Of a stretch of DNA of 64,000 bases, positions 1 through 64,000 are shown piece after piece; positions within the stretch are counted from its first letter, which is position 1; every line of letters begins with the position of its first letter. The position numbers were made by a program, and so were the translations under genes. The DNA is from Candidatus Kaiserbacteria bacterium CG10_big_fil_rev_8_21_14_0_10_47_16. GTDB lineage: Bacteria > Patescibacteriota > Minisyncoccia > Phycocordibacterales > UBA918. Under the pieces are notes generated by a model. It was not told the origin of the DNA, ran no database searches, and worked only from the letters and a program-made list of their open reading frames with translations. Where the stretch lies: positions 335,860-399,859 of the forward strand of contig PFBI01000006.1 in the NCBI GenBank assembly GCA_002773395.1. Reading direction: 5' to 3'.

Positions 1-867
1 CGCGTGAATATTTTGTGCTTCAGTAATCTTTCGTTCGATGTCACCAAGGCGACGCTCGATGTCAGAACGTTCTGCATCACGTACACCGCTCTTGATAGAA
101 CTAAAGAGTGCATACGCCTTCGCCATTTCAGTTCGCACTCGTGCTGAGAGCTTATCGTATGACGGAGTATCGACACTCTTTGTTGCATCTGCTGTTGCTT
201 TCGCGTCGCGCACAACACTTGCAATACCATTTGCTGGTGCACTACGTGCATCTGTTCCCTTGAGTACCGCTGTCTGCACTTCAAGTGCAGTACTAAATGT
301 GATTTCAGCAATCGCTGCTTCATCAGCATCACTCTCTTTAAGTTCAGTAATACCCTTCTGTGCTGCATCTGCATGTTCTTTCACATCAACTGCAATCGCT
401 TCTTCAATATCATTCGTAAGCTTCCCTTCCTTTGCAAGAAGTCGCGCTTCTGCAATACGACGTTCCATGAGTGACGTTTCAAAACTTACCTTCTCGTACG
501 GTGAGTTTGCAAACTGTCCGAGAATTGTTTCATTCACATTTGTCTTCACTGGGTAGAGTACATCCCCTGGCACAGAACGTTCTGCAATAAATGGAATCGT
601 TCCAATGATGAGCAGGAACATAAATACACCAGCGGTTGCGCGGGCATACGTGTGTGTACTCAGTTCACTTATATATTTAAATGCGTAGACGCTTCCCGCC
701 CACGCGCGCTGACCGAGGTCAGGCTGCGCCTGTTCTGTTTGCAGATTCTTCGGAAGCGGGTGGTACTCCATGTACGTCAAAATCCGATCGCGAAGCTCTG
801 CGCGTTCTGCCGCCTTGAGGCGAGTTTTTTCTGCGTATTTTGCTATTTCAGTATCAAAAGATTTCAT
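1..867 (-). CDS. Putative anti-sigma factor-like membrane protein (single TM; partner of the adjacent ECF sigma). 3' end lies beyond the window start.
   Basis: Manual minus-strand translation from ATG at ~865-867 gives MKSFDTEIAKYAEKTRLKAAERAELRDRILTYMEYHPLP... with one hydrophobic helix (VFMFLLIIGTIPFIA). The frame stays open to position 1. It starts 4 nt after the stop of the ECF sigma gene. It is not in the ORF track because it runs off the edge. Confidence 0.5.
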   Translation of the reverse strand, partial: MKSFDTEIAKYAEKTRLKAAERAELRDRILTYMEYHPLPKNLQTEQAQPDLGQRAWAGSVYAFKYISELSTHTYARATAGVFMFLLIIGTIPFIAERSVPGDVLYPVKTNVNETILGQFANSPYEKVSFETSLMERRIAEARLLAKEGKLTNDIEEAIAVDVKEHADAAQKGITELKESDADEAAIAEITFSTALEVQTAVLKGTDARSAPANGIASVVRDAKATADATKSVDTPSYDKLSARVRTEMAKAYALFSSIKSGVRDAERSDIERRLGDIERKITEAQNIHA

Positions 868-871
868 ATCG

Positions 872-1516
872 TTATTTTGCTTCCCCGCCGTAGTAGGGCG
901 AAGTACGTCTGATGCGTGCCATTTCTTCTGCGGTCTCGATTCGTTCTTTCAGAATCTTGATTCCTCGATGGATCCGTACGGAGACGACGTTTTCTGATTC
1001 TTCAACCAGATCACTAATCTCTTTTGGACCAAGGCCGTCCACGAAACGGAGCGTGAGTACTTCCCGATACATGTCCGGAATGTCCCCCATCATTTCGAGC
1101 GCCTGCTTTGCATCGAGTGCAAATGTCATTTCCTCAAGTGAGCCTTCGTGCAACTCGTCAAAATTTCCCTCATCTATCCCTTCTTCACTCATCAACCCAT
1201 CGAGTGACACGCTCTTTCGTTTGCGGTACTCGTCGATAATGAGATTGTTGAGGATTTTATAGAGAAATGGTTTGTACGAATCAACCGTATGCCCACTCCG
1301 AATATAACTCCATACTTTCGTAAATGTGTCATGGACGATTTCAACCGCCCGCTCACGATCCGAAAGTCGGTACGTCGCATGCCGAAACAAAGCGTCGGCA
1401 TATTCATCAAACGCTTTCAAAAAGCGATCTTCCTGATTTCCTCCACCTTTTTCTTCTCCCAAAGACATGTGGAAACCATTATAAGCGATGACGGGCCAAA
1501 AGCCGATATCTTTCAC
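872..1516 (-). CDS. RNA polymerase sigma-70 factor, ECF subfamily
   Basis: The protein shows sigma-70 region 2 and region 4 signatures (ADALFRHATYRL...; RFVDGLGPKEISDL...). The true start may be the internal Met at ~1468. Confidence 0.85.
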   Translation of the reverse strand: MKDIGFWPVIAYNGFHMSLGEEKGGGNQEDRFLKAFDEYADALFRHATYRLSDRERAVEIVHDTFTKVWSYIRSGHTVDSYKPFLYKILNNLIIDEYRKRKSVSLDGLMSEEGIDEGNFDELHEGSLEEMTFALDAKQALEMMGDIPDMYREVLTLRFVDGLGPKEISDLVEESENVVSVRIHRGIKILKERIETAEEMARIRRTSPYYGGEAK

Positions 1517-1536
1517 CGTACAGTGAGGATAGCCAG

Positions 1537-2154
1537 TTATGCCATCTTTTTGAGCAGGTCAAGCAACTCGGGGAATGTTTCCTGGAGGAAGTGGCCACGA
1601 TCTTCAAAAATATGCATGTGGGCTGCGGGGAGCAATTCCTGGAGACGTTCCGCATGAGAAAATGGCACAATATCATCGTCCTTTGAGTGAAAAAGATGTA
1701 TGTCCTTTATAGTATTTGAAATGTCCTTTACAAGATCTGGCTTAAAATGGAAATCCCCGCCGTCTTCCTCACCAAAATCATCTTTATAGGCGGGAGCACC
1801 GACAGTAATAAGGCCTCTTACTGCAACAGGTAACTGATTTTCAGAAAGGTACCTGTAGAGAAATTCGCCGCCCTGTGAGTGACCAATCAAAATCACCCCG
1901 TCATGAAGAAATCCGAAGTAGCGCTCGAACCATATCTTCCATTCCTCATATTTTGCGTTGTTATGACTCGGCATTGAAGGTCGATAGACCTCAAAATCGT
2001 CCCCGAGTACTTCCCCCATGCTTTTGGACCAACCTTTTCGCGGTGATTCAAGCCCAAGCGGGTCACTAATCTCCATTGTACGAAGTCGCTCAAGATACAT
2101 CTCGTAGGTACTAAATGCTTCCCCTCCATGTATATGTACAATTTGCTGTTTCAT
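1537..2154 (-). CDS. Alpha/beta-fold serine hydrolase (RBBP9/YdeN-like)
   Basis: GHSQGG nucleophile-elbow motif, about 200 aa, with an H near the C-terminus. It contains two copies of the TGTCCTTTAY motif inside the CDS. Confidence 0.6.
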   Translation of the reverse strand: MKQQIVHIHGGEAFSTYEMYLERLRTMEISDPLGLESPRKGWSKSMGEVLGDDFEVYRPSMPSHNNAKYEEWKIWFERYFGFLHDGVILIGHSQGGEFLYRYLSENQLPVAVRGLITVGAPAYKDDFGEEDGGDFHFKPDLVKDISNTIKDIHLFHSKDDDIVPFSHAERLQELLPAAHMHIFEDRGHFLQETFPELLDLLKKMA

Positions 2155-2157
2155 ACT

Positions 2158-3081
2158 TTAAAACCAACGTTTCTGGATAAAGAAGTGTGTCACAATCGCC
2201 ATTGTTGTCACAATCAGGATCCCCACAAGCCAAAACGAGTACGGATGATCTGCAAGCGGCAATGGAACATTCATTCCGTAGAGTGAGGAAACAATGGTCG
2301 GGATGGTAAGAATAATAGTGAGCGCCGTGAGCATCTTGATCGTGCTATTGAGCTGCTGTGTGAGAATCGCTTCTGATGCACCGCGAATATTCTGAATGGT
2401 TTTAAGGACTGAGCGTGCAGAATCTGCAAGCTGACTGTTCGCAATCATAAGATCTTCCATAAGCGCAACGTCCTCCGTGTACATCTGAATATGACTTCCG
2501 ACAGTAAGCTGCTGGAGCCACGCATTCGTAGGAACAATCGCTGAGAGCGTGTCATTGAGCTTGTGTTCAAAGGTTACCAAACGTTGAATATCCTGCCCGT
2601 GAATGTCCTGCACGCGGGTACGGTCTCGGTACACCGCCTTTCGCATACGTGTGAGGTCATGATCGAACGACGATGTGAGGGCGGACATAAACTGAATGAA
2701 GAGCTTTGTCTTTTGCGTGGTAACAATTTCCTCTCTTCCATCAAAGAAGGGTTTCAGAAATGGTACGTCACGCTGCGCGACAGTGAGTACAAATGATTCC
2801 CCTACCACAATAAGCAGCGGTGCTGAATCCGTATCTTCTTTCTTCTCATCAAACGGATACCGTGTAAAAAAGTACGAAACACTTCCCGATCGTTCAAAGC
2901 GTGGAACCTCAAAAAAATCCTTACTATCAGCCACAATTTGAGCATCAAGCCCGTACGATTCCACAAGGAGTGCAATCTCTTCTTCGCTTGGCGCGACCGC
3001 ATGCGTCCACATGCCCGTGCGGATATCTTCCGACGTTTTGAGCTCAGTATCTTTTACGGTACGAAAGTAGTGTGTGATCAT
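2158..3081 (-). CDS. corA: Magnesium/cobalt transporter CorA
   Basis: YGMNV (GMN) signature and two C-terminal TM helices. Length and layout are typical of CorA. Confidence 0.85.
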   Translation of the reverse strand: MITHYFRTVKDTELKTSEDIRTGMWTHAVAPSEEEIALLVESYGLDAQIVADSKDFFEVPRFERSGSVSYFFTRYPFDEKKEDTDSAPLLIVVGESFVLTVAQRDVPFLKPFFDGREEIVTTQKTKLFIQFMSALTSSFDHDLTRMRKAVYRDRTRVQDIHGQDIQRLVTFEHKLNDTLSAIVPTNAWLQQLTVGSHIQMYTEDVALMEDLMIANSQLADSARSVLKTIQNIRGASEAILTQQLNSTIKMLTALTIILTIPTIVSSLYGMNVPLPLADHPYSFWLVGILIVTTMAIVTHFFIQKRWF

Positions 3082-3500
3082 AGTGTTTCAAAATATGCTT
3101 CTAACGCTCGACGGTAACTATCAAACAGAGAGATGTTCGGTAATTCTTCTTTGGTAATCCATTGTACTTCTGCCACTTCGTCTTGTGCAATACGTAAGGG
3201 TTCTTCGGGATTTTGCATGGTTGCGGTGTACGCAACTAACAGTCTATAGGCTGCTTCTTTTTTATGAAAATGTTGTTCCACATACACTACCCTCCCAATA
3301 TCACAATGGACACCGAGTTCTTCATACAATTCGCGTGCAAGACCTGATTTTGGATCTTCATTTGTATTTAATCGTCCGCCCGGTATTTCCCACGTGGTCG
3401 CATCATTGACGCCGCGTGTAATAAGAATTTTATTGCCTTGAGAAATGATACCTTTCTGTGCAACTTTTCCAGAGAAATGTTCTTCGTCCCGTTCTTGCAT
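3078..3500 (-). CDS. NUDIX hydrolase
   Basis: Nudix box GGRLNTNEDPKSGLARELYEELGV (Gx5Ex7REuxEExGu). Confidence 0.8.
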   Translation of the reverse strand: MQERDEEHFSGKVAQKGIISQGNKILITRGVNDATTWEIPGGRLNTNEDPKSGLARELYEELGVHCDIGRVVYVEQHFHKKEAAYRLLVAYTATMQNPEEPLRIAQDEVAEVQWITKEELPNISLFDSYRRALEAYFETL

Positions 3501-3777
3501 ACACAGGATTATATCACTCCCTCTACAGAACTCGCATTTTTTGTAGTGTAGTGGTATTATTTCGCGTACGTTTGACTGGGTTTCCTGGTCAGATTTAGGG
3601 CTTACGAGTTGTATCTTCGCCTACCGGCTCGATACCCCTCCTCTTCGCTCGGATATCGAGAGTCGCAAGCAAACGATATAAAGAACGAGTCACAAGAGCA
3701 TCGGGTTGGCTGCATCCGCAGCACCCCTCGCTCGAAAGTCATGAATAAAAACAAGCTTTTATTCACTCTTTCTCACT

Positions 3778-3848
3778 CGGGGTGTAGCATAGTGGTAGTG
3801 TACGCGGTTTGGGACCGTGTGGTCCGGGTTCGATTCCCGGCTCCCCGA
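3778..3848 (+). tRNA. tRNA-Pro (anticodon UGG)
   Basis: Manual fold: acceptor CGGGGTG/CTCCCCG with one U-U at 6:67, D-arm GCAT/GTGT, anticodon stem CGCGG/CCGTG, loop TTTGGGA giving anticodon TGG, T-arm CCGGG-TTCGATT-CCCGG, discriminator A. It closely parallels E. coli tRNA-Pro(UGG). Confidence 0.75.
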
Positions 3849-4051
3849 CAAAGACGAAGTTTTTGTCCATGTAGAATCACAAGACTTCTCCGAGAAACAC
3901 GGCTGACTAGCGTGTTTCGAGCATCCTATAAGTCCAGTGAATTGTTTGTCGATAGTAGTGTCGACAAACTCCAACTGGAAAAATCTGCCGACGAGGCAAT
4001 TTTTCCAGGCAATACTAAAACAAATAAAAGACAGGTTCTGCCTGCCTTTTA

Positions 4052-4079
4052 TTGTAAAAATATATAAATCCTGTAGTAT
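4052..4079 (+). promoter_or_regulatory. Sigma-70-like promoter (TTGTAA-16-TAGTAT) for the small ORF 4108-4398
   Basis: A -35 TTGTAA and -10 TAGTAT with a 16 nt spacer, followed by a GGAGGT Shine-Dalgarno 5 nt before the ATG at 4108. Confidence 0.4.
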
Positions 4080-4107
4080 TCCACCGAACAGCACCTTGGA
4101 GGTCAAA

Positions 4108-4398
4108 ATGCCAAAATACCACGTAATAGCGTGGCGAGCTCCGGGTGAAGCAGCTTGCTTCTTTCGCGGAGACAATCGTTACGCCATATACCTGCCTTTC
4201 ATCTCATCGACAGGTATAACAAAGGGGTGGGTTTCGGACATTTCTGAAGCTCGAGTCTTTGAAGGTTACCCTTGTCTAGACAGAAGAAGTGCTTCGAAGA
4301 GACTCGATCTCTCGAGAATTCGAGTCTTCCCCTACGATGGACCCATCTTATCCAGCCAGATCTTCCGGCCCATAGTTAGGCCGCGCTCCCGCTTCTAA
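4108..4398 (+). CDS. Hypothetical small basic protein (about 96 aa)
   Basis: Internal Met of track ORF 3937-4398 with a strong RBS (GGAGGTcaaaATG). An upstream promoter-like site and a downstream hairpin plus T-rich tract (about 4416-4450) flank it. No recognisable family. Confidence 0.4.
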   Translation: MPKYHVIAWRAPGEAACFFRGDNRYAIYLPFISSTGITKGWVSDISEARVFEGYPCLDRRSASKRLDLSRIRVFPYDGPILSSQIFRPIVRPRSRF

Positions 4399-4482
4399 CA
4401 AGACACCACCACACCCGACGGAATCACCTCCGCTCGGGTGATTTCTGTTTCACATGAAACTTCCTAGCTAAAATATAAAAAC

Positions 4483-4519
4483 CTAAAAGGGCGCGTCCAC
4501 GAGAATGTGAAACGCGCCC
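4483..4519 (-). terminator. Rho-independent terminator of yraN (minus-strand hairpin AGGGCGCG...CGCGCCCT followed by a T-run on the minus strand)
   Basis: Inverted repeat GGGCGCG/CGCGCCC with an A-run on the plus strand, which is a U-run on the minus strand, immediately downstream of the yraN stop. Confidence 0.5.
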
Positions 4520-4578
4520 TCCGTGTTGCTATGAATAAAGATCTTCTGAGTAGAAGAATACGCCTATTTTTTGGAATG

Positions 4579-5007
4579 TCAATACCCCAACTCCACCCCC
4601 TCAACAACCTCCACAACCGCGTACTTTTCACGTGGAACGGTCCTGACCGCTGCTACATCCACCTGAATATCCCCTTTCCAAGCCTTTTCTGATATCCATG
4701 TCTCAATGACGCGCCGTAAACGCTGTCTTTTATGAAAATGCACGTTATCTTCCGGTTTATACGTTCCATGTGAAACATTCCGCTCTAAATCCCCTATTGT
4801 TTCATGTGAAACTGTTTTTACCTCAACAAAGTATACTTTTAGGCCTTTTTTAAGAATAAGATCAATCTCTCCCCACTTCTGGCGATAGTTCCGCTCCAAC
4901 ATCTCAAATCCTCTCTCCATATACCAAAGTGCCGCAATATCTTCACCTATAACACCAACAGATATGTGTGCCGGTGCATTCATGAGGATGCTGTCACTAT
5001 GTTTCAT
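4579..5007 (-). CDS. yraN: YraN family (UPF0102) predicted endonuclease
   Basis: GEIDLI and VEVK motifs characteristic of UPF0102/YraN. It carries two GTTTCA-NN-TGAAAC-type sites inside the CDS and one over its start codon. Confidence 0.75.
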   Translation of the reverse strand: MKHSDSILMNAPAHISVGVIGEDIAALWYMERGFEMLERNYRQKWGEIDLILKKGLKVYFVEVKTVSHETIGDLERNVSHGTYKPEDNVHFHKRQRLRRVIETWISEKAWKGDIQVDVAAVRTVPREKYAVVEVVEGVELGY

Positions 5008-5114
5008 ATGAAACAGTATACCGTGTCTTATACCGCTACCTGCATGGGTTTCATGTGAAACACGTACAATATGGCTTATTTATTGAAACAATATGTTCCA
5101 CGTGGAACATATTG
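5001..5114. promoter_or_regulatory. Cluster of palindromic operator-like sites upstream of yraN: GTTTCATATGAAAC (5001-5014), GTTTCATGTGAAAC (5048-5061) and a 26-nt palindrome CAATATGTTCCACGTGGAACATATTG (5089-5114)
   Basis: Perfect inverted repeats read directly. Related copies are at 4447-4460, 4763-4776 (degenerate) and 4799-4812. Confidence 0.5.
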
Positions 5115-5261
5115 AAATACAGTGTACAACATGTACTTTATGAGAAACCTATATTTTGAGCCCTTTCTATGCAAAAAGTGTCTTTTATAGCGATGTCCTT
5201 TATGCACATATCCCCTCTCTTATGCACAGTTTTCCACTGCCTGAATGAGTAAAAGACGGTG

Positions 5262-5289
5262 TTGACTATATATTGTTATGTGGTATAAA
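5262..5289 (+). promoter_or_regulatory. Sigma-70-like promoter TTGACT-16-TATAAA for the 5351 membrane-protein gene
   Basis: Consensus-like -35 and -10 with a 16 nt spacer, about 60 nt upstream of the ATG with a GGAAAGGG RBS. Confidence 0.45.
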
Positions 5290-5350
5290 TACCAATAGTT
5301 TACGGTCTTGTCCTGATATACATCACAATTTGCTTGGGAAAGGGTACTAA

Positions 5351-5782
5351 ATGACGACCTACAGTGGAAAAAAGGGTAGCGAGAGCCTGAGTATGGCTCC
5401 ATTTACCTTTATCGGCGGTCTTTTCTTCCTAGGGTTTGCGGCACTCGCCGTAACCGTGGGATACGTTCAGGACTTCAAAAACGTCCACTGGGGCGGTGTC
5501 CTTGCTTTCGTGGCAATCGGCGCCACCATGATGTGGTACGGAGCGGCGGGTATGCGGGCCGATCGCAAGAAAGCGCTCAACACAGCCCCTGTGCAAACTC
5601 AGCCGGCTGAGACCAGTCAAAAAACCACGGGCTGGATACTGCTGGCGGGTTCGGCTGCAGTCTGTATTCTGTCAACAGCCCTCAGCTACGGCAACGTTCT
5701 TTCCGACTTCTGGAGCGGCAGCGCATTGGGGATCGCCCTAAGCATTGCCGTCTGGGGTCTGGTAAGGATCTTCCGGAAGTAA
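5351..5782 (+). CDS. Hypothetical membrane protein (4 predicted TM helices)
   Basis: Hydrophobic segments FTFIGGLFFLGFAALAV, GGVLAFVAIGATMMWY, GWILLAGSAAVCIL and ALGIALSIAVWGL. The region appears more GC-rich than its flanks. Confidence 0.6.
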   Translation: MTTYSGKKGSESLSMAPFTFIGGLFFLGFAALAVTVGYVQDFKNVHWGGVLAFVAIGATMMWYGAAGMRADRKKALNTAPVQTQPAETSQKTTGWILLAGSAAVCILSTALSYGNVLSDFWSGSALGIALSIAVWGLVRIFRK

Positions 5783-5800
5783 TCACCGCCACCGGCCGGT

Positions 5801-5852
5801 TCAAGCCTCGGGTTTCAAGGATCGTATGATCTAAGAAACCTGAGGCTTTTCT
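5801..5852 (+). terminator. Hairpin plus T-tract (AAGCCTCGGGTTT...AAACCTGAGGCTTTTC), a putative terminator
   Basis: Imperfect 13-bp inverted repeat followed by TTTTC. Confidence 0.4.
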
Positions 5853-5866
5853 AATACCTAAAAGGT

Positions 5867-5894
5867 TGACGGACTGGCGTATTTCCTGTACATT
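5867..5894 (+). promoter_or_regulatory. Sigma-70-like promoter TTGACG-16-TACATT ahead of a roughly 300 nt leader and rpsN
   Basis: The -35 and -10 with a 16 nt spacer sit about 320 nt upstream of the rpsN ATG. Confidence 0.4.
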
Positions 5895-6216
5895 AGCCCT
5901 CGTAGCGTTTACGCATTCTCTAGTGAGTTACGTAGAAACAACGCACCGATCAAAACGATTTCTCCGGAAATCTGAGACGGAACGCGAATTTTTTCGTACC
6001 TACGAGAATTGCGGGTAGGGGAGGACGGTCACAACATACTATGTGAGACCACTCGTCAAACGTTTGAAAAAGATTTCTGTGGCGAGCTGCCGCGTTATGG
6101 GTCCCGACCGACTCATCACCATATGGGATATATGGCTCTGTCGTCGGTCATCCCATGCCTTGCACTTCATCCACATAAATACTTTTCCAAGAATATTACA
6201 ATTCTAATTTACTTAG

Positions 6217-6402
6217 ATGGCACGAACATCAATCATCGTACGCTCACAACGTGAGCCGAAGTTCAAAAGTCGCGTCGTCCGACGTTGCTTCAAATGTGGT
6301 CGCAAGCGTGGGTACATGCGCGACTTCGACATGTGTCGTATTTGTTTCCGTGAGGCAGCAAACGAAGGGGTATTACCAGGTGTAAAGAAATCATCATGGT
6401 AG
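6217..6402 (+). CDS. rpsN: 30S ribosomal protein S14 type Z (Zn-binding)
   Basis: 61 aa with the CxxC...CxxC motif ([10 protein letters not shown]...CRICFRE). Ordered with the spc operon genes. Confidence 0.9.
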
Positions 6403-6791
6403 GAGATCCAGTAGGGGACTTTATCATCCAGCTTAAGAACGCTGGCATGGTAGGGAAGATGGAAGTAAATCTTCCATACTCAAAGCTCAAAGCAGCAATT
6501 GCTGACAAGCTTGCTGAAGCAGGTTTCGTCGCGAGTGCTGAAAAGCGAGGAAAGAAGGTAAAGAAGACACTCGATGTTGTACTTAAGTACGACGAACGCG
6601 GTGACCACGCAATTCGTGGAGTACAGCGCATTTCAAAACCTGGTCGACGTCTCTACATCGGTGTATCAGACATTCATCCAGTAAAGTTCGGAAAGGGTAA
6701 GCGTATCCTTTCAACTCCTGCAGGTATTCTAACCGGCGAAGAAGCGCGCGAGAAGAATGTTGGTGGTGAGGAACTCTTTATTATTTGGTAA
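6396..6791 (+). CDS. rpsH: 30S ribosomal protein S8
   Basis: N-terminal [13 protein letters not shown] matches the S8 signature. Position after rpsN. Confidence 0.9.
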
Positions 6792-6801
6792 TAGAACGTA
6801 T

Positions 6802-7335
6802 ATGAGTCGACTTGGAAAAATCCCCGTAGTAATCCCGTCAGGTGTCGAAGTGACATTTGTTGGTGGTATGCTCACGGTCAAAGGACCAAAGGGAACACTT
6901 GCACGTCCTGTTACCGATGCGGTGACGGTTACGATTGCTGATGGCGCAGTGACGCTCGCACCAAAAGTTGGCGCTGAAAACGCACCAGCGCTTTGGGGAA
7001 CGTACGCAGCACACCTCCGCAACATGGTTGAGGGTGTTACGAACGGTTTCAAAAAGGAACTTGAGATTGAAGGAGTTGGATACCGTGCGGCAGCGCAAGG
7101 ACGAAAGATCACACTCAGTGTTGGTTTTTCACACCCGGTAGAACTTGAAGCACCAGAAGGTATCGAGATTGCTGTTGAGAAGAACCTCATCACGATTACC
7201 GGAAGTGATAAAGATGCTGTTGGTCAGTTTGCGGCAAACGTACGCGAAGTGAAGAAGCCAGAACCATACAAGGGGAAGGGTATTCACTACGTTGGCGAAT
7301 ACATTATTCGAAAGCAGGGTAAGAAGGCTGTGTAA
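6802..7335 (+). CDS. rplF: 50S ribosomal protein L6
   Basis: MSRLGKIPVVIPSGVEV... L6 signature. The track ORF starts at 6757; the likely true start is the Met at 6802. Confidence 0.9.
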   Translation: MSRLGKIPVVIPSGVEVTFVGGMLTVKGPKGTLARPVTDAVTVTIADGAVTLAPKVGAENAPALWGTYAAHLRNMVEGVTNGFKKELEIEGVGYRAAAQGRKITLSVGFSHPVELEAPEGIEIAVEKNLITITGSDKDAVGQFAANVREVKKPEPYKGKGIHYVGEYIIRKQGKKAV

Positions 7336-7340
7336 GGTAA

Positions 7341-7691
7341 TTGCGTATGAATAACTCGAAAATAACACTCCGAACTCGACGTCACGCACGTATTCGTTCA
7401 CGTATCATTGGTACCGCAGAACGACCACGTCTTGCAGTCTTTCGTAGTAACCGTGCGATTTACGCACAGCTCATCGATGATGCTGCGGGCACAACGATTG
7501 CTGCGGCTGACTCACGAACAATGAAGGAGACAACATCACGCGGACGAGCCGGCGAAGTAGGGAAGGCAATTGCAAAAGCAGCAACAGCAAAAGGAATTAC
7601 TGCGGTCGTATTTGACCGTGGAGGATTCCAATACCAAGGCGTCATCGCAGCAGTTGCTGACGGTGCACGAGAAGGTGGTCTTACATTTTAA
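7341..7691 (+). CDS. rplR: 50S ribosomal protein L18
   Basis: L18 family sequence (RLAVFRSNRAIYAQLIDD...GITAVVFDRGGFQYQG). Confidence 0.9.
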   Translation: MRMNNSKITLRTRRHARIRSRIIGTAERPRLAVFRSNRAIYAQLIDDAAGTTIAAADSRTMKETTSRGRAGEVGKAIAKAATAKGITAVVFDRGGFQYQGVIAAVADGAREGGLTF

Positions 7692-7703
7692 TCACATTAA
7701 GTA

Positions 7704-8324
7704 TTGCGTATGACAGAAAATACAACAAAGGATTCAGTACCAACAACACCTGTTGCGACTGAAGGCCAACCGGAGACAGCTGCCCCACAAACTGCGGGAG
7801 CACCTGCGAGCGAAACGCCAGATGAACGCAAGCGTAACCCACGACGACCACGTCGCGCACGCCGCGGTGGAAATCGTCGAGAGGAACGCGCGCGTCCTGA
7901 GTTTGAACAAAAGATTATCAGTATCCGTCGTGTAACACGTGTGATGGCCGGAGGTCGTCGATTCAGTTTCAGTGTTGCGATGGTTATTGGTGACAAGCGC
8001 GGAAAGGTAGGCGTTGGTATCGGGAAAGCGGGGGACACCCAGCTTGCAATCGAGAAGGCGTACCGAGATGCGAAGAAAAATATCATGACGGTACCAATGA
8101 ACAAGACCCAGCACATCCCACACGACGTTACTATCAAGTACGCGTCGAGTGAGGTGATGATCATGCCTGCACCAGGACGTGGACTCGTTGCCGGTTCATC
8201 AGTACGTACCGTACTTGAACTCGCAGGAGTAAAGGACGTGACCGCAAAGCTGCTCTCACGATCAAAGAACAAACTTAACAATGCACGCGCTGCAATTGCT
8301 GCGCTCGAGCTTCTCAAAGCGTAA
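7704..8324 (+). CDS. rpsE: 30S ribosomal protein S5 (with an N-terminal low-complexity extension)
   Basis: S5 dsRBD and C-terminal domain (ISIRRVTRVMAGGRRFSFSVAMVIGD...). Confidence 0.9.
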   Translation: MRMTENTTKDSVPTTPVATEGQPETAAPQTAGAPASETPDERKRNPRRPRRARRGGNRREERARPEFEQKIISIRRVTRVMAGGRRFSFSVAMVIGDKRGKVGVGIGKAGDTQLAIEKAYRDAKKNIMTVPMNKTQHIPHDVTIKYASSEVMIMPAPGRGLVAGSSVRTVLELAGVKDVTAKLLSRSKNKLNNARAAIAALELLKA

Positions 8325-8334
8325 TGAAATTACT

Positions 8335-8784
8335 ATGCAACTTCACGAACTAAAACCAACGACTGCACGCAAGGTCGCAAAGCGTATTGGTCGCGGCGGC
8401 AAGCGCGGAAAGACCAGTGGCCGTGGTATGAAAGGCCAGAAGGCACGTGCTGGAAACAGTATGCGTCCAGAAATGCGTGACATCATCAAGAAGCTTCCAA
8501 AGCTTCGTGGTCATGGAAAGAATCGCGCGAAGACAGTGAACGCGGAACGACCAATTGCAATGCCGGTAAATATTGCGGCACTTGCACTCGCGTTTCCAAA
8601 GGGTGGTGAAGTATCACCAAAGAGTCTCGTTGGAGCAGGAGTTATCCGATCACAGCGCGGAAAAGCGCCGCTGGTGAAAATCCTCGGTAACGGCGAGATT
8701 ACTCAAAAAATCACGGTGACTGGATGTAGTGTTTCTGCATCAGCACGTGAGAAGATTGAAAAGGCTGGAGGGACTATCGTGTAA
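8335..8784 (+). CDS. rplO: 50S ribosomal protein L15
   Basis: MQLHELKP...KRIGRGGKRGKTSGRG, typical of L15. It directly follows rpsE with no rpmD (L30) ORF between them. Confidence 0.9.
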   Translation: MQLHELKPTTARKVAKRIGRGGKRGKTSGRGMKGQKARAGNSMRPEMRDIIKKLPKLRGHGKNRAKTVNAERPIAMPVNIAALALAFPKGGEVSPKSLVGAGVIRSQRGKAPLVKILGNGEITQKITVTGCSVSASAREKIEKAGGTIV

Positions 8785-8793
8785 ATGGAGAGT

Positions 8794-8814
8794 GCCCGCG
8801 CCTACGGCGCGGGC
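8794..8814 (+). promoter_or_regulatory. Perfect 9-bp stem / 3-nt loop hairpin (GCCCGCGCC-TAC-GGCGCGGGC) between rplO and secY
   Basis: Read directly. It has a weak downstream U-tract and is a possible attenuator or processing structure. Confidence 0.3.
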
Positions 8815-8865
8815 ATACTTCTTTACCATCCTTTTTGCTATACTAGACGAACTATCCGTATTTGA

Positions 8866-10158
8866 TTGGCCACTAACCCTAAAACGATGGACACATTTAT
8901 TCAGAAGATGAAAATCATATTCACCGATTCTGCGATTCGTAATCGTATCTTGTTTGTACTTGGAGCACTCATCGTGTTCCGTGCACTTGCAACCATCCCG
9001 ATTCCAGGCGTTGATGTTGTCGTTCTTGAGCAATTCTTTTCAAACAACGAATTCCTCGGGCTTCTCAACATCTTCTCTGGAGGTGGTCTCTCAAACCTCT
9101 CAATCGTACTCCTCGGTGTAGGACCATTCATTACTGCATCAATCATCATGCAGCTTCTTACGGTGATGTCACCGAAGTTGAAGACGCTCTACACAGAAGA
9201 AGGGGAGAGCGGGCGACAGAAGTTTACACAGATCACACGCACACTCACACTTCCACTTGCGATTCTTCAGGCGTTCGGCTTCCTCTCACTTCTTAAGAGT
9301 CAGGGAGTCCTCCTTGATATTGGAACATTCGGTTTCTTCGCAAACATCGTTGTGGTCGTTGCCGGTTCAATGCTCTTACTCTGGCTCGGTGAACTCATTA
9401 CTGAGTACGGTATCGGAAACGGTGTCTCAATCATTATCTTCGCTGGTATTATTGGTGGTCTTCCTGCAACGTTTGGACAGCTGTTCTTTACCTTCAACGC
9501 GGCACAGATCCCACTCTACATTGGCTTTGGTGCGGCAGCGCTTCTGATCATCTACTTGGTAGTAGTTATGACACAAGCAGAACGACAAGTGCCGATCACG
9601 TACGCAAAGACCGTTCGTGGAGGGAGTGCATACGGAGGCACTACAACCTACCTTCCGCTCCGACTCAATCAAGCGGGAGTTATCCCAATCATCTTTGCGC
9701 TTTCTATCTTGCTGTTTCCGCAAATGATTCTCAACGTGCTCTCTGCGTTCGATATTCCCGGTGTCGGTGTCCTTCTCGCGAAGGTGAGTGCGTTCTACGC
9801 ACATCAGATTTGGTACGCAGTTGCATACTTTGCATTCGTATTCCTCTTCACATTCTTCTACACTGCGGTAACGTTCGACCCTGACGCGGTCTCTAAGAAC
9901 TTGCAGCGACAAGGATCGTTTATCCCCGGTATTCGTCCCGGAAGTCACACCTCTGCATACCTTGGAAGTGTCATCACACGCATCACGTTTGTCGGTGCGC
10001 TCTTCCTCGGAGTGGTTGCGATTCTTCCAGTCGGAATGCAGGCACTAACTGGTGTCACTGCACTCGCAATCGGTGGTACTGCACTCCTCATTGCGGTGTC
10101 GGTAGTCATCGACATCGTACGTCGCGTTGATTCACAAGTGTCCCTTCGCGAATACTAA
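8866..10158 (+). CDS. secY: Preprotein translocase subunit SecY
   Basis: 10-TM SecY with canonical N-terminal and plug regions. Operon position after rplO. Confidence 0.95.
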   Translation: MATNPKTMDTFIQKMKIIFTDSAIRNRILFVLGALIVFRALATIPIPGVDVVVLEQFFSNNEFLGLLNIFSGGGLSNLSIVLLGVGPFITASIIMQLLTVMSPKLKTLYTEEGESGRQKFTQITRTLTLPLAILQAFGFLSLLKSQGVLLDIGTFGFFANIVVVVAGSMLLLWLGELITEYGIGNGVSIIIFAGIIGGLPATFGQLFFTFNAAQIPLYIGFGAAALLIIYLVVVMTQAERQVPITYAKTVRGGSAYGGTTTYLPLRLNQAGVIPIIFALSILLFPQMILNVLSAFDIPGVGVLLAKVSAFYAHQIWYAVAYFAFVFLFTFFYTAVTFDPDAVSKNLQRQGSFIPGIRPGSHTSAYLGSVITRITFVGALFLGVVAILPVGMQALTGVTALAIGGTALLIAVSVVIDIVRRVDSQVSLREY

Positions 10159-10175
10159 TCACTTTGCACTAAATC

Positions 10176-10212
10176 AAAAGGCCGACAGTTTCACTGTCGG
10201 CCTTTTGATTTG
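10176..10212 (+). terminator. Rho-independent terminator after secY (GGCCGACAG-TTTCA-CTGTCGGCC + TTTTGATTT)
   Basis: 9-bp GC-rich stem followed by a U-tract. Confidence 0.7.
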
Positions 10213-10222
10213 AATCTTCCAT

Positions 10223-10372
10223 GTGCGTCAGGTTTCTAATTCACCACAAGGGTACTTCTTGTTTTCTAATTCGTTACCTCATAAGAAAACAAAGTCGCGC
10301 TGCGCTCATAAGAACCTCCTGCCCAGGCTCGCGGTTTCGGCATTAGGGATAGCCGAAACATCGCTCCGCCTC
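10223..10372 (+). repeat. Intergenic repeat family copy A, with core hairpin TTTCGGC-CATTAGGGATAG-GCCGAAA at about 10335-10358
   Basis: Shares its 5' block (GTGCGTCAGGT..CTAATTC.CCACAAGGG), the CTCGCGG block, the hairpin core and ACATCGCTCCGCCTC tail with copies at 16641-16810, 62977-63101 and 63952-64000 (reverse). Confidence 0.5.
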
Positions 10373-10408
10373 TGAAACACGACATAATCTTCCGCAGGGA
10401 AGATTATG

Positions 10409-10984
10409 CTATTCGTCTTTCAGCCACTTCTTGTATCCCGCAACAACCGCATCAGTAATCGCTTCTGGGTCACTCTCTTCAGTATTCACTACAAGGTCAT
10501 ATTGCGATCCATCATACGGATTAAGTCCGTAGTGTTCTTTGTATCTGCTGCGGTGGTTCTCAATACGGGCAAGTGTTCGTTCTTTTGTCGCCTCGAGTGT
10601 TTCCATAATGTCACCACTCTCAACACGAAGCTTCGCCCCCGTGTCATTGAAAATACGTCGCGTCGCTTCATCAAGAGAAATGTCGAAGTAGACTTTAAAT
10701 GAGCTTGGGACAAAATGAAACGCGAGATGCGAGTCAACGATGATATTGTTTTCCTCAGCCTCAATGCGTTCGAGTTCAGCATCGATGCGCATTTCAAGCG
10801 CTTTGTCTTTTGCAACAATTTCATTCATCTCTTGCAGCGTGATACCGCGCTCCTTCGCAAGATGGCGTGTAAAATTTCCTGTTGAAAATGTTTTGTACCC
10901 CAACTGTGTTGCGAGCATTTCTCGAATCGTTGATTTGCCACTTCCGGGCATCCCTCCGAGGGTAATGATTGTTCGTTTCGGCAT
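10409..10984 (-). CDS. P-loop nucleoside-monophosphate kinase, (d)CMP kinase-like
   Basis: Walker A GMPGSGKST and small size, resembling archaeal-type cytidylate kinase. It lies convergent between secY and adk. Confidence 0.6.
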   Translation of the reverse strand: MPKRTIITLGGMPGSGKSTIREMLATQLGYKTFSTGNFTRHLAKERGITLQEMNEIVAKDKALEMRIDAELERIEAEENNIIVDSHLAFHFVPSSFKVYFDISLDEATRRIFNDTGAKLRVESGDIMETLEATKERTLARIENHRSRYKEHYGLNPYDGSQYDLVVNTEESDPEAITDAVVAGYKKWLKDE

Positions 10985-11058
10985 AATGAAGATACGATAC
11001 CATATTTTCCAGCGTCTGCCGAAAAGGTTTATTTTAATGAAGATTCTGGTAGACTGGG

Positions 11059-11670
11059 GTGGTCATGCAAGCACGCACTATCATATTTATCGGGCCGCAA
11101 GGGAGCGGGAAGGGCACCCAGATTGCCCAGCTCAAAGCGATCATTGAAAAGCTTGATCCGCGGCGACGTGTCGTGGATATCCAGACCGGACGACGGTTCC
11201 GCGCTCTCGCAGCAAAGCAGGAGACCTTCGCGGAGAACAAGATTGCGGATACGCTCAATAACGGTCGTTTGCAGCCGGATTTCCTCACCGCTATTCTGTG
11301 GGGGCAGGCAATGGTTGACCAGCTCGACCCAAAGAGCCATCTTCTCATTGATGGATTCCCACGTAACCTCGACCAGGCACACGAGCTTGAGAGCGCACTC
11401 ACATTTTTTGAACGAGAGACACTCGACATTATCAACCTCGATACTCCAGAAGAAGTCGTCCGCACGCGCATGGAAGAACGTGCCCGAGAAGACGACACTC
11501 CGGAGTCTATCGAAGAACGCCTGCGATGGTTTCGCGAAGAAACCCTCCCTGTTGTGGAATATTACCGAGCACGAGAAAACACAACAGTACACGACATCGA
11601 CGGCACCTCGACCATCGATGAAGTGCACCACGCAGTCGTCAAAACACTTTCCCTAGAACAACACTCATAA
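11059..11670 (+). CDS. adk: Adenylate kinase
   Basis: GPQGSGKGTQ P-loop and LID/NMP-binding layout. Confidence 0.9.
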   Translation: MVMQARTIIFIGPQGSGKGTQIAQLKAIIEKLDPRRRVVDIQTGRRFRALAAKQETFAENKIADTLNNGRLQPDFLTAILWGQAMVDQLDPKSHLLIDGFPRNLDQAHELESALTFFERETLDIINLDTPEEVVRTRMEERAREDDTPESIEERLRWFREETLPVVEYYRARENTTVHDIDGTSTIDEVHHAVVKTLSLEQHS

Positions 11671-12443
11671 TGGCAACAAAGAAAACACCTGCAGAAATCA
11701 AACTCCTTACCAAAGGTGGTTCTATTCTTGCACGCATACTTCGTGAACTCGCTGCAACACTAAAGCCCGGAATGAGTACTGAAGATATTAACGACCTCGC
11801 ACTTGAGCTCGCTGAGAAATACGGGGTGGAACCCGTTCTCCTTGGATACCATCCAACATTTGCTGATCATCCATATCCCGGAGCGCTCTGCGTTTCAGTC
11901 AATGATACGGTGCAACACGGTGTTCCACGAGCTGATGAAATTCTTGCCGAAGGAGATATTGTAAACCTCGACATGTCGATTGGTTACGAAGGAATGATTG
12001 TTGACTCAGGTATTACCGTCGGCGTTGGAGCCATTGATGCTGAGTCGCAGAAGCTCATCGATGTCACACGCGAAGCACTCGTACTCGGTATCAAACAAGC
12101 ACAACCGGGAAATCGTATTGGTGACATCTCACACGCGATTCAAACGTATGTGGAAGCACACGGATTTTCAATCGTTGAAGAACTCTGCGGACACGGTGTT
12201 GGGTATGCAGTACACGAAGATCCACAAATTCCAAACTATGGAAAAGCAGGGAAGGGACCGAAGATTGAAGTGGGACACGTGTACGCAATTGAACCAATTG
12301 TAAATATTGGAAAGAAGGATGTTATCTTCGACGATGATGGTGACGGATACAGTGTATTCACCACTGATGGATCTCGCGCGGCACACTTTGAACATACAGT
12401 CGCTATTACGGAGAAGGGGCCTGTGATCATGACCAAGGAGTAA
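11670..12443 (+). CDS. map: Methionine aminopeptidase type I
   Basis: Pita-bread-fold metal ligands (D, D, H, E, E pattern). The conserved secY-adk-map order is kept. Confidence 0.9.
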   Translation: MATKKTPAEIKLLTKGGSILARILRELAATLKPGMSTEDINDLALELAEKYGVEPVLLGYHPTFADHPYPGALCVSVNDTVQHGVPRADEILAEGDIVNLDMSIGYEGMIVDSGITVGVGAIDAESQKLIDVTREALVLGIKQAQPGNRIGDISHAIQTYVEAHGFSIVEELCGHGVGYAVHEDPQIPNYGKAGKGPKIEVGHVYAIEPIVNIGKKDVIFDDDGDGYSVFTTDGSRAAHFEHTVAITEKGPVIMTKE

Positions 12444-12655
12444 CCATCTCTAAAAATTGGTATCTCCATTGTCGTGCTACAAAAAATAAATCTCACCGTA
12501 CCATTACGTACGCCTCGTTTTATTTTTCTCGCACTTCGCGGATATCCTCAATTTTGAGCGATGCTTAGATGAGACCGTTTTTCCTTGTTATTTCAAGCCG
12601 TTCTGCTATACTGCGCGCATAATTTTGGAGGTAATTTATACATTTTTTAGTTATT

Positions 12656-13261
12656 ATGAATCGAAAACCACATCAGGAACGAACGTTCGTCATCCTCAAG
12701 CCCGACACCGTACAACGCGGTCTCGTAGGAGAAGTTATTAAACGTTTTGAACGCACCGGACTCAAGTTCACTGCCATGAAAATGTTTGTGCCCACAGAAG
12801 CACAGCTCCAAATTCACTACAACAAGGACGAGGAGTGGTTCTTGAAAAAGGGTAATCGTATTATTGAAGATCTAACAGCGCACAATCTTCCCGTTGATAA
12901 AGAACCTATCGAGTACGGTCGCGATATCATCCGAACCATTGTTTCATACATGACTGCAGCTCCTGTTATTGGGGTAGTTCTCGAAGGAAATCAAGCAGTT
13001 GGTGTTGTAACAAAGCTTGTAGGAACAACAGAACCGTCGTCATCAGATGTTGGAACGATCCGCGGTGACTACACTGTCGATTCATATGGTCATTCATCAT
13101 TTGAAAACCGTGCAGTGCGAAACCTCATCCATTGTTCAGAGTCTCCAGAGGAAGCAGAGCGCGAAATTGCACTTTGGTTCACTGAGAACGAAGTTATGGA
13201 CTACGTGACAGCGCAAGAACGCATCATGTACGACGTAAACTTTGACGGGAAGCCTGAGTAA
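12656..13261 (+). CDS. ndk: Nucleoside diphosphate kinase (long form with insertions)
   Basis: ERTFVILKPD N-terminus and an NLIHCSES active-site His region. Confidence 0.8.
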   Translation: MNRKPHQERTFVILKPDTVQRGLVGEVIKRFERTGLKFTAMKMFVPTEAQLQIHYNKDEEWFLKKGNRIIEDLTAHNLPVDKEPIEYGRDIIRTIVSYMTAAPVIGVVLEGNQAVGVVTKLVGTTEPSSSDVGTIRGDYTVDSYGHSSFENRAVRNLIHCSESPEEAEREIALWFTENEVMDYVTAQERIMYDVNFDGKPE

Positions 13262-13280
13262 TCAAACGAGCGTGTAAGCC

Positions 13281-13316
13281 AAAAATTGCAGTGTCTTCCG
13301 ACACTGCAATTTTTTG
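13281..13316 (+). terminator. Rho-independent terminator after ndk (TTGCAGTGTC-TTCC-GACACTGCAA + T7)
   Basis: 10-bp stem followed by a U-tract. Confidence 0.65.
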
Positions 13317-13549
13317 ATATACTGTATCTGGAACCGCATATCGTATGTTCCGGTTACATTTGCAACGGGCTGCCTGCAATCGCAAGGAGTAATGAGAATC
13401 AAAGCGATTTTCAGACACGAATTGGAAAGGGTGCCCACCTAGAGCTTACACCTAGGAGCATGCGTTTGTGGTTCCACAATAGGTCGTAGGGTGACGCGTT
13501 GCCCTGCGTTTTTTTGTACCTGAAGAGCGTGGTACACTATTTTCATCAT

Positions 13550-13930
13550 ATGCGCCCACTTACTTTTTTACTTCTCACCAGTGCTTCGATACTGGCTGTA
13601 TCACACTTTTTTGCGCTGCACTTCTATCTGTACTGGATTTATCTTTGGCTTGATATACCAATGCACATACTTGGGGGAGTCACCGTTGCGCTCGTATTTT
13701 TTGTCATTGATGACTATGCTATTCCATACGTTCCACGCGTCCGTCGATTTCTTCCATTTATTCTTGCCGTCTTTGCAGTGGGACTGCTCTGGGAATACTT
13801 TGAGGTATGGGCCGGTGTCGCTACACAGCCTAACTACTGGCAGGACACGATTGGAGACCTCGTCATGGACCTCGTTGGAGGAAGCATCGGATACATCGTC
13901 GCCACCCGCATACGAACATTAGAGGTATAA
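13550..13930 (+). CDS. Hypothetical polytopic membrane protein (possibly VanZ-like)
   Basis: Four hydrophobic helices. The track ORF starts at 13499; the likely start is the internal Met at 13550. Confidence 0.45.
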   Translation: MRPLTFLLLTSASILAVSHFFALHFYLYWIYLWLDIPMHILGGVTVALVFFVIDDYAIPYVPRVRRFLPFILAVFAVGLLWEYFEVWAGVATQPNYWQDTIGDLVMDLVGGSIGYIVATRIRTLEV

Positions 13931-13937
13931 AATTTAT

Positions 13938-15296
13938 ATGGCATCACTTGGTTTTTATGGGGGAGTCGGACAGGTAACGGGGGCAAACTTTCTTCTTAAT
14001 ACTGACGGGGCACAATTTCTTATCGACTGCGGTCTCATACAGGGAAGTCGATTTGCTGCGGCCGAAAATTGCGAGGCATTTGCATACAGTCCAAAAGATA
14101 TTGACGCTCTTTTTATAACGCACGCACACGCCGACCACATTGGTCGCATTCCAAAACTCGTTGCTGATGGATTCACCGGAAAGATTTATACGACTGACGC
14201 AACAAAAGATCTTGCGGCCGTCATGCTTCGTGACGCGTACACGGTGATGACATACGAGGCTGATAGATACGGGTCACCGCGGTGCTACGAGATGAAAGAT
14301 GTCACCGCAGCAATCGCACTCTTTAGTGGCGTTTCGTATAACGAACCGATCGCACTAAAAGATGATGTGACGGCGGTCTTCACGAACGCTGGTCACATCC
14401 TCGGTTCTGCGTTTGTAACGTTCACCCGCAAAGGGCGATCATGCGTATTCTCTGGTGACATTGGGAACGTCCCACAACCTCTCCTCGATGCACCAACGAT
14501 TCCGACCGGATACAATTACCTCGTTATGGAGAGTGTGTATGGAGATCGACTCCACGAACAAGTAGCAGAACGAAACGATCTCTTAAAACACTACATTGTC
14601 GAGACACAGAAGAAAGGCGGCACACTCATCATTCCCGCATTCTCTCTCGAACGTACGCAAGGAATGCTTTTTGAAATTAATAACTTTGTTGAAAAAGGTG
14701 AAATCAAACCGCTTCCGGTATTCCTCGATTCACCACTTGCGATTAATGTCACCGGACTCTACCGAACGCACACCGACTACATGAAAAAGGCGGTGCAGGA
14801 ACAGATCAAAGGCGGAGATGATATCTTTGCATTCGATGGACTCTCATTCACGCACACCGTAAAGGACTCCGAGGAAATCAAACGTGAGAAGGGAGCAAAA
14901 ATTATTATCGCCGGAAGTGGCATGAGTCATGGCGGACGCATTCTTGGACACGAGCGACACTTCCTCGAAGACAAGAAAACAACACTCCTTCTTGTGGGGT
15001 ACCAATCAGTCGGGACACTCGGGCGACTCCTGAATGACGGTGCAAAGCGTGTAAAGATTGATGGGGAAGACGTACGGGTACGGGCGCAGATTGCACGCAT
15101 CTCTGGCTACTCAGGTCATGCTGACCGTGACCAACTGATCGACTTTGTAGCGCAAGGTGGAGAAAACGTCGAGAAAGTATTTGTCACTATGGGAGAAGAA
15201 CGTGCATCACTCTTTCTTGTCCAACGCCTTCGTGAGTACTTAGATGCCCCCGCAGTGATACCGAGTCTGGGGGATGTAGTACCAATTAACTTCTAA
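13938..15296 (+). CDS. MBL-fold metallo-hydrolase with a beta-CASP domain (RNase J/CPSF-like RNA-metabolising nuclease)
   Basis: HAHADH motif and a beta-CASP layout over about 450 aa. Confidence 0.75.
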   Translation: MASLGFYGGVGQVTGANFLLNTDGAQFLIDCGLIQGSRFAAAENCEAFAYSPKDIDALFITHAHADHIGRIPKLVADGFTGKIYTTDATKDLAAVMLRDAYTVMTYEADRYGSPRCYEMKDVTAAIALFSGVSYNEPIALKDDVTAVFTNAGHILGSAFVTFTRKGRSCVFSGDIGNVPQPLLDAPTIPTGYNYLVMESVYGDRLHEQVAERNDLLKHYIVETQKKGGTLIIPAFSLERTQGMLFEINNFVEKGEIKPLPVFLDSPLAINVTGLYRTHTDYMKKAVQEQIKGGDDIFAFDGLSFTHTVKDSEEIKREKGAKIIIAGSGMSHGGRILGHERHFLEDKKTTLLLVGYQSVGTLGRLLNDGAKRVKIDGEDVRVRAQIARISGYSGHADRDQLIDFVAQGGENVEKVFVTMGEERASLFLVQRLREYLDAPAVIPSLGDVVPINF

Positions 15297-15333
15297 TACA
15301 AAAAGCCCGTGACGGAGTCACGGGCTTTTTGTA
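15297..15333. terminator. Bidirectional terminator (AGCCCGTGAC-GGA-GTCACGGGCT flanked by A- and T-runs) between the convergent MBL nuclease gene and rplT
   Basis: Perfect 10-bp stem with AAAA upstream and TTTTT downstream. Confidence 0.65.
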
Positions 15334-15343
15334 TGAGTGTTCT

Positions 15344-15688
15344 TTACTTAACCTTTGCAAGGATGCGTTCGAACGCTTCTGGGCGTTGATCCGCAATTGC
15401 TGCAAGCATCTTTCGATTGAGTGCAACTTCTTGTGCGGCAAGTGTCTTGATGAAAAGACTGTACTTGAGTCCGTGCGCGCGGAGTGCTGCACTGAGGCGA
15501 ACAATCCAAAGCTGACGGAATACGTTCTTTTTATCTTTACGGTGAGCAAACGCATGCGACTGTGCATGGTAGATTGCTTCGCGTGCAGCTCGCTTCTTGG
15601 TAGAGCGTGCGTGACGATATCCTTTTGTTTCTTCGAGGATGTTTTTGCGGCGGCGATTGGCGACCACTCCTCCTTTTACTCGTGACAT
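15344..15688 (-). CDS. rplT: 50S ribosomal protein L20
   Basis: L20 family sequence (RVKGGVVANRRRKNILEETKGYRHARS...). Confidence 0.9.
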   Translation of the reverse strand: MSRVKGGVVANRRRKNILEETKGYRHARSTKKRAAREAIYHAQSHAFAHRKDKKNVFRQLWIVRLSAALRAHGLKYSLFIKTLAAQEVALNRKMLAAIADQRPEAFERILAKVK

Positions 15689-15732
15689 AGTGCGTTATTA
15701 TTCAATCAAATGTGTAACTTCAAATAGTGCTT

Positions 15733-15924
15733 TTACGCGCCACTCTTTGGAAGAAAACGACGAGTAATCCTCTTTGAGAGTGAAATGTTTTGTGTACGCT
15801 TTCGTGCAAGGTGCTTCGAACCTGATTCTTTTGCATTAAAGTGGTTTTGCCCAGCCTTACGTGCAATAATCTTGCCGTTCTTTGTTACCTTGAGACGTTT
15901 GGTATATGACTTGTTTGTTTTCAT
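15733..15924 (-). CDS. rpmI: 50S ribosomal protein L35
   Basis: 63 aa basic protein MKTNKSYTKRLKVTKNGKIIARK..., positioned between infC and rplT. Confidence 0.9.
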   Translation of the reverse strand: MKTNKSYTKRLKVTKNGKIIARKAGQNHFNAKESGSKHLARKRTQNISLSKRITRRFLPKSGA

Positions 15925-15927
15925 AAA

Positions 15928-16488
15928 CTATTCCTTAGAATTTTCTGTTGGTTGTGTTGGTTCTGCTTTTTGTTTACCAACTCTCTCGAGTGTGGTGGTG
16001 AATCCTTTCGGACTTCGTTTGATCTCGTCAGCAATCTTGTACTCAGCGGGGACTAATTTCAAGAATCGCTCGAGTCGTTCTTTAAGGAAGCCTTCTTCCA
16101 TGTACTTGTAGCGTCCCCAGAGGAAGAGGTCGATTTTAACTCGATGTCCTTCTTCGAGCCACGCGGCCACTCGCTTTGCTTTGAGTGTTAAGTCATGGTC
16201 ACCAGTACCGATTTTTACCTGTATCCCCTTGGTTTCGGTAACGTGTGACTTGGCCTTTACTTCCTTCGCTCTTTTCTTCTGTTCGTACTGGTACTTACCG
16301 TAGTCCATTATCTTCGCAACGGGAGGCTTGGCGTTGGGAGAAATTTCGATAAGATCGAGATTTGCTTCTTCAGCCATTGCGAGTGCGTCGGATGTAGAGA
16401 TAACCCCAACATTCTCGCCGGCCGCGCCAATGACGCGCAGCTCCGATGCTCTGATTGCTTTGTTAATACGGATTCGTGTGTCTTTCAA
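15928..16488 (-). CDS. infC: Translation initiation factor IF-3 (non-AUG start: TTG at 16486-16488 or the in-frame ATC just upstream)
   Basis: IF3 N- and C-domains, at the head of the infC-rpmI-rplT operon. There is an in-frame stop 6 codons upstream and no ATG available. Confidence 0.9.
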   Translation of the reverse strand: MKDTRIRINKAIRASELRVIGAAGENVGVISTSDALAMAEEANLDLIEISPNAKPPVAKIMDYGKYQYEQKKRAKEVKAKSHVTETKGIQVKIGTGDHDLTLKAKRVAAWLEEGHRVKIDLFLWGRYKYMEEGFLKERLERFLKLVPAEYKIADEIKRSPKGFTTTLERVGKQKAEPTQPTENSKE

Positions 16489-16599
16489 GATGAAAAGCCT
16501 TATTTAAAGAGAGCCCGAGCGAACTCAAGCTCTCTGGAATACAGCGCAAATATACTATATATGTGGCGGAAAGGCAAGGGTGGGGGGGCTTCGTGCAGG

Positions 16600-16631
16600 C
16601 TCTAGAATTAACTCTAGAGTTAATTCTAGAG
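16600..16631. repeat. Perfect 32-nt palindrome CTCTAGAATTAACTCTAGAGTTAATTCTAGAG about 110 nt upstream of infC, followed by TATTTTT
   Basis: Read directly; it is self-complementary over all 32 nt. Confidence 0.5.
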
Positions 16632-16640
16632 AGTATTTTT

Positions 16641-16810
16641 GTGGCGTCAGGTCACTAATTCGCCACAAGGGACTCGGCGCAACTCACTAACTATTTTGTG
16701 GTCACAAGTTACTAAGCAAAATACGAAGCTACGCTTGTATTTTACTAAGTACTCGCGACCCCGGCTCGCCGTCTCGGCATTAGAAATAGCCGAGACATGG
16801 CTGCGCCTTG
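16641..16810 (+). repeat. Intergenic repeat family copy B, with core hairpin TCTCGGC-CATTAGAAATAG-GCCGAGA at about 16772-16795
   Basis: See copy A. Its stem differs from A by a compensatory pair (T-A to C-G). Confidence 0.5.
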
Positions 16811-16849
16811 CACAGCAGCCGGAAGCAAAGCCTTTTGCTTCCTATACGA

Positions 16850-16890
16850 AAAGCCCTCGGTTTTAAAACCGAGGGCTTTTCGTATGCTGC
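16850..16890. terminator. Bidirectional palindromic terminator (AAAAGCCCTCGGTTTTAAAACCGAGGGCTTTT) next to tRNA-Arg
   Basis: Perfect palindrome with A- and T-runs on both sides. Confidence 0.55.
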
Positions 16891-16892
16891 TG

Positions 16893-16964
16893 TGCACCCG
16901 CCAGGACTCGAACCCAGAATAACTGATCCGAAGTCAGTTGTGATATCCATTTCACTACGGGTGC
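16893..16964 (-). tRNA. tRNA-Arg (anticodon UCG)
   Basis: Reverse complement folds as acceptor GCACCCG/CGGGTGC, anticodon stem ACTGA/TCAGT, loop CTTCGGA giving TCG, T-arm GGGTTCGAGTCCTGG, discriminator A. Confidence 0.75.
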
Positions 16965-17030
16965 GTGTGTCGACTATAATACGCGCCGAATAGCGAAATT
17001 GCAACGAATATCTGCTAGAATGCAGGGACA

Positions 17031-18503
17031 ATGATCGTACGGTCTGATATTCCAAAAGAAGTACAGCTTGTCGCCGACACGCTTGAGAAAGCTGGGTTTG
17101 AAGCCTACCTCGTCGGTGGGTGTGTTCGTGACATGCTTATTGGTCGCACTCCGAAGGATTGGGACATCACAACCAACGCAAAACCTGAGGAAGTAACAGC
17201 TCTTTTTGAGGAAACATACAATAATAATGACTTTGGGACCGTTGGTGTCGTGAATCTAGAAACAGAGGATGAGAGCGTCCGTGTCGTCGAAGTAACGCCG
17301 TATCGCAGTGAATCTGGCTATTCTGACGCACGTCGTCCTGACACCGTCACCTTTGGTGTATCGCTTGAAGAAGACCTCGCGCGACGAGACTTCACCATCA
17401 ACGCCATCGCATTTCGCCTTAAGGATGAGCAAACGGTTGATATATTTGACGGGAGTGCTGATATCGCAGCAAAGCGCCTGACTGCAGTAGGGAACGCAGC
17501 GGAACGCTTTGGGGAAGATGCCCTCCGCATGCTCCGCGCAGTACGACTCAGTGTTGAACTCGATTTTGTTATCGAATCAGAAACAATGACTGCCATTGCC
17601 GAAAAGGGCTCCAACTTGAGCCTTATTTCAAAAGAACGCATCCGCGATGAGTTCTCACGAATCTTAAAGTCTTCGCAGCCAATGCAGGGCCTTATTCTCT
17701 GTGAAAAGCTTGGTTTACTTGCATATATTATGCCGGATCTCCTTCGTGGTATCGGTGTGGAACAAAACCAAGCCCACAGCTTCGACGTCTACGAACACAA
17801 CCTACGCACTATGCAACACGGCGCTGACAAAGAATGGGATTTTGATATCCGCCTCGCGGGACTCCTCCACGATATTTCAAAACCAGAGACACGAAAGTGG
17901 AGTAAGGAGAAGAACGACTGGACCTTCCACGGCCACGAGGTTGTCGGCGCACGAGTCGCAAAAAAGATCATGACGGATCTGAAGTTCCCGAAAGAGAAGA
18001 TCGCGCGTATCACTAAACTCGTCCGCTGGCACATGTTCTTTTCAGACCCTGATTTGATTACCCTTTCTGCGGTACGACGTATGATTCGCAACGTAGGGGA
18101 GGAGAATATCTGGGACCTGCTCAACCTCCGCATTTGTGACCGTATTGGTACTGGGCGGCCAAAGGAGCAGCCATTCCGCTTCCGCAAGTACAAATCAATG
18201 GTTGAAGAGGCGCTTAGAGATCCTATCTCAGTGAAGATGCTCAAGATTGACGGCGCTCGTATTATGGAAATAAGTAGTGAGAAACCAGGACCAAAGCTCG
18301 GAGACACCCTCCACGCACTCCTTGAGGAAGTACTCGACGACCCACAGAAGAACACCGCTGAATACCTAGAGGGACGCGCGCAAGAACTCATGGCGATGGA
18401 TGCAGCAGAACTAAGGAAGCTCGGTGATGCAGGGAAAGATAGACGAGAAGGGGAGGAAGCTGGCGAAATCCAGAAACTCCGCCGAAAACACAAAGTTGTA
18501 TAA
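17031..18503 (+). CDS. cca: CCA-adding tRNA nucleotidyltransferase with HD domain
   Basis: Pol-beta-type NT motif GGCVRD...DxD and an HD motif (LLHDISKP) in the C-terminal half. Confidence 0.85.
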   Translation: MIVRSDIPKEVQLVADTLEKAGFEAYLVGGCVRDMLIGRTPKDWDITTNAKPEEVTALFEETYNNNDFGTVGVVNLETEDESVRVVEVTPYRSESGYSDARRPDTVTFGVSLEEDLARRDFTINAIAFRLKDEQTVDIFDGSADIAAKRLTAVGNAAERFGEDALRMLRAVRLSVELDFVIESETMTAIAEKGSNLSLISKERIRDEFSRILKSSQPMQGLILCEKLGLLAYIMPDLLRGIGVEQNQAHSFDVYEHNLRTMQHGADKEWDFDIRLAGLLHDISKPETRKWSKEKNDWTFHGHEVVGARVAKKIMTDLKFPKEKIARITKLVRWHMFFSDPDLITLSAVRRMIRNVGEENIWDLLNLRICDRIGTGRPKEQPFRFRKYKSMVEEALRDPISVKMLKIDGARIMEISSEKPGPKLGDTLHALLEEVLDDPQKNTAEYLEGRAQELMAMDAAELRKLGDAGKDRREGEEAGEIQKLRRKHKVV

Positions 18504-18536
18504 GAAAAGACCGAGCCTATAGGCTCGGTCTTTTCT
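18503..18536 (+). terminator. Rho-independent terminator after cca (GACCGAGCC-TATA-GGCTCGGTC + T-tract)
   Basis: 9-bp stem followed by TTTTCTT. Confidence 0.65.
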
Positions 18537-18574
18537 TATGTATATAAACCTACGCTTGGCACTGAGATAGAAAA

Positions 18575-18649
18575 AAGCCCGCAGGGTTCGAAGGTCGAAT
18601 GGAATGTCCTTTACATGTCCTTTATTCGATTCCCGAACCCTGCGGGCTT
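18575..18649. repeat. Long perfect 16-bp stem (AAGCCCGCAGGGTTCG / CGAACCCTGCGGGCTT) enclosing a roughly 43-nt loop with tandem TGTCCTTTAC / TGTCCTTTAT copies
   Basis: Read directly; A- and T-runs flank the stem. Confidence 0.5.
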
Positions 18650-19008
18650 ATTTATGGGTGATCTACATAAGTATGTATTACTTATTTTTTGGCACGAGAT
18701 GTGCTGAATGAACTGTGAGTCGACGCGGGACGGAGTCCCTATAGGCCGAAGCGCATTGTGGCTCCGTCCGTGGGGTGGCGACTCATACTTTTTAGATGAT
18801 ACATATGTGAACCATCTAATAGTGGGATGTGAGTTATTTTGGAGGTTAACTCAATATTTTTGAACGAACTGTTTAGGGGGACATCCCCGCCTGCCCTCTC
18901 TGGGCCTGCGTATATAGTATGTCCTTTACAACAACGCGTAAAGGACAATCGTGTGCATAACTGTGTATAACATGTCCTTTATAAAAGACATGTCTTTTTG
19001 TGGCCTAT

Positions 19009-19806
19009 TTACTCGTCGATTGCGAGCTCAATAGATACGGGGCAGTGGTCACTTCCGGTCACTTCCGGGTGGATGTCAGCTTTTTTTATGATTGAGACCA
19101 GTGCTTCGGATGCGAGGATGTAATCAATTCTCCATCCTACGTTTCGCTCGCGTGCACCACCCCAGTGTGACCACCATGTGTAGAAACCATTCCCTTTGTG
19201 AAACAGTCTGAAGGTATCGACAAATCCGCCGTCCACAAATGCATCGAACCCTGCACGTTCTTCATCGGTAAATCCTTTCTTCCCCTTGTTCTCTTTCGGG
19301 CGGGCGAGGTCATCTTCTGTGTGTGCCACGTTGTAGTCACCGCAGTGAATGACTGGTTTCTCAGATTCAAGACGTTTCATGTACTCAAAGAATGCAGGAT
19401 CCCATTGCTGCCGCATTGGAATACGTGACAGATCGTCCTTTGCGTTTGGTGTATATACCGTTACCACGTAGAAATGTTCGAATTCGAGGGCTAATACACG
19501 ACCTTCTTTGATTGTGTCACCATATCCATCAGAGAGTTGATACTTCTCAATAAGATCTTCCGGGAAACCGTGCATTACGTTTTCAGGGGCTTGTTTGGTG
19601 AATATTGCCGTTCCTGAGTATCCTTTACGGTCTGCAGAGTTCCAGTATTCATCGTAATCCGGTAAATCAATCTCTACCTGATCTTGGTTTGCCTTCGTCT
19701 CTTGGAGACAAAGAATGTCTGGCTGATGCTTCTCGATGAAGGGAAGGAGCTCTTCTTTTTTCAAAACTGCACGAATACCGTTTACGTTCCACGAATAGAT
19801 TTTCAT
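19009..19806 (-). CDS. xth: Exodeoxyribonuclease III (AP endonuclease)
   Basis: EEP-fold motifs (WNVNG, LQE, GDxN, SDHxP). The track ORF extends to 19842; the likely start is the Met at 19806. Confidence 0.85.
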   Translation of the reverse strand: MKIYSWNVNGIRAVLKKEELLPFIEKHQPDILCLQETKANQDQVEIDLPDYDEYWNSADRKGYSGTAIFTKQAPENVMHGFPEDLIEKYQLSDGYGDTIKEGRVLALEFEHFYVVTVYTPNAKDDLSRIPMRQQWDPAFFEYMKRLESEKPVIHCGDYNVAHTEDDLARPKENKGKKGFTDEERAGFDAFVDGGFVDTFRLFHKGNGFYTWWSHWGGARERNVGWRIDYILASEALVSIIKKADIHPEVTGSDHCPVSIELAIDE

Positions 19807-19995
19807 CTTGATAGTATACCCGTGAAACGTTGCAGTGAACAAACCCTTGCATTTTTACACACATATGCTTTAATTGTCGCAACAAAGCGGCACTCCTCCT
19901 CTGAGAGTTCTCACAAAGAAGTAGATCAGGTGCGGGTAAGTTTTGTGGCAGATGGTGTTATATCCAATGCTCTTATTCACTAAGAACAAAGAACA

Positions 19996-20199
19996 ATGAC
20001 AGGCAAGATTGCACGTCTTACAGATCGCGGATTCGGATTCATTACTCCGGACGGCGACGATAAGGATGTGTTCTTCCACGCTCGTTCACTTTCTGAAGGT
20101 CTTCTCTACGATGACCTAAAGGAAGGCGAGGCAGTTACGTTTGATCTTGAGAATGGTCCAAAAGGCCCTTCTGCAGCAAACGTAGCTCGACCAGCGTAA
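19996..20199 (+). CDS. cspA: Cold-shock protein (CspA family)
   Basis: RNP1/RNP2 motifs (GFGFI, VFFH). A long 5' UTR follows the TTGCAT promoter-like site. Confidence 0.9.
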   Translation: MTGKIARLTDRGFGFITPDGDDKDVFFHARSLSEGLLYDDLKEGEAVTFDLENGPKGPSAANVARPA

Positions 20200-20218
20200 G
20201 CTCGGTACGGGAGACAAG

Positions 20219-20256
20219 GAAAAGCGCTGTGAGCCTCGGCTCACAGCGCTTTTCCG
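20219..20256 (+). terminator. Rho-independent terminator after cspA
   Basis: AGCGCTGTGAGCC-TC-GGCTCACAGCGCT + TTTT. Confidence 0.65.
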
Positions 20257-20316
20257 TTATTCTTTCATCCCCGCGGTATACTACTGCTATACCCGTAACA
20301 CCGTAATCACACACCT

Positions 20317-20550
20317 ATGAAAGTTGTTTTAATTATTCTTATTCTTATCATCGTCTTTGGGGGAGGGTGGTATCTCATCAATTCTTCGAAGACTGCCATG
20401 GCACCTGAAGAAACCGCGAACGACACTGCATCAACAACAATGTCTGACGAGTCGGCGAGCGCCGCTACCGTGGACAGTAGCGCAGAAGCAAACTTTGGTA
20501 CTGATGCTGGTATGGAACTCCCGATTCCTGACGATGAGTCGAATTTCTAG
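20317..20550 (+). CDS. Hypothetical small membrane-anchored protein (77 aa; N-terminal TM, acidic S/T/A-rich tail)
   Basis: ORF bounded by terminators on both sides. There is no obvious SD, so it is uncertain. Confidence 0.35.
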   Translation: MKVVLIILILIIVFGGGWYLINSSKTAMAPEETANDTASTTMSDESASAATVDSSAEANFGTDAGMELPIPDDESNF

Positions 20551-20560
20551 TGACTACGTA

Positions 20561-20596
20561 AAAAGGCGCGAGGGCGAAAGCCCTCGCGCCTTTTTA
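20561..20596. terminator. Bidirectional terminator (GGCGCGAGGGC-GAAA-GCCCTCGCGCC) between the convergent small ORF and the xer gene
   Basis: 11-bp stem with a GAAA tetraloop and flanking A/T runs. Confidence 0.6.
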
Positions 20597-20599
20597 CTA

Positions 20600-21523
20600 T
20601 TAGTTCGAGTGGAACTTTTTATGCACTTCTCGGAGGTGTTTGTCGGTTACGTGTGTATATATCTGTGTTGTCGCAATATTTGCATGCCCCAACAGCGCTT
20701 GCACAGAGCGCAGGTCGGCGCCGTTTGAGAGGAGGTCTGTCGCAAAACTGTGACGGATAACGTGCGGCGTTACCTTGCGGGTAATTCCTGCAATAGTGGC
20801 GTACCGTTTAATGATGCGCTGTACGCTTCGTGGTGTCAGTCGTAAATCTTTATTGTCTTTTTGTGTCATCTTTGCGTTCTTCCCATACTGAATAAAGAGT
20901 GCGTCATCCATATCCTTTCGTGACTTCACGTATTCACGAATTGACTGTTTTGCTTTGTCAGAGAGAAAGACCACGCGAATTTTATCACCCTTCCCGCGTA
21001 TAGAGAACTCATCACGTGAGAGATCAACATCTTCAATAGAGAGGCCGCAGAGCTCCGAGACGCGGAGCCCGGTTGAAAACAAGAGCTCAAGAATGGCTTT
21101 ATCGCGCAGTCCTTGCTCGGTAGCACGATCGGGCGCATTCATAAGACGGCTGAGTTCTGCAGGAGAAATAAGGTCGAGTGACCGTTCAGGAACCTTCGCC
21201 AACTCAATACGTTCTGGATCGAGCGAGGAAATGTTCCGTTTTCGGAGATATTTCAGAAAGGCGCGGAGCGCAATCAGGTAGTAATTCTGTGTTCGTCGCT
21301 TCAACGTATCGGTTGTTCTTCCCGTTTTTGTCCCCGGCTGACGATTGAGCCACAGGCGGTACTCACGCACCATGCTTTCAGTAACTTTTTTTGGGTCAGT
21401 TACTTTTGCGTAGTCCAAAAAACGGGTGAGGTATCGATCATAGTTTGATACGGTATGAATACTTCGTCCACGCTCAATTTCGAGGTATTCCAAAAATTGT
21501 TGTTTTGCTTCCGCGAGGTTCAT
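20600..21523 (-). CDS. Tyrosine recombinase XerC/XerD family
   Basis: C-terminal catalytic R...HxxR...Y signature (HVIRHSFAT...LGHANIATTQIYTHV). The likely start is the MNLAEAK Met, since the track ORF extends 30 nt further. Confidence 0.85.
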   Translation of the reverse strand: MNLAEAKQQFLEYLEIERGRSIHTVSNYDRYLTRFLDYAKVTDPKKVTESMVREYRLWLNRQPGTKTGRTTDTLKRRTQNYYLIALRAFLKYLRKRNISSLDPERIELAKVPERSLDLISPAELSRLMNAPDRATEQGLRDKAILELLFSTGLRVSELCGLSIEDVDLSRDEFSIRGKGDKIRVVFLSDKAKQSIREYVKSRKDMDDALFIQYGKNAKMTQKDNKDLRLTPRSVQRIIKRYATIAGITRKVTPHVIRHSFATDLLSNGADLRSVQALLGHANIATTQIYTHVTDKHLREVHKKFHSN

Positions 21524-21613
21524 ATATAGCAGTATTGTAGCACTCCATTCCACAGCAACTGCACCGCTGCACTCGCTGTGTAACGTATACTATATATGTA
21601 ACAAACACACGTC

Positions 21614-22492
21614 GTGAGTAGTCGTATTCGTATTGGAGTAGCACTGGTAGTTGGAGTCGTCATCATCGGCGGGGCCTTTTATCTACGCGGACAAACAGAA
21701 GTATTGCCCACAGGAATTCTCTCTGTTTCTGGCAGCCCTACTCGCGGGTCTATTGCCGAGACCGACAAAAACAACAACGGTATCAACGACTGGGAGGAGT
21801 CATTGCAAACTCTCACCATCAACTCTGCATCGAAAACCGGCACCGCGATCGCGGCAGGCGGTGACTACGAGCCTAAAACGTTGACCGATCGTTTTGCTCA
21901 AAAGTTTTTTGAAGAATATACAACCTCAGACGCAAGCGGTTCCTCCGACCCAGCTGCGCAGCAGGCCTTTTTAAATTCTTCTATCGCACAGCTCAGCGGG
22001 GAAGCGTTGGACACACCCTACACACAAAAAGATATTCGTATCGGCGATTCTTCACCACAAGCCCTGCGCGATTACGGAAATAATATTTCAGACATTGTGA
22101 ATCGTTACTCGGGTGCGAGTACAGAAAACGAACTTACCGTATTTGCCCGTGTCATCGACAATGACAATGCGAAAGATTACCAAACACTTACAAACATCAG
22201 TACCGCATATAGCAAGGTTCTTGCTGATACACTGGTACTAGCGGTACCACCCGAACTTGCTTCTTCGCATCTCCTTCTTGTGAATGCGTATCTTGCTGTT
22301 CAGGCCGATGTCGCCGCAATGGCAAATGCAAAAACTGACCCACTCTACGCTCTCGTACGTGTAAAGCGATACGAGGAAGACGCCAAAGCGCTGTACGCCG
22401 TTTTCAATACCATATATTCGTACCTCTACTCAAGTGGCGTACGATACGCGAGCGATGAACCGGGATCAATATTCCAAGTAGCAGGGAACTAG
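21614..22492 (+). CDS. Hypothetical membrane-anchored secreted protein (first gene of the T4SS-like operon)
   Basis: N-terminal TM (IGVALVVGVVIIGGAFYL) followed by a hydrophilic domain. No known family. Confidence 0.55.
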   Translation: MSSRIRIGVALVVGVVIIGGAFYLRGQTEVLPTGILSVSGSPTRGSIAETDKNNNGINDWEESLQTLTINSASKTGTAIAAGGDYEPKTLTDRFAQKFFEEYTTSDASGSSDPAAQQAFLNSSIAQLSGEALDTPYTQKDIRIGDSSPQALRDYGNNISDIVNRYSGASTENELTVFARVIDNDNAKDYQTLTNISTAYSKVLADTLVLAVPPELASSHLLLVNAYLAVQADVAAMANAKTDPLYALVRVKRYEEDAKALYAVFNTIYSYLYSSGVRYASDEPGSIFQVAGN

Positions 22493-22498
22493 CACACT

Positions 22499-23881
22499 AT
22501 GACGGACACAACACCAACACAAAAAAACAGGTGGTCTCTCGCACGATATGCCGTTACCTTGGTTCTTATTTTGTCTTTTGCTGCGGCTCCACTTTCAATA
22601 ACATCCTCGCTCCATATACAAAAACAAGAAGCTGCTGCGCAGTGGTCGGTACTTGATGCCGCCAACCTTGTGAAGAACACGTTCGTTGCCGCAATCCAAA
22701 ATTCACTTCAAGTAAAGGAGTTCTCTCTCGACGCGATTGCATACGCACTTGCGAAGCAGGCAATTCAATCAATGACGACGAGTATTGTGCAGTGGATTAA
22801 CTCCGGCTTTAAGGGGAGTCCTGCCTTCGTCCAAAACCTCGAGTTCCATTTAAACTATCTGGCCGACCGTGTGGCGTCTGAATTCTTCTCTGAGCTCGGA
22901 GGTGGATTTCTCTGTGCGCCATTCCAACTCAATGTGCGTGCTGCAATTTCTTTGCAGTACAACAATAATAAATACTACAAGAACCGCGGACAGTGCAGCC
23001 TCTCAAGCGTCGCTGCAAATATTGAAAACTTTGGTAAGGCGGGCGTCACCTCAAGTTGGGGGAACTTCATGCAAGTGGCAATGTACCCACAAAACAATCC
23101 GTACGGATCAATGGCACTCGCACAACAGGAACTGACCCTCCGTATTGTGAACGCGCGCAATCAGGAAGTTGAACTTCTTAGTTTCGGTGACGGATTCCTT
23201 TCGTACCGCGATACAGAGGACGCATGGTGTATAGGACAACCGGTTGAGAAGTGTCCTGTTATAACACCGGGGAAGGTTATCTCTGAACAGCTCAACAAAT
23301 CGCTTGGCGCAGGTCAGGATGTATTGGTAAGTGCCGACGAAATCAACGAAATAATCGGTGCACTCTTTGCGCAACTCACGACACAAGCTATCACCGGAGT
23401 AAACGGACTCCTCGGGGTTTCTTCAGGCCAGAACGGTAGTCAATCGTATCTCAATCAGGTAAACAGTGACAAAACGAAAGTAGGATACGACGCTTCAAGT
23501 TACACAAACGTGACTCAAACCCTTCAAACCGAACAGACCTTCCTCAGTCTCAACGAACAAATTGTGACCACAATAAATGGCGCTGCGACGCTTTCGTGTT
23601 CACAGTCACTCCCAACAAGTCTTGTGACTGCACGATCAACTGCATCGGCTGCGGTCACCAGCACTCGCACAAACGTTTCTCGCCTTGAAGGGTTCCAGAG
23701 TCAATTAAGCGGAACGTCAAATTCTAAGGAACAAGAAACGATCTTCTCACAGTTCCAAGCATTTGCATCATCTGGAGTACTTCATTCACCAGCTACCGTT
23801 ACAAGTCTCCAGAATACGGTCGATAGTATTACTGCTGCAGTCACCAGTTACGAGGCGTCATACTGTAAAACAACTCCATAA
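22499..23881 (+). CDS. Hypothetical membrane-anchored secreted protein, Cys-containing
   Basis: N-terminal TM and a 430-aa extracytoplasmic domain. It starts 7 nt after the previous gene. Confidence 0.55.
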   Translation: MTDTTPTQKNRWSLARYAVTLVLILSFAAAPLSITSSLHIQKQEAAAQWSVLDAANLVKNTFVAAIQNSLQVKEFSLDAIAYALAKQAIQSMTTSIVQWINSGFKGSPAFVQNLEFHLNYLADRVASEFFSELGGGFLCAPFQLNVRAAISLQYNNNKYYKNRGQCSLSSVAANIENFGKAGVTSSWGNFMQVAMYPQNNPYGSMALAQQELTLRIVNARNQEVELLSFGDGFLSYRDTEDAWCIGQPVEKCPVITPGKVISEQLNKSLGAGQDVLVSADEINEIIGALFAQLTTQAITGVNGLLGVSSGQNGSQSYLNQVNSDKTKVGYDASSYTNVTQTLQTEQTFLSLNEQIVTTINGAATLSCSQSLPTSLVTARSTASAAVTSTRTNVSRLEGFQSQLSGTSNSKEQETIFSQFQAFASSGVLHSPATVTSLQNTVDSITAAVTSYEASYCKTTP

Positions 23882-23883
23882 GT

Positions 23884-25971
23884 ATGTTCTCTTTTGCTCA
23901 CAACAAAAAACATCTCCTCATAGCTGCTCTTTTTGTGTGTTCACTTGCATTCACGGCGTTGAGCGCCCCCCAATACGCACATGCACAAACACCTGCCGCA
24001 CAACCCGCGGCAACCACTGGAACTGCCGCAACTCCAACAGCAACTGCACCCGCTGCAGCTACCACTGAGAGCCCAAAAGAGACAGGGGGAGGGGTAGGGA
24101 GTTTCCTTGGGAACCTCGTACTCAGTCTCGGTGGTGCTATCGCCGGTCTTGGCGGATGGCTTCTTGATGGAGCGATTGATAAGTTTGTCATCCACATTGC
24201 CGACGGCCTTCATGCAAACGAACCTCTCGGCAAGGCGATCTCAACACTCTGGACCGTCGTGCGCGACATAGTGAACCTCGTATTCATTTTCGGGTTTGTG
24301 TACATTGGTATTCGCACCATCATCGATCCGAGTCGAGCACAAACAAAGTCCTTCCTCTCGCAACTCGTTGTTGCTGCACTCCTCGTCAACTTTAGTCTCT
24401 TCTTTGTAAAGTTTGTGATCGATATCGCAAATGTCACCTCGCTCGAAATTTATAATCTTATTGGGGGTGGGCAGGGGAATATCGCGGCGCAGTTTGCGGC
24501 GCATGTTGGCGTGCCCGACTGGTTTACAGCAAAAGACCCTGAGCAACTTGCACAACTTTCTGGCGAAACCGCCCTTGTCTACTACATTATGGCAGCCCTC
24601 TTCCTCATCATTGCCGGATTCACCTTTGCTGCTGGTGCATTCCTCCTCGTCTCCCGCTACATCGTGCTCATTCTCCTCATGATTTTTTCACCGCTTATCT
24701 TTGCGGCAATGGTGTTCCCACAACTCGGAAAAATCGGAGGCGGCCTCATGGGAAGACTCATCAACTATGCCTTCATGGCGCCCGCCTATCTTTTCTTACT
24801 CTATCTCTCACTCTCAGTGGTTGTCGCAGCGAGCCCTAGTAAGGCAACAAGTATTCGTGATGTCTTCGCAGGAGGTATCAATGGCTCGAGTACCAATGGT
24901 GATATTTCAATCATTCTCGTCTTCTTTATTGGTATTGGACTGCTCATCGCTTCACTCCAAGCCGCAAAGGCGCTTGGGGTCGCCGGATCCCAACAAACAC
25001 TTAAGTTTGGGAATTATCTTCGTGGACAAGCCCAAAGCTTTGTTGGTAGAAACACTGTAGGTCGTGCCGGCGACATGGCTTTGAAAGCGTATGAAAAGGT
25101 GGACGCAAAAGCGACGAGTTCGAAGACTGGGCGATTCCTTCGCGGAGCCGTTTCTGTTGCATCTGTTGGTGTCCTGAGTGACCGAAGTGTCCGCACAGGT
25201 CTGCAAAAAACTTCTGGCGCGAAATTCGGTGGGACAACTTCGTTTACTGACGCTAAAAAGTATGATGAGGATCTCAGTAAACGACGCTCTGGTCTGCGCG
25301 CTGAGATGCAACGCGAAAAAGATATTGAAAAAGGTATTGGTCTTGCGAATACTGATCTTAGTAAACTTTCTGAAGATGAGAAGAAAGTCCATTCAGAGGA
25401 CATGCAAAAGATGGTTGATGCCATTGAGGATCTTACTGCAGACCAAATGAAAGACCTCGAGCTCAACATTCTTACAAATGAGGATGTGGCTGTGCACCTT
25501 TCAATGAAACAAATTGAAGGTCTTGAAAAGACTGGTAAGTACTCTGACGCTCAAATTGAAAGTATTAAGGACGCCAAGAAAGCTGGTACACGTGCCATTG
25601 CGCTCAACACAAACGGTCGCGGTGAAATGAAGGTTGGTGGCCGAACGCAGCAAGAGCGACTGGTAAAGCAAAATGTAAACGACGTTGGCGCTCTCCATGT
25701 TTCAATCTTCAAAGCTCGCGATATGGCAAGATACCTTACTCCGGCAATGGTTGAGGCTCGCATGCAGCGTGGCATCACTGAACAAGATCTCTTTGATCCG
25801 AATGAGAAGGACCCTGACCAAGTGGGTATCCGGCAAAGTCTTAATACGTACCTCAATGATACCGACACCCCACAGAGTGTTATTCAGCAGTGGGCTAAGT
25901 GGAAAGAGAAGTCACCGGTATACGCAGCGCGCCTTAATCTCGACATTCCTGACTCCTCAACGAATAATTAG
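23884..25971 (+). CDS. VirB6/TrbL-like polytopic membrane protein with a signal peptide, Thr/Ala/Pro-rich linker and a C-terminal coiled-coil cytoplasmic domain
   Basis: Signal peptide, at least 6 hydrophobic helices, 695 aa, and a position next to PrgI/VirB4 genes. The assignment rests on topology and context, not motif identity. Confidence 0.45.
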   Translation: MFSFAHNKKHLLIAALFVCSLAFTALSAPQYAHAQTPAAQPAATTGTAATPTATAPAAATTESPKETGGGVGSFLGNLVLSLGGAIAGLGGWLLDGAIDKFVIHIADGLHANEPLGKAISTLWTVVRDIVNLVFIFGFVYIGIRTIIDPSRAQTKSFLSQLVVAALLVNFSLFFVKFVIDIANVTSLEIYNLIGGGQGNIAAQFAAHVGVPDWFTAKDPEQLAQLSGETALVYYIMAALFLIIAGFTFAAGAFLLVSRYIVLILLMIFSPLIFAAMVFPQLGKIGGGLMGRLINYAFMAPAYLFLLYLSLSVVVAASPSKATSIRDVFAGGINGSSTNGDISIILVFFIGIGLLIASLQAAKALGVAGSQQTLKFGNYLRGQAQSFVGRNTVGRAGDMALKAYEKVDAKATSSKTGRFLRGAVSVASVGVLSDRSVRTGLQKTSGAKFGGTTSFTDAKKYDEDLSKRRSGLRAEMQREKDIEKGIGLANTDLSKLSEDEKKVHSEDMQKMVDAIEDLTADQMKDLELNILTNEDVAVHLSMKQIEGLEKTGKYSDAQIESIKDAKKAGTRAIALNTNGRGEMKVGGRTQQERLVKQNVNDVGALHVSIFKARDMARYLTPAMVEARMQRGITEQDLFDPNEKDPDQVGIRQSLNTYLNDTDTPQSVIQQWAKWKEKSPVYAARLNLDIPDSSTNN

Positions 25972-25980
25972 TATCGGCAT

Positions 25981-26451
25981 ATGAATTCAAATTGGGATAC
26001 CTTTCAAGAAAAATATAGAGCGGCTCCACCGCACATTCAGAATATTATAGATTCTGATGTGATCTTACTTTTCGTGAGAAAAATTAAATCCGCATGCGAT
26101 TTGCCTGTTCTAAAAACAGACGACCTAATAATTCTAGTCAGTGACTGTGTACTTGGAATACAAAAACCTGAAGAGCTTTTTAACTCGGAGATTTTTGCAG
26201 CCGTCTCGGCAGAGAAGCGGGGGAAGGTGATTGATATGATTAACGATTTTGTAAAAAATCCTCCAAGTGTGCCTACCTCCGCTGCAGATCCTGTGGAAAT
26301 TGCACCTGTTGCAGCACTGGATCAAGATTCTGCGAATGTCACTCAAAGTGAACCTCCAAAGACTCCTTCGCCTGGACCTACTCAGCTGCCGCAGCGGTAC
26401 ATGAAGCCGCTCACTGAGATGCCGCGATATGACGATAAGGGTCGGCGGTAG
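25981..26451 (+). CDS. Hypothetical cytoplasmic protein
   Basis: ORF in the operon with no TM segments and a Pro-rich C-terminus. Confidence 0.5.
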   Translation: MNSNWDTFQEKYRAAPPHIQNIIDSDVILLFVRKIKSACDLPVLKTDDLIILVSDCVLGIQKPEELFNSEIFAAVSAEKRGKVIDMINDFVKNPPSVPTSAADPVEIAPVAALDQDSANVTQSEPPKTPSPGPTQLPQRYMKPLTEMPRYDDKGRR

Positions 26452-26515
26452 TCTCTCGAGAATCTTTCAACGTCGTCACTTCAGATTTCTGGTTCGACTG
26501 TTGTACAATGGATGA

Positions 26516-26947
26516 ATGCGCTTTGAGGTACCACAGTTTATTGAAATCGAAGACAAGATCATTGGCCCATTCACGTGGAAGCAATTCATTTATATTGCTG
26601 GCGGTGGGGGAGCGGTACTTGTGTTGTATTTCACCCTTCCGTTTATACTCTTCGCCATACTTGGTGTTCCGATTGCGGCACTTGCGGGCTTCCTCGCATT
26701 CCACAAAATAAACAATCGGCCCTTCTCAGTCTTCCTTGAATCAATGGTAAGCTATTTTATGGGGAACAAGCTGTACCTATGGAAGAAAAAACAAGGTCAA
26801 ATCATTACCGCAGAGAAGACGCTCTATAAAAGTCCTGTTGCAGAAGCTCCAACATCATCACCTGTTCCAGGGAATGACAATATTTCTTCACTTGCGCGCA
26901 AGCTTGAGATGAATGCACTTGAGAACCCTACCCCTGACCAACAATAA
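26516..26947 (+). CDS. PrgI-family (VirB3-like) small membrane protein of Gram-positive-type T4SS
   Basis: The N-terminal DKIIGPFTWKQFIYIAGG motif resembles the PrgI family signature (KIFGPLTLRQFIYL). Two TM helices, and it lies directly upstream of VirB4. Confidence 0.6.
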   Translation: MRFEVPQFIEIEDKIIGPFTWKQFIYIAGGGGAVLVLYFTLPFILFAILGVPIAALAGFLAFHKINNRPFSVFLESMVSYFMGNKLYLWKKKQGQIITAEKTLYKSPVAEAPTSSPVPGNDNISSLARKLEMNALENPTPDQQ

Positions 26948-26952
26948 CTACT

Positions 26953-27594
26953 ATGCCTTCTTCAACGAAACAAACCTCAGCACAAGACTTTGTACCGATC
27001 GCCGACATTAGAGACGGTGTCGTTATTTTAAAAGATGGCCAGATGTGCAGTGTTCTCCTTGCCTCATCAATCAACTTCGCGCTCAAATCGACCGACGAAC
27101 AAACTGCCATCTTGGCGCAGTTCCAAGCATTCCTCAACACCCTCGATTTTTCAATACAAATGCACGTCGAGTCGAGACGTCTCGATATTCGACCGTATCT
27201 TGAGATGCTCGCGACCCGCGAGAGTACCCAATACAACGATCTCATGCGCACACAGCTTCGCGAATACATGGAGTTTATTCGTTCATTTACTGAAGAGGTG
27301 GATATCATGGCGAAGCGCTTTTTCCTTGTCATTCCGTACAGCCCGACGACAACCAACGTGCGGAGCAACATCACAAGCTTCCTTGGGCGTCGGTCTACGG
27401 CACCCTTTGATGCAAACCGCTTCCGTGAGCATCAAACCCAACTCGAGCAACGCGTTGATGTGGTCACACAAGGGCTCGCACGTATTGGTGTGAAGACACT
27501 TCCACTCGGAACCGACGAGCTCACCGAACTCTATTACCACATCTTTAATCCGGGGGAGCAGTCGGCTGCACCACGCCCAACAAATGCTATATGA
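26953..27594 (+). CDS. VirB4/TraC-family N-terminal domain encoded as a separate ORF
   Basis: The IADIRDGVVILKDGQMCSVLLASSINFALKSTDEQTAIL...SIQMHVESRRLDI pattern is typical of the VirB4/TrbE N-terminal domain. Its stop overlaps the next start (ATATGA). Confidence 0.6.
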   Translation: MPSSTKQTSAQDFVPIADIRDGVVILKDGQMCSVLLASSINFALKSTDEQTAILAQFQAFLNTLDFSIQMHVESRRLDIRPYLEMLATRESTQYNDLMRTQLREYMEFIRSFTEEVDIMAKRFFLVIPYSPTTTNVRSNITSFLGRRSTAPFDANRFREHQTQLEQRVDVVTQGLARIGVKTLPLGTDELTELYYHIFNPGEQSAAPRPTNAI

Positions 27595-29411
27595 GTGTTT
27601 TTGATTTTCTAAAAAAGAAGCCCGCAGCGCCGCAACCACCTTCTGATGGTACGCCAACAGATATTTCCGCAGGCACCGGTATGAATATCCCTGATATTAT
27701 TGCGCCTGCTGCAATCAGTATCAACCCGCAAAGTCTCAATGTGAGCGGACGTCTTTCGCGCGTCTTCTTTGCAGTGTCATACCCACGATATCTCAATGAC
27801 GGCTGGCTCGAACCAATCCTCAACCTCTCACGCGAGATGGATATTTCTATTGTGGTACACCCGATCAACACAGCAGATACGCTGAAGAAATTCCAAAAGA
27901 AAGTTGCCGAGGTACAGAGCCAAATTGCTGACCGTGAAGGACGTGGGCAAGTGCGTGATCCACAACTTGAGGCGGCATACCGAAACCTCGAAGACCTCCG
28001 TGACAAGCTCCAACAAGCAGAAGAGAAGCTCTTTGACGTTGGTTTCTATATTGCAATTTACGGCGACACTGAGGCAGAGCTCAGCAAAACGGAAACGGAA
28101 ATTAAAAGTATTCTTGACGCCCGTCTCGTCTACATTAAGCCGGCAGTATTCCAGCAGGAACAAGGGTTCCGAAGTATTTTGCCAACTGCGCGCGATGAGC
28201 TTTTGGTACACAACAAGTTTAATTCGTCACCGCTCTCAAGCTTTTTCCCATTCACCTCATTCGACCTCACGTCTGACACGGGGATTCTCTACGGCATCAA
28301 CCGCCACAACTCATCACTCGTTCTCTTTGATCGATTCTCACTTGCCAACTACAACTCAGTGACCTTTGCAACCTCTGGTGCAGGGAAGTCATACGCAGTA
28401 AAGCTCGAGATTCTTCGGTCAATGATGTTTGGGACGGAGGTGATTGTCATCGACCCTGAACACGAGTACGAGTACCTCGCAGAAGCAACCGGCGGACGGT
28501 TCTTTAATATTTCACTTTCTTCAGACCACCATATCAATCCGTTCGATCTTCCGATGCCACAGGCAGATGAGAACCCTGAAGATGTTCTCCGTTCACATAT
28601 CATCGAGCTCGTTGGCCTCTTTAAACTCATGCTTGGTGGACTTACGCCTGAAGAAGACGCCTTGATCGATCAAGCGCTTCGCGAAACGTACGCCCTCAAA
28701 GACATTACCGGAGCCTCTGATTTCTCGAGCCTTGAACCACCACTTCTGTCTGACTTCGAAATGGTACTCGCGGGAATGGAGGGGAGTAGTTCACTCCTCA
28801 GTCGTCTCTCAAAGTACACCACGGGTACATGGGCAGGTTTCATGAATAAGCCCACAAACGTAGATATCAACCAGAAGTTTATTGTGTTCTCTCTCCGCGA
28901 CATGGAAGAGGAACTCAAGAGTATTGCGATGTATATTGTGACAAACCACATTTGGGGAGCTATCCGCCGAGAACTTAAAAAGAGACTCCTCGTTATTGAC
29001 GAGGCATGGTGGATGCTCAAACAAGAGAGCACTGCAGAATTCCTTCACGGCATTGCAAAGCGCGGTCGCAAGTACTACCTCGGTCTCGCAACAATTACAC
29101 AGGACGTGGACGATTTCTTGCGCTCACCATACGGTGTCCCAATGATCACCAACTCCTCGATGCAGCTTTTGATGAAGCAGTCGCCGACGGCGATCGATAC
29201 CCTCCAGCAAGTGTTCAATCTCACCGACGAGGAGAAGTATTTGCTCCTTGAGTCAGGAGTGGGGGAGGGGATATTCTTTGCAGGACTCAAGCATGTGGCT
29301 ATTAAGGTGATCGCTTCTTACACTGAAGACCAGATCATCACCTCCGATCCATCGCAGCTGCTCCAAATAAAGGCAGCCCGACAAGAGTTTCAGAATGCGG
29401 CAGGACACTAG
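27591..29411 (+). CDS. VirB4-like type IV secretion ATPase (C-terminal ATPase portion)
   Basis: Walker A ATSGAGKS and the VirB4-specific DEAW Walker B (VIDEAWWML). Length 606 aa; together with the upstream ORF it totals about 819 aa. Confidence 0.75.
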   Translation: MSVFDFLKKKPAAPQPPSDGTPTDISAGTGMNIPDIIAPAAISINPQSLNVSGRLSRVFFAVSYPRYLNDGWLEPILNLSREMDISIVVHPINTADTLKKFQKKVAEVQSQIADREGRGQVRDPQLEAAYRNLEDLRDKLQQAEEKLFDVGFYIAIYGDTEAELSKTETEIKSILDARLVYIKPAVFQQEQGFRSILPTARDELLVHNKFNSSPLSSFFPFTSFDLTSDTGILYGINRHNSSLVLFDRFSLANYNSVTFATSGAGKSYAVKLEILRSMMFGTEVIVIDPEHEYEYLAEATGGRFFNISLSSDHHINPFDLPMPQADENPEDVLRSHIIELVGLFKLMLGGLTPEEDALIDQALRETYALKDITGASDFSSLEPPLLSDFEMVLAGMEGSSSLLSRLSKYTTGTWAGFMNKPTNVDINQKFIVFSLRDMEEELKSIAMYIVTNHIWGAIRRELKKRLLVIDEAWWMLKQESTAEFLHGIAKRGRKYYLGLATITQDVDDFLRSPYGVPMITNSSMQLLMKQSPTAIDTLQQVFNLTDEEKYLLLESGVGEGIFFAGLKHVAIKVIASYTEDQIITSDPSQLLQIKAARQEFQNAAGH

Positions 29412-29455
29412 GTGTCCTGTTTTGCTTTTTTATTTGGTCTCTTTCCCTTTATACT

Positions 29456-30235
29456 GTGTCTATGGCTCGTGAATCAGCAGAACGTATTGAAGCAAATGAT
29501 TCATTTCCTTCTACGCGGGTACAAAATGCCCAAGCAGTTTCTTCGAGCCGCCAGACTGTCCACTCTGACTTCGCACAAAGCAAGAGCTTGCAGGCGAAGG
29601 TCCACGAGCAACGTTTCAATAAACCAAAGGCAGCGAATGATAACTTCTCGCAAGCTGCAAATGACAACAGTCCATCACTGACGCAACGTGTACTGCGTCG
29701 TGATGCAAAAGAGGACATTGAGGAACAATCGCTTGCCGGCACCATTCTCTCTACTGGGAAAGCTGCGAAGGGAACGGCTATCGCAGCCGAACGTGTTGCT
29801 GCAACCGCTGTGCTTCTTTACTCCATCGCTGCAATCACATACGTGTTTATATTTATATTTGGCGTTATTGCGCTTGGTCTGATCTACGCAGGAACGTCAT
29901 CAGTTCTTGGAGTCAGTCTTGACGGTGTCGTAAAAGGGGCGACGACCGTGCTCTCGTGGTTTGGTTTGGGTGATGGCGGTGTTGGGGTTAGTGATATTGG
30001 GGGCGTACTGTGGGCCTTCGCTGTGCTTTTTGCTTTTATTGGGTATCTCGTTATTGGAGTTATAGCCACCTTTACACTCCGCACCAACTTCCTTGATTCC
30101 TCTGAGTTCTTTCTTGTGACCGTAGTGACACTTGGAGCAAGTATGGCGCCCGTTTCACAGCTCTTTCCATGGATTGCCGTATGGGTGTTCTATATCCAAG
30201 CAACCACTATTACGAAAGCACTGAAAAAGAGGTAG
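29456..30235 (+). CDS. Hypothetical membrane protein (cytoplasmic N-terminus, 4 C-terminal TM helices)
   Basis: ORF in the operon with its hydrophobic C-terminal half. Confidence 0.5.
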   Translation: MSMARESAERIEANDSFPSTRVQNAQAVSSSRQTVHSDFAQSKSLQAKVHEQRFNKPKAANDNFSQAANDNSPSLTQRVLRRDAKEDIEEQSLAGTILSTGKAAKGTAIAAERVAATAVLLYSIAAITYVFIFIFGVIALGLIYAGTSSVLGVSLDGVVKGATTVLSWFGLGDGGVGVSDIGGVLWAFAVLFAFIGYLVIGVIATFTLRTNFLDSSEFFLVTVVTLGASMAPVSQLFPWIAVWVFYIQATTITKALKKR

Positions 30236-30269
30236 GGCTTTCCTCACATGCCAGCGTATCGCGCGCATA

Positions 30270-31274
30270 GTGCATGGTAAGCTATATGATATGAAGAGTG
30301 TATCGATTACCTCCACACTTATTGCTGTCTTTTTTGTATGTGTATGCAGTTTCTTCCTTGTTTTTGCAGGATATGTACACGCGCAGTCTTTTGCTGACGA
30401 AGCATCACTTGAAGTGTCCCCACGCACCCCCGCTCCATTTAGTACAGTGACAGTTTCTCTTAATGCGTACACCCTCGATACCGTTGGCGCTTCTATACGG
30501 TGGTATATAGATGGCACTGAATCTACGAATGTGCGCAATGAGCGTGCAATCACGCTCATTGCGAAGGATCTTGGAGAGGCAACCGTTGTACGCGCCACAC
30601 TCACACTCGCAAGTGGAGTACCGCTTACCGTCTCAACGACCATCGTACCGACATCCATTGATCTTATTATTGAAGCAGATACATTGGTGCCGAGTTTCTA
30701 TAAAGGACGTGCTCTTCCTGTGAGCGGTGCGCCGCTTACATTAATAGCTATCCCACACGATGGTAGTAATAAAGGACCAGGGTCTTATTCATACTCATGG
30801 AAGTTAGGAGAAGATATACTCTTTGGTGGTTCTGTTATGGGGAAATATCGCATCACCACTACAATGCCGCAATACTCACGACCACTCGTTGTTACTGTTT
30901 ATGATTCAACAGGGAAGACAGTTGGGAGTGCTGCGGTCAATCTTGAGCCTGTGAGTCCAGAGCTATACTTCTACGAAACAAATCCTCTCCGCGGACTTTC
31001 AGAGCGTGCGGTAAATGGTTCGTACACACTCATTGGTGACGAAGTCACCATGCGCGCTGAGCCATACTTCATGACTGCAAATATCTTTTCGCAAAGTCCG
31101 CTTATCGCGTGGACGATTGACGGTCGCGAAGTAGCGACCAACGAGACCGACTCCGGCTCAATCACGCTGCGACGAGAGGGTGGAAGCGGTTCTGCTAATA
31201 TCGGTTTCCGTCTTTCGAACCAAGCACAATTCTTACAGCATGTGACCGGTTCATTTAATTTGAGTTTTCAATAA
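30270..31274 (+). CDS. Hypothetical secreted protein with three roughly 100-aa beta-rich repeats
   Basis: Signal/TM anchor followed by an internally repeated domain (...TVSLNAYT... / ...LTLIAIPHDG... / ...EVTMRAEPYF...). Confidence 0.5.
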   Translation: MHGKLYDMKSVSITSTLIAVFFVCVCSFFLVFAGYVHAQSFADEASLEVSPRTPAPFSTVTVSLNAYTLDTVGASIRWYIDGTESTNVRNERAITLIAKDLGEATVVRATLTLASGVPLTVSTTIVPTSIDLIIEADTLVPSFYKGRALPVSGAPLTLIAIPHDGSNKGPGSYSYSWKLGEDILFGGSVMGKYRITTTMPQYSRPLVVTVYDSTGKTVGSAAVNLEPVSPELYFYETNPLRGLSERAVNGSYTLIGDEVTMRAEPYFMTANIFSQSPLIAWTIDGREVATNETDSGSITLRREGGSGSANIGFRLSNQAQFLQHVTGSFNLSFQ

Positions 31275-31277
31275 TAT

Positions 31278-32240
31278 ATGACGTACGCTACTCGTAACAT
31301 TCTGTACATAACACTCTCTGCACTCTTCACATTCTTTGTCTGTGCATCGTATGCCCTTGCTGCAGCAGATCCGTACGTACCACTCGTAGGAATCCCAGGG
31401 GTTGAGACCACGGGTAAAGCAGGTCTCACTACGTACCTCAATCAGCTCTTTATTCTCACCATTATTGGAGGGGCGCTCATCGCAGTGGTGAAGATATCAA
31501 TCGCTGGCTTTAAGTGGATGATGACTGATAGTATGTCAACCAAAGGTGACGCACGTGCAGATATTACCGGAGCGCTTCTTGGACTTGGTATTCTTCTCGC
31601 AACCTACGTGGTACTCAACACCATCAACCCTGACCTCACACGTTTGGACGTCCTTAGAAACGCTCCCGCGACATCGTATATCACACCGCAGAATTCAAAT
31701 GGCGGCACTGGCGCTGCCGCAAGCGCGGGTGTTCCACAAACAATAGACTCCGTGACCGTAAGTAGTGACAAGTCTCAAGCGGAAGCTTTGGCAGAGGCCC
31801 AAACCGCTGCCACCTCTGGTGATGCTGCAGCAGAATGCCGAGCAAAGGGGGCGACACCTCGAATTAAACCAGTGTTGGGGGATAATTACCAAGTAACTGC
31901 CAATGATATTATCTGCCCAACAGCAGCCTCCGACAGCGGGAGCAAGGGATATTCCGGACCGAATGCAAAAGCTGACGCAGACGCTTCCGTTGCTGCCTGT
32001 AACGAGGCTAATGGGAAAGGTTCCTCTGCTCAACAGCTGTGGGGAAATGAGGCCTCATACGTAGTGACGTGCGATTGGGATGTAATCGCACAAAACTTCT
32101 CAACCAAAACCACCGCTGAAGCCGCGGTCAAAACATGTACAACTGCAGGAAGGGCCGCAGAAGTTAAAACAGCTGGATTCTTTTCTTCTGGATACACGGC
32201 AAACTGTTCGAGTTTGACCGGCGAGTGGCCACCAAAATAA
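31278..32240 (+). CDS. Secreted protein whose N-terminal roughly 120 aa resemble a VirB2/TrbC-type pilin (signal peptide plus two hydrophobic helices), with a roughly 200-aa Cys-containing C-terminal extension
   Basis: Topology only: a signal peptide ending ALAAA, then hydrophobic segments LFILTIIGGALIAVV and ALLGLGILLATYVVL separated by a short polar loop. Confidence 0.3.
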   Translation: MTYATRNILYITLSALFTFFVCASYALAAADPYVPLVGIPGVETTGKAGLTTYLNQLFILTIIGGALIAVVKISIAGFKWMMTDSMSTKGDARADITGALLGLGILLATYVVLNTINPDLTRLDVLRNAPATSYITPQNSNGGTGAAASAGVPQTIDSVTVSSDKSQAEALAEAQTAATSGDAAAECRAKGATPRIKPVLGDNYQVTANDIICPTAASDSGSKGYSGPNAKADADASVAACNEANGKGSSAQQLWGNEASYVVTCDWDVIAQNFSTKTTAEAAVKTCTTAGRAAEVKTAGFFSSGYTANCSSLTGEWPPK

Positions 32241-32243
32241 TTT

Positions 32244-33473
32244 ATGAAAAAAACTCTCATCATCACTATTGGCGTTCTCATCCTCATTCTTGTCGTGGGG
32301 GTATGGGCTTACCTCTTTATGTTTGGAACACCAAAGAGCACCGGTGAAGTATTTGCAAACTTTGGACTCGGGAACAATGATGCAGTAACCACTCCAACGA
32401 CAACCAATGACGGCACCTCGCTCCCGATAAGTGATTCGGTATTTAACAATGTTATCGAAGCGCGAACATTCCAACAACTCACCACGAAGCCAGTGGCAGG
32501 AATGACCTTTGTCGGAAGTACGACTATTCGGTACATGGAGCAGGGGACAGGGTACATATTTGATATTGATACAGAAACAGGCACCGAGCGACAAGTTGTC
32601 GGCAACACCTTCACAAAGGTGCGTAGTGCGGTCTTCTCGCTCGATGGTACATCAGTTGCACTCACACGCGATGAAGGACGTGCATCACGTATCACAGTAG
32701 GAACCATTGTGGAGGGCGAGGGAAGGGACACACTCCGAAGCGTTAATCTCCCGCTTGGATCATCCGAGCCCCACTTTAGTACCACTGCCACAAGCACCTT
32801 CAACTATCTCTACACCACAGCTGCTGGTGGGACGGGCCACGCGTACAACGTACTGACAGGGAACGACAGTGTCCTCTTCACCATTCCGTTTACGTCTGCA
32901 CACATCCTTTGGGGTACCCACACCTATGTGTACACAAAACCAACCGCTGAGCTTGCGGGGTATGTGTACGAAATAAAGAACGGGTCACTTGGTTTCGTAA
33001 CGAACGGTGGTACCGGGCTTATGGCGACAGCATATGCTGGCGGAGTGATCACAACGCTCTCAAACAGTCCAACAATGTTTTCTAGCGTCAACCCACAAAG
33101 TGGTGGTGATTCTTCCACACTTCCTGTTTCAGTTATCCCTGAGAAATGTACGTTCTTGGACCGTATACCCAATGAGCTTGTCTGCGCTGTACCCGCAACT
33201 CTCCCGGATGATGCCACCTACCCGGATGATTGGTATAAGGGGGTGATTTCATTTGCTGACCGGTTTTGGTTAATTGATACAGCGAACGGAAGTGCCCGGT
33301 TAGTTGCTGATCCGACCGCTGACGCTGGTCGAGACGTTGACGTTCTCAAACTTGAGGTAAACGGTGAGGGAACACAGTTCCTCTTCATTAACAAAAATGA
33401 CAACACGCTTTGGCTTCTCAATTTGACTGACACCAGTTTTGTCCCCGAAGACACCGCTACTACTGAAAACTAA
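32244..33473 (+). CDS. Hypothetical membrane-anchored secreted protein (last gene of the operon)
   Basis: N-terminal TM and a 380-aa extracytoplasmic domain. It is followed by the hairpin AACCGGTGCCCATGGGCACCGGTT + T-run. Confidence 0.5.
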   Translation: MKKTLIITIGVLILILVVGVWAYLFMFGTPKSTGEVFANFGLGNNDAVTTPTTTNDGTSLPISDSVFNNVIEARTFQQLTTKPVAGMTFVGSTTIRYMEQGTGYIFDIDTETGTERQVVGNTFTKVRSAVFSLDGTSVALTRDEGRASRITVGTIVEGEGRDTLRSVNLPLGSSEPHFSTTATSTFNYLYTTAAGGTGHAYNVLTGNDSVLFTIPFTSAHILWGTHTYVYTKPTAELAGYVYEIKNGSLGFVTNGGTGLMATAYAGGVITTLSNSPTMFSSVNPQSGGDSSTLPVSVIPEKCTFLDRIPNELVCAVPATLPDDATYPDDWYKGVISFADRFWLIDTANGSARLVADPTADAGRDVDVLKLEVNGEGTQFLFINKNDNTLWLLNLTDTSFVPEDTATTEN

Positions 33474-33518
33474 TTGGCTACTATAAAAATAACCGGTGCC
33501 CATGGGCACCGGTTATTT

Positions 33519-34283
33519 TTATATTTGTTTTTCAAGTTCTTCTGGGAGCACATGTGGATGCCGTTTCCGAACGACGTACTCTTGTGCAATACCGAAGATG
33601 TTACTAACTGCGAAGTAGAGAGCTATAGCTGCTGAGATTGTATACCCAATCACAAAGATAATGATTGGCATACCGTACTTCATTTGTATCTGCATACTGC
33701 GACTGAAATCATCTTTGAAGTTTGGTGTCGCATCTTTTTCGCGAGGTTTCAGTGGTGGGAGTGACATCTTCATAAGGACGTACTGTGAGAGACCTGCGAT
33801 GAGCGCGATCGGGAAACTCTTTGCAGCCATATCAACAGCACCGAGAAAGAGCATCGATGCTGTTTCTGGGTTTGGAATAAAACTATAAAGGATTGCGGTG
33901 TTGATTTCAGGCAAGTGTACGCCTCCACCACGTGCTACTGAGAAGTAGAGCGCAATAATGATTGGGATTTGGATAAACAGAAGGAGAATACTTGAGAAAG
34001 GATTTACGCCCGCTTTCTTGTAAAGCTCCATCATGTGCTTCGCCAGTTCTTCGCGCTTATCTTTGTACTTCTCTTGTATCCGTTTGAGTTCCGGTTCAAT
34101 AAGTCTCATTGCACGCTGTGTATGCGCAGCCTTCATTGAGAGAGGGAGGAGTACCGTCTTTACCACAATAGTGGTGAAGACAATCGCAAGTCCTATATCT
34201 CCTCCGGGTACGACGTCAATAAAAAAGACAAGGATGTTATATACAGGATCAAAGAATATGGTGTGCCAAAGATTTAAAAACAT
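33519..34283 (-). CDS. yidC: Membrane protein insertase YidC (short form)
   Basis: YidC/Oxa1 core with 5 TM helices, downstream of rnpA as in most bacteria. Confidence 0.85.
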   Translation of the reverse strand: MFLNLWHTIFFDPVYNILVFFIDVVPGGDIGLAIVFTTIVVKTVLLPLSMKAAHTQRAMRLIEPELKRIQEKYKDKREELAKHMMELYKKAGVNPFSSILLLFIQIPIIIALYFSVARGGGVHLPEINTAILYSFIPNPETASMLFLGAVDMAAKSFPIALIAGLSQYVLMKMSLPPLKPREKDATPNFKDDFSRSMQIQMKYGMPIIIFVIGYTISAAIALYFAVSNIFGIAQEYVVRKRHPHVLPEELEKQI

Positions 34284-34295
34284 AAGGTCTACAGT

Positions 34296-34628
34296 CTATC
34301 GTGTATTCTGTATTCTTCCAACCGCAGCAGACACCGCATGACTGAGATCCTCATACGAAGCGCCAACTGCATCCTTCTTTAAAAGAATAATGCAGACACC
34401 GGTGCGTGCCTGTGCTCGCGCGAGGCGACGCAAGATGTCATACACCTGCCGCCTGATTTTGTTCCGCTTTACCGCAGACTTAAGTATCTTCTTTGGTACT
34501 ACAACTGCACCATGGAATGCATTGTGCGGGGCACACACAAGGGTAAAGAGGGGAGTGTGGAGGCGTTTCCCCGACGCAAAAAAGCGATCAAAATCGCTTT
34601 TTGTGAGACGTTCAGTCTTCGCGAGCAT
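34296..34628 (-). CDS. rnpA: Ribonuclease P protein component
   Basis: A 110-aa basic protein with the RNR motif region (KRNKIRRQ), located between rpmH and yidC. Confidence 0.8.
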   Translation of the reverse strand: MLAKTERLTKSDFDRFFASGKRLHTPLFTLVCAPHNAFHGAVVVPKKILKSAVKRNKIRRQVYDILRRLARAQARTGVCIILLKKDAVGASYEDLSHAVSAAVGRIQNTR

Positions 34629-34636
34629 GTGTATTA

Positions 34637-34774
34637 TTATACACTGAGTTTTGCTCGTCCTTTTCGTCTACGTGACTGGAGGATTTTTGACCCTGACTTC
34701 GTGCCGCTTCGCACAAGGAAACCGTGCGTTGTTGCGCGTTTTCGTTTCTTTGGCTGATACGTTCGTTTTGGCAT
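34637..34774 (-). CDS. rpmH: 50S ribosomal protein L34
   Basis: Manual translation gives [45 protein letters not shown] (45 aa), a canonical L34. It is not in the ORF track because it is under 60 aa. Confidence 0.8.
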
Positions 34775-35012
34775 ACTGGTTCGTTATGTGAGAGTGCACT
34801 GTACACCATATAATAAACAAAATCAAGATACTCACCAGCCCTCCACTCTTTGACTTTTTAAGTCATTGACAGTTACCGCAATTTAGAGCTCTCCACAGGT
34901 TGTACACAGGTAGACAAACAATATCCCCACAAACACTGCGTATTTGTGGAAAACGTTTACACATCTTGAGAGACCGGTATAATGCTTTCTATCGCTTGAA
35001 TGTTCTATCTCT

Positions 35013-36395
35013 ATGGATTCACTTACACAATCATCTCGCAGTATCGTTCAGACACAGCAAATTGATGTTAAGCAGCTCTGGGACGACACTCTCGTCCAGA
35101 TTGAGCTTTCCATTACCGCTGCCAACTTCAAAACATGGTTTCGTGACACACATATTGTGTCTCTCGAGGACGGAACAGTGACCCTTGGCGTCCCCAGTGT
35201 CTTTGTGCGCGACTGGCTTGCTGATAAGTTCCAATCGCTCATCTTGAAAACCCTCCGTGACCTCACTCCACACGTTCGAAGTATCGAATACGCGGTGGTG
35301 CAACGCTCAAGTAAGAAGTTTGAGTCAAGTAAGAAGCAAACAGTAAACGCAACCCTGCCCCTTGAGGAGTACTACATCAACAAGAACGACAACCTCAACC
35401 CGAAGTATCTTTTCGAAACGTTTGTTGTCGGCCCATTCAACGAACTTGCGCATGCTGCTGCAAAAGCCGTGTGTGAAAAGCCGGGGATTGTGTACAACCC
35501 ACTCTTTATTTATGGAAAAACAGGCCACGGGAAGACACACCTTATCCAAGCGGTAGGGAACCAACTAAAACGAAATGGCCGAAGTGTGTTCTATGTCACC
35601 AGTGAGCGGTTTGCGGTGGATTATATGAACTCTCTCCAGAGTGGTACCGCAAATAACTTCAAAAATAAGTACCGCCAGTACGATGTGCTTATCATGGACG
35701 ACGTGCAGTTCCTCTCAAGTAAGGAAAAGACGCAGGAAGAACTCTTCCACCTCTTCAACGCAATGCACGACAACAACAAACAGATTGTGTTCTCAAGTGA
35801 TACGCACCCAGCACTACTCTCAGGGCTCCAGGAACGTCTCCAGTCACGTTTTGCACAAGGAATGATTGTAGACATCCCGCAGCCTGACAGTGAGTCTCGT
35901 GCGTCGATTATTCAATCAAAGACTGCACGCAGTAATATCACGCTTGAGAATGACGTTATCACCTTCCTTGCGACGACTATTGAGGGGAACATCCGGGAGC
36001 TTGAGGGTGCGCTCAACATTGTAATGTGCCAAACACAGGTGACTGGACGAACACTTTCACTCGATGAGGTTGTCGCGCTCATGAAAAACAGCGCGCGCCC
36101 ACGACGATCACTCGCGGTATCTGATGTTGTTGATAAAGTCGCACGATACTTTGATGTCGAACCATCTAGTATCTACGAAAAAACGCGGCGAAAGGAGATT
36201 GTGAAGCCTCGACAGCTCATTATGTACATTCTCCGAGAAGATTTTGCGGTCTCATACCCATCTATCGGCCAAAAGCTTGGTGGGCGTGACCACACAACCG
36301 TCATCCACTCATGTGAAAAGATTAAGCGTGAGGTGTTGGAAGGGAATGATGATTTGGTAGAAGAAATTGCTCAAATTCGAGCGCTTCTCCAATAA
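35013..36395 (+). CDS. dnaA: Chromosomal replication initiator protein DnaA
   Basis: AAA+ Walker A GKTGHGKTHL, sensor motifs and a C-terminal DnaA-box-binding HTH. Confidence 0.95.
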   Translation: MDSLTQSSRSIVQTQQIDVKQLWDDTLVQIELSITAANFKTWFRDTHIVSLEDGTVTLGVPSVFVRDWLADKFQSLILKTLRDLTPHVRSIEYAVVQRSSKKFESSKKQTVNATLPLEEYYINKNDNLNPKYLFETFVVGPFNELAHAAAKAVCEKPGIVYNPLFIYGKTGHGKTHLIQAVGNQLKRNGRSVFYVTSERFAVDYMNSLQSGTANNFKNKYRQYDVLIMDDVQFLSSKEKTQEELFHLFNAMHDNNKQIVFSSDTHPALLSGLQERLQSRFAQGMIVDIPQPDSESRASIIQSKTARSNITLENDVITFLATTIEGNIRELEGALNIVMCQTQVTGRTLSLDEVVALMKNSARPRRSLAVSDVVDKVARYFDVEPSSIYEKTRRKEIVKPRQLIMYILREDFAVSYPSIGQKLGGRDHTTVIHSCEKIKREVLEGNDDLVEEIAQIRALLQ

Positions 36396-36422
36396 AAACA
36401 GCGTGTCTACGCTGTTTTTATA

Positions 36423-36714
36423 AGCCCTCGAAACCCCTGTGTACTACCTGTGAATATCGATGGTAAAATCACTGTGGAAGACTCGGTATGAATGTGTGTA
36501 TAAACGACAAATAATTTACACTTATGCACACATATACACCGACAGCCCAAATAGGTAGAGTATATGCACACCAATGTGAGGGTGAGTACACAGTTTTTCT
36601 TTCAGAGTGTTGATGAGATAAAGGTGAAGGTATACGGTAAAATTGGTTTATACACCTATCCACACTCCTAATAGGGAATAGTGGTTTTAGAAAAAATAAA
36701 TAATAAGAACAGTT
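36423..36714. other. Putative oriC segment with DnaA-box-like 9-mers and an AT-rich unwinding element between dnaA and dnaN
   Basis: TTATNCACA-like sites are visible (TGTGTATAA, TTATGCACA, TTATACACC, TATCCACAC, TTATGCACA at the dnaN start), along with an AT-rich run TTTTAGAAAAAATAAATAATAAGAA. More boxes (TATCCCCACA, TTTTCCACAAA) lie between rpmH and dnaA. Confidence 0.5.
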
Positions 36715-37803
36715 ATGCACATCACGGTCGACCATATAAAACTCCAAAATCTTCTCGAAAGAGTTGCACGAGTGAGTACAAAACACCTCACACTCCCTGC
36801 GCTCCAATGTGTACTTCTTGATGTAAAAGAAAACACCCTCACTATTCGCGCAACAAATCTAGAGATAGGTATTGAAGGCACTATTGCAGTTGATGTAAAA
36901 GAAGAGGGAACAGTGAGTGTTATTGCGCAAACGTTTTTACAAATTGTTTCACTTATTTCACAAAAAGACGTAACACTTCACACAGAAGGTGATGTGCTTA
37001 TTGTGGAGACAAAAACATCACGCACAACAATCCATACAATTACTGCACAAGATTTCCCTCATATCCCAAAAGTGGAAGGGAAAGGACAGGTTATTAAAGG
37101 AACTATTTTTGCAAATGCAGTAAAGACGGCAGCGTTTGCTGCGTCACAGTCGTCTATTAAGCCAGAACTCGGCTCAGTGTATGTATTTCAAAAGAAGGAA
37201 CACACACTTACCTGTGTTGCGACAGACTCCTTCCGATTGGTAGAAAAAACAGTTTCCCAACAAAATGTTGTTCTTGAAGAGGGAATACTTATTCCCGCGA
37301 AGAATGCACTTGAACTCGCGCGACTCTGTGATTCCCAAGATGACGACCCAATGTTGTACATAACAGAGAATCAATGTGCGTTGCAGTTTGAGAACATCTA
37401 TATCACATCACGGCTTACGTCAGGAACCTTCCCTGACTACGCTCAGATCATTCCTAAGGAGTTTGTGAGCCATAGTACACTCCTTACCCAAGACCTGCAG
37501 AATGCGCTCAAGAAGACGAGTATATTCCTTAATAAGTTCATGCAGCTTACGATCGCGGCGTCAGCGCAAAATCTCACCCTTACCTCAAAAGGTGATGTAG
37601 GGACAACAACTGAGAAAACACCCGCAAGTCTTGAGGGGGATGAAATCTCCTTAAACTTCAACCAACGATATATCGCAGATATTTTAGGGTACATCACCGA
37701 CGAAAGTATAACGATTCACTTTGCAGGGACGGGGCGACCGATCATTATTGAAAGTGTGCACGATAAGTCACTCCGGTATTTGGTAATGCCAATGAATAAG
37801 TAG
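36715..37803 (+). CDS. dnaN: DNA polymerase III beta sliding clamp
   Basis: Three-domain beta-clamp length and sequence. Position after dnaA. Confidence 0.9.
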   Translation: MHITVDHIKLQNLLERVARVSTKHLTLPALQCVLLDVKENTLTIRATNLEIGIEGTIAVDVKEEGTVSVIAQTFLQIVSLISQKDVTLHTEGDVLIVETKTSRTTIHTITAQDFPHIPKVEGKGQVIKGTIFANAVKTAAFAASQSSIKPELGSVYVFQKKEHTLTCVATDSFRLVEKTVSQQNVVLEEGILIPAKNALELARLCDSQDDDPMLYITENQCALQFENIYITSRLTSGTFPDYAQIIPKEFVSHSTLLTQDLQNALKKTSIFLNKFMQLTIAASAQNLTLTSKGDVGTTTEKTPASLEGDEISLNFNQRYIADILGYITDESITIHFAGTGRPIIIESVHDKSLRYLVMPMNK

Positions 37804-37817
37804 TAGCTTCAGGTTAT

Positions 37818-38102
37818 ATGCGAGGAGGTGGAATCAAAAAAGTAGCCGATCTCTTTGAGACGTATCGGACACGGCTTAAAGCGCCGCAGAAAACTGTCAT
37901 AAACACCTTTACAGAGGTTGTGAGTGACGTGTGCGGCTTTTCTCTGCGTACGAGTGACGTTTCCTACACACCGTCCTCAAAAACACTCTCGCTTAAAGCA
38001 GCGGGGCCTCTCAAAACAGAGATTCTACTGCGCAAACAAGAACTCCTTATTCATATGAAGGGACGCCTTGGTGCATCGAGTGCACCAAATGAGATTATTT
38101 AG
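37818..38102 (+). CDS. Small DUF721/DciA-like protein (tentative)
   Basis: A 94 aa ORF immediately downstream of dnaN. Its C-terminal LSLKAAGPLKTEILLRKQELL pattern resembles DUF721. Context and weak similarity only. Confidence 0.35.
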   Translation: MRGGGIKKVADLFETYRTRLKAPQKTVINTFTEVVSDVCGFSLRTSDVSYTPSSKTLSLKAAGPLKTEILLRKQELLIHMKGRLGASSAPNEII

Positions 38103-40305
38103 TTTGAGGTGGATGATGCAGACGAAGGAACTGTTTTTCCAAGAAGGCTCGCTTTCCAAAGACTCACAGGGTACTCCCAGAGACGGAACTGTGAGTCTTG
38201 TTCAGGGCGTGATGGTTCAGGACCGGCAGGATCATTCTTATTAACATAGAAAAGGATAGAGTGTGCGTCATTAATGGCATCGTTTATGTCGTTACTCATT
38301 GTGCCATCGCTGTTTGTTGTCACTGAAGACGGGTTGAACCACATGCCGTTGAGAACAGGTTTATTTGATGGGGTTCGGTCAGGCTCTGGGAAACTCTCAG
38401 CATCACGCTTTGTGAGCGCGTAGTCCATGAAGTCTCGCCACATTGGAGTAACAATGAGACCTGAAATCTTTTTGTCCATAGAACTATTGTCGTTATTGCC
38501 TGCCCATGTACCCACAACGATCGTTGGTGTGTACCCAAGAATCCACGCATCTCGGTAATCGTTGGTGGTACCTGTTTTTGCCGCTACGTCACGTCCGCCG
38601 AAGTAGAGTTGTGAGTTTGCGCCATAGAGTGGTGTGCGGGCAGCGTTGTCGGAAAGTATGTCAGAAATTTGTAGGGCAACATTTCGATTAAGTACAGTTG
38701 ATGCACGTTCTTCTGCAGAGTCAGCCTCTTCCAAGACTTGACCACGACTGTCTTCGATGCGGAGGATACTGATGGGGTCATGCTTCACACCCTCATCAGC
38801 AAAGACGCTGTAGGCGTTCACCATATCAAGAAGTTTTACCTCACCACCTCCAAGTACGAGTGTAAGACCATACGCGTTTGCGTTGGTGAGTGTTGAAATA
38901 CCCATGTCACGTGCAAGTTTGATGGAGTCTTTAATACCCGCAAGGTAGAGCGTTTTTACTGCAGGCACATTTCGAGACTGCGCGAGTGCATTACGAAGAG
39001 AGATTGGCCCAACAAATACATTATCGTAGTTTTCTGGGGAGTAGCACCCTTCGTCAGGTTGGAAGTTGTCTGGTGCACACGATGTTGAAAACTGTGTTTC
39101 GAGGTCGAACACAACGGTCTCTGGGGTGAATCCCTTTGAAAATGCTTCTGCGTACACAAATGGTTTGAATGAAGAACCTGGCTGTCGGTCGGCGAGCGCA
39201 ACGTTATAGCTCCCATCGATATCTTTATCGAAGTAGTTGCGAGAGCCAACCATAACGAGAAGCTCACCTGTCTTTGGGTCTGCCGCAACCATTGAAGCGT
39301 TACTCGCATTGAAGGCATCTTGGTTGTAGATCGCATATTTATTCACAATAGTCTCCGCCTCTTTCTGGAGATCGTAGTCGAGCGTGGTAATTACCTTAAA
39401 GCCACGCTCAGCGAGTGATTCTTCACCGTATTTCTCCGCAAGGTATTCACGAATGTAGAACACAAAGTGTGGTGCGCGGATACCCCCGATCGGGGCAAGG
39501 CCAAAGTCAACTTCTTCAATTTTTGCAGCATCATGTTCCTCTTGAGTAATAAACCCGTTCTGAAGCATACGCTCCAACACAAGATTCTTTCGCTTCTCAA
39601 GCTCGTCCATGTGGTTACCATACGGTGAGTAGTACGTCGGTGCTTGCGGGAGGGCAGAGAGATACGCCGCTTCAGCAAGATCAAGGTCAGATGCGCGTTT
39701 TCCAAAGAAGGCGAGACTCGCTTCCTCGACCCCATAAATGGTCCCGCCGTATGGAGACTCATTGAGGTAGTGATTCAAAATCTCATCCTTTGTGAGCACC
39801 TGCTCAAGACGGATGGCGAGGATAGCTTCTTTTATCTTACGGACGAGGGTCTTGTCTTGATCAAGGAGTGCGTTCTTGATTACCTGCTGGGTAATCGTAG
39901 AACCACCACCGCCACTAAAGGGACTCCCATTCGAGAGGACGTTCGTCACCATGGAACGAATGATAGCGAGTGGTCGAACACCGTTGTGTTGGTAGAAGGT
40001 GTCATCTTCGATTGCTACGGTCGCGTTTTTTATATTGCGAGAGATATCTTCAAAGGGAACGACGGTACGCCGAACGTCTTGGTGGAAGTCGTAGAGGAGT
40101 ATTTCACCGGTACGGTCGTAGATTTTTGTAGACTGGAGTACACGGCGTTGCTCAAAAGATGAGAGATCAGGAATATCAAGGGTAGAGACCCAAAGAAAAA
40201 TGATGCCAGACAGCACGAGCCCAACCACGGTCATAAGAATAAGCCCATCAATTGAGAGCTGCTTCCAGTGCTTTTTAATCCAAGCTTTTGTTGTATTCCG
40301 CATAG
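38099..40305 (-). CDS. Class A penicillin-binding protein (PBP1A; glycosyltransferase plus transpeptidase)
   Basis: GT51 motifs (EDxxFxxHxG, GGSTITQQ) and transpeptidase SxxK, SxN and KTG motifs. The track ORF extends to 40546 through a TTG. The likely start is the Met at ~40305, just before the signal-anchor helix. Confidence 0.8.
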
Positions 40306-40571
40306 TCCCTATGTCCGCTATAGTGCCAATAGTAACACCACTTTGGCAAAAACTCACCCAGAAAATATCACCAGACCAAAGGCGCCTGGATTTCGAGACA
40401 AAATAGGTGAAGGCGACCGAGGCATAGAAATCTCTGGTGAGGAAGCCTGAGGCCATTTTGGCCGAAATCCAGAGGCCGACGACGGTGAAACAAAAGACAG
40501 GTAGTCGCTTTTGTGTTCTTTTATGGGTGGGTTCTATACACACCAAAAGTGTGTGGTAGAGTTAAAGCACT

Positions 40572-41750
40572 ATGAAGATTGATACTGATCCGATAAAAAT
40601 AAACGAACTCCTTACTCGTGGAGTTGCGGAGATCATTCATGAAGAGAGTCTCCGAAAAAAGCTCGAAAGTGGAAAACAGCTTCGTATTAAACTCGGTATT
40701 GATCCAACGAGCCCTAACATTCACATCGGGAGAGCGATACCGCTCCTCAAACTCCGAGACTTTCAGGAACTTGGGCATCAAGTGGTTTTTATTGTAGGGG
40801 ACTTCACCAGTGTGATCGGCGACACCTCTGACAAAGACAGTGAACGACCAATGCTTGACCGTGACGTCATTGAGGCAAACAAAAAAACGTACTTTGCGCA
40901 GGTTGGGAAGATTCTTGACCTTGAGAAAGCAGAACTCCGGTACAACTCTGAATGGCTTGAGGAACTCACCTACCGTGAGATTGGGGAGCATGCAGATGTA
41001 TTTTCTGTCGCAGACTTTATTGCGCGAGATAACATCAAGCGAAGACTCGATAGCGGCAAGCGTGTTTCGCTTCGTGAGGTACTCTACCCGCTCATGCAGG
41101 GGTATGACAGTGTTGCGGTGGAAGCTGATGTTGAGATTGGGGGAACCGATCAACGGTTTAATCTTCTTGCAGGACGGACACTCCAACCACGTTTTGACCA
41201 AAAGCCGCAAGATATTCTTATGAGCCCACTGATTAATGGGACTGATGGGAGGAAGATGAGTTCGAGTTGGGGGAACACTATTAATCTGGTTGCAGAACCA
41301 GAAGATATGTACGGAAGTGTGATGAGTATGGCGGATGCGGAGATTGTTGGGTACTTCACGACCTGTACCCGAGTACCACTTAGTGAAGTCAAAGAAATAG
41401 AGGAAGCGATGCAGTCGGGGACAAACCCTCGTGATCTTAAGATGCGACTCGCTCGAGAAATTGTAACGATGTACCACGGAGAGAAGGAGGCGAAAGAAGC
41501 GGAGCAAGCCTTTGTTGAAACGTTTCAGAAGGGAGGTGTACCGGAAGAGGTTGAAGAAATTTCAGGAGATTACACCGCAGCACTCCTTGAGAAAAATATG
41601 GTCGCGTCAAAGACAGAACTTCGTCGTCTCTTTGAAGCAGGGGGAGTACGAAATGCAGAAACAGGAGAAAAGTATGATGAATTCCCGACCGTTACCGAGC
41701 CAACGGTACTGAAAATCGGGAAGCGAAGATTTGTAAAACTTCTTCCGTAG
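40572..41750 (+). CDS. tyrS: Tyrosyl-tRNA synthetase
   Basis: Class I HIGH-like (HIGR) and KMSKS-like (KMSSS) motifs, GGTDQ, and a C-terminal region resembling the bacterial TyrRS anticodon-binding/S4 part. Confidence 0.7.
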   Translation: MKIDTDPIKINELLTRGVAEIIHEESLRKKLESGKQLRIKLGIDPTSPNIHIGRAIPLLKLRDFQELGHQVVFIVGDFTSVIGDTSDKDSERPMLDRDVIEANKKTYFAQVGKILDLEKAELRYNSEWLEELTYREIGEHADVFSVADFIARDNIKRRLDSGKRVSLREVLYPLMQGYDSVAVEADVEIGGTDQRFNLLAGRTLQPRFDQKPQDILMSPLINGTDGRKMSSSWGNTINLVAEPEDMYGSVMSMADAEIVGYFTTCTRVPLSEVKEIEEAMQSGTNPRDLKMRLAREIVTMYHGEKEAKEAEQAFVETFQKGGVPEEVEEISGDYTAALLEKNMVASKTELRRLFEAGGVRNAETGEKYDEFPTVTEPTVLKIGKRRFVKLLP

Positions 41751-41754
41751 GTAA

Positions 41755-41797
41755 AAGAAAAGGCCCGGCACCAGAGGTGCCGGGCCTTTTCTTTTTT
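41755..41797. terminator. Bidirectional terminator (GGCCCGGCACC-AGA-GGTGCCGGGCC)
   Basis: 11-bp stem flanked by A- and T-runs, between the convergent tyrS and the acidic ORF. Confidence 0.65.
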
Positions 41798-42089
41798 AGA
41801 GGTGATCCTCGTCGTCAAATGAATCAAATTCAACATCCTCAGCATCTGCTTCGAAGAGATCCTCTTCGTCATCATCGTCATCATCGTCATCGTCTTCATC
41901 ATCGTCATCTTCGGGGTCCTCAGTATCTTTTTCAGAAAGGAGAGACTCGGGTTCCACTGGCACACCGCCCTCGAGGTCGTCATCGTCGTCCTCGAGTTCG
42001 TCTTCATCATCGAGACCGTCTCCGAGCATAGCCTCTTCGACGTCGTTCTCGTCCTCATTGATGTCATCTGTGTCAGCGAATGCGTTCAT
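41796..42089 (-). CDS. Hypothetical highly acidic (D/E-rich) low-complexity protein
   Basis: A 97 aa ORF with more than 50 percent D and E, located downstream of ruvC on the same strand. The overlapping plus-strand ORF is an H/R-rich mirror image, so coding status is uncertain. Confidence 0.35.
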   Translation of the reverse strand: MNAFADTDDINEDENDVEEAMLGDGLDDEDELEDDDDDLEGGVPVEPESLLSEKDTEDPEDDDDEDDDDDDDDDEEDLFEADAEDVEFDSFDDEDHL

Positions 42090-42163
42090 ACAAAATTATG
42101 AAAAATTATTTTTTATCTCGTATGTTTTATCAGATGTCGTTTCTAAGTGCAAGAGCTGAGAAT

Positions 42164-42646
42164 TCATATTCCGCCGCGGGTATGTGCGAGGGTGGTTATG
42201 CCGACAGCGATTGCGTCGTATTCGTCGTCGAGCGCGGCTGCGGGGACGTTTGGAACGAGGCGTTTTACCATATCCATAACCGCATGTTTGTCGCTGTTCC
42301 CGTAGCCGGTCACCGCAACTTTTATTTCTTGTGGGCCGTACTCATGAACGGTGCACCCATGCACCTGTGCAAGATAGAGAATGATGCCACGAGCTTCGGC
42401 GACCGCGATGCCGGTCTTTTGGTTCTTGTTAAAGAAGATTGTTTCAATACCAACAGCATTCGGAGCATACTCGGTAAGGAGATTGTCGATTGCAACGCCG
42501 AGTGAGTGAAGACGGCTGGGGAGAGGACTATTTTTATCACTCGATATACACGTAGAGAAGATAAGCACTTCTTTACCGCTCTCACCACGTTCCATAATGG
42601 CGACACCGAGCCGATCGTATCCAGGGTCAATAGCGAGTACACGCAT
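42164..42646 (-). CDS. ruvC: Holliday junction resolvase RuvC
   Basis: MRVLAIDPG...GIET... carries the RuvC catalytic acidic residues. The track ORF runs to 42895 through the terminator and yebC tail. The true start is the Met at ~42646. Confidence 0.8.
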   Translation of the reverse strand: MRVLAIDPGYDRLGVAIMERGESGKEVLIFSTCISSDKNSPLPSRLHSLGVAIDNLLTEYAPNAVGIETIFFNKNQKTGIAVAEARGIILYLAQVHGCTVHEYGPQEIKVAVTGYGNSDKHAVMDMVKRLVPNVPAAALDDEYDAIAVGITTLAHTRGGI

Positions 42647-42663
42647 ACGCGTACAGAGTACCA

Positions 42664-42709
42664 TGAAAAAAGCCGACCATGACACACCGGTGTCATGGTC
42701 GGCTTTTTT
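42664..42709. terminator. Bidirectional terminator between yebC and ruvC (AGCCGACCATGACAC-ACCG-GTGTCATGGTCGGCT)
   Basis: 15-bp stem with A6 before and T6 after. Confidence 0.6.
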
Positions 42710-42713
42710 CAAG

Positions 42714-43259
42714 CTAGTCCCCCTCGGGAGTGTCGGCAGTTGTATATATTTCCTGCACGTCGTCTTGTTCTTCCAGTTTTTCAATAAGCTCAGCAAGCTT
42801 CTCGCCGTCGTTGTCCGAGAGTTCGATAGGCATGTTCGGAACGTATCGTTCAGACGTTTTTGTGAACGCCCAGAGCGATGACCCTGGTGCGCCAAGCTCG
42901 TACCCAGCCTTTGAAAAGATATGTTTAATTTCAGGAGCAGTGCGGTTGTTGTTGTCAGTCACGGCAGTAATGATCAGTGCAGTTCCGCCAGGGCCAAATG
43001 CTTCAAAGGTCACTTCCTCAAGTGCGGCACCGCCGGCACCTCCACCTTTTGCGACCGCGCGATCGATATTATCTTTTGGCATTGAATCCTTCTTCGCACG
43101 CTCGATTGCAGCGATGAGTCCTGGAGCCGACGTGTCGCCACCTGCTTTCCGTGATTCCATCGCAATGAGGGCAGCATGTTTTGAAAACACCTTACTCTTT
43201 ACCGCATCAGTTGCCGCTTTCTTGTGCTTAATTTTTGACCATTTATTATGTCCTGACAT
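42714..43259 (-). CDS. yebC: YebC/PmpR family DNA-binding transcriptional regulator
   Basis: N-terminal MSGHNKWSKIKHKK... signature of the YebC family. Conserved neighbourhood with ruv genes. Confidence 0.85.
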   Translation of the reverse strand: MSGHNKWSKIKHKKAATDAVKSKVFSKHAALIAMESRKAGGDTSAPGLIAAIERAKKDSMPKDNIDRAVAKGGGAGGAALEEVTFEAFGPGGTALIITAVTDNNNRTAPEIKHIFSKAGYELGAPGSSLWAFTKTSERYVPNMPIELSDNDGEKLAELIEKLEEQDDVQEIYTTADTPEGD

Positions 43260-43314
43260 AGTGTTGAATATTTATGTATATAAAGTGTATGAAACGAAAC
43301 GTAGGAACGCAAGT

Positions 43315-44301
43315 TTAAAGATTCTGGATGTGACTGTATGCGATCGGAGTTGCAACACGACCGCGAGGCGTACGCTCGAGGAGTCCTTGGCGAATGAGGT
43401 ATGGTTCGAGAACGTCCTCGATTGTCGCCTGCTCCTCGCCGGTTGCGGCAGCGATGGTGTTGAGTCCGACAGGACCACCGTTGAACTTGGTGATAATTGC
43501 GTCGAGTACTGCACGGTCGGGACCAGAGAGACCGAGTGTGTCTATCTCGAGAAGACCAAACGTTCGGCTGACGGTGTCGGCAGTAATAGCCCCACCTTCA
43601 AGCTGTGCTAAGTCGCGGCATCGCTTGAGGAGATAGTTTGCAGTACGTGGTGTTGCGCGACAACGTGCAGCGATGCCACTAAATATTTGATCAGGGGTAT
43701 CGACACCAAGGAGTGCCGCTGAGCGCCTTAGGATTGTTGCGATTTCATCTTCAGAATAAAACTCCAATCGGAATGTACCGCCAGAAAAGCGTGATCGAAG
43801 CGGTGAGGAGAGGAGCGAAATGCGCGTTGTTGCGGCAACGAGTGTAAAGGGAGGAAGTTCAAGTTGTACCGTGCGTGCAGACGGACCTTTTCCAATAATG
43901 ATATCGAGAACTCCCGATTCCATAGCAGGGTAGAGAACTTCTTCAATGCTTTTACTGAGTCGGTGGATCTCATCAATAAAGAGGACGTCACCGGGAGAGA
44001 GGTTGGTGAGGATTGCCGCAAGATCGCCAACACGTTCAATGGCGGGCCCTGATGTTGAGCGCATGTTGGTCCCTAAGGTTTTTGAAATCAGGTGTGCGAG
44101 AGTCGTCTTCCCGAGTCCGGGCGGTCCATAGAGAAGAATATGTTCTGCAGCGTGTCCACGTTCGCGTGCGGCCGTGAGTAAAATACGCAGGTTTTCCTTT
44201 ATTTTTTCTTGACCCACATACTCGTCCCAACTTTGTGGGCGAAGGGTCTGGTCAAGGTTGCTCGCAAAATCACGAGAAATTTCTTTGGAGTCAGTATCCA
44301 T
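43315..44301 (-). CDS. ruvB: Holliday junction branch-migration helicase RuvB
   Basis: AAA+ Walker [12 protein letters not shown], Walker B and the RuvB winged-helix C-terminus. Confidence 0.9.
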
Positions 44302-44359
44302 TGGGACATTTTACCAAAGAAGCACCCAAAAGGGCAGGAGTAACAAAAAGGGGTAAGGG

Positions 44360-44387
44360 TTGACAAAAATAATCAGTATGCTAGAAT
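44360..44387 (+). promoter_or_regulatory. Near-consensus sigma-70 promoter TTGACA-16-TAGAAT facing a roughly 290-nt ORF-less region
   Basis: Perfect -35 hexamer, 16-nt spacer and a 5/6 -10 hexamer, read directly. Confidence 0.5.
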
Positions 44388-44393
44388 ACTGGT

Positions 44394-44690
44394 GTTCGTT
44401 CTTCATCTGCCGCTTTTGCGACAGGTGTTTTCTTTTTAATTTTAGAGTGGAGAAAGAAGGGTTATCCAGCCGATAACCCTCTAAACAACAAAAGGTTGCT
44501 TTACGAGGACACTGTGGTGCTCACCTTCGAGTGAGATCTCTGTGGTGTTCCTTAGTTCTGTAACCACTTCTTCCGGGAAGTTTTGCTTAGAGGGTTATAT
44601 TCTGGATTCTCAGTGAACACCACCGATGTAACTAGGGAATACTCTAGCACATGAAAAAGCATCTGCGTATTGACCAGATGCTTTTTGTAT
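44394..44690 (+). ncRNA. Candidate structured non-coding RNA of unknown family, from promoter to terminator with no ORF
   Basis: Bounded by the consensus promoter and the hairpin AAAAAGCATCTG-CGTATTGAC-CAGATGCTTTTT. Several internal stems are visible, such as GGGTTATC-CAGCCG-GATAACCC nested in TTTAGAG/CTCTAAA, CTCAC-CTTCGA-GTGAG, ACTTC-TTCCGGG-GAAGT, and a long-range TGGTGTTC / GAACACCA pairing. Confidence 0.35.
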
Positions 44691-44704
44691 TTCGGGGGCA
44701 TTTA

Positions 44705-46411
44705 TCAGACTGTGTCCTCAGAATCTTGGTCTGTATCAAGATCAGGCGCCTCTTCAGTGGTGCGAGTGTTGTGAAGATCGATCACACGTTCGAGCTCATC
44801 GAGGGAGGTGATGCCGGCGAGAACTTTTTCAATACCGTCTTGCGCCATACTCGGAATATCTTGTTTCTTCGCTGCGGCAAGAATGTGTATTTCACGAGGA
44901 TCACGAATGACCGCTTCCTCGACGGCGGTGTCAACGCGAATTGCTTCAAAGACACCTTTGCGTCCCTTGTATCCACTTCCACCACATGCGGGGCAACCCT
45001 TTGGTTCGTAGATGGTGTGCTGCGCAACTGGTTCGTCCATGATTTGTGCAATGAGTGTTTGTTCTTGTGTAGTTGCGTCACGCTGTACTTTGCATTCATT
45101 ACAGAGAAGACGAACCAAGCGTTGTCCGAGGATGAGATTGACGGAACTGCCGATTGTACGGGCATCAACACCGAGGTCGAGTAGACGAGGGAAGGCAGCT
45201 GCTGCGCTGTTTGTGTGGAGTGTGGAGAAGACGAGGTGACCGGTGAGCGCCGCGTTCATGGCGGTTTCCGCTACCTCGCGGTCACGGATCTCACCGACCA
45301 TAATAATGTCGGGGTCTTGCCGGAGAATTGCACGAAGACCTTGCGCGAAGGTGTAATCTTCTTCAATTTGGGTCTGTACGATTCCAGGGAGCTTATATTC
45401 AACAGGATCTTCAATGGTCACAATCTTTGTTTCGGGCGTATGGACTTTTTGCATGAATGCGTAGAGTGCGGTTGTTTTTCCTGAACCGGTTGGACCGGTA
45501 GTAATGATGGCGCCATTTGGTCGTACGAGCTCTTCAAGAACGACGGCTTTGAGTTTGTCATTGAGACCTAGACCTTCAAGGGTAAACCCAGATGCGTCAG
45601 GGTCGAGGAGACGCATTACGACAGACTCACCGTATGCACCAGGAATGACTGATGTACGCACTTCGATCTTGCGTGTACCCACGTCGAAGGTGAAGCGCCC
45701 GTCTTGTGCTTCGTTGTGAATATTGAGGATAAGGCCAGAGAGAAGTTTTATACGAGACGTAATGAGTGTGTAGATTGTTTTGTCGGCATTGGTAATATCC
45801 CACAACACACCATCGAGACGGTATCGAAAACGCACGGTGTTTTGTTCTGGTTCAATGTGGATGTCAGATGCACCGAGCGCGAGTGCGCCCGCGAACAGTA
45901 CCTCGATAGTACTTGTTGCACGCTCTGTTTTATTTGTTTGCTGTACTTCAAGGATTTTGGTTGCAACGTCGAGGTGCGTTTTAATTTCTGCAGCGAATGC
46001 GGTAATGGCGGCAGGACTGATGTCGAGGACACCCTGCTTCTCAGCTGTTGCAGAGAGAACGTCTTTGTAGCGAAGCCACGCATGGTCGAGACTTGCGAGC
46101 GTAACGAGGTATCCGGTAATGGTGTAGCCGCGTGACTCAAGAGATTGGAGCACCTCTTCGGTCTTCGGATTTTCAGGATTTTGAATAGCGACAGAAAGCT
46201 GTTTGTTTTGTTCGAGGAATGCAGCAACCTGAGCTTCGCGAGCAACCTTTTCAGGAATGAGCGCAAGCGCATCGGTATCGATGGTAATACCGTGGAGATT
46301 GGTATATCCGAGGTTGTAGTTTGGGGCCAGCATGCGGGCAGCGTTCTCCTCCGCGCTGTGTCCAAGCGATTCGAGCTTTTGATTGATACGCGTGTCATCA
46401 AACTGTGGCAT
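44705..46411 (-). CDS. pilB: Type IV pilus / type II secretion family assembly ATPase (PilB/GspE)
   Basis: Walker A GPTGSGKTT, Asp and His boxes and a tetracysteine Zn motif (CNEC...CPACGGSG). Confidence 0.85.
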   Translation of the reverse strand: MPQFDDTRINQKLESLGHSAEENAARMLAPNYNLGYTNLHGITIDTDALALIPEKVAREAQVAAFLEQNKQLSVAIQNPENPKTEEVLQSLESRGYTITGYLVTLASLDHAWLRYKDVLSATAEKQGVLDISPAAITAFAAEIKTHLDVATKILEVQQTNKTERATSTIEVLFAGALALGASDIHIEPEQNTVRFRYRLDGVLWDITNADKTIYTLITSRIKLLSGLILNIHNEAQDGRFTFDVGTRKIEVRTSVIPGAYGESVVMRLLDPDASGFTLEGLGLNDKLKAVVLEELVRPNGAIITTGPTGSGKTTALYAFMQKVHTPETKIVTIEDPVEYKLPGIVQTQIEEDYTFAQGLRAILRQDPDIIMVGEIRDREVAETAMNAALTGHLVFSTLHTNSAAAAFPRLLDLGVDARTIGSSVNLILGQRLVRLLCNECKVQRDATTQEQTLIAQIMDEPVAQHTIYEPKGCPACGGSGYKGRKGVFEAIRVDTAVEEAVIRDPREIHILAAAKKQDIPSMAQDGIEKVLAGITSLDELERVIDLHNTRTTEEAPDLDTDQDSEDTV

Positions 46412-46459
46412 ATATAGGAGTATTATGACATACCTCTACGCACTTGCGCGTGAAATATT

Positions 46460-46915
46460 TTGATACAATGGGGCAACATGGAAACTCGCACCATACAAAG
46501 TCTTGTAGAGCTCGACTCATTTGCCGATGAGATTATTTCGATTCTTCCACAACGGGAAGGGGCGAATGTACTTCTTCTCAAAGGGGATCTCGGCGCAGGG
46601 AAGACAACATTCACTCAAATTCTTGCAAAGAAGCTTGGTGTTGCAGAACATGTGGTGAGCCCAACATTCATGATTATGCGAACATATGAAGGGCACCACG
46701 ATTTGTGCAAAAAGTTCGTACACATTGATGCCTACCGCATCGAGGATATTTCTGAAGTCGAAGTATTGCGCATCCCGGAATTATTTACAGAGACAGGGAC
46801 CGTCGTGTGTATTGAGTGGCCAGAGCGTATTCCTGAAGTACTCCCGCAAAACGCGCTGACCATTTCTTTTGCGATCGCAGAGGGTGAGTCACGCACCGTC
46901 ACCTATGGCAGCTAA
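46460..46915 (+). CDS. tsaE: tRNA t6A37 threonylcarbamoyladenosine biosynthesis protein TsaE
   Basis: P-loop GDLGAGKTTF and a length of about 150 aa, typical of YjeE/TsaE. Confidence 0.8.
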   Translation: MIQWGNMETRTIQSLVELDSFADEIISILPQREGANVLLLKGDLGAGKTTFTQILAKKLGVAEHVVSPTFMIMRTYEGHHDLCKKFVHIDAYRIEDISEVEVLRIPELFTETGTVVCIEWPERIPEVLPQNALTISFAIAEGESRTVTYGS

Positions 46916-49322
46916 AAAACCAACGAAAACAAAAAAGGTCGCAAAGGAAAAACCACCAACACTGGTACTCCTTGATGCGCATGCAATTTTGCACCGCGCG
47001 TATCATGCACTTCCGGACTTCGCGTCCCCGACAGGTGAGCCGACGGGAGCACTCTATGGTGTTGTTTCAATGCTTCTTAAAATAGTCGAAGATGTGAAGC
47101 CGGATTATATTGTTGCGTGTTACGACCTCCCAGAACCAACCTATCGCCACGAAGCCTTTGAAGGCTATAAGGCAGGACGAGTGAAAATGGATGATGCGCT
47201 CGCGCGACAGATTGATCGTTCGCGCGATGTATTTGAAGCGTTTGGTATTCGTATTTATGAAGCGGCAGGGTTTGAGGCGGACGATATTCTCGGCACCATT
47301 GCAGAACAGTCAAAAGATTTTAAAGACCTTCACGTCATTATTGCGTCAGGCGATATGGACACGCTGCAACTCATCGAGAAGAAGCGGGTGCAGGTGTATA
47401 CCTTGCGAAAAGGTATTAAGGACACGATTCTTTATGACGAGAAAGGTGTGAAAGACCGCTTTGGATTTGGACCATTGCTCATTCCAGATTTCAAAGGACT
47501 CCGCGGTGACCCGTCGGACAATATCCCCGGCATTGTTGGCATCGGAGAAAAAACGGCAACCGAGCTCATCACGCAATTCGGCGGCATCGATGATTTGTAT
47601 AAAAAATTAAAAAAGGATCCGAATGCGTTTGAGAAAGCGGGCATTAAAGCGCGCATGATTAACCTTCTTACCGAAGGGGAAGAGGAGGCGCAGTTTTCAA
47701 AAATGCTCGCAACGATTCGAAGGGACGCGCCAATTGAGTTTGAACTTCCCGAAGGGACATGGCGGGACAAACTTGATGTGGAAGTAATTCTCCAACTTTT
47801 TGCGGAGCTCGGATTCCGTACGCTTGGCGGCCGCGTGAAAGCGCTCTTTGGCGGCAAGGATGTTATGAATCTCACTGATGAGGGAGAAGTTGTTCCGGAA
47901 GACGACTTACAAAAGACCGCAATTGCACTCTGGATTCTTGAATCAGACACAACGAATCCAACACTTGATGATATTTTGTCGTACGCACGTGGTCGCGGTC
48001 AGGAAGCAACGTATGCCGTTGCGAAGAAACTCATTTTCGATGAACTTAAAGAACAGAAGCTCAATAAACTCTACGAGGAGATGGAACTCCCGCTCATTGA
48101 GGTAGTTGATCGTATGCATGAAGTGGGTATTAAGCTTGATACTGCCTATCTCGCAAAGATTTCAAAGAAATTCCACACCGAGCTCGCGGGACTTGAAAAG
48201 CGCATTTATAAACTTGCGACCGTTGAATTCAATATAAACTCGCCGAAGCAACTCGGCGACGTGCTCTATGATACGCTCGGACTCAAAGCGAAGAATCAAA
48301 AGAAAACGGCAACAGGGCAACGTTCAACACGTGAATCAGAACTCGAGAAGCTTCGTGAGGTGCACGATATTATTCCTGAGATACTTCGCTACCGAGAATT
48401 ACAAAAGCTCGTCTCAACATACGTGGACACACTTCCGACGACAGTGGGGAAGGATGGTCGTGTACACACAACATTCCTGCAAGCGGGAACGGTAACGGGA
48501 CGTATGGGTTCAAAAGACCCAAATATGCAGAACATCCCAATGCGTACCGACGAAGGTCGGGCGATACGCCGCGCGTTTGTTGCTGAAAAGGGCTACAAAC
48601 TTGTTGCGATAGACTACTCGCAGATTGAATTGCGCATCGCTGCATTCCTCTCAAAGGATGCAAAGATGATGGAGATTTTTAAACGAGGTGAAGATGTTCA
48701 TACGGGAGTTGCGGTACGAGTGTTTGGGGTACATGCAGATGATGTGACGCCCGATATGCGTCGACGCGCAAAGGTCATTAACTTCGGGATTCTCTACGGA
48801 ATGGGCGTCAATGCGCTCAGGCAGAATCTTGGTGGGGAAACATCTCGTGAAGAAGCGCAGGAGTTTCTCAATGCATACTTCAATACCTTCACACGCCTCG
48901 CTGAGTATCTGGAAGAGGTGAAGGTGAATGCGCGGAAGACGCGCTACACCGAAACACTCTTTGGTCGCCGCCGTCACTTTCCAGGGATTGCATCGAGTTT
49001 GCCGTTTATCCGTGCGCAGGCAGAACGCATGGCGATCAACGCGCCGATTCAGGGAACAGAAGGAGATATTGTTCGTATTGCCATGAACGAGGTGCACTAC
49101 TACTTCAAAGAAAAGAAGATGCTTGATGATGTACGACTCCTGCTTCAGGTGCATGACGAACTCGTATTTGAAATCAAAGAGGAATTGGTAGAGAAAGTCC
49201 TCCCTGAAATCACCAGTCGCATGACGAGTGTCGTGTCCGAGAAGGATAGTCACGGCGTGCCGATTGATGTGGAGACGAAGATTGGCAACAACTGGGAAGA
49301 GATGGCGAAAGTTTTGAAATAA
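46905..49322 (+). CDS. polA: DNA polymerase I (5'-3' exonuclease plus polymerase domains; short form)
   Basis: N-terminal FEN-like domain, and PolA motifs A (DYSQIELR), B (RRxxKxxNFGxxYG) and C (VHDE). The likely start is the internal Met at 46905, overlapping the tsaE end. Confidence 0.9.
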   Translation: MAAKKPTKTKKVAKEKPPTLVLLDAHAILHRAYHALPDFASPTGEPTGALYGVVSMLLKIVEDVKPDYIVACYDLPEPTYRHEAFEGYKAGRVKMDDALARQIDRSRDVFEAFGIRIYEAAGFEADDILGTIAEQSKDFKDLHVIIASGDMDTLQLIEKKRVQVYTLRKGIKDTILYDEKGVKDRFGFGPLLIPDFKGLRGDPSDNIPGIVGIGEKTATELITQFGGIDDLYKKLKKDPNAFEKAGIKARMINLLTEGEEEAQFSKMLATIRRDAPIEFELPEGTWRDKLDVEVILQLFAELGFRTLGGRVKALFGGKDVMNLTDEGEVVPEDDLQKTAIALWILESDTTNPTLDDILSYARGRGQEATYAVAKKLIFDELKEQKLNKLYEEMELPLIEVVDRMHEVGIKLDTAYLAKISKKFHTELAGLEKRIYKLATVEFNINSPKQLGDVLYDTLGLKAKNQKKTATGQRSTRESELEKLREVHDIIPEILRYRELQKLVSTYVDTLPTTVGKDGRVHTTFLQAGTVTGRMGSKDPNMQNIPMRTDEGRAIRRAFVAEKGYKLVAIDYSQIELRIAAFLSKDAKMMEIFKRGEDVHTGVAVRVFGVHADDVTPDMRRRAKVINFGILYGMGVNALRQNLGGETSREEAQEFLNAYFNTFTRLAEYLEEVKVNARKTRYTETLFGRRRHFPGIASSLPFIRAQAERMAINAPIQGTEGDIVRIAMNEVHYYFKEKKMLDDVRLLLQVHDELVFEIKEELVEKVLPEITSRMTSVVSEKDSHGVPIDVETKIGNNWEEMAKVLK

Positions 49323-49455
49323 GCCAATGTGCTTTGTCGTGACTACGATCTTGTCAGCACGGTACGTCTCTGTACCGCTTTCTCCAAGATCTTGTCGCTT
49401 CGCGCCCCTCGGCCCATTTCAAAACTTTCGCAAACAAGGGTAATATTACGACAAC

Positions 49456-50157
49456 ATGCTTTATAGCTTTTTTGGTACAGATGTTGTGGGAGTTCGAGAA
49501 AAAGCACATGCGTTTATGCATGGGCGAGAAGAGCAGGGGGTAAGTTCGGTGCGCATCACTCCTGAGAACTGGAGTACTTCTGGCGTTGAGGATGCAGCGG
49601 GCAGTCTGTCGCTCTTTGGCGGCGAACAGCTCTACATCGTTGATACTCCGTCGGGAGATAAGGAGATGCTCGAGTACATATTTGAAAATCTTGACATGCT
49701 CGCGGAGTCACCAAACACATTTGTACTTATTGAAGAAGGACTTCTCGCAGCGCCGAAGAAGAAGCTCCAAAAATATTCGGCAGAAGCGGTTGAAGTAACT
49801 GCAGGGAAGGTTGAACGTTTCAATGTATTTGCGCTCACGGATGCCCTCTCTCGGCGTGATAAGAAATCACTCTGGATATTATTGCAGCAAGCAAAACAGA
49901 ATGGTCTTTCCGAAGAAGAAATTATCGGGACACTCTTCTGGCAATTAAAGACGATGCGACTGGTGGCACACTCGAGAAGTGCTGAAGAGGCAGAGCTGAA
50001 ACCATTTGTATACAGTAAGACAAAGAGTGCAAACGCGAAGTTTAAAGAAGAGGAGGTGGATTTGGTTACACGAGAACTCGTTCGAGTCTATCACGATGGA
50101 CATTTAGGGAAACGCGATATCGCCATCTCACTGGAGAAGTGGGTACTCGCGCTCTAG
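49456..50157 (+). CDS. holA: DNA polymerase III delta subunit-like (short HolA)
   Basis: Motif parallels with E. coli HolA: SLSLFGGEQLYIVD vs AMSLFASRQTLLLLL, NTFVLIEEG vs DLLLIVRGN, and ILLQQAKQNGLSEEEIIGTLFWQLKTMRL vs ILQQLRLEGSEPVILLRTLQRELLLL. Confidence 0.5.
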   Translation: MLYSFFGTDVVGVREKAHAFMHGREEQGVSSVRITPENWSTSGVEDAAGSLSLFGGEQLYIVDTPSGDKEMLEYIFENLDMLAESPNTFVLIEEGLLAAPKKKLQKYSAEAVEVTAGKVERFNVFALTDALSRRDKKSLWILLQQAKQNGLSEEEIIGTLFWQLKTMRLVAHSRSAEEAELKPFVYSKTKSANAKFKEEEVDLVTRELVRVYHDGHLGKRDIAISLEKWVLAL

Positions 50158-50215
50158 TTGACGCAGTTGTTTGAAAAACGTAAGCTTCAATTCAGCACAG
50201 TAACGGAGAGGAAAT

Positions 50216-50701
50216 ATGCCTAGTAAGAAATGTGACAACACAAGCGTCGGAATCATCACGTTCGTTGACGGGGCACTGCTCCTGATTGATCGGGCGAAAC
50301 CGCCATTCGGGCTTGCGGCACCGGCAGGGCACGTTGACGACCACGGAAATCCGGATGATAGCCAGGAGCGCCGGTTTGGAGCTGCTGCTCGGGAAGAGTT
50401 GCAAGAAGAGACAGGTCTCATTGTGACGAAACTAATGCTGATCGGGAAAGGTGTCAAAGAAAACCCGTGTCGGCGTGAAGGAGGAAGCTGGCACTATTGG
50501 CAAATCTATCTTGCAGAAACGGAAGGCGAGATACGTCCCAGTGAAGAAGAGACGAAAGGCTATCGTCTGTTCACGAAAGAAGAGACGAAGCAGCTTCTTG
50601 CCGGAGGCACCTTTGAAATGGCGCACGGTGAAGTCTCTCTTGAACCAGTATGGCAAGACTGGTTCATGGAGCTGAAGATTCTCAACTGGTTCCGTCCATA
50701 A
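50216..50701 (+). CDS. NUDIX hydrolase
   Basis: Nudix box GHVDDHGNPDDSQERRFGAAAREELQEETGL. Local GC appears elevated. Confidence 0.75.
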   Translation: MPSKKCDNTSVGIITFVDGALLLIDRAKPPFGLAAPAGHVDDHGNPDDSQERRFGAAAREELQEETGLIVTKLMLIGKGVKENPCRREGGSWHYWQIYLAETEGEIRPSEEETKGYRLFTKEETKQLLAGGTFEMAHGEVSLEPVWQDWFMELKILNWFRP

Positions 50702-50756
50702 CAGGTAAGGGCCGTCGCTCCGCGACGGCCCTTTTGTTTTTTGGTACTATATTTAT

Positions 50757-51221
50757 ATGAAACTCACACTTTGTGGCAGCATAGCCTTTTATCCTGAATT
50801 TGAGCACGCGCGCGACGAACTTGTAAAACTTGGGCACGAAGTACAGATTCCCGAACTTACAAAAGAAGCCCCCGAAGAATTTGGAGGCGGGAAGAAAGTA
50901 TATTTAGCCAAATATATCGAAGAAAATGGAGGTATTGATATGTTTCCCGCAGATCACCACATGTGGGGTGTAAAGACAGAGGCAATTAGAGACCATTTTG
51001 ACAAAATTGATTGGTGTGAGGGGATAGTAGTTATTAACCCCGAAAAGCGGGGAGTTCAAGGATATGTTGGAGGGAATACACTTATTGAAATTGGCGTTGC
51101 CTTTTATCTTAAAAAGAAAATTTATATTCTCAATGATGTTTCTTCCGAACTCTCATACAAACAAGAAGTGAGGGCTATGCAACCGGTGATGCTTGAGGGC
51201 GATATATCGAAAGTGAAGTAG
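50757..51221 (+). CDS. Hypothetical protein
   Basis: A 154 aa ORF with no confident family. There is a faint resemblance to nucleoside 2-deoxyribosyltransferase-like folds. Confidence 0.45.
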   Translation: MKLTLCGSIAFYPEFEHARDELVKLGHEVQIPELTKEAPEEFGGGKKVYLAKYIEENGGIDMFPADHHMWGVKTEAIRDHFDKIDWCEGIVVINPEKRGVQGYVGGNTLIEIGVAFYLKKKIYILNDVSSELSYKQEVRAMQPVMLEGDISKVK

Positions 51222-51263
51222 TTCGACAAGAGCGCTCACTATGTTATAGTTTTCGACACATTC

Positions 51264-51336
51264 CCGCCCATAGCTCAGTTGGTAGAGCAGCTCCCTTTTA
51301 AGGAGAAGGTCCTAGGTTCGAGCCCTAGTGGGCGGA
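51264..51336 (+). tRNA. tRNA-Lys (anticodon UUU)
   Basis: Acceptor CCGCCCA/TGGGCGG, D-arm GCTC-AGTTGGTA-GAGC, anticodon loop CTTTTAA giving TTT, T-arm CTAGG-TTCGAGC-CCTAG, discriminator A. Confidence 0.8.
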
Positions 51337-51342
51337 CTCGAG

Positions 51343-51383
51343 TAAAAGAAAACATCAGTCTTAAAGGCTGATGTTTTCTTTTA
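51343..51383. terminator. Bidirectional terminator after tRNA-Lys (GAAAACATCAG-TCTTAAAGG-CTGATGTTTTC)
   Basis: 11-bp stem with flanking A and T runs. Confidence 0.6.
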
Positions 51384-51534
51384 GTACACAAACTGCTTTG
51401 TGTACGACCCGAGTCCGAACCGGAATCATGCCGGAGGCAGATGAGGTGGGGTCGCAGGCCTGACGAAGGAAGGACCTGTGACGACAAAGTTATTCGTGAA
51501 CTAGATTTGGAAGCCAATCCTGTGACGACAAACA

Positions 51535-51774
51535 TCACTGTCCAATAATTTGAAATAGTGCAGCCAAGGCAATTATTGCCCATATAATATTAAGTACGCC
51601 TGGCTGGTATGCTTTTTTATAAAAAGAGAGAACAACAATACCAAGGGCGCCAGTTCCGTTGAGAAATTGATACCAAAACGCAGTGGGTTCAAGTATGGAG
51701 AAGCTTACTAAAAAATATGCCAAAACAATTGCGGCTGTTCCATACCACCCAAAAAGTTCAATGAAAAGTTTCAT
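51535..51774 (-). CDS. Hypothetical small membrane protein (79 aa, 2-3 TM)
   Basis: ORF with hydrophobic helices. Confidence 0.45.
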   Translation of the reverse strand: MKLFIELFGWYGTAAIVLAYFLVSFSILEPTAFWYQFLNGTGALGIVVLSFYKKAYQPGVLNIIWAIIALAALFQIIGQ

Positions 51775-51783
51775 GGTAAGAAA

Positions 51784-52155
51784 TTATATCGGTAAATCAA
51801 AGGCGAAGACTCCTCCGCCGGTGATAAAGAGTGAAAGTGCGGTAGCGAGGAGGAGTGTATAGAAAAGGGCGTTCTGTATGTACGCTGATCGGAGACGTTT
51901 CGCAAAGATAATTCCAAGAAGTGAGAGGAGCATGACGGCGAGCGCAGCAATCTGTGTGTAAAAACCAAGTACGAGCATTGCGCCACTTACGAGCTCAACT
52001 GCAGCAAGAGCTACACCAACCTTCGCAGGGAAGGGGAGTTCATGTTTGCGCACGAGGTGGGTGTAGCCAAAGTACACGAGTATTGTTCCTACGAAAAAGC
52101 GAAGGATGAGATAGGCAAAGAGTGCGAGGAATTGTATTGGAAATGGATTAAGCAT
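51784..52155 (-). CDS. DoxX family membrane protein
   Basis: Four TM helices with DoxX-like spacing. The likely start is the Met at 52155 (MLNPFPIQFLALFAY...); the track ORF is longer. Confidence 0.6.
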   Translation of the reverse strand: MLNPFPIQFLALFAYLILRFFVGTILVYFGYTHLVRKHELPFPAKVGVALAAVELVSGAMLVLGFYTQIAALAVMLLSLLGIIFAKRLRSAYIQNALFYTLLLATALSLFITGGGVFAFDLPI

Positions 52156-52635
52156 ATGATTTCTGATAGTGTAGCATGCATGAATACATACGTAATTCTC
52201 CATAATGTGCGTAGCGCACACAACGTCGGTTCGGCCTTTCGGACTGCGGATGGCGCCGGTGTGAGTAAGATATTTTTAACGGGGTATACACCGGCGCCCA
52301 TTGATCGCTTTGGGAGGGTTGTTCCAGAAATTTTAAAAACATCGCTCGGTGCTACAAAGAGTGTTGAGTGGGAGGCGAGTGAAAATATCGAAGACATTTT
52401 CACTCGTCTTAAAGCAGAAGGAGTCACTCTCGTCGCGGTTGAGCAAACAGAGCACTCAATTGATTATAAAACGTTTACACCAAACGGTGACGTTGCGTAT
52501 ATTTTTGGAAATGAGATCGACGGAGTGCCAAAAGACGTCTGCAGTGCGGCGGACGTGGTTATTGATATTCCTATGAACGGAGTGAAGGAGTCGCTCAACG
52601 TCTCGGTAACGGTTGGGATTATTCTGTTTCGTTAG
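52156..52635 (+). CDS. SpoU/TrmH-family RNA 2'-O-methyltransferase
   Basis: SPOUT motifs (VILHNVRSAHNVGSAFRTADGAG, IFGNEIDGV, ESLNVSVTVGIILF). The start is the Met at 52156 or 52180; the track ORF begins at 52042. Confidence 0.75.
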   Translation: MISDSVACMNTYVILHNVRSAHNVGSAFRTADGAGVSKIFLTGYTPAPIDRFGRVVPEILKTSLGATKSVEWEASENIEDIFTRLKAEGVTLVAVEQTEHSIDYKTFTPNGDVAYIFGNEIDGVPKDVCSAADVVIDIPMNGVKESLNVSVTVGIILFR

Positions 52636-53905
52636 CGAGAGCGCCCATTTCTTGCTGGACTACCTTCGCATCACTCCATGGCATCTTTGTATTGTGTGGG
52701 CCCATGATATACGGGTCTGTTCCTTTGCCGCTAATTAAGACAACACCGCCGTCAGGAGCACCTTGCAGTGCAGCGCGAATTGCTTCACGTCTATCCATAA
52801 TAATTTCAAGCTTTGATTCGTCTTCAACACCGCGAACCATATCGTTGATAATCTTTCGCGGGTCCTCATCGTATGGATCTTCGTTGGTGAGAATAATCTT
52901 CTCACAGTATTCAGATGCGATACGTCCCATTTCAGGACGCTTCCACGTGTCGCGGCCACCGCCCGTATTTCCAAGGACACAGACCTTTACATCTTTCGGA
53001 AACGCTTGGTAGAGCTTTTCGAGTGAGTCGGGTGTGTGGGCGTAATCAACAACAGCCGTTACCTTTTTCTTCGAACCGGCAGGCATTTTAAATCGCTCTA
53101 CGCGGCCTTTAACAGGAGAGAGTTCCGCCAACGCTTTTGCGATGGTTGGAAGTGGAATACAGAATGCACGCGCGACGGTGATCGCAGCAAGTGCATTGTA
53201 TACATTGAAGAGTCCTACAAGTGGTACGCGAATGGTGGTTCCTTCAAGAACGAGACTCACATCCTCTCGGTTGAGCGTGTGGAGTTCCAAATCCTCGAGT
53301 GAGTAGGGGAGAGAATGCTCAACATGCGCCTTGAGGAAGTCAGACCCGTGGTCGTCATCTGCATTTGCTACCATAAAGCGTGGGCGTTTTTTTGATACTT
53401 CAAGAGCTTCAGCGAGTTTGAGTTTCGCTGCAATGTATTTTTCGTATGATCCATGCGACTCAATGTGTTCTGGCGATAGGTTTGTGAACACGAGCGCGTC
53501 GAGATGGATGAAACTGTGTCGAAACTGTTTTACACCTTCGGATGTCATTTCAATAATGGCAACTTCACAGCCCGCGTCCACTGCATCACGGAGAAATTTT
53601 TGTACAAAGAAACGACCCGGCATCGTCATCTTGTACATATTGCGTTCGCTCTTTTCTCCGATCTTAAATCTGATCGTTCCGGCAACTGCGGTCCGATGTC
53701 CGTCAGCTTCAAAGATTGCATTGATAAGCTCAACGGTCGTTGATTTACCTTTCGTACCGGTTACACCAATAACAGTGATTTCTTTTGACGGAATGCGATA
53801 GATGACCGCGCCGAGTACGGCAAAACAATAATGGTATGCGGGCTGCAGGAGTCTAAATAACGGTGTCGGTATGAGTCGTTTGATGTAGTACAGTAGTGTT
53901 CCCAT
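52619..53905 (-). CDS. Mur ligase family protein (MurE-like UDP-MurNAc-tripeptide synthetase lacking the N-terminal domain)
   Basis: P-loop GVTGTKGKSTT, Mur ligase central and C-terminal domains, and a DNPR-like region. Confidence 0.75.
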   Translation of the reverse strand: MGTLLYYIKRLIPTPLFRLLQPAYHYCFAVLGAVIYRIPSKEITVIGVTGTKGKSTTVELINAIFEADGHRTAVAGTIRFKIGEKSERNMYKMTMPGRFFVQKFLRDAVDAGCEVAIIEMTSEGVKQFRHSFIHLDALVFTNLSPEHIESHGSYEKYIAAKLKLAEALEVSKKRPRFMVANADDDHGSDFLKAHVEHSLPYSLEDLELHTLNREDVSLVLEGTTIRVPLVGLFNVYNALAAITVARAFCIPLPTIAKALAELSPVKGRVERFKMPAGSKKKVTAVVDYAHTPDSLEKLYQAFPKDVKVCVLGNTGGGRDTWKRPEMGRIASEYCEKIILTNEDPYDEDPRKIINDMVRGVEDESKLEIIMDRREAIRAALQGAPDGGVVLISGKGTDPYIMGPHNTKMPWSDAKVVQQEMGALANETE

Positions 53906-53969
53906 AATAAATAGATTGGCACTAAACTCCAGTATAAAGGTTTATTGGTATCGACAGAAGGGAAAAGTG

Positions 53970-54542
53970 TTATTTCCCAAGAATCTGAAGCGCAGCTTTA
54001 ATGCGGGCATTCGTTTCCGTGATGTCCTCAGCAATGACGGCGAGGACGTCTCGCGCATCGCGCTGAGTATACCCAAGCGCAATGAGCGCATCAAGAACAT
54101 CGCTGTCACCGCTGTGTATATGTGGTGCAGGAGAATCGTCCCGTGTGAAGGCGTGCATTTTATCTTTGAGCTCAAGGATTATTTTTTCGGCAGTCTTTTT
54201 CCCGATGCCGGACATCTTTGCGAGATACGAGGCGTCTTGTTTTGCGATTGCAGTATGGAGCAGTTTTATATCGGCCTGCGAAAGAATTTGGAGTGCTGAT
54301 TTCGGACCAATCTTAGGCAAGGTAAGAAGGAGCTCAAACATCGCGAGTTCATCGTCGGTAATAAACCCATAGAGGTCGAGCGCGTTCTCGCGCACCGCAA
54401 GGTGTGTGTAGAGGCGAACAGATTCACCGAGTGCAGGGTGCGTGTGCGCAGGCATTGCCACCTTGTAGCCGATACCGCCTATCTCAATAACGACAAATTC
54501 AGCGCAACTTTCAATAATAGTGCCAGAAAGACTTCGAATCAT
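53970..54542 (-). CDS. ruvA: Holliday junction DNA helicase RuvA
   Basis: OB-fold N-terminus, two HhH motifs (LLTLPKIGPKSA..., MSGIGKKTAEKI) and a C-terminal domain III. Confidence 0.85.
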   Translation of the reverse strand: MIRSLSGTIIESCAEFVVIEIGGIGYKVAMPAHTHPALGESVRLYTHLAVRENALDLYGFITDDELAMFELLLTLPKIGPKSALQILSQADIKLLHTAIAKQDASYLAKMSGIGKKTAEKIILELKDKMHAFTRDDSPAPHIHSGDSDVLDALIALGYTQRDARDVLAVIAEDITETNARIKAALQILGK

Positions 54543-54608
54543 ATTCTCAGTATACGCGATTGGAGAAGACTATTGTACCCATCACCGTGGTGGTACAATG
54601 TTTTCCAT

Positions 54609-55949
54609 ATGAAAGCCATCATTCGAAATATCGTTATTGTGCCAGTTCTTGCACTCAGTCTTATAACGCCAGCGCTCGCTCAAACCACTACGCCGACAGA
54701 AAATGCACCCGAAGCGCCGAAAGGATTGCCGGCATGCGGTGCGTGGTATCAGTCTAATAAAACCCCAATCGCACTTACTGCGAGCGCAGAATCGGTGGCT
54801 GCGGGCGAGACGGTTTCATTTTCAGGAACCCTCACCAATGAAGCGCCATATGCAATTGCAGATATGAATGTGTACGTAAAGGTATTTCGCGACCGCACAC
54901 CAGGAGCGCGTGATGTAAATGGACCTGACGTTGTCGATTGGTTCCATGCGGTGTCAGACATTTCTCTGAAAGCGGGGGAGTCACGGTGGGTAACTATTTC
55001 ATGGAAGGTGCCGACAGGAGCACAACCGGGGCGATATACACTCGGTACCTATGTGACCGGTTCGGATCAGTTCGATCTCCAAGGCCTCACTTTTTCTGAT
55101 GACGCTGTGGGGAACATTACGAACTTCACTGTTACCGGTGACGATAATGGTGCGCTCGTTTTTGATAAAACATCAGTAACCGTAGCGGGGCAACCCTTCT
55201 ACTTTGCAACCTTCCCGCCCGTTGTGCTCGCGACGAGTTCGGTGGTCATTACTGCCGATATTGCAAACAGTATGGAAGATACGGTCAGAGGGACAGTTAC
55301 GTGGAAGTTGTACTCATGGGACGGCATTAGTGAAGATCGGCTCATTGAAGAATCGCACGATGACATTACACTCCCAACAAAATCAAAAGCAGCGCTGACG
55401 TATACCGTGACGGACACTGCGCACAGCGTGTACTACCTTGTGGGTGACGTTGTTGCAGAAAATGGAACGCGTTCCGTCATTGGCGCACGCTTCCTCCGTA
55501 ATGGTGTTGATGAACCGCGCTTCTCTGCAGCAGGCTCAGATTATCCGCTCGTTGGAGGAGAGAGTAAGCTCTTTGTCTGCGCGCAGAATGCAGGAAACCG
55601 TATTGCGAAAGACGTTGTCTTCAGTGTACTCGTTGTGCCACATGGGGTACGCAGCCTTTTCGGCCCTGTTGCGGAAGCGACATACGAAGGAGGATTTCCT
55701 CCGAGCGCACTCGCGTTGCCACTGCAAGCACAAAAGTCAGCAACATCATTTGATGTTATTGCACGCCTCACACAGAATGGCACGGTCATTGATTCGATCA
55801 CCATTCCATATAGTTGTAGTGCCCTTGGAACACCCTGCAATATTCTTGATACATGGTATTTACTCTACGTGGCACTAATTCTCGTTCTTCTCATTGCGCT
55901 CGCGCTCTATATACGTACACGTCGCCGTAAAAAAAGAATGTACACGTAG
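54609..55949 (+). CDS. Hypothetical cell-surface protein (signal peptide, beta-rich ectodomain, C-terminal TM anchor with a basic tail)
   Basis: N-terminal MKAIIRNIVIVPVLALSLITPALA and C-terminal LLYVALILVLLIALALYIRTRRRKKR. The track ORF begins at 54402, overlapping ruvA. Confidence 0.55.
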   Translation: MKAIIRNIVIVPVLALSLITPALAQTTTPTENAPEAPKGLPACGAWYQSNKTPIALTASAESVAAGETVSFSGTLTNEAPYAIADMNVYVKVFRDRTPGARDVNGPDVVDWFHAVSDISLKAGESRWVTISWKVPTGAQPGRYTLGTYVTGSDQFDLQGLTFSDDAVGNITNFTVTGDDNGALVFDKTSVTVAGQPFYFATFPPVVLATSSVVITADIANSMEDTVRGTVTWKLYSWDGISEDRLIEESHDDITLPTKSKAALTYTVTDTAHSVYYLVGDVVAENGTRSVIGARFLRNGVDEPRFSAAGSDYPLVGGESKLFVCAQNAGNRIAKDVVFSVLVVPHGVRSLFGPVAEATYEGGFPPSALALPLQAQKSATSFDVIARLTQNGTVIDSITIPYSCSALGTPCNILDTWYLLYVALILVLLIALALYIRTRRRKKRMYT

Positions 55950-56040
55950 TGTGTAGACGTGTGCTTGTCCCCAAAATAACGATACGTATGTGTATCGGCA
56001 AAGTGCTACACTAAGTAAAACGTGCTCGCACGTGTATTGT

Positions 56041-57072
56041 ATGGACACTGCTTCGCAACAACTGACGTCAAATTATACTTTGCTAAAAAGAGAGCGAAGA
56101 GGCATCCCACATGCGTTTGTTGTCATTACTATTATTGTTGGAAGTGTGTGGCATTTGTGGCAAGTTCAATACGCACACGTAACTCCACAACGTACAGGGG
56201 GAGAACTCGCTGCACTTTCGGGAGATCTTATTTTTCATACCGGGACACCAATTGAGCAGGCAAACGGGGCTGAGCTTTTGGGTATTGTGGTCTATTCTTC
56301 TGACACACCTGAACTCAGCACCGTACTTTCATCTGATGAAAACCTTTTTATATCAGGAGCAGCGCTCTCACCTGATCGAAGTCGCGCTGCCGTTGCTTCA
56401 AATATTTTTGGCGGGGAGACTGCAACCGTACAGGTTGTAACATTGAGTACCGGAGAACGAACGGTGATTGATGAAGGCGTCAGTGTCCTTTTTGGAACGC
56501 CGATTTGGTCAGCTGATGGAAGTACTTTTGTGTATACACGCGCAACACTCGACCCGAATGCAGACGGAGACGATGCACTCACCGCCATTACAGAAGAACA
56601 TATGGTGAAAGTGTCAGCCGTAAGTGGCAGTCGTGTGGATAGAGGCGAGGGGACACCCGTGGCGCTTTCACCAGATGGAAAGGCAATTCTCTCTCGTACT
56701 ATAAACGGCACGCTCGTATTTCAAGATCAAGAAGGTGTGATCACCGACCTTGAAGGAACAGATACAACAGAAATTCTTATGTGCGCCCAATCACTCGATG
56801 GGTCGCGCCTTATTTTGATACAGGGTGGCAAGGCGGCACTCTATACTATTGATTGGGGCACCCTCACACTCGGAGAAGGGGTTAGTATGGGTGACGGATA
56901 CACGAGTGCAACGTTCGATCAGTCAGATGCAATGGCACTCCTCCGTACTGATGGATCTGTTGATGTATTTCATATAGAAAACGAAACACCGGTCTTCGCT
57001 TCAACGTATCGCCTGACGATGGATGTGACTGCACAGACAACAACACTCCTTGATTGGATTAATCCGCAATAA
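56041..57072 (+). CDS. Membrane-anchored beta-propeller-like protein (TolB/PD40-like repeats), copy 1
   Basis: N-terminal TM (AFVVITIIVGSVW) and repeated LSPDGK / WSADGS motifs. Paralogous to 58557-59606. The track ORF starts at 55990. Confidence 0.5.
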   Translation: MDTASQQLTSNYTLLKRERRGIPHAFVVITIIVGSVWHLWQVQYAHVTPQRTGGELAALSGDLIFHTGTPIEQANGAELLGIVVYSSDTPELSTVLSSDENLFISGAALSPDRSRAAVASNIFGGETATVQVVTLSTGERTVIDEGVSVLFGTPIWSADGSTFVYTRATLDPNADGDDALTAITEEHMVKVSAVSGSRVDRGEGTPVALSPDGKAILSRTINGTLVFQDQEGVITDLEGTDTTEILMCAQSLDGSRLILIQGGKAALYTIDWGTLTLGEGVSMGDGYTSATFDQSDAMALLRTDGSVDVFHIENETPVFASTYRLTMDVTAQTTTLLDWINPQ

Positions 57073-57076
57073 CGGT

Positions 57077-58474
57077 ATGCAACATTTACGCACAAAAGTA
57101 TCGCTGCGACACCTACTCATATATATAGGAGTAGCACTTGTACTCGTGGGCTCACTCGCGTCATTTACCGATGCGAGTAGCACCACATTTCGTGCAGGAC
57201 TCCAAGCAGCTGATTCCAGCGGATGCGGAAATCGTGTCGGCACGGCGCAGTACACACCAGACAGTAGTAGTGCAGGATGGTCATCCTATGCATACGATGG
57301 AGGAGGTACGGATGTGACATGCTTTAAAGTGTATTCAGATCCAGGACCAGCGAGTATGGATGTTCGTGTGTGTGTTCAGGCGTATAACAATGGTGTGGTG
57401 TACGCAGAACGATGTACGAATTGGGCCTCTGCAGGTGGTGGATGGTCATCGTATTCTTCAGATAAAGATCTCGATGCAGCGCGCATTAAGGTGGAAAATA
57501 GAGCAATGCCGGCCAACCAAACACTTGCCAGTACATACCTTGGTATACAGCTCGCAAAGGGAACAAATGGCGCGTGTAACCAACCGGGTGCAGCGCGATA
57601 CACGTCAACAAGTGGTGGGTGGTCGAGTTGGGCACTCGACGGATCAGCAGGGGATGCAGATTGCATCCGAGTATTTCTCGGTGCAACCGTTGATACTGCA
57701 ATTTATCCAACAGTGAGTTTCTCTGCAAATCCATCAGTCATCGTGTCGGGCAACTCATCGACGCTCACATGGAGCGCAAGTAACGCGACGAGTTGTACGG
57801 GGTCTGGATTTTCTACCGGAAATGCAACGAGCGGAAATAGAAGCGTCTCGCCAGTCGTTACGACGCAATATAGCGTGCGCTGCTATTCTTCAACAGGACA
57901 CTCAACAATTAAATATGCGACCGTTACCGTAAACAGTCCGACGCCAACAGCGACACTCGAGGTTCGCAATGATACAACAGGGGGTACATATACAGGAAGC
58001 AACATCACGATTAATCAAGGAGAACAAATTAGTCTCAAGTGGAGCTCGAGTAACGCCACCAGTTGTGCAGGAAGTAATTTCTCAACGGGTGGAGCAACGA
58101 GCGGTACACAAAGTTCAATAAATGAACCGGCAGTAGGGAGTAGCGTAACGTACACCCTTATTTGTACTGGCTCAGGAGGCTCAGGAAACGACGCGCTCGT
58201 GGTGACGACAGTAGCACTTCTTCCGCCAACACTCACGTCGCCGCAAGAAGGGGAGCCGGTGCGTCGAAGTGATTCCGCAACGCTTAATTGGAACCTCAAT
58301 GGAAACAATCCTGCGCAGTGTTCATTTACGGGGACAGGAGTCCCGAGCAGTATTAGTGCGCAGACAGGGTCATTCAATATTACGGTAGAGGGAGAATCGA
58401 CAATAACACTCACGTGCCCAGGAGGGAGTGATGATGTTACGATCACCATCGTTCCACAAGTTTTCGAACAGTAA
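57077..58474 (+). CDS. Secreted protein with an N-terminal duplicated Cys/Trp-rich domain and three Ig-like repeats (LTWSASNATSC...TYTLxC), copy 1
   Basis: Signal anchor, and internal repeats read directly. Paralogous to 59603-62290. The track ORF begins at 57050. Confidence 0.55.
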   Translation: MQHLRTKVSLRHLLIYIGVALVLVGSLASFTDASSTTFRAGLQAADSSGCGNRVGTAQYTPDSSSAGWSSYAYDGGGTDVTCFKVYSDPGPASMDVRVCVQAYNNGVVYAERCTNWASAGGGWSSYSSDKDLDAARIKVENRAMPANQTLASTYLGIQLAKGTNGACNQPGAARYTSTSGGWSSWALDGSAGDADCIRVFLGATVDTAIYPTVSFSANPSVIVSGNSSTLTWSASNATSCTGSGFSTGNATSGNRSVSPVVTTQYSVRCYSSTGHSTIKYATVTVNSPTPTATLEVRNDTTGGTYTGSNITINQGEQISLKWSSSNATSCAGSNFSTGGATSGTQSSINEPAVGSSVTYTLICTGSGGSGNDALVVTTVALLPPTLTSPQEGEPVRRSDSATLNWNLNGNNPAQCSFTGTGVPSSISAQTGSFNITVEGESTITLTCPGGSDDVTITIVPQVFEQ

Positions 58475-58556
58475 TTTTTCTTGTCCACAAAAGAAGCGCA
58501 ACGGCGAAGCCGTTTTGTGTACTCATGAGTGATACACTTATTCTATATAGTCATAT

Positions 58557-59606
58557 ATGGATACCACTCTTTATACACAACCAGAGGGATATGGTGCATC
58601 AAAAAGTACCAAAGCATCAATCCCGACAGCGTTTGTTATTATTACCGTTATCGTGGGGGCAGTGTGGCACGTCTACCAACAAGGAGGACTTCAGTTTCTG
58701 CCGCTAGACCGCAATACGGCACATATTGAAAGTGAAGGGAACCTTCTTCCGGGAGATATTATGTTTTTTACAAAAACACCTCTCGAGTATCCTGATGGCA
58801 CACAAACATACGGTGTCGCGCTCCACTCGAGTGACGGTGTCGTCTCAGATGTAGTTCCTATTACACCGGAGTTACCGATGACGGATGTGAGCAGCTCGCC
58901 GAGAGGAGATATGTTGGCAGTGGTGTATAACGGCTTTGGTAGGGAACCATCACGAATTGAAATTATTACGATTGATGGTCGTGATCGACAGGTTGTTGCA
59001 GAAGCAGACGATGTATTTTTCTCTACACCGGTTTGGTCGGGTGATGGCGAGAGTATTCTGTATGCGCGTAACACTCTCGATCATTCGTTGCCGAGAGAGG
59101 ATGTGGTTGCTCACCCAAGTAAGCGAGAGCTCGTGCGTCTTTCTCTAAGGGACTCCGCTACTGCGACAATCGGAGAAGGTATTCCGATTGGGCTCTCTTA
59201 TGATGGTACACAGTCACTTCTAGTTAACTCGTCGGACGAGCTTGTTATGACAAATGCAGACGGTACACAGAAAGTACTCGCGCCGCTCGGTTCATTTGAA
59301 TATTTTGAAAGTAGTCTGTCACAAGATGGTCGTACGGTAGTGGTAGTAGTCGATGATCGCGTCCAGATCATGACACTCAATTGGAAACTGAACACGGTTG
59401 AATTCCAAACAGCGTTCAATGATGTTGTAATGAGTTCCGTGTTTGATCAAGGGGGAACTCCTCTGCTTCTTTTCCCGAACGGTACCCTCAGAACATATGC
59501 GCTCACCGATCTGGGGTGGATACCGGTTGAGAAATATACTGTGCGAGCACAGTTTCAGGATGGTGCGGTAAAGTTACTTCGTTGGAATAATACAATGTCA
59601 CTATGA
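58557..59606 (+). CDS. Membrane-anchored beta-propeller-like protein, copy 2
   Basis: Same architecture as 56041-57072 (TM AFVIITVIVGAVW; SSPRGDMLAV and WSGDGESILY repeats). Confidence 0.5.
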   Translation: MDTTLYTQPEGYGASKSTKASIPTAFVIITVIVGAVWHVYQQGGLQFLPLDRNTAHIESEGNLLPGDIMFFTKTPLEYPDGTQTYGVALHSSDGVVSDVVPITPELPMTDVSSSPRGDMLAVVYNGFGREPSRIEIITIDGRDRQVVAEADDVFFSTPVWSGDGESILYARNTLDHSLPREDVVAHPSKRELVRLSLRDSATATIGEGIPIGLSYDGTQSLLVNSSDELVMTNADGTQKVLAPLGSFEYFESSLSQDGRTVVVVVDDRVQIMTLNWKLNTVEFQTAFNDVVMSSVFDQGGTPLLLFPNGTLRTYALTDLGWIPVEKYTVRAQFQDGAVKLLRWNNTMSL

Positions 59607-62290
59607 TGTCTATGCAGCACATACAACATATTCTGAAGATAGTGTCTCTAACTCTGTTCATTTTCGGCGGATTTGTCATGCTCCCATCTCAAGTAGAGGC
59701 GAGTGGGACAACACTTGTTGCGGGACTTCGGGCAATGGACGTCAATAGCCAGTACTGTTCCCAGCGTGAAGGTTCACCAGGATATACGCCAGATACAACA
59801 AGCGCTGGCTGGTCGTCTCTCGTGCGAGACACAGGAGGGGCCGACATCAGTTGTGTAAAAGTATATGCAGACCCTGGGCCATCAACGAAAGATGTTCGAA
59901 TTTGTATACAATTAGAAAACAACGGAACGTATTTTTCTTCAGTCTGCACGAGCTGGGCCTCAGAAGGTACAAACGGTGATAGTGTGTCCTCATGGTCTGC
60001 AGGGAAAGACAATGACGGCATTCGCATTTCGGTTGAGAACAGAGATATGCCGTCAGGGCAGACGATAAGCGATGTTCAGCTTGGCATCCAGCTTTCAAAA
60101 AAGAATAGTGGTATATGTAATCAGCCTGGTACTACTCAGTACACGCCGATTGGTGGAGGGTGGTCATCTTATGCTGTTGATGGGGGCAACGGGGGATACG
60201 GAGGAGACTTTGACTGCACGAAGGTATATCTGAACTCAACCATCACCACAGCACCGAGCCCAATATATCCAACGGTTACATTGACCGCAGATCAAAACCC
60301 AATCACTACAGGGGGATCCACCACACTCCGTTGGACTTCAAGTAATGCGTCATCATGTAGCGCAATTGCAGGAAGTGGATTCTCAGTGAGTTCTACAAAC
60401 GGAAGTGACGGAATTTCACCAACCTCTTCCCAAACATATACAATTCGCTGCTATTCATCGACGGGGCACAGCTCCTCAAAGTCAGTGAATATGGTGGTGA
60501 ACGCTGCGACAGCCCCCACAGCATCACTTTCTGCGAGCAGTAACTCGGTGTCATCAGGAAGTACGGTGACACTCACGTGGTCTTCAACAAACGCAACGAG
60601 TTGTTCAGGTACGGGGAGTGGCTTCGCAACAGGCAACGCAACCAGTGGAACAGACACCGTAAACCCAACTGTCGACACTACTTACACACTCACGTGTACT
60701 GGCACTGGTGGCACAGGTACTGATTCAGAAACAATTACTATTATTGTCACAGGTCCGCCGACCGTAACACTTACCGCAACCCCTTCCACGTTTGCGTCAG
60801 GTAGCTCGTCGACACTTACGTGGTCATCGTCTGGCGCAGACACTTGTAGCTCTTACGGATCACCTAGTTTTTCAACCGGAAATGCAACGAGTGGTTCTGT
60901 TTCTATTTCTCCAACAACAAATACTACGTACACCATCCGGTGTTATAACGCCTATGGATATACCAATGCGACCGCAACAGTTACCGTAACTGCGAGCGGG
61001 GGTACAGATCTTATTTCAGCAACACCGACACTTTACTCGGGTTCACTCACTGCAGGAAGTTCGCTCAGGTTTTCAAGTGTAGTTACAAATCAAGGCACTG
61101 TGGATACGTCAACATATTTCTACACTCTCTTTCAAATTGATGTTGATAATAACGGCAGTTATGACTGGACGTACGATTCCTACAATGGAACATTAGCAGC
61201 AGCAAACTCGGCTACGCAAGTAGCAACAAGTTGGACAGCGCTAGGTGGCACGCATTCGGTACGAGCATGTGCGGATACGCATTCATCAGGAGGTTCGAGC
61301 AATAATCGTATTACTGAGAGTGATGAGACCAACAACTGTAGTGCAGCGTATACGTTTACGGTCAGTGCAGCAGACCTCGTGACTGCAACACCAACCATTT
61401 CCCCTACTTCACCTATTGCAGGGAATACGATAACGTTCTCTGCAGTGGTTACAAACCAAGGAAGTGTGGACGCAGGAAGTTCGCCAACGCTCTTCGAGCT
61501 CGATATAAATAACGACGGTAGCTACGATTGGACAGGGAACAGTGGTGTAGGTTCGATTAACGCAGGGAGTACTCGAACCTACACACCAAACGGTGCAAAC
61601 AGTACACAAACAACGTGGACCGCAACTGCGGGGACACACACCATTCGCGCCTGTGCGGATAATTATTATCCTGATGGAAATTTCTGGGATAATCGTGTGA
61701 CAGAAAGTGATGAAAATAACAACTGCGCAACGTACACGTTTACGGTTGTAAACCCTGTACCGACCGCAACGCTTGAAGTACAAAATACGACAACCGGCGG
61801 TGCGTACACAACCAATGACATCAGCATTAGTAATGATGATCAGATCGCGCTTCGGTGGTCTTCAACGAATGCAACTTCATGCTCGGGATCAAACTTCTCT
61901 GCAGGAGGAACAACGAGTGGAACGCAGAGTTCTATTACTGAGCCGAGTCCTGGAAGTAGTACAACGTACACGCTTGTGTGTACAGGTGCTGGAGGGACAG
62001 GGAGCGACCCGCTTACGGTAACAACTGCAGCACTCTCGCCACCGACACTTACCTCAACACAGTCGGCCGAACCAGTTCTCTTAGGAAGCTCCGCAACGTT
62101 CAATTGGAACCTTAACGGAAATACCCCAGCCCAGTGTTCATTTGTTGGTAGTGGCGCCCCAGGGTCTATCAGTGCCCAAACAGGCTCATTCAACACAACG
62201 GTGCAAGGAGAAACCCGAGTGACGCTGTCGTGTCCGGGAGGTAATGTGTCGGTAACCGTCCGTGTGATTCCGAAGGTGTACGAGGAATAA
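59603..62290 (+). CDS. Large secreted protein (895 aa) with the same N-terminal domain and at least six Ig-like repeats plus two internally repeated insert domains, copy 2
   Basis: Motif blocks (GWSS...DG...DC.KVY, L.W(S/T)SSNA(T/S)SC, TYT(L/I).C) are shared with 57077-58474, and the C-terminal 90 aa are nearly collinear. Confidence 0.55.
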   Translation: MMSMQHIQHILKIVSLTLFIFGGFVMLPSQVEASGTTLVAGLRAMDVNSQYCSQREGSPGYTPDTTSAGWSSLVRDTGGADISCVKVYADPGPSTKDVRICIQLENNGTYFSSVCTSWASEGTNGDSVSSWSAGKDNDGIRISVENRDMPSGQTISDVQLGIQLSKKNSGICNQPGTTQYTPIGGGWSSYAVDGGNGGYGGDFDCTKVYLNSTITTAPSPIYPTVTLTADQNPITTGGSTTLRWTSSNASSCSAIAGSGFSVSSTNGSDGISPTSSQTYTIRCYSSTGHSSSKSVNMVVNAATAPTASLSASSNSVSSGSTVTLTWSSTNATSCSGTGSGFATGNATSGTDTVNPTVDTTYTLTCTGTGGTGTDSETITIIVTGPPTVTLTATPSTFASGSSSTLTWSSSGADTCSSYGSPSFSTGNATSGSVSISPTTNTTYTIRCYNAYGYTNATATVTVTASGGTDLISATPTLYSGSLTAGSSLRFSSVVTNQGTVDTSTYFYTLFQIDVDNNGSYDWTYDSYNGTLAAANSATQVATSWTALGGTHSVRACADTHSSGGSSNNRITESDETNNCSAAYTFTVSAADLVTATPTISPTSPIAGNTITFSAVVTNQGSVDAGSSPTLFELDINNDGSYDWTGNSGVGSINAGSTRTYTPNGANSTQTTWTATAGTHTIRACADNYYPDGNFWDNRVTESDENNNCATYTFTVVNPVPTATLEVQNTTTGGAYTTNDISISNDDQIALRWSSTNATSCSGSNFSAGGTTSGTQSSITEPSPGSSTTYTLVCTGAGGTGSDPLTVTTAALSPPTLTSTQSAEPVLLGSSATFNWNLNGNTPAQCSFVGSGAPGSISAQTGSFNTTVQGETRVTLSCPGGNVSVTVRVIPKVYEE

Positions 62291-62362
62291 CATTGAGCGA
62301 GCGTATTGCACGGGCTATGGAAATGGGGTATAGTGTGGCCCACTAACGATTTATATTTTACG

Positions 62363-62626
62363 ATGGCAATTACAAAAGGAGCACAAAAAGCACACCGATC
62401 ATCGCTTAAGAAGCGTGTATTCAACACACGTCGCAAAAATGCAATGAACGATGTGGTAAAGAAAATCCGTAAGGCAGCGCTCGGCGGCGAAGCGAAGGAA
62501 GCACAAAGTATGCTTCCGGCAGCGTACAAAGCCATCGATAAGGCAGCGAAAGGTGGTTTGATTAAGCCAAACACTGCAGCACGAAAGAAGTCTCGTCTCG
62601 TTGCGGCTATCAAGCGCGCGAAGTAA
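62363..62626 (+). CDS. rpsT: 30S ribosomal protein S20
   Basis: MAITKGAQKAHRSSLKKRVFNTRRKN... is typical of S20. The track ORF begins at 62306. Confidence 0.85.
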   Translation: MAITKGAQKAHRSSLKKRVFNTRRKNAMNDVVKKIRKAALGGEAKEAQSMLPAAYKAIDKAAKGGLIKPNTAARKKSRLVAAIKRAK

Positions 62627-62642
62627 TCTTTCTGGATTTTAG

Positions 62643-62669
62643 AAAAGGGCCCCTTGGGGCCCTTTTTGT
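62643..62669 (+). terminator. Rho-independent terminator after rpsT (GGGCCCC-TTG-GGGGCCC + T5)
   Basis: GC-rich stem followed by a U-tract. Confidence 0.65.
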
Positions 62670-62976
62670 TGTGGAATTCTGCCACGTTAGTGTGCGGCAC
62701 TTGTTTCGTTGGTTCGGGGATCGACCCCCTTTCGAAGCGCTTCCGCTACACGGATTCTCTCTTCGCATGCGGCACATCCTTCGGCCTTGGCTTTGACGCG
62801 AGCTCCGCGGTCGAGCCCATTATACGAGGTAGAGATTTCTTTGTCTGTGATGCAGACGTGTGGGGCAGTGTTCCTGTCCATGAGGACACCTTTCTTTTGT
62901 GCAGGTCTCTTGTTTATAACTTTGAGTAGAGAGAGAAAGTAACAAAACCGGCGCATATGCACCGGATTTGATTGTT

Positions 62977-63101
62977 GCGGAGGGAGTGAGATTCGGCGTC
63001 CAACTCTAACTCACTACGTTCGTAAGAGTTACCTGCCCGGACTCGCGGGCTCGCGACATTAGGAATAGTCGCTCGCATCGCTCGTCTTTCGAATCTCACT
63101 C
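62977..63101 (+). repeat. Intergenic repeat family copy C, bounded by 12-nt inverted repeats GAGTGAGATTCG / CGAATCTCACTC that copy the tRNA-Ser T-arm and 3' end. The left boundary reproduces 19 nt of the tRNA-Ser 3' end.
   Basis: GCGGAGGGAGTGAGATTCG at 62977-62995 is identical to the plus-strand sequence of the tRNA-Ser 3' end at 63147-63165. TTCGAATCTCACTC at 63088-63101 is its inverse. The core hairpin GCGAC-CATTAGGAATAG-GTCGC is at about 63053-63072. Confidence 0.5.
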
Positions 63102-63107
63102 TCAATA

Positions 63108-63142
63108 AATAAAAACATCTGAAAGAATTCAGATGTTTTTAT
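63108..63142. terminator. Bidirectional terminator (AAAAACATCTGAA-AGAA-TTCAGATGTTTTT) downstream of tRNA-Ser
   Basis: Near-perfect palindrome flanked by A and T runs. Confidence 0.55.
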
Positions 63143-63147
63143 TCAAG

Positions 63148-63234
63148 CGGAGGGAGTGAGATTCGAACTCACGGTCCGGTTTCCCAGACTCCTGTTTTCA
63201 AGACAGGTGCAATCGACCACTCTGCCATCCCTCC
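63148..63234 (-). tRNA. tRNA-Ser (anticodon UGA), class II with a long variable arm
   Basis: Reverse complement GGAGGGATGGCAGAGTGGTCGATTGCACCTGTCTTGAAAACAGG...GTGAGTTCGAATCTCACTCCCTCCG. The anticodon loop CTTGAAA gives TGA. Confidence 0.8.
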
Positions 63235-63353
63235 AAGGTATGGACTTCTTGATATATTTTGTTCGTCCGTTCTTGTGCTCACTGCGTTTTGCAGTGAGAG
63301 GATAGTAACAAATTAGACCACGGTTGTACATATTCGCATGCTAGAATATACGC

Positions 63354-63824
63354 ATGGCAGAAGCAGTACAAGCAGTGACGTGGGAGGCTACACAGCACCA
63401 TCATATTGAAAAAGGACAGGACTGGTTCTGGATCCTCGGTCTTATTGCGGTCGCAGGAGCGGTAGCCGCATTCATCTTCGGCGACGTACTCTTCGGCGTC
63501 GTTATTCTACTTGGCGCGATTGTGATGGCAGTGTTTGCGCTTCACGAACCAGAGATGAAATTTTTCGCTATTACCACTCGCGGACTTCGTATTGAAGATC
63601 AACTCTATCCATACGCAACCTTGGAATCATATTATATTGATGAAGATCACCCACAGGGAGCACAGCTCCTCATTAAATCAGAACGCATGTTTATGCCACT
63701 TCTGATTATTCCTATTCCGGATGAGTACACTGAAGAAATCGATGAAATCCTCCGTGTACGACTCCTTGAGGAACATTTAGAAGAACCGCTCGCACACCGA
63801 CTACTGGAATTTTTCGGTTTTTGA
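63354..63824 (+). CDS. Hypothetical membrane protein (two TM helices; acidic C-terminus)
   Basis: ORF with an extended -10 promoter (TGcTAGAAT at 63339-63347) upstream. Confidence 0.5.
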   Translation: MAEAVQAVTWEATQHHHIEKGQDWFWILGLIAVAGAVAAFIFGDVLFGVVILLGAIVMAVFALHEPEMKFFAITTRGLRIEDQLYPYATLESYYIDEDHPQGAQLLIKSERMFMPLLIIPIPDEYTEEIDEILRVRLLEEHLEEPLAHRLLEFFGF

Positions 63825-63840
63825 TGTATTCTGTTGCCAC

Positions 63841-63912
63841 GCCTTCATAGTTTAATGGATAGAACGCAGGTTTGCGGTATCTGTAATCCAGGTTCGATTC
63901 CTGGTGAGGGCA
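63841..63912 (+). tRNA. tRNA, probably Arg (anticodon read as GCG; assignment tentative)
   Basis: Acceptor GCCTTCA/TGAGGGC with one G-U, D-arm GTTT-AATGGATA-GAAC, anticodon stem CAGGT/ATCTG with loop TTGCGGT, T-arm CCAGG-TTCGATT-CCTGG, discriminator A. The GCG anticodon is unusual, so stem registration should be checked. Confidence 0.55.
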
Positions 63913-63922
63913 CAAACGCGCG

Positions 63923-63951
63923 AAAAAGACCTCCCCTGCGGGAGGTCTTTA
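63923..63951 (+). terminator. Rho-independent terminator after the tRNA (GACCTCCC-CTGC-GGGAGGTC + TTT)
   Basis: 8-bp GC-rich stem and a U-run. Confidence 0.6.
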
Positions 63952-64000
63952 GCGTTTGTGAGCCGGAGCGATGTTTCGGCTATTCCTAATGCCGAAACCG
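63952..64000 (-). repeat. Intergenic repeat family copy D (reverse orientation), truncated by the window end. Core hairpin TTTCGGC-CATTAGGAATAG-GCCGAAA at about 63975-63998.
   Basis: The reverse complement CGGTTTCGGCATTAGGAATAGCCGAAACATCGCTCCGGCTCAC matches copy A almost exactly. Confidence 0.5.

Follow-up and report, generated by a model that had tools for sequence, protein, structure and literature searches.

The closest described relatives of the locus analyzed here are the type IV secretion systems (T4SSs) of the Patescibacteria clade, which Quinonero-Coronel et al. (2025) surveyed across 3,035 Patescibacteria genomes (PMC12102498). That survey describes the system as comprising TrsD, PrgI, VirB6 and VirB2-like pilins, with relaxases nearly absent and dnaA close by. 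Using Tn-seq, Wang et al. [quoted passage not shown] In addition, tubular structures that are possibly T4SS pili were reported together with host RNA uptake in the cultured Microgenomatia strain OT8 (bioRxiv 10.64898/2026.06.21.733656). These experimental data come from Saccharimonadia and Microgenomatia, classes other than that of the present organism, for which the genes alone were analyzed.

The window, a 64-kb stretch of DNA from the genome of an ultra-small Candidatus Kaiserbacteria (CPR) bacterium, contains an eleven-gene operon (g1 to g11) that is a typical member of this already known Patescibacteria-clade T4SS and not a new kind of system, because work published in 2023-2025 had already described the system, the lack of conjugation genes and the location next to the replication origin. 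A sequence-only reading of the window had called such gene sets uncharacterised. That description cannot be kept, as the same system appears, with matching conclusions, in PMC12102498 and is essential in a Saccharibacterium (PMC10633639); the roles it proposed (DNA uptake or release, host attachment and effector delivery) were likewise already discussed in PMC12102498, PMC10633639 and PMC11665869. In common with the clade, as represented by PMC12102498 and by S. epibionticum SEML1_0006-0019 (PMC10633639), the locus encodes a VirB4 of monoderm type with a separate TrsD, PrgI/VirB3, VirB6 and a VirB2-like pilin, has no relaxase and no adjacent coupling protein (T4CP), lies on the chromosome by dnaA/rnpA/rpmH and is confined to Patescibacteria. 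It departs from the S. epibionticum-type system in having no peptidase or lysozyme (VirB1-like) genes downstream of virB4, and it encodes a single pilin, whose C-terminal extension is long and variable, where Saccharimonadia have an array of several short pilins. In the accessible text of PMC12102498, no family name is given for five accessory genes that are conserved here (g1, g2, g4, g9 and g11).

More distant systems share parts of this design. In the pGO1, pSK41 and pIP501 systems (TrsD+TrsE, TraD+TraE), the VirB4 N-terminal domain is also separate and directly upstream of the ATPase, and the architecture is of monoderm type without a VirB7/9/10 core; unlike the present operon, they are plasmid-borne, carry their own relaxase, T4CP, VirB1 hydrolase and VirB8-like proteins, none of which was found here, and have no VirB2 pilin, which is present here. 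The best-scoring VirB4 models for g7 were those of CTn2 (C. difficile CD1110; 370 bits) and the Mycoplasma ICE (Mbov_0397; 257 bits), and the small pilin-like Mbov_0395 of the latter matched g10 weakly (E = 0.03), but both elements are mobile and conjugative, possess a relaxase and a T4CP, and encode VirB4 as one polypeptide. H. pylori ComB and archaeal Ced are similarly VirB4-dependent, relaxase-independent and non-conjugative, and are possible functional analogues. ComB has a diderm VirB7-10 core, homologues of which were not found in the operon, and Ced uses CedA/CedB; g7 aligned to CedB over ~70 residues (E = 8.6e-9; 34.5 bits; cut-off 700) within the shared P-loop region only, and the operon belongs to neither family.

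Operon structure and secretion core

The operon consists of eleven intact, co-directional ORFs on the + strand (21614-33473), and public gene callers returned this identical set on three contigs from independent assemblies, with starts for g8 and g9 a few codons later than those of the window ORFs. The sequence-only reading had given the same ORFs and coordinates, with gaps or overlaps of 0-40 nt; measured spacing was -4 to +64 nt, the widest gaps being those between g4 and g5 (64 nt) and between g7 and g8 (44 nt). It had also counted ten genes by treating a split VirB4 as one, whereas there are eleven, because the split is a conserved two-gene arrangement (see below). GC content (0.47-0.49) equals that of the surroundings, with no compositional anomaly. 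A hairpin with a 19-bp stem and T-runs on both sides (33482..33523) lies between the convergent g11 and yidC and is likely a bidirectional terminator marking the operon's end. A second hairpin, found by pattern match only, has a 10-bp stem followed by a T-run (29399..29421, + strand) at the stop codon of g7, and is possibly an internal attenuator separating g1-g7 from g8-g11.

Five genes encode recognizable components, the pilin gene g10 (below) among them. The product of g3 (23884..25971; 695 aa) is an extended VirB6/TrbL protein, consisting of a signal peptide, a Thr/Ala/Pro-rich linker, about six membrane helices (residues 71-360) and a hydrophilic C-terminal domain of ~320 aa. The window's own g3 gave no direct Pfam match, and the assignment comes from its hydropathy and its orthologues, 12 of 45 of which matched PF04610 TrbL/VirB6 (best 2e-8) and one TrbL_4; identity was 31% in the membrane core vs 16% in the C-terminal domain. 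The g5 product (26516..26947; 143 aa) is a PrgI/VirB3-type membrane protein that matched PF12666 PrgI at E = 3.3e-9 (37.6 bits; cut-off 27) and contains the motif DKIIGPFTWKQFIYIAGG. Among the best 80 loci (of more than 529 relatives), 76 have the PrgI gene directly upstream of g6. The g6 product (26953..27594; 213 aa) is of the TrsD/TraD type, i.e., a separately encoded VirB4 N-terminal domain, as it matched NCBIfam TrsD (E = 9.3e-7), aligned to VirB4 model positions 3-172 and carries a precomputed PF26593 TraC-like annotation. The first 4 nt of g7 (27591..29411; 606 aa) overlap the end of g6, and the g7 product, the VirB4 ATPase core, matched NF045971 conju_CD1110 with 370 bits (cut-off 325) over model positions 180-733 and PF19044 at 2e-26, and has intact Walker A (ATSGAGKS; GAGKS) and Walker B (DEAW) motifs. 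Scores against MPF-T/F models were far lower, and these matches identify g7 as a VirB4 of monoderm type (MPF-FATA, CD1110/CTn2-like).

Disruption of a single virB4 was considered and rejected. Separate g6 and g7 genes were present in 79 of 79 related loci, a fusion was never seen, and the three independent assemblies showed the same arrangement. On this comparative evidence, g6 and g7 are a natural TrsD + VirB4-core gene pair.

The pilin is encoded by g10 (31278..32240; 320 aa), the sole pilin gene in the window, and is of the VirB2/TrbC type. A signal peptide is followed by two hydrophobic helices with a charged loop between them (residues 30-125), and in the alignment this pilin core continues into a C-terminal extension of ~195 aa that is hypervariable and contains Cys (identity 37.5% in the core vs 14.5% in the extension). 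PF18895 T4SS_pilin was matched by 41 of 45 orthologues (best 2.4e-10) and TrbC/VirB2 by six, while the window's own g10 matched weakly (E = 0.04; Mbov_0395 as above). The earlier assignments of g3, g5 and g7, including the quoted PrgI and ATPase motifs, and the pilin-like call for g10 were thus borne out, those of g3 and g10 through their orthologues.

Accessory proteins

The g1 product (21614..22492; 292 aa) has an N-terminal membrane anchor (residues 5-23) and no family name. Residues 51-62 (DKNNNGINDWEE) form a thrombospondin-type-3-like Ca-binding motif, followed by an extracytoplasmic domain modeled by AF2, with moderate confidence, as an all-alpha four-helix bundle, and a VirB8-like identity was rejected on this fold. 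The g2 product (22499..23881; 460 aa) is also predicted to be all-alpha (AF2 model of moderate confidence). A hydrophobic segment lies at its N-terminus, residues 66-310 make up a conserved core that contains Cys and the motif WINSGFxGSPAFV, and residues 330-455, in the C-terminal part, make up a variable three-helix bundle; some orthologues carry added lectin or Ig domains. Sequence comparison did not support membership in the VirB5/TrbJ family: of 80 homologues, just 6, 2 and 1 matched the TrbJ models (best 3e-5), a set of 19 diverse members and the consensus gave no TrbJ match at all, and hhalign against R751 TrbJ returned a probability of 0.3%. A VirB5/TrbJ-like role for g2 is at most a weak lead.

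The g4 product (25981..26451; 156 aa) has a Pro-rich tail and no membrane segment and is presumably cytoplasmic; it is conserved by position and iterative search in 65 loci, and searches of Pfam, NCBIfam and PDB gave no match. The g8 product (29456..30235; 259 aa, or 257 aa from the ATG at 29462) begins with ~105 hydrophilic residues followed by three or four membrane helices and did not match pilin or VirB6 families by hhalign. It was found in just the 27 closest loci and is clearly missing from some distant ones, in which g9 directly follows g7. The g9 product (30270..31274; 334 aa) has a signal peptide or anchor and three tandem Ig-like beta-sandwich domains of ~100 aa each, with an invariant Trp at residues 78, 177 and 281. 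Its family profile matched phage Hoc Ig domains (6e-5), and BiPBP_C was matched by 17 of 45 orthologues, with Ig_3 and PKD also matched. The g11 product (32244..33473; 409 aa) combines an N-terminal membrane anchor with a TolB-like beta-propeller; its family profile matched TolB propellers in PDB (E = 9e-7 to 5e-6), and a few orthologues matched propeller Pfams.

The earlier description of six anchored, beta-rich and internally repeated proteins therefore fits g9 and g11 in being beta-rich and repeated, but not g1 and g2, which are predicted all-alpha, nor g8, which is polytopic after its hydrophilic N-terminus, nor g4, which has no membrane segment. Pfam and NCBIfam searches of the operon showed no VirB8-like (NTF2-fold) or VirB1-like (lysozyme/CHAP/NlpC) component, and neither type appeared in g1 and g2 (modeled as all-alpha bundles), g9 (Ig-like) or g11 (propeller). 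The fold and domain assignments for g1, g2, g9 and g11, together with the hypervariable pilin extension, are new from the present analysis.

Chromosomal position and inheritance

Downstream of g11 lie yidC, rnpA, rpmH (34637-34774, - strand) and dnaA (35013), the dnaA start being 1.54 kb beyond g11, in agreement with the ~1.5 kb given earlier. A tyrosine recombinase gene, xerC, is located 60 nt upstream of the operon on the opposite strand. The Xer gene that the sequence-only reading had noted thus does adjoin the operon, but it has no mobile-element meaning, as its position is not conserved: of the 80 best-ranking loci (from more than 529 relatives), a single one had a Xer gene, and there it was distant from the operon. 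When the operon, its flanks and the window ORFs of at least 243 aa were searched with profiles, neither a relaxase nor a T4CP or VirB11 was detected; the presumed secY and methionine aminopeptidase genes were identified in this survey by eye only. This agrees with the earlier statement that all three are missing; an adjacent relaxase and coupling protein, which would have made the locus an ordinary conjugative element, were looked for and not found. A coupling protein could be encoded elsewhere in the ~624-kb genome; in the 2025 survey, many Patescibacteria have VirD4 homologues, encoded far from virB4 (PMC12102498). Elsewhere in the window, a PilB-type ATPase is encoded at 44705-46411, and the region 6-11 kb upstream of the operon contains genes for NDK, two nucleotide-kinase-like proteins and a beta-CASP RNase.

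The search yielded more than 529 relatives, and the 80 best were without exception Patescibacteria MAGs (species-level genomes), in line with the recurrence in CPR genomes that had been proposed. In these 80 other genomes, the VirB4 was 68-82% identical to that of g7; its placement in the Patescibacteria clade was judged by nearest neighbors alone. Comparison of the related loci showed that the order g1-g2-g3-g4-g5-g6-g7-(g8)-g9-g10/g11 is kept. Where the flank is present (63 of 63 loci), the operon converges on a yidC encoded on the opposite strand, and rnpA and dnaA usually come next. Divergence of VirB4 correlated with that of DnaA (rho 0.77) and YidC (rho 0.79) as strongly as the latter two did with one another (rho 0.75). 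The loci had been taken in order of VirB4 similarity, which makes VirB4 look too conserved beside DnaA, and a linked region moving as a block could alternatively account for the co-divergence of VirB4 and DnaA. Taken as a whole, the comparative data argue that the operon is vertically inherited core equipment and no integrated conjugative element. The missing relaxase and T4CP and the fixed position beside dnaA likewise support the earlier view that classical conjugation is unlikely.

Possible functions of the apparatus

These results suggest that the operon is probably a chromosomal, vertically inherited T4SS derived from monoderm conjugation machinery and re-used for a non-conjugative role. 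By analogy with the general working of T4SSs, VirB3, VirB6 and a VirB4 hexamer would form a cytoplasmic-membrane platform, from which VirB4 would pull the pilin out of the membrane and polymerise it into a pilus or tube. The variable C-terminal pilin domain would face the filament exterior, and the four conserved extracytoplasmic proteins (g1, g2, g9 and g11) may build or decorate the wall-spanning, host-contacting part. Lifestyle and literature suggest that such an apparatus would sit at the host contact site and move macromolecules between the episymbiont and its host. Because neither a relaxase nor a coupling protein was found, relaxase-led DNA export is unlikely.

One possible role is nucleic-acid import, functionally like that of H. 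pylori ComB or archaeal Ced, supplying an organism incapable of nucleotide synthesis with DNA or RNA from its host. This hypothesis is favored in the literature (PMC12102498 and PMC11665869), and it is consistent with the missing relaxase and T4CP, with the host RNA uptake and tube-like structures of strain OT8 and, circumstantially, with the nucleotide-kinase and RNase genes upstream. The short, weak match of g7 to CedB points the same way but is confined to the P-loop region; the operon has no recognizable DNA-/RNA-binding or nuclease component, and no experiment ties any patescibacterial T4SS to uptake. Export of protein effectors into or onto the host, as by the coupling-protein-less T4SSs Bordetella Ptl and Brucella VirB, is a tentative alternative that we rate somewhat lower. 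Both PMC12102498 and PMC12857230 cite precedents of protein secretion without a T4CP, Wang et al. suggested this alternative (PMC10633639), and several operon proteins are secreted or surface-exposed; against it, neither the operon nor the adjacent DNA encodes a candidate effector or toxin domain, and the conserved members all appear structural. We lean slightly toward uptake of host material, i.e., nucleic acid, over effector export, the sequence itself being silent on direction. It is a doubtful further step to propose that g1, g2 (possibly in a VirB5 tip role), g4, g9, g11 and the variable pilin domain form an undescribed extracellular part of a monoderm T4SS, a host-piercing or host-binding tube through which nucleic acid from the host would reach a Paceibacterium auxotrophic for nucleotides.

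That the operon makes only an adhesive pilus for host attachment, with no transport function, is unlikely. A VirB2-type pilin displaying a hypervariable domain, the Ig-like and propeller surface proteins and the lectin or Ig add-ons of some g2 orthologues would suit such a structure, but type IV pili, for which the window encodes the PilB-type ATPase, already serve adhesion, and the VirB4 motor and VirB6 are very strongly conserved, which fits, without proving, more than adhesion. An ordinary integrated conjugative element, or its decaying remnant beside its own integrase, is highly improbable: the recombinase gene next door and a VirB4 type found on Gram-positive ICEs would agree with it, but it is contradicted by the missing relaxase and T4CP, the intact ORFs and Walker motifs, the location fixed across 63 genomes, the absence of the recombinase from that position in relatives, the unremarkable GC content and the co-divergence with DnaA and YidC.

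The Paceibacteria-type locus is rigid: dozens of species keep its ten or eleven genes in one order next to the origin. Few envelope machines of this huge, mostly uncultured radiation are conserved and apparently essential, and the patescibacterial T4SS is one of them. The fold-level handles on four unnamed components and the pilin extension provide concrete targets for structural or genetic work, once genetic manipulation of a member of this class becomes feasible. If an extracellular tube for nucleic-acid uptake were indeed what these genes build, the apparatus would be an essential feeding organelle instead of a secretion system.

Gene content of the operon

Eleven ORFs on the + strand (g1 to g11, in order) fill positions 21614-33473 of the window, at exactly the coordinates listed in the earlier sequence-only reading, and the motifs quoted in that reading were found in the translations. 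On contigs from three independent assemblies, one a JGI metagenome and two from Logan, public gene callers recovered this full set of eleven; only the starts of g8 and g9 differed, lying a few codons later. Between neighboring genes the spacing goes from an overlap of 4 nt (g6/g7) up to a gap of 64 nt (g4/g5), slightly wider than the suggested 0-40 nt. A hairpin with a 19-bp stem (33482-33523) closes the operon, lying between its end and the convergent yidC gene. A weaker, terminator-like hairpin with a T-run occurs at the stop codon of g7 (29399-29421) and suggests possible attenuation between g1-g7, the membrane and ATPase half, and g8-g11, the surface and pilin half. Paralogues of the operon's families were not detected elsewhere in the window.

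Pfam and NCBIfam scans of the ORFs and their orthologues upheld the proposed PrgI, VirB4, VirB6-like and pilin-like components. The g5 protein matched PrgI (PF12666) above the cut-off (E 3.3e-9), and g7, which carries GAGKS and DEAW motifs, scored 370 bits against the CD1110-family VirB4 model, whose cut-off is 325, in an alignment that covers model positions 180-733, and also matched P-loop_TraG (2e-26). The g3 protein itself gave no direct Pfam match, and TrbL/VirB6 was matched by 12 of 45 orthologues (best 2e-8) and TrbL_4 by one of 45. On the strength of these orthologue matches, a signal peptide and approximately six membrane helices, the VirB6 assignment holds; with its hydrophilic, poorly conserved C-terminus of 320 aa, g3 is an "extended" VirB6. 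Taken alone, g10 was weakly matched to T4SS_pilin (E 0.04) and to a Mycoplasma ICE pilin-like protein (E 0.03). Among 45 orthologues, however, 41 matched PF18895 (best 2.4e-10) and six matched TrbC/VirB2, and the alignment showed the classic pilin arrangement, in which a signal peptide precedes two helices with a charged loop between them.

The sequence-only reading had treated g6 and g7 as a split VirB4, to be counted once in an operon of ten genes. In fact, g6 spans positions 3-172 of the VirB4 model and matches the TrsD/TraD family, whose members, ~200 aa long, are encoded ahead of VirB4 on plasmids of staphylococci and enterococci; public annotation assigns it to PF26593 (TraC-like). In all 79 related loci that have both parts, g6 (205-237 aa) and g7 (595-712 aa) are separate ORFs and never fused, and the split is also present in the three independent assemblies of this organism. 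These observations rule out a frameshift or pseudogene. Judged from sequence, g6 and g7 are a normal, undisrupted TrsD and VirB4 gene pair, which brings the gene count of the operon to eleven instead of ten.

The genes expected of a conjugative element were sought by scanning the operon with Pfam and NCBIfam (g11 with Pfam only) and the flanking genes (CCA-adding enzyme, exonuclease III, XerC-type recombinase, YidC, RnpA, DnaA and DnaN) and the other window ORFs of at least 243 aa with Pfam. The latter comprised CorA, a beta-CASP RNase, RuvC, a Mur ligase, PBP1A, a PilB-type ATPase, one ORF weakly matching the DNA polymerase III delta subunit, and five surface proteins; searches of the PDB confirmed PolA, TyrRS and RuvB, and secY and methionine aminopeptidase are presumed identities assigned by eye only. 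As the sequence-only reading had stated, no relaxase, VirD4/TcpA-type coupling protein or VirB11 was found in the operon, its flanks or these ORFs of the 64-kb window, nor was a VirB8-like or VirB1-like protein found in the window. The 568-aa product of 44705-46411 (- strand), 11 kb from the operon, is a PilB/GspE-type ATPase with MshEN and T2SSE domains, that is, a type IV pilus ATPase and not VirB11, and suggests that a type IV pilus system exists apart from the T4SS.

Conservation and inheritance of the locus

A scan with g7 of one genome per species detected more than 529 relatives, of which the best 80 by VirB4 similarity were analyzed. All 80 are Patescibacteria MAGs with VirB4 proteins 68-82% identical to that of the window, and they are labeled Kaiser-, Nomura-, Campbell-, Taylor-, Yonath- or Zambryskii-bacteria, Paceibacteria or, generically, "Saccharibacteria". 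Among loci with 70-82% VirB4 identity and identical synteny, many bear the title "uncultured Candidatus Saccharibacteria" and others name Kaiserbacteria, Paceibacteria or Parcubacteria; the "Saccharibacteria" titles seem to be generic names given by a pipeline and not true assignments to that class. Using tblastn and iterative HMM searches of the relatives' ORFs, we found a shared order of g1-g2-g3-g4-g5-g6-g7-(g8)-g9-g10/g11. The g8 gene was detected only in the 27 closest of the 80 loci, and in some more distant loci VirB4 is followed directly by g9. The last two genes, encoding the pilin and a propeller protein, are inverted in 19 of 64 loci. Downstream, the operon converges on yidC in all 63 loci that reach far enough, usually followed by rnpA and dnaA; upstream, its boundary is variable.

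A XerC/D-type tyrosine recombinase gene (20600-21553, - strand) lies divergently beside g1, as might be expected of an integrated conjugative element with a Xer integrase. Across the 80 related loci this gene is not a conserved neighbor of the operon, and the element reading was rejected on that ground together with the failure to find a relaxase or coupling protein in the operon, its flanks or the scanned ORFs, the fixed yidC side and a GC content equal to that of the flanks. Identity of VirB4 to the window protein correlated with that of DnaA (rho 0.77) and YidC (rho 0.79) as strongly as DnaA and YidC correlated with each other (rho 0.75). Median identities, in loci that were ranked by VirB4 similarity, were 70% for VirB4, 53% for TrsD, 42% for PrgI and 57% for DnaA. 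Together with the flank-like GC content, this co-divergence and these medians point to vertical inheritance: the operon is core equipment and not an integrated conjugative element.

Four clustered, near-consensus DnaA boxes (36495-36721) and the minimum of the cumulative GC skew over positions 1-64000 (~36-38 kb) place a predicted oriC between dnaA and dnaN, ~3 kb beyond the operon's end. If so, the 12-kb operon would be transcribed toward the origin, head-on to replication, as would the ribosomal-protein operon at 6.4-10.2 kb. The layout of VirB4 (+), yidC (-) and dnaA (+) is shared by all 63 related loci that reach far enough.

Pilin extension and unnamed genes

Beyond its pilin core, g10 has a Cys-containing C-terminal extension of ~195 aa that varies in length and is essentially unconserved (14.5% identity, vs. 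37.5% for the core). In the VirB2 topology the C-terminus is on the outer side of the filament, so the extension would decorate the pilus, and this variable domain may be displayed on the pilus surface.

The g1 protein consists of a membrane anchor, a thrombospondin-type-3-like Ca-binding motif (TSP3_bac was matched by nine of 45 orthologues) and an all-alpha domain. The latter was modeled as a four-helix bundle (pLDDT 70.6, pTM 0.71) from a thin alignment, since a single-sequence search gave four homologs and a profile search 16; its likeness to periplasmic sensor domains is generic only. On its predicted all-alpha fold, a VirB8-like identity was rejected for g1. In g2, annotated as GW943_02800, a hydrophobic N-terminal segment precedes a well-conserved core (46% median identity) with invariant Cys, Trp and Gly residues and a variable C-terminus that was confidently modeled as a three-helix bundle; a few orthologues have added Ig-like or F5/8 type C domains. 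A lead to a VirB5/TrbJ-like role for g2 was not borne out: the family aligned to TrbJ of R751 with an hhalign probability of 0.3%, TrbJ was not matched by 19 diverse members or the family consensus, and a Foldseek search with g2 gave no match. Such a role is at best possible. The small g4 protein has a Pro-rich tail and no membrane segment, and gave no matches in our searches. The polytopic, lineage-restricted g8 was compared by hhalign with the pilin and VirB6 families as a possible additional pilin or piece of VirB6, and both comparisons were negative. The g9 protein carries three tandem Ig-like domains, and g11 has a membrane anchor and a TolB-like beta-propeller. Profile searches of the PDB with the g2, g3, g4 and g10 families returned nothing usable.

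A duplicated two-gene module at 55990-62290 (+ strand) resembles the g11 and g9 pair in architecture. Each copy consists of a gene for a membrane-anchored propeller protein of the PD40/prolyl-oligopeptidase type (55990-57072 and 58557-59606; 29% identical) followed by one for a large surface protein (57050-58474 and 59603-62290). The two surface proteins are 44-66% identical, the longer one containing CARDB, and the module is preceded by a gene for an Ig/DUF11-like protein (54402-55949, + strand). No sequence relationship to g9 or g11 was detected for these propeller and Ig/CARDB genes (54-62 kb).

Relation to known systems and proposed function

In every feature compared, the locus agrees with the Patescibacteria-clade T4SS described by Quinonero-Coronel et al. 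(2025; PMC12102498). According to that study, VirB4 occurs in 2,417 of 3,035 genomes as a clade inside the monoderm MPF-FATA class, its most abundant companion is TrsD, and PrgI/VirB3, VirB6 and VirB2-like pilins are found near virB4. Relaxases are described there as almost absent and T4CP homologs as rarely adjacent; in Paceibacteria and Microgenomatia, dnaA, dnaN, rnpA and rpmH lie nearby. [quoted passage not shown] The sequence-only interpretation as a T4SS was thus correct but not new. The sequence data establish the gene content, the intact ATPase motifs, the membrane and secreted nature of the partners and the conserved core status. The locus is a genuine, intact and typical member of an already described system. 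What we add for the Paceibacteria-type locus is a rigid order of ten to eleven genes, fold-level assignments for g1, g2, g9 and g11, a single pilin gene with a hypervariable, putatively displayed extension, and the absence of VirB1- and VirB8-like genes.

Going by established T4SS biology, VirB3, VirB6 and a VirB4 hexamer would form a membrane platform, VirB4 would power the extraction and polymerization of pilin, and the extracytoplasmic proteins would build or decorate the wall-spanning, host-contacting part. A 2025 review regards these systems as unique among monoderm T4SSs (PMC12857230), and another source calls their function completely unknown, the guesses being effector delivery or uptake of nucleic acid (PMC11665869). 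In a cultured Microgenomatia strain, a 2026 preprint describes tube-like structures, maybe T4SS pili, together with uptake of host RNA. In the window, nucleotide- and RNA-handling genes are grouped at 10409-15296, 6-11 kb upstream of the operon: two P-loop nucleotide-kinase-like genes identified by eye (10409-10984, - strand; 11059-11670, + strand), a nucleoside-diphosphate kinase gene (12656-13261) and a beta-CASP/RMMBL RNase gene (13938-15296). This group may bear, circumstantially, on the idea of living on host RNA. Because no relaxase or coupling protein was found in the operon, its flanks or the scanned ORFs of the window, relaxase-led DNA export by the operon is unlikely. Lifestyle and literature suggest that the machine would act at the host interface and move macromolecules; the sequence is compatible with either direction of transport, and we lean slightly toward the uptake of host material.

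Follow-up and report, generated by a model that had tools for sequence, protein, structure and literature searches.

A split VirB4 beside the replication origin of a Patescibacteria chromosome is very probably an ancient natural fission

In the window analysed here, a 64,000-nt stretch of a Patescibacteria chromosome, two overlapping open reading frames together resemble one VirB4 ATPase, which raises the question of whether the gene was cut by a sequencing or assembly error, is decaying, or is naturally made in two pieces. A first-pass annotation had named all of these readings. It described frames of 213 and 606 aa with overlapping stop and start, an ATPase core with Walker A and DEAW in the second frame, and a summed length normal for VirB4. 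Each of these points was borne out: both frames start with ATG in the ORF map of the window, the overlap reads ATGA, the two motifs are present, and the products total 819 aa, which is a normal length for VirB4. The gene pair comprises the following features.

26953..27594, + strand: ORF1, 213 aa, TrsD-like / 'TraC-like' (PF26593) protein; NCBIfam profiles, AlphaFold with Foldseek, and the natural fusion P0174
27591..29411, + strand: ORF2, 606 aa, VirB4 ATPase without the first ~180 residues; NCBIfam CD1110, Pfam and PDB matches
27591..27594, + strand: ATGA overlap of ORF1 and ORF2, with the ORF2 ATG at 27591-27593 and the ORF1 TGA at 27592-27594; sequence
28368..28391, + strand: Walker A, ATSGAGKS, ORF2 aa 260-267; pattern match
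28998..29009, + strand: Walker B core, DEAW at ORF2 aa 470-473 (within RLLVIDEAWWM); motif match

On inspection of the sequence, the junction reads GCT ATA TGA / ATG AGT. ORF2 is read in the -1 frame with respect to ORF1. Upstream of its ATG this frame stays open for 15 codons (45 nt), and one indel in about 27549-27592 could mechanically join the two genes. It is this short open stretch that makes the frameshift-error hypothesis worth testing. The ATGA overlap is a possible site of termination and reinitiation, and its ATATGAGT is also found in L090, the closest relative. In itself the overlap is unremarkable, because all gene junctions of the operon are tight, mostly 2-9 nt on the spacing map. 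No Shine-Dalgarno (SD) motif was found upstream of ORF2, nor at any of the window genes checked (0/24), hence its absence is not specific to coupling. The spacers of relatives are mostly 1-11 nt, some are 40-80 nt and two hold an inserted gene of ~400 nt; this variability indicates that coupling by overlap is not a conserved requirement. For the window pair itself, we infer that translational coupling is plausible.

ORF2 scores 370 bits against the NCBIfam model of CD1110-family VirB4 (NF045971; curated cut-off 325 bits), covering profile positions 180-733 of 752, and stays under the cut-offs of TIGR00929, NF045975 and the TraC models. It also matches Pfam P-loop_TraG (PF19044, E=2e-26) and, with residues 226-585, the C-terminal domain of T. 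pseudethanolicus VirB4 (PDB 4AG5, E=1.5e-40), while TrwK residues 440-741 align to ORF2 247-559 (E=2.6e-5). Judged from these alignments, ORF2 consists of an N-proximal region (residues 1-225) and a RecA-like ATPase domain (226-585); the N-terminal ~180 VirB4 residues are absent from the polypeptide in the profile alignment. In the relatives compared ORF2 is 75-81% identical, and its N-terminus is conserved from the first Met, with query residue 1 included in most tblastn alignments.

ORF1 is predicted from hydropathy to be soluble and without a transmembrane segment. Its profile matches fall at the start of VirB4, at positions 3-172 of NCBIfam VirB4_CagE (TIGR00929, E=1.1e-7) and 3-162 of CD1110 VirB4 (E=5.4e-6). 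Against the NCBIfam TrsD/TraD model NF041427 it matches positions 11-142 of 201 (E=9.3e-7) with 28.9 bits, under a curated cut-off of 200 bits, which marks it as a remote relative outside that subfamily. The similarity to the VirB4 and TrsD models is weak throughout, with E-values of about 1e-6 to 1e-7 and scores far under the curated cut-offs. A profile built from ORF1 relatives gave chance-level matches only (E>0.6) against PDB sequences, hence structure prediction was needed to link ORF1 to TrwK. The 14 best PDB matches of the AlphaFold model (pLDDT 73) in Foldseek are all R388 TrwK/VirB4 chains, the best with E=2.7e-5, prob 1.00 and a modest TM-score of 0.46; the output carries no target coordinates, and placement at the TrwK N-terminus rests on the profile coordinates. 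An hhalign comparison of the shallow ORF1 alignment (Neff 1.9) with pSK41 TrsD was marginal (65 columns, probability 6%), so that ORF1 is linked to TrsD by the NCBIfam HMM (E=9e-7), by synteny and by the equivalent start of the ATPase. Taken together, the profiles and the predicted fold indicate that in ORF1 the N-terminal subdomain of VirB4 is made as a polypeptide of its own.

A database search at E<=1e-3 gave 4226 relatives of ORF1 (exact match E=1e-133), and the best 120 of them are all 205-218 aa long. With this and the 370 bits of ORF2 on CD1110, both frames go well past what chance would produce. Identity to relatives is 58-81%, 63 columns are invariant in 22 sequences, and the C-terminus ...ELYYHIFNP..AP is conserved. 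No Pfam-A match was obtained for ORF1 in a local hmmscan at E<=0.01, but PF26593 is given in the precomputed annotation of ORF1 and of each of the best 120 among the 4226 relatives, a discrepancy that possibly reflects different versions of the Pfam library.

The two pieces cover complementary parts of the same VirB4 models: CD1110 is matched at 3-162 by ORF1 and 180-733 by ORF2, VirB4_plasma at 99-257 and 293-893, and TIGR00929 at 3-172 and 257-725. The same arrangement is found in P0174, a naturally fused protein of 797 aa, in which ORF1 matches residues 1-209 (40% identity) and ORF2 residues 225-791 (55% identity), with a linker of ~15 residues between them and the same PrgI...yidC-rnpA-dnaA-dnaN synteny. 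Complementarity and natural fusion argue that TrsD is the missing N-terminal module of VirB4. The first-pass annotation had identified ORF1 as the VirB4 N-domain. The homology to the VirB4 N-terminus holds, but the extent has to be narrowed: ORF1 represents the first ~170-190 VirB4 residues only, and the cut lies off the classical boundary between N-domain and ATPase, with ~225 N-proximal residues retained in ORF2 before the ATPase domain.

The gene pair is part of a cluster that we presume to be a T4SS operon, and its surroundings are as follows.

21614..33473, + strand: co-directional, tight gene cluster containing the split VirB4; ORF map and spacing
23884-25971, + strand: polytopic membrane protein, 695 aa; hydropathy
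26516..26947, + strand: PrgI family (VirB3-like) membrane protein, 143 aa; Pfam PF12666, E=3.3e-9, 37.6 bits (cut-off 27)
29456-30235, + strand: membrane protein; hydropathy
30270-31274, + strand: membrane protein; hydropathy
31278-32240, + strand: candidate pilin-like protein; weak Mbov_0395 pilin-like match, E=0.031, under the cut-off
33519-34283, - strand: yidC; Pfam 60KD_IMP
35013-36395, + strand: dnaA; Pfam Bac_DnaA
36715-37803, + strand: dnaN; Pfam DNA_pol3_beta

The PrgI gene lies directly upstream of the split VirB4, and hydropathy gives its product a single hydrophobic stretch (aa 24-65) with room for two membrane helices. The remaining ORFs of the cluster have no Pfam or NCBIfam match, and models of relaxases and of VirD4 (T4CP) found none among the cluster ORFs scanned, many of which are matchless throughout. 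A JGI contig (L001) has an identical gene order in the cluster. Region 33519..37803 is chromosomal context beside the replication origin, and the locus has the layout of a Patescibacteria-type T4SS, with VirB4, a TrsD-like protein and PrgI adjacent on the chromosome near dnaA/dnaN. It also has the TrsD/TraD-type layout: ORF1 is a standalone protein in the ~200-230 aa range, with the gene of a VirB3-like protein before it and a VirB4 shortened at the N-terminus behind it.

Four contigs assembled independently (JGI, Logan, ENA), from different samples and with different assemblers, agree in every base of a 100-nt stretch across the junction. ORF1 relatives were found in 439 GTDB species genomes. 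A comparison with related genomes, which the first-pass annotation had proposed as a check, showed the split to be conserved in 79 species-level genomes: in 79 of the 80 Patescibacteria loci fetched, a stop is followed by an ATPase gene of ~595-612 aa, and the 80th ends too early to judge. Relative to the N-piece, ORF2 is in frame in 20 of the 79, shifted by +1 in 30 and by +2 in 29, and the spacer is 1-11 nt in 64. In the closest relatives (81% and 72% identity) VirB4 is likewise in two pieces, and the spacers differ. Among the best 150 cluster representatives (50% identity), 149 are standalone and 1 is fused. The order PrgI, N-piece, ATPase recurs in L001, L085, L086, L088, L090 and L092. 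Beyond Patescibacteria, the same split point is found in trsD-trsE of pSK41, in Geobacillus and C. botulinum plasmids and in a haloarchaeal (Haloprofundus) plasmid, and the ATPase partners start at equivalent positions in all split systems examined.

These results are best explained, and we hold this with high confidence, by a naturally split VirB4 of a chromosomal T4SS of Patescibacteria (Parcubacteria/Paceibacteria), an ancient and fixed fission whose pieces would re-associate. This explanation builds on the homology, complementary coverage, conserved split and synteny of ORF1 and ORF2. It is extremely improbable that a continuous VirB4 gene was cut by a frameshift from sequencing or assembly. 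A single indel would fuse the ORFs, and one fused relative of 797 aa (P0174) exists, but four independent assemblies agree on the junction, all judgeable species-level relatives are split (79/79), and thousands of standalone relatives of ~210 aa share a conserved C-terminus. Furthermore, in 20 loci both genes are in the same frame with a real stop codon between them, which no indel can explain. The reading-frame correction that the first-pass annotation had envisaged is mechanically feasible, but the split that it would remove is present in four assemblies. Recent pseudogenisation, with a broken VirB4 gene in decay, has hardly any probability left. Small-genome symbionts accumulate pseudogenes, which counts in its favour, as do two loci (L013 and L016) with frameshifts inside the ATPase gene, but these frameshifts lie elsewhere in the gene, away from the junction. 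Both pieces are intact and conserved across deep divergence, the split point is common to Bacillota and archaeal plasmids, and the TrsD homologue of Ca. S. epibionticum is essential (PMC12102498). Of the readings named in the first-pass annotation, the independent assemblies and the deep conservation of the split therefore uphold the genuine natural split and refute frameshift, assembly error and recent pseudogene.

Programmed -1 ribosomal frameshifting near the overlap would produce a full-length VirB4, in addition to the two pieces or as an alternative to them, and would fit an ORF2 in the -1 frame that is open 45 nt before the ORF1 stop. Reading 27549-27594 by eye, however, gave no slippery heptamer of the canonical X XXY YYZ type. 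The ORF2 of relatives occurs in all three frames with spacers of 1 to about 400 nt, which implies that no frameshift signal is conserved, and the ORF2 N-terminus is conserved from its first Met. We rejected this mechanism on the lack of a visible heptamer and the varying relative frame, and give it next to no weight. We also consider it unlikely that ORF1 is an independent accessory T4SS protein resembling the VirB4 N-terminus, i.e. an old paralogue that serves, for example, as regulator or adaptor. Such a role would agree with the treatment of TrsD as a separate component in the literature (PMC12102498), the remote sequence similarity to VirB4, the extra tails or TM helices of many family members, and the location of about a quarter of Patescibacteria TrsD homologues away from virB4 (PMC12102498). 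It does not account for the exact correspondence between the profile positions missing from ORF2 and those supplied by ORF1, or for the collinearity of both on the natural fusion P0174 across a linker of ~15 residues. Adjacency and gene order held in 79 of 80 loci, and equivalent starts of the ATPase partners in the split systems examined, argue against it as well.

In the naturally split VirB4, the operon would be transcribed as a single unit, and ORF2 translation would start in one of two ways, through reinitiation at the ATGA overlap or through SD-independent initiation, which is apparently genome-wide. The ORF1 and ORF2 polypeptides would then bind non-covalently to form a VirB4-like unit. 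ORF1 may dock on the PrgI/VirB3-like protein encoded upstream, comparable to the TrwK N-terminal domain in the R388 machine, and an ORF2 hexamer would hydrolyse ATP for machine assembly or for substrate/pilus transport.

A split VirB4 is ordinary for this lineage and, according to Quinonero-Coronel et al. 2025 (Microb Genom, PMC12102498), already known as TrsD/TraD plus VirB4. In that paper the homology of TrsD to the VirB4 N-terminus is described as remote, and the similarity is credited to Guglielmini et al. 2014, in the main text of which (PMC4027160) the string 'TrsD' does not occur. In the same survey TrsD is the most abundant Patescibacteria T4SS component and usually lies beside virB4 (1664 of 2272 homologues adjoin it, about a quarter do not), and it is listed with 'no function assigned'. 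The survey used the CONJScan profile of TrsD, and ORF1 was scored here on NCBIfam NF041427. Ca. S. epibionticum ML1 cannot do without its TrsD homologue (PMC12102498; Wang et al. 2023, Cell, PMC10633639), and Tn-seq in ML1 is the only basis on which the T4SS is known to be required for epibiotic growth (PMC10633639). The chromosomal T4SS of Patescibacteria has the same triad of PrgI/VirB3-like, TrsD-like and VirB4 genes as the window, and its placement near the origin (PMC12102498) is matched by the yidC/dnaA/dnaN neighbourhood of the split VirB4. The yidC/dnaA/dnaN site, the downstream pilin-like candidate and the Parcubacteria/Paceibacteria host add to the likeness; there is no substantive difference, and the window locus is a further example. 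The part of PMC12102498 available to us is silent on the adjacent VirB4 lacking exactly the TrsD region, whereas this complementarity is seen in the window pair.

The TrsD/TraD plus TrsE/TraE systems of the staphylococcal plasmids pGO1/pSK41 (MPF_FATA, pGO1 subclass) have a small membrane protein in the trsC position, followed by TrsD (227 aa) and a DUF87/VirB4 ATPase (672 aa). In pSK41 the trsD-trsE gap is short (14 nt) and the ATPase start is equivalent, with ORF2 residue 59 corresponding to TrsE residue 60. They differ from the window locus in being plasmid-borne and conjugative, and they encode a relaxase as well as a VirD4-like coupling protein. Full-length VirB4s (A. tumefaciens VirB4, R388 TrwK and the CD1110/Tn916 Orf16-type; 7O41, 8RTB, 4AG5) have the ATPase core in common with ORF2, the predicted ORF1 fold matches a part of TrwK, and a VirB3-like gene is adjacent. 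However, they are single polypeptides of ~750-830 aa, whereas the window pair splits off the first ~180 residues. VirB3-VirB4 fusions, for example those of Campylobacter plasmids (PMC12102498), indicate that the VirB3, VirB4-N and VirB4-C modules join or part in evolution, although the direction is opposite, fusion there and fission in the window pair. No VirB3-VirB4 fusion is present in the window or in the Patescibacteria survey of PMC12102498.

Tentatively, with somewhat less than even confidence, we propose that TrsD plus short VirB4 goes back to a single ancient fission at one point (near TrwK residue ~190) that is shared by Patescibacteria, pGO1/pSK41-type plasmids, Bacillota megaplasmids and haloarchaeal plasmids and marks a sub-lineage of MPF_FATA, rare re-fusions such as P0174 being secondary and due to loss of the stop codon. 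If this is true, TrsD would be the detachable N-terminal subdomain of VirB4 and would connect VirB3/PrgI to the ATPase hexamer as a separable adaptor, so that regulated or sub-stoichiometric assembly could follow. TrsD as a VirB4 module is a concrete hypothesis, open to testing, about an essential part of a T4SS that is poorly understood and on which epibiotic Patescibacteria depend. The main consequence is for annotation: the two genes are not to be marked as a virB4 pseudogene or as virB4 with a frameshift, and ORF1, a 'hypothetical protein', can be named a TrsD-like VirB4 N-terminal subdomain. Members of the TrsD family often carry extra parts, namely disordered C-terminal tails of 100-230 aa and, in Bacillota, N-terminal TM helices.

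The VirB4 ATPase of the window is encoded by two overlapping genes, positioned as the first-pass annotation had them, in a presumed operon of closely spaced genes (21614-33473, ORF map).

Features around the VirB4 genes in the window
26516-26947: PrgI/VirB3-family membrane protein, 143 aa, directly upstream of ORF1 (Pfam, hydropathy)
26953-27594, + strand: ORF1, TrsD-like, 213 aa, ATG start (ORF map)
27591-29411, + strand: ORF2, VirB4 ATPase piece, 606 aa, ATG start (ORF map)
33519-34283: yidC
35013-36395: dnaA
36715-37803: dnaN

The annotated overlap is confirmed by reading the sequence, in which the ORF1 stop and the ORF2 start have ATGA in common (GCT ATA TGA over ATG AGT), and so is the ATPase core of ORF2, with Walker A (ATSGAGKS, aa 260-267) and the DEAW of Walker B (...LLVIDEAWW..., aa 470-473). 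Hydropathy reveals no transmembrane segment in either ORF.

The split is genuine and not an artefact. Twelve contigs encode exactly this ORF1 protein, and the four of them that were fetched (from two JGI samples, an ENA assembly and a Logan assembly of SRR6240789) have the identical 100-nt junction stretch. At E<=1e-3, 4226 proteins are related to ORF1. The best 120 are without exception 205-218 aa long and belong to Parcubacteria, Kaiserbacteria and Paceibacteria bacteria; their C-terminus (...ELYYHIFNP..AP) is conserved, with a stop after it. Among GTDB species representatives, 439 genomes have a relative. At 79 of 80 fetched loci the ORF1 homologue stops and an ORF2 homologue of ~595-612 aa follows, the sequence of the 80th being too short to judge. 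The two are 1-11 nt apart in 64 of the 79, and the second gene lies in frame with the first in 20, at +1 in 30 and at +2 in 29. The nearest relatives (81% and 72% identity) are also split, with different spacers. Among the best 150 of 3200 cluster representatives (50% identity, E<=1e-3), 149 are standalone and one, P0174 (797 aa), is fused to the ATPase.

Both products match parts of VirB4. ORF2 exceeds the curated cut-off of the NCBIfam CD1110-family VirB4 model (370 versus 325 bits), aligning only with positions 180-733 of 752, and matches Pfam P-loop_TraG. Its residues 226-585 match 4AG5, the crystal structure of the T. pseudethanolicus VirB4 C-terminal domain (E=1.5e-40), and residues 247-559 align with 440-741 of TrwK, the VirB4 of R388, an offset that puts the ORF2 start near TrwK residue ~190. 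ORF1 consistently, if weakly, matches the N-terminal ends of the NCBIfam VirB4 models, namely VirB4_CagE (positions 3-172, E=1.1e-7), CD1110 VirB4 (3-162) and the mycoplasma ICE VirB4 (99-257), and it also matches the TrsD/TraD family (E=9.3e-7). The 14 best PDB matches of its AlphaFold model (mean pLDDT 73) are all R388 TrwK/VirB4 chains (best E=2.7e-5, probability 1.00, TM 0.46). Coverage of the VirB4 models by the two ORFs is thus complementary, without overlap. The annotated division into N-domain and ATPase holds for the N-terminal identity of ORF1 but not for the position of the cut, which on these alignments falls inside the so-called VirB4 N-terminal domain and not at the domain boundary.

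The fused P0174 (L088 544-2937; GCA_964615945.1, contig CAZTUR010000004.1) works as a 'Rosetta stone' for the pair: ORF1 aligns with its residues 1-209 (40% identity) and ORF2 with 225-791 (55%), in the same setting as in the window (PrgI 5', yidC-rnpA-rpmH-dnaA-dnaN 3'). Its linker (...RQG-MGG...; codons ...CAA GGG ATG GGC...) retains the MG that usually begins the ATPase gene, and relatives carry a stop ahead of ATGGG. This suggests re-fusion by stop-codon loss from an in-frame split ancestor, or a MAG error, which is possible given that P0174 is known from a single contig.

A tblastn search of plasmids recovers the three-gene arrangement of the window on other replicons.

Split VirB4 systems on plasmids (L-numbers are fetched loci with local coordinates)
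Geobacillus pGspE55-1: N-piece 318 aa (L085 3881-4837), N-terminal hydrophobic helix; ATPase 636 aa
Clostridium botulinum pCBG: N-piece 257 aa, 'TraC family protein' (L086 3815-4588), N-terminal hydrophobic helix; ATPase 620 aa
Haloprofundus plasmid: N-piece 349 aa (L087 3665-4714), ~110-aa N-terminal extension; ATPase 633 aa
Staphylococcal pSK41: N-piece TrsD 227 aa; ATPase 672 aa (DUF87)

All four ATPase subunits start at points equivalent to the ORF2 start. The Bacillota N-pieces open with a hydrophobic, probably transmembrane, helix, whereas ORF1 is without one and soluble by hydropathy. Some TrsD-like proteins carry low-complexity, Pro/Ala/Gln/Thr-rich C-terminal tails of 100-230 residues past the conserved domain (P0171, 432 aa; P0215, 443 aa; ~40 further representatives of 260-440 aa).

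The first-pass annotation had left a natural split open against a frameshift or assembly error or a recent pseudogenisation. An artefact needed testing, since the closest upstream stop in the ORF2 frame is just 15 codons 5' of its ATG and one indel in ~27549-27592 could in principle have cut a single gene. It is refuted by the agreement of four assemblies and by the 20 in-frame pairs, which are parted by a genuine stop that no frameshift could create. Recent pseudogenisation is likewise refuted, given that the split is conserved among relatives, the nearest included. Programmed frameshifting joining the two ORFs is very unlikely, because no canonical slippery heptamer is visible in 27549-27594 and the frame of the second gene varies among relatives. 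Only one rival retains some weight, namely that ORF1 is a paralogue with an independent accessory role; we consider it improbable in view of the complementary model coverage, the collinearity of both ORFs with P0174 and the equivalent ATPase starts across split systems. The observation of two overlapping ORFs is confirmed, and the natural split is supported as its reading.

A frameshift breaks the ATPase gene itself in two MAGs (L013 4678-5138, L016 4645-6433), where HSPs fall in two frames near ORF2 residues ~60 and ~100. Both breaks represent assembly errors or true pseudogenes and have no connection with the TrsD/VirB4 junction. The ORF1 homologue of L064 is interrupted by an in-frame stop. 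In two Patescibacteria genomes (L041 4640-5036, L083 4628-5030) a ~400-nt insertion separates the TrsD-like and VirB4 genes, so the two cistrons tolerate being apart. It codes for a ~118-aa protein (…FKDLxVWQKSF…IAEGSKRGSRKDF…AELETQLLL…) that we take to resemble the four-helix-bundle/23S rRNA intervening-sequence protein family.

No Shine-Dalgarno motif is present within 30 nt upstream of any of 24 genes inspected (for example 8866, 35013 and 46869), so the host seems to start translation without such pairing. ORF2 would then be translated by termination-reinitiation at ATGA or by the SD-independent route in general use; the overlap is not required, given the varying spacers of relatives. In R388 structures (PDB 7O41/8RTB) TrwM/VirB3 is contacted by the TrwK N-terminal region. 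The two polypeptides most likely rejoin non-covalently, and ORF1 would, by analogy, link the ORF2 ATPase to the PrgI/VirB3-like protein in the membrane.

A split VirB4 is ordinary for this lineage and previously published. Quinonero-Coronel et al. 2025 (PMC12102498) describe TrsD as distantly homologous to the N-terminal part of VirB4 and as the commonest Patescibacteria T4SS component (2272 homologues, 1664 adjoining virB4), assign it no function, state that its homologue is essential in Ca. S. epibionticum ML1 and place the T4SS beside dnaA/dnaN, as in the window. The window locus thus exemplifies an arrangement already known. Wang et al. 2023 (PMC10633639) showed that epibiotic growth requires this T4SS, in which neither a relaxase nor a coupling protein is recognisable. 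Apparently new here, and absent from the literature passages concerned, is that TrsD and its neighbour are explicitly complementary, this VirB4 missing just the part that TrsD provides, and that the two occur as a natural fusion.

Elsewhere in the window, a 320-aa protein (31278-32240, + strand) with a signal-like N-terminus and two more hydrophobic helices weakly matches the Mbov_0395 pilin-like conjugal transfer family (E=0.031, under cut-off) and may be a VirB2-like pilin of the Patescibacteria T4SS kind with a long Cys-containing C-terminal extension. Divergent and immediately 5' of the T4SS cluster is a tyrosine recombinase (20600-21553, - strand; Phage_integrase plus SAM-like N-domain, E=2e-47), possibly XerC/D, or else an integrase that would point to a mobile origin for the cluster. 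A PilB/GspE-type ATPase (44705-46411, - strand; T2SSE E=8e-112, MshEN domain) indicates a type IV pilus or T2SS-like system. An 895-aa protein (59603-62290, + strand), whose sole match is to CARDB cell-adhesion-related repeats, follows several ORFs without family match (54402-59606) and possibly belongs to a surface or adhesion locus.

Follow-up and report, generated by a model that had tools for sequence, protein, structure and literature searches.

In the spacer that separates ruvB from a pilB-type ATPase gene, what is transcribed from a near-consensus promoter followed by no plausible open reading frame (ORF)? A preliminary description of the window (the whole 64-kb stretch of DNA analysed here) proposed an unclassified plus-strand non-coding RNA, and this reading is now supported by about 96 loci that carry the element, by covariation, by strand tests and by conservation of the promoter in the same orientation. 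We conclude that the spacer very probably encodes a structured non-coding RNA in a gene of its own. The family is new, being absent from Rfam 15.

Table 1. Features of the ruvB–pilB spacer and its flanking genes in the window; the 5' and 3' ends of the RNA are predictions
Feature	Position	Strand	Description
ruvB	43315-44301	-	Pfam RuvB_N, AAA_lid_4, RuvB_C; divergent from RNA gene
Proximal ruvB extended -10 box	44308-44316	-	TGGTAAAAT; 6 nt upstream of ruvB ATG (44301-44299)
RNA-gene promoter	44360-44387	+	-35 TTGACA (44360-44365), 16-nt spacer, extended -10 TGcTAGAAT (44379-44387; TG 44379-44380, hexamer TAGAAT 44382-44387)
Variable 5' leader	44394-44462	+	69 nt
Leader hairpin	44404-44443	+	CAUCUGCCGC-UUUU-GCGACAGGUG, then UUUUCUUUUUAAUUUU; from sequence reading and predicted fold
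Conserved structured core	44463-44608	+	146 nt; type I three-way junction; covariance model 141.6 bits
P1 5' strand (closing helix)	44464-44488	+	Inverted repeat, 25-nt arms, 84% complementary; fold
P2 arm	44494-44565	+	P2a, conserved helix with internal loop, UGG/CUG site, apical hairpin
P3 hairpin	44566-44581	+	CACUUC-UUCC-GGGAAG region; abuts P1 3' strand directly
P1 3' strand (closing helix)	44583-44607	+	Inverted repeat; covariation
3' trailer	44609-44653	+	Core to terminator; present in type I relatives, missing in type II
Distal candidate ruvB promoter	44641-44649	-	Extended -10 box TGCTAGAGT; just downstream of pilB terminator, toward ruvB
Bidirectional intrinsic terminator	44654-44690	both	AAAAAGCAUCUG (44654-44665), 9-nt loop, CAGAUGCUUUUU (44675-44686), then GUAUUU
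pilB-type (T2SSE) ATPase gene	44705-46411	-	Pfam T2SSE, MshEN; convergent with RNA gene

The promoter matches 11 of 12 positions and, judged by its sequence, is near-consensus and of sigma-70 type, with transcription predicted to start at about 44392-44394. Chance would supply 0.06 occurrences of the full pattern TTGACA-N13-15-TGnTAnnnT in the 64-kb window, which has one. The promoter also departs less from consensus than the tRNA promoters with which it was compared, in the window and in related loci. Upstream of the core, the strict form TTGACA-N16/17-TGnTAnnnT was found at all 18 genome loci scanned and at 67 of 77 metagenome loci. It had been suggested that the promoter might instead belong to the upstream region of minus-strand ruvB. 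We reject this, as it is directed away from ruvB at every locus, and ruvB has extended -10 boxes of its own. The reported lack of a plausible ORF downstream also holds across 95 homologues: the spacer has only short, unconserved ORFs, the longest of which has a median length of 21 codons in the RNA direction and of 13 in the other. A small protein gene was rejected for want of a conserved ORF.

The segment first described as hairpin-rich folds strongly, 44394-44692 reaching -101.9 kcal/mol (z = -5.3; equalled by none of 200 shuffles). The RNA segment of about 290 nt originally outlined does enclose a conserved RNA, but conservation is confined to the core, and the leader and trailer vary. We detected the core at 19 Patescibacteria genome loci and 77 metagenome loci. 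An nhmmer search placed it upstream of ruvB in L005 and L006; covariance model R1 with default filters recovered it at 17 of 19 genome loci (L005-L023), and with filters off the core was also found in L012 and L074. The metagenome loci, L085-L164 from lake data sets, were retrieved by an RNA-only pattern that fixes part of P1, and 77 of 80 match the model; of the three that do not, L086, read individually, has no recognisable RNA. Among the lineages that keep the structure, RuvB identity is only about 56-85%, and the family is conserved through a large group of uncultured, ultra-small Patescibacteria. Each locus, like the window, carries a single copy, always in one syntenic place, and on this evidence, from the loci searched, we discarded a repeated mobile element (MITE/REP).

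Selection on the fold is evident from compensatory change. The number of pairs showing it was 10 of 42 with four sequences, 30 of 41 with 18, and 32 of 38 predicted pairs with 95. In the 95-sequence alignment (A5, built with MAFFT and thus not structural), 93.2% of cells are paired, against 78.9% after shuffling, a level reached in none of 500 shuffles, with the proviso that many metagenome sequences are closely related, so that cell counts overstate independent events. The covariation score was 0.445, compared with 0.184 for shuffled alignments and at most 0.145 when partners were slid. Of the 25 pairs of P1, 21 have changed on both sides among 94 distinct sequences, and in L012 and L074 the inner part of P1, otherwise near-invariant, has been swapped for different complementary sequences. 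Likewise, the junction-proximal helix P2a, read by eye from the alignments, appears as GAGCAC/GUGUUC, UCAUCA/UGAUGA and GAAUAC/GUAUUC.

The same data indicate which strand is used. Consensus folding energies for the plus and minus strands were -40.2 and -9.7 kcal/mol with 18 sequences and -38.0 and -10.7 kcal/mol with 95, the minus-strand fold retaining just part of P1, and all 18 sequences folded singly do so better on the plus strand. G-U/U-G pairs outnumber A-C/C-A mismatches by 81 to 23 (18 sequences) and by 400 to 69 (95 sequences). Because both energies and counts favour it, we place the RNA on the plus strand of the window.

This asymmetry bears on the idea that the spacer yields no RNA product and acts in cis, as a bidirectional terminator or insulator for pilB and ruvB, or as the minus-strand 5' leader or riboswitch of ruvB. 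The spacer does separate two genes on the same strand. In type II members, P1 with its U-run and A-rich 5' side would terminate in both directions, and in type I members a minus-strand -10 box upstream of the core would put the antisense core within the ruvB 5' untranslated region. Against these points, it is the plus-strand structure that has been selected, a perfect -35 with an extended -10 occurs on the plus strand at nearly every locus, and P2, P3 and a conserved internal loop, which a terminator does not need, all covary. The type II ruvB-strand box, moreover, lies downstream of the core and leaves it outside the ruvB leader. We thus regard a purely cis-acting element as very unlikely. 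A riboswitch or cis-regulatory leader on the RNA strand was rejected separately: the structured strand is opposite to both neighbours, and what follows the RNA is a terminator and then a convergent gene.

In the window, the core is built around P1, a helix of about 25 bp that pairs the 5' and 3' ends of the RNA and meets P2 and P3 in a tight three-way junction. Most relatives have an extra hairpin, P1.1, which makes the junction four-way. Among members P1 spans 25-30 bp, the P2 arm 64-78 nt and the core 131-185 nt, and the junction strands of 94 folded members mostly total no more than 8 nt. The P2 arm begins with P2a (GGUUGC/GUAACC in the window) and continues into the conserved helix GAGGAC...GUUCCUUAG, which contains an internal loop, and into the UGG/CUG site, where a U.G and a G-C pair flank an unscored G/U position. 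In the 17 type I sequences whose fold has two branches, the P3 position holds one of 12-18 nt. P2 and P3 both have apical loops that differ among relatives. An alternative hairpin (44458-44480) competes with P1 in the window; by eye, L005 has a weaker 5-bp counterpart and L006 none.

Outside the core, the distance from the end of the -10 box to the core ranges from 7 to 184 nt in relatives, and the window's leader does not align with theirs. The leader carries a terminator-like hairpin and U-run, missed in the preliminary description, that starts about 10 nt past the predicted transcription start. Attenuation or stabilisation of the 5' end are possible roles, and it may end most transcripts ahead of the core; of 52 long leaders, 19 have an element of a similar kind, where shuffles predict 4.0. 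At the other end, the strong terminator noted earlier as also facing pilB is present as a perfect 12-bp inverted repeat followed by TTTTTGTATTT on the plus strand, 18 nt beyond the pilB stop codon. As read from its sequence, it would stop both the RNA and the minus-strand pilB transcript. Its loop carries a conserved TTGACC (44670-44675), and type I relatives have an equivalent hairpin with a covarying stem and a conserved loop. It was missing from the terminator-scan output because its 9-nt loop exceeds the scan's 8-nt limit. In many of the relatives with P1.1, P1 and the U-run after it form the predicted terminator; in type II members they would end the RNA. The locus thus has the marks of a stand-alone structured non-coding RNA gene: a promoter and a terminator, no ORF, and a structure that covaries on one strand.

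Does it belong to a known family? At the gathering threshold, Rfam returned no family match in the window or in 146 kb of related, homologous loci, and a permissive search (E up to 10) of the spacer, of homologous stretches from nine loci and of two type II members on their own gave only noise, such as snoR16, PyrR and RydC at E > 0.4. The initial failure to recognise RNase P, SRP, tmRNA or 6S RNA by eye is borne out by these searches. One could argue that a signal recognition particle (SRP) RNA, RNase P RNA, tmRNA or 5S rRNA has diverged beyond reach of the models, since housekeeping components of Patescibacteria are divergent and neither the window nor the 146 kb of related loci showed any of the four. 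No model of any of them matches, however, at E up to 10 on the short stretches given the permissive search. For tmRNA, ARAGORN finds five tRNAs and no tmRNA in the window, Rfam has no match, and the RNA lacks a tRNA-like end. SRP RNA (4.5S or scRNA) is contradicted by the variable apical loops, with no conserved GNRA tetraloop or domain IV loops, and RNase P RNA by a core far shorter than its roughly 330-400 nt, both again with no Rfam match. We consider a divergent universal RNA extremely unlikely. Two further candidates were set aside on position: a retron RNA (msr/msd), as the end-pairing helix is present but the neighbours are a convergent pilB-type ATPase gene, where a retron would have a same-strand reverse-transcriptase gene, and ruvB, and a replication origin, as the GC-skew minimum lies at about 36-38 kb, away from the spacer. 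Full-text searching of the literature found no description of an RNA beside ruvB in Patescibacteria, and no lineage-specific non-coding RNAs reported for the Paceibacteria group in the literature searched.

A more instructive comparison is with 6S RNA, an abundant rod that mimics an open promoter, sequesters the housekeeping RNA polymerase holoenzyme and is released by synthesis of a short product RNA. We know of no 6S RNA described in the phylum. A functional analogue or very divergent member working in this way would suit several features here: a size of 145-185 nt, within the 6S range of about 150-200 nt or close to it, a long closing stem formed by the ends with a long apical arm whose internal loops are regularly spaced, a promoter of the housekeeping type that is very strong, and strong synteny, which 6S genes also show. 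The hairpin 3' of the centre corresponds to the canonical 6S layout, which comprises a closing stem, a large single-stranded central bulge containing the product-RNA start, and an apical arm; in lactic acid bacteria 6S genes adjoin rarA (PMC8414754). The role could also be vacant, as no canonical 6S RNA occurs in the sequence searched, a small part of each genome. But the large open central bulge is absent, given the short junction strands. The would-be bubble is shut by P2a, whose sequence differs between members while its complementarity is kept, and in most members the place expected for the bubble's template strand is taken by an additional hairpin. Rfam 6S models remain unmatched at E = 10 on those same short stretches (the spacer, the nine loci and the two type II members). 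On balance we think a 6S role unlikely.

We hold a base-pairing small RNA, acting in trans on distant mRNAs through an exposed loop or the leader, to be no likelier. In its favour, the gene stands alone and has both promoter and terminator, and the variable leader and trailer could hold seed sequences. The conserved parts, in contrast, are mainly helical, with few nucleotides both conserved and unpaired, and base-pairing RNAs are seldom conserved in structure over such distances. Nor did we find excess complementarity to the neighbouring ruvB 5' region: duplex energies with the ruvB translation start were no better than those with shuffled targets (mean z = -0.2, by a crude method that allows long loops), and antisense pairing at that site was rejected.

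The genomic setting points towards ruvB. A divergent, adjacent ruvB was found at 65 of 66 testable metagenome loci and at all RNA-bearing genome loci, including the distant lineage L074; one locus, L162, has the RNA with no ruvB beside it. In L074 and L107 the -35 box is only 8-11 nt from the ruvB start. A pilB-like gene is the convergent downstream neighbour at 70 of 82 loci; among the other 12, ruvB adjoins the RNA in nine and three are too short upstream to tell. As the pilB-RNA-ruvB order is itself conserved, adjacency to ruvB may partly reflect general synteny. In the window ruvA (53985-54542) is 10 kb away, and in RNA-bearing lineages it does not lie upstream of ruvB; in Firmicutes and Chloroflexi loci it immediately precedes ruvB.

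These observations could be read as a partnership in trans, in which the RNA gene is locked to ruvB because its junction binds or titrates RuvA, RuvB or their regulator. The adjacency, kept at the nine loci that lack a downstream pilB-like gene, would fit, as would the displaced ruvA and a three- or four-way junction where, besides two long arms opposite each other, there are one or two short arms. However, the basis for this reading is genomic context, and local synteny is conserved regardless. RuvA and RuvB work on DNA junctions, from which RNA helix geometry differs, and type I members, that of the window included, have three arms only. We judge a Holliday-junction partner quite unlikely. 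To the broader notion of a Patescibacteria-specific housekeeping ribonucleoprotein RNA with a new role, either as a junction RNA that binds or titrates RuvAB(C) or as a reinvented 6S analogue, we assign a small probability.

Regulation in cis is suggested by the opposite strand. Extended -10 boxes on the ruvB strand number 57, against 15.2 expected, and occupy conserved places flanking the core. Of 17 type I loci, 15 have a box resembling TGCTATAGT at the distal-box place, and many type II loci have one in the leader. If the distal box is a promoter, the transcript from it would cover the RNA gene in antisense along its entire length, and its course across that gene towards ruvB suggests convergent transcription; in type II the predicted antisense overlap with the ruvB transcript is limited to the leader. 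The proximal box, matched in L005 by TGGTAGAAT-N6-ATG, would yield a leaderless or near-leaderless ruvB mRNA.

The account that we favour, and hold to be probable, combines the stand-alone structured RNA gene with a dual mechanism, which taken by itself is tentative, plausible rather than probable. A presumably abundant plus-strand transcript would run from the promoter through leader, core and trailer to the terminator. Its folded core would persist as a long-lived RNA bound to a protein or other partner, probably at the most conserved and partly non-canonical part of P2 (GGAC-G / C-UA-UCC together with UGG/CUG). In its second, coupled role, the RNA gene would be wired into the ruvB control region. 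Because its very strong promoter sits between ruvB and the opposite-strand extended -10 box, RNA transcription would pass head-on across, or overlap, the ruvB promoter or promoters, and ruvB expression may be lowered through promoter occlusion, polymerase collision or antisense pairing. Transcriptional interference needs no elaborate conserved core, and thus the two halves of the mechanism may be unrelated.

Much of the diversity of bacteria belongs to the Patescibacteria (the candidate phyla radiation), whose genomes are tiny and whose members are nearly all uncultured. That this RNA has been retained despite strong genome reduction suggests an important role. Its fixed position against ruvB gives a concrete and testable lead on how these bacteria control recombination and repair, and the covariance model is ready for annotating metagenome-assembled genomes by the thousand. 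Should it be only a local regulator of ruvB, it would still be a clean new RNA family, of more modest interest.

Among known systems, 6S RNA (ssrS; RF00013 and relatives) is alike in length, end-paired closing stem, apical arm and 3'-side hairpin, and in being a stand-alone gene with strong predicted expression and conserved synteny. It differs in that the centre of the RNA described here is a tight junction, three- or four-way, which a covarying helix closes, and in the lack of an Rfam match. Some RNA genes are paired with the gene for a partner protein, as in tmRNA-smpB, bacterial Y RNA-rsr and OLE-oapA. Here, too, adjacency to one protein gene is near-invariant across a wide lineage, but the orientation is divergent, the promoters overlap and the pilB neighbour is also largely conserved; RuvB is at most a putative binder of the RNA.

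Convergent-promoter cis-antisense modules, such as prgQ/prgX with the Anti-Q RNA of pCF10 and pR/pL of phage 186, resemble the locus in having facing promoters tens to hundreds of bp apart, the stronger of which gives a structured small RNA that is antisense to the other transcript over its 5' part, and in the control expected by collision, occlusion or RNA pairing. Unlike in those modules, the opposite-strand promoter here is a sequence prediction, the core is far more conserved and elaborate, and in type II it lies outside the overlap. Orphan lineage-specific structured RNAs from the Weinberg and Breaker surveys, such as the raiA motif, OLE and the Bacteroidales-1 and Chloroflexi-1 motifs, are likewise stand-alone genes with a promoter and a terminator and a covarying multi-helix structure, restricted to single lineages, of unknown function and presumed to bind protein. 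This family is unrelated to them in sequence or structure, as judged by the lack of an Rfam match. It is distinguished from them by its occurrence in Patescibacteria and by a gene that is fixed beside ruvB and entangled with the promoters of ruvB.

The 403-nt spacer between ruvB and the pilB-type gene, both of which lie on the minus strand, very probably contains a real, independently transcribed gene for a structured RNA of a family absent from Rfam. The preliminary description had proposed a TTGACA promoter with a 16-nt spacer, the best in the window, followed by an ORF-less, hairpin-rich segment and a terminator with a 12-bp stem, and each of these elements held up. The promoter at 44360-44387 reads TTGACA-16-TGcTAGAAT, and its extended pattern occurs nowhere else in the window (0.06 expected). 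A credible ORF is absent, 44394-44692 folds at z = -5.3, and a perfect hairpin with A-/U-run flanks (44654-44686) lies 18 nt beyond the pilB stop. No RNase P, SRP, tmRNA or 6S RNA had been recognized, which agrees with Rfam 15 at gathering thresholds (five tRNAs and nothing else in the whole window) and with ARAGORN, which found no tmRNA in the window. The suggestion of an unclassified family is likewise consistent with a permissive Rfam search of the spacer, which gave matches at chance level only. No account of such an RNA emerged from full-text literature searches, and that it is a divergent form of a universal RNA is extremely unlikely.

Features of the ruvB-pilB locus and of ruvA, in window coordinates
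Feature	Position	Strand	Remark
ruvB	43315-44301	-	Pfam RuvB_N, AAA_lid_4, RuvB_C
Leader hairpin, terminator-like, with U-run	44404-44443	+	~10 nt past predicted RNA start
Conserved RNA core	44463-44608	+	
Extended -10 box TGCTAGAGT	44649-44641	- (ruvB strand)	sequence
Bidirectional terminator loop	44666-44674		TTGACC at 44670-44675
pilB-type secretion ATPase gene	44705-46411	-	Pfam T2SSE, MshEN
ruvA	53985-54542	-	10 kb from ruvB in window

Homologues, which the preliminary description had suggested seeking, show that the core is conserved upstream of ruvB in Patescibacteria relatives. The comparison set comprised 80 loci fetched via RuvB, whose nearest relatives come from metagenome-assembled Patescibacteria and carry the labels Kaiserbacteria, Nomurabacteria, Ryanbacteria, Zambryskibacteria and Sungiibacteriota. 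There, nhmmer identified the first homologues of 44465-44606 upstream of ruvB in two genome loci, L005 and L006. With default filters, a four-sequence covariance model detected the element in 17 Patescibacteria genome loci; with filters off, it also detected two divergent homologues that the default filters miss (L074, 1968-2138, and L012, 3702-3832, both minus strand). None of the fetched Firmicutes, Chloroflexi or other loci gave a match. All genome loci that carry the element have it directly upstream of ruvB, on the strand opposite to that gene. Additionally, scanning metagenome contigs with a pattern derived from the RNA alone returned at least 120 stretches; among the matches listed, the model scores in 77 of 80 metagenome loci and is without a match in three, of which L086, when inspected, had no recognizable RNA. 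On a Patescibacteria metagenome contig (L116), a type III hammerhead ribozyme match (9172-9226, plus strand; 49.4 bits versus a gathering score of 48.5) lies 1.7 kb from the RNA.

In the consensus structure, a closing helix of 25-30 bp (P1) pairs both RNA ends. The long arm P2 comprises P2a near the junction, a conserved AGGAC/AUCCU helix with a C / UA internal loop, a UGG/CUG site that is likewise conserved, and an apical hairpin that varies; the P3 hairpin abuts the P1 3' strand. Type I members, including that of the window, are ~145 nt long, and their junction joins three helices; the majority of relatives, at 155-175 nt, are type II and carry a small additional hairpin, P1.1. Compensatory changes support 10 of 42 predicted pairs with 4 sequences, 30 of 41 with 18 and 32 of 38 with 95 (metagenome members among the matches listed). 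In the 95-sequence alignment, which includes many close relatives and is not structure-based, paired cells make up 93.2% versus 78.9% after column shuffling (0 of 500 shuffles attain 93.2%), and the covariation score of 0.445 compares with 0.184 after shuffling and with no more than 0.145 when partners are slid 1-3 columns. The stretch of P1 that the search pattern fixed is uninformative on pairing, but in L012 and L074 this inner P1 stretch is swapped for entirely different yet complementary sequences (AUCCGAGCGAU/AUCGCUCGGAU and AUCUGUGGGC/GCCCACAGAU, respectively). The overall layout makes a 6S-like role attractive, but such a role is unlikely because the defining open bubble is absent and the Rfam model search gave no match. 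Action as a trans base-pairing sRNA is also improbable. In the window, a 9-bp hairpin at 44458-44480 (AGGGUUAUC / GAUAACCCU) spans the leader end and the P1 5' strand and would compete with P1; its counterpart is weaker, at 5 bp, in L005, and none is visible in L006.

The RNA strand is the plus strand of the window. Consensus fold energies are -40.2 versus -9.7 kcal/mol on the opposite strand for 18 sequences and -38.0 versus -10.7 kcal/mol for 95, and G-U/U-G pairs exceed A-C/C-A pairs by 81 to 23 and 400 to 69, respectively. All 18 single-sequence folds are more stable on the RNA strand, and 73 of 94 sequences have U.G at a highly conserved P2 pair, which would be a C-A mismatch on the opposite strand. 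That the segment is a functionless terminator or ruvB leader is very unlikely.

Upstream of the core, in RNA orientation, a perfect TTGACA with a 16/17-nt spacer and TGnTAnnnT was found in 18 of 18 genome loci scanned and in 67 of 77 metagenome loci among the matches listed; at least three of the ten lacking it have sequence ending too near the core. The tRNA promoters of the window and of related loci match the consensus less well (7-10 of 12). The distance from the -10 end to the core varies from 7 to 184 nt across loci; thus, the leader appears dispensable, and the RNA would start at P1 in some lineages. Of 52 long leaders in relatives, 19 contain terminator-like hairpins, versus 4 expected, and that of the window could be an attenuator gating core RNA production, or a 5' stabilizer. 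TGn-extended -10 promoters are common 5' of tRNA genes in this lineage (for example, window 51264-51337; tRNA-Lys has TCGACA-16-TGnTATAGT 13 nt upstream), which points to a promoter consensus with a TG extension in these organisms.

Many type II members have a P1 3' strand ending in GCUUUUUU opposite a 5' AAGAAGGC, and thus P1 itself probably serves as an intrinsic terminator. In type I members, including that of the window, a trailer is followed by a distinct terminator, located between pilB and the RNA, in which the stems covary and the loop is conserved (CTTGACC as read on the RNA strand and GGTCAAG on that of ruvB; variants TACAAG/CACAAG). The loop feature recurs in L005 and in the metagenome loci L146, L162, L144, L115, L088, L156 and L110. 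The reverse complement of the 7-mer also recurs in ruvB codons ~12-14 (window 44249-44256).

Among the matches listed, 65 of the 66 metagenome loci that extend far enough have ruvB as the divergent upstream neighbour of the RNA gene, and 70 of 82 loci (metagenome part among the matches listed) have a pilB-type gene downstream in convergent orientation. Thus, local gene order is kept as a whole, with a tighter link to ruvB than to pilB. The sole exception to ruvB adjacency is L162, where the place upstream of the RNA is taken by a methyltransferase ORF that is split and by two small genes resembling a toxin-antitoxin pair (133-1371), which look like an insertion. In the non-Patescibacteria loci fetched (Firmicutes, Chloroflexi), ruvA immediately precedes ruvB; in Patescibacteria loci bearing the RNA, a ruvA 5' of ruvB was not detected. 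Direct partnership of the RNA with Ruv proteins is suggested by genomic context alone, and we regard it as quite unlikely. Cumulative GC skew has its minimum at window ~36000-38000, which may be a replication origin, and rises steadily thereafter.

In compact loci, only 8-11 nt separate the RNA -35 box from the start codon of ruvB, and thus the promoters of both genes must overlap; L074 has a perfect promoter, TTGACA-17-TGCTATAAT, and here the distance between the -35 box and the GTG start of ruvB is 11 nt. Extended -10 boxes of near-consensus sequence (TGCTATAAT, TGCTATAGT) are also conserved beside the core on the ruvB strand (57 observed versus 15.2 expected), just past the pilB terminator and upstream of the core antisense in type I, and within the RNA leader in type II. 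TGGTA[A/G]AAT also lies 6 nt ahead of the ruvB ATG in the window and L005. Together, these boxes and spacings place a strong RNA promoter inside the ruvB control region, where it would fire against a candidate distal ruvB promoter. We tentatively favour a stable RNA whose fold would bind a partner and whose transcription, through promoters that converge or overlap, would be linked in cis to the expression of ruvB. The RNA is a new family within a known kind, the lineage-specific stand-alone structured RNAs of bacteria.
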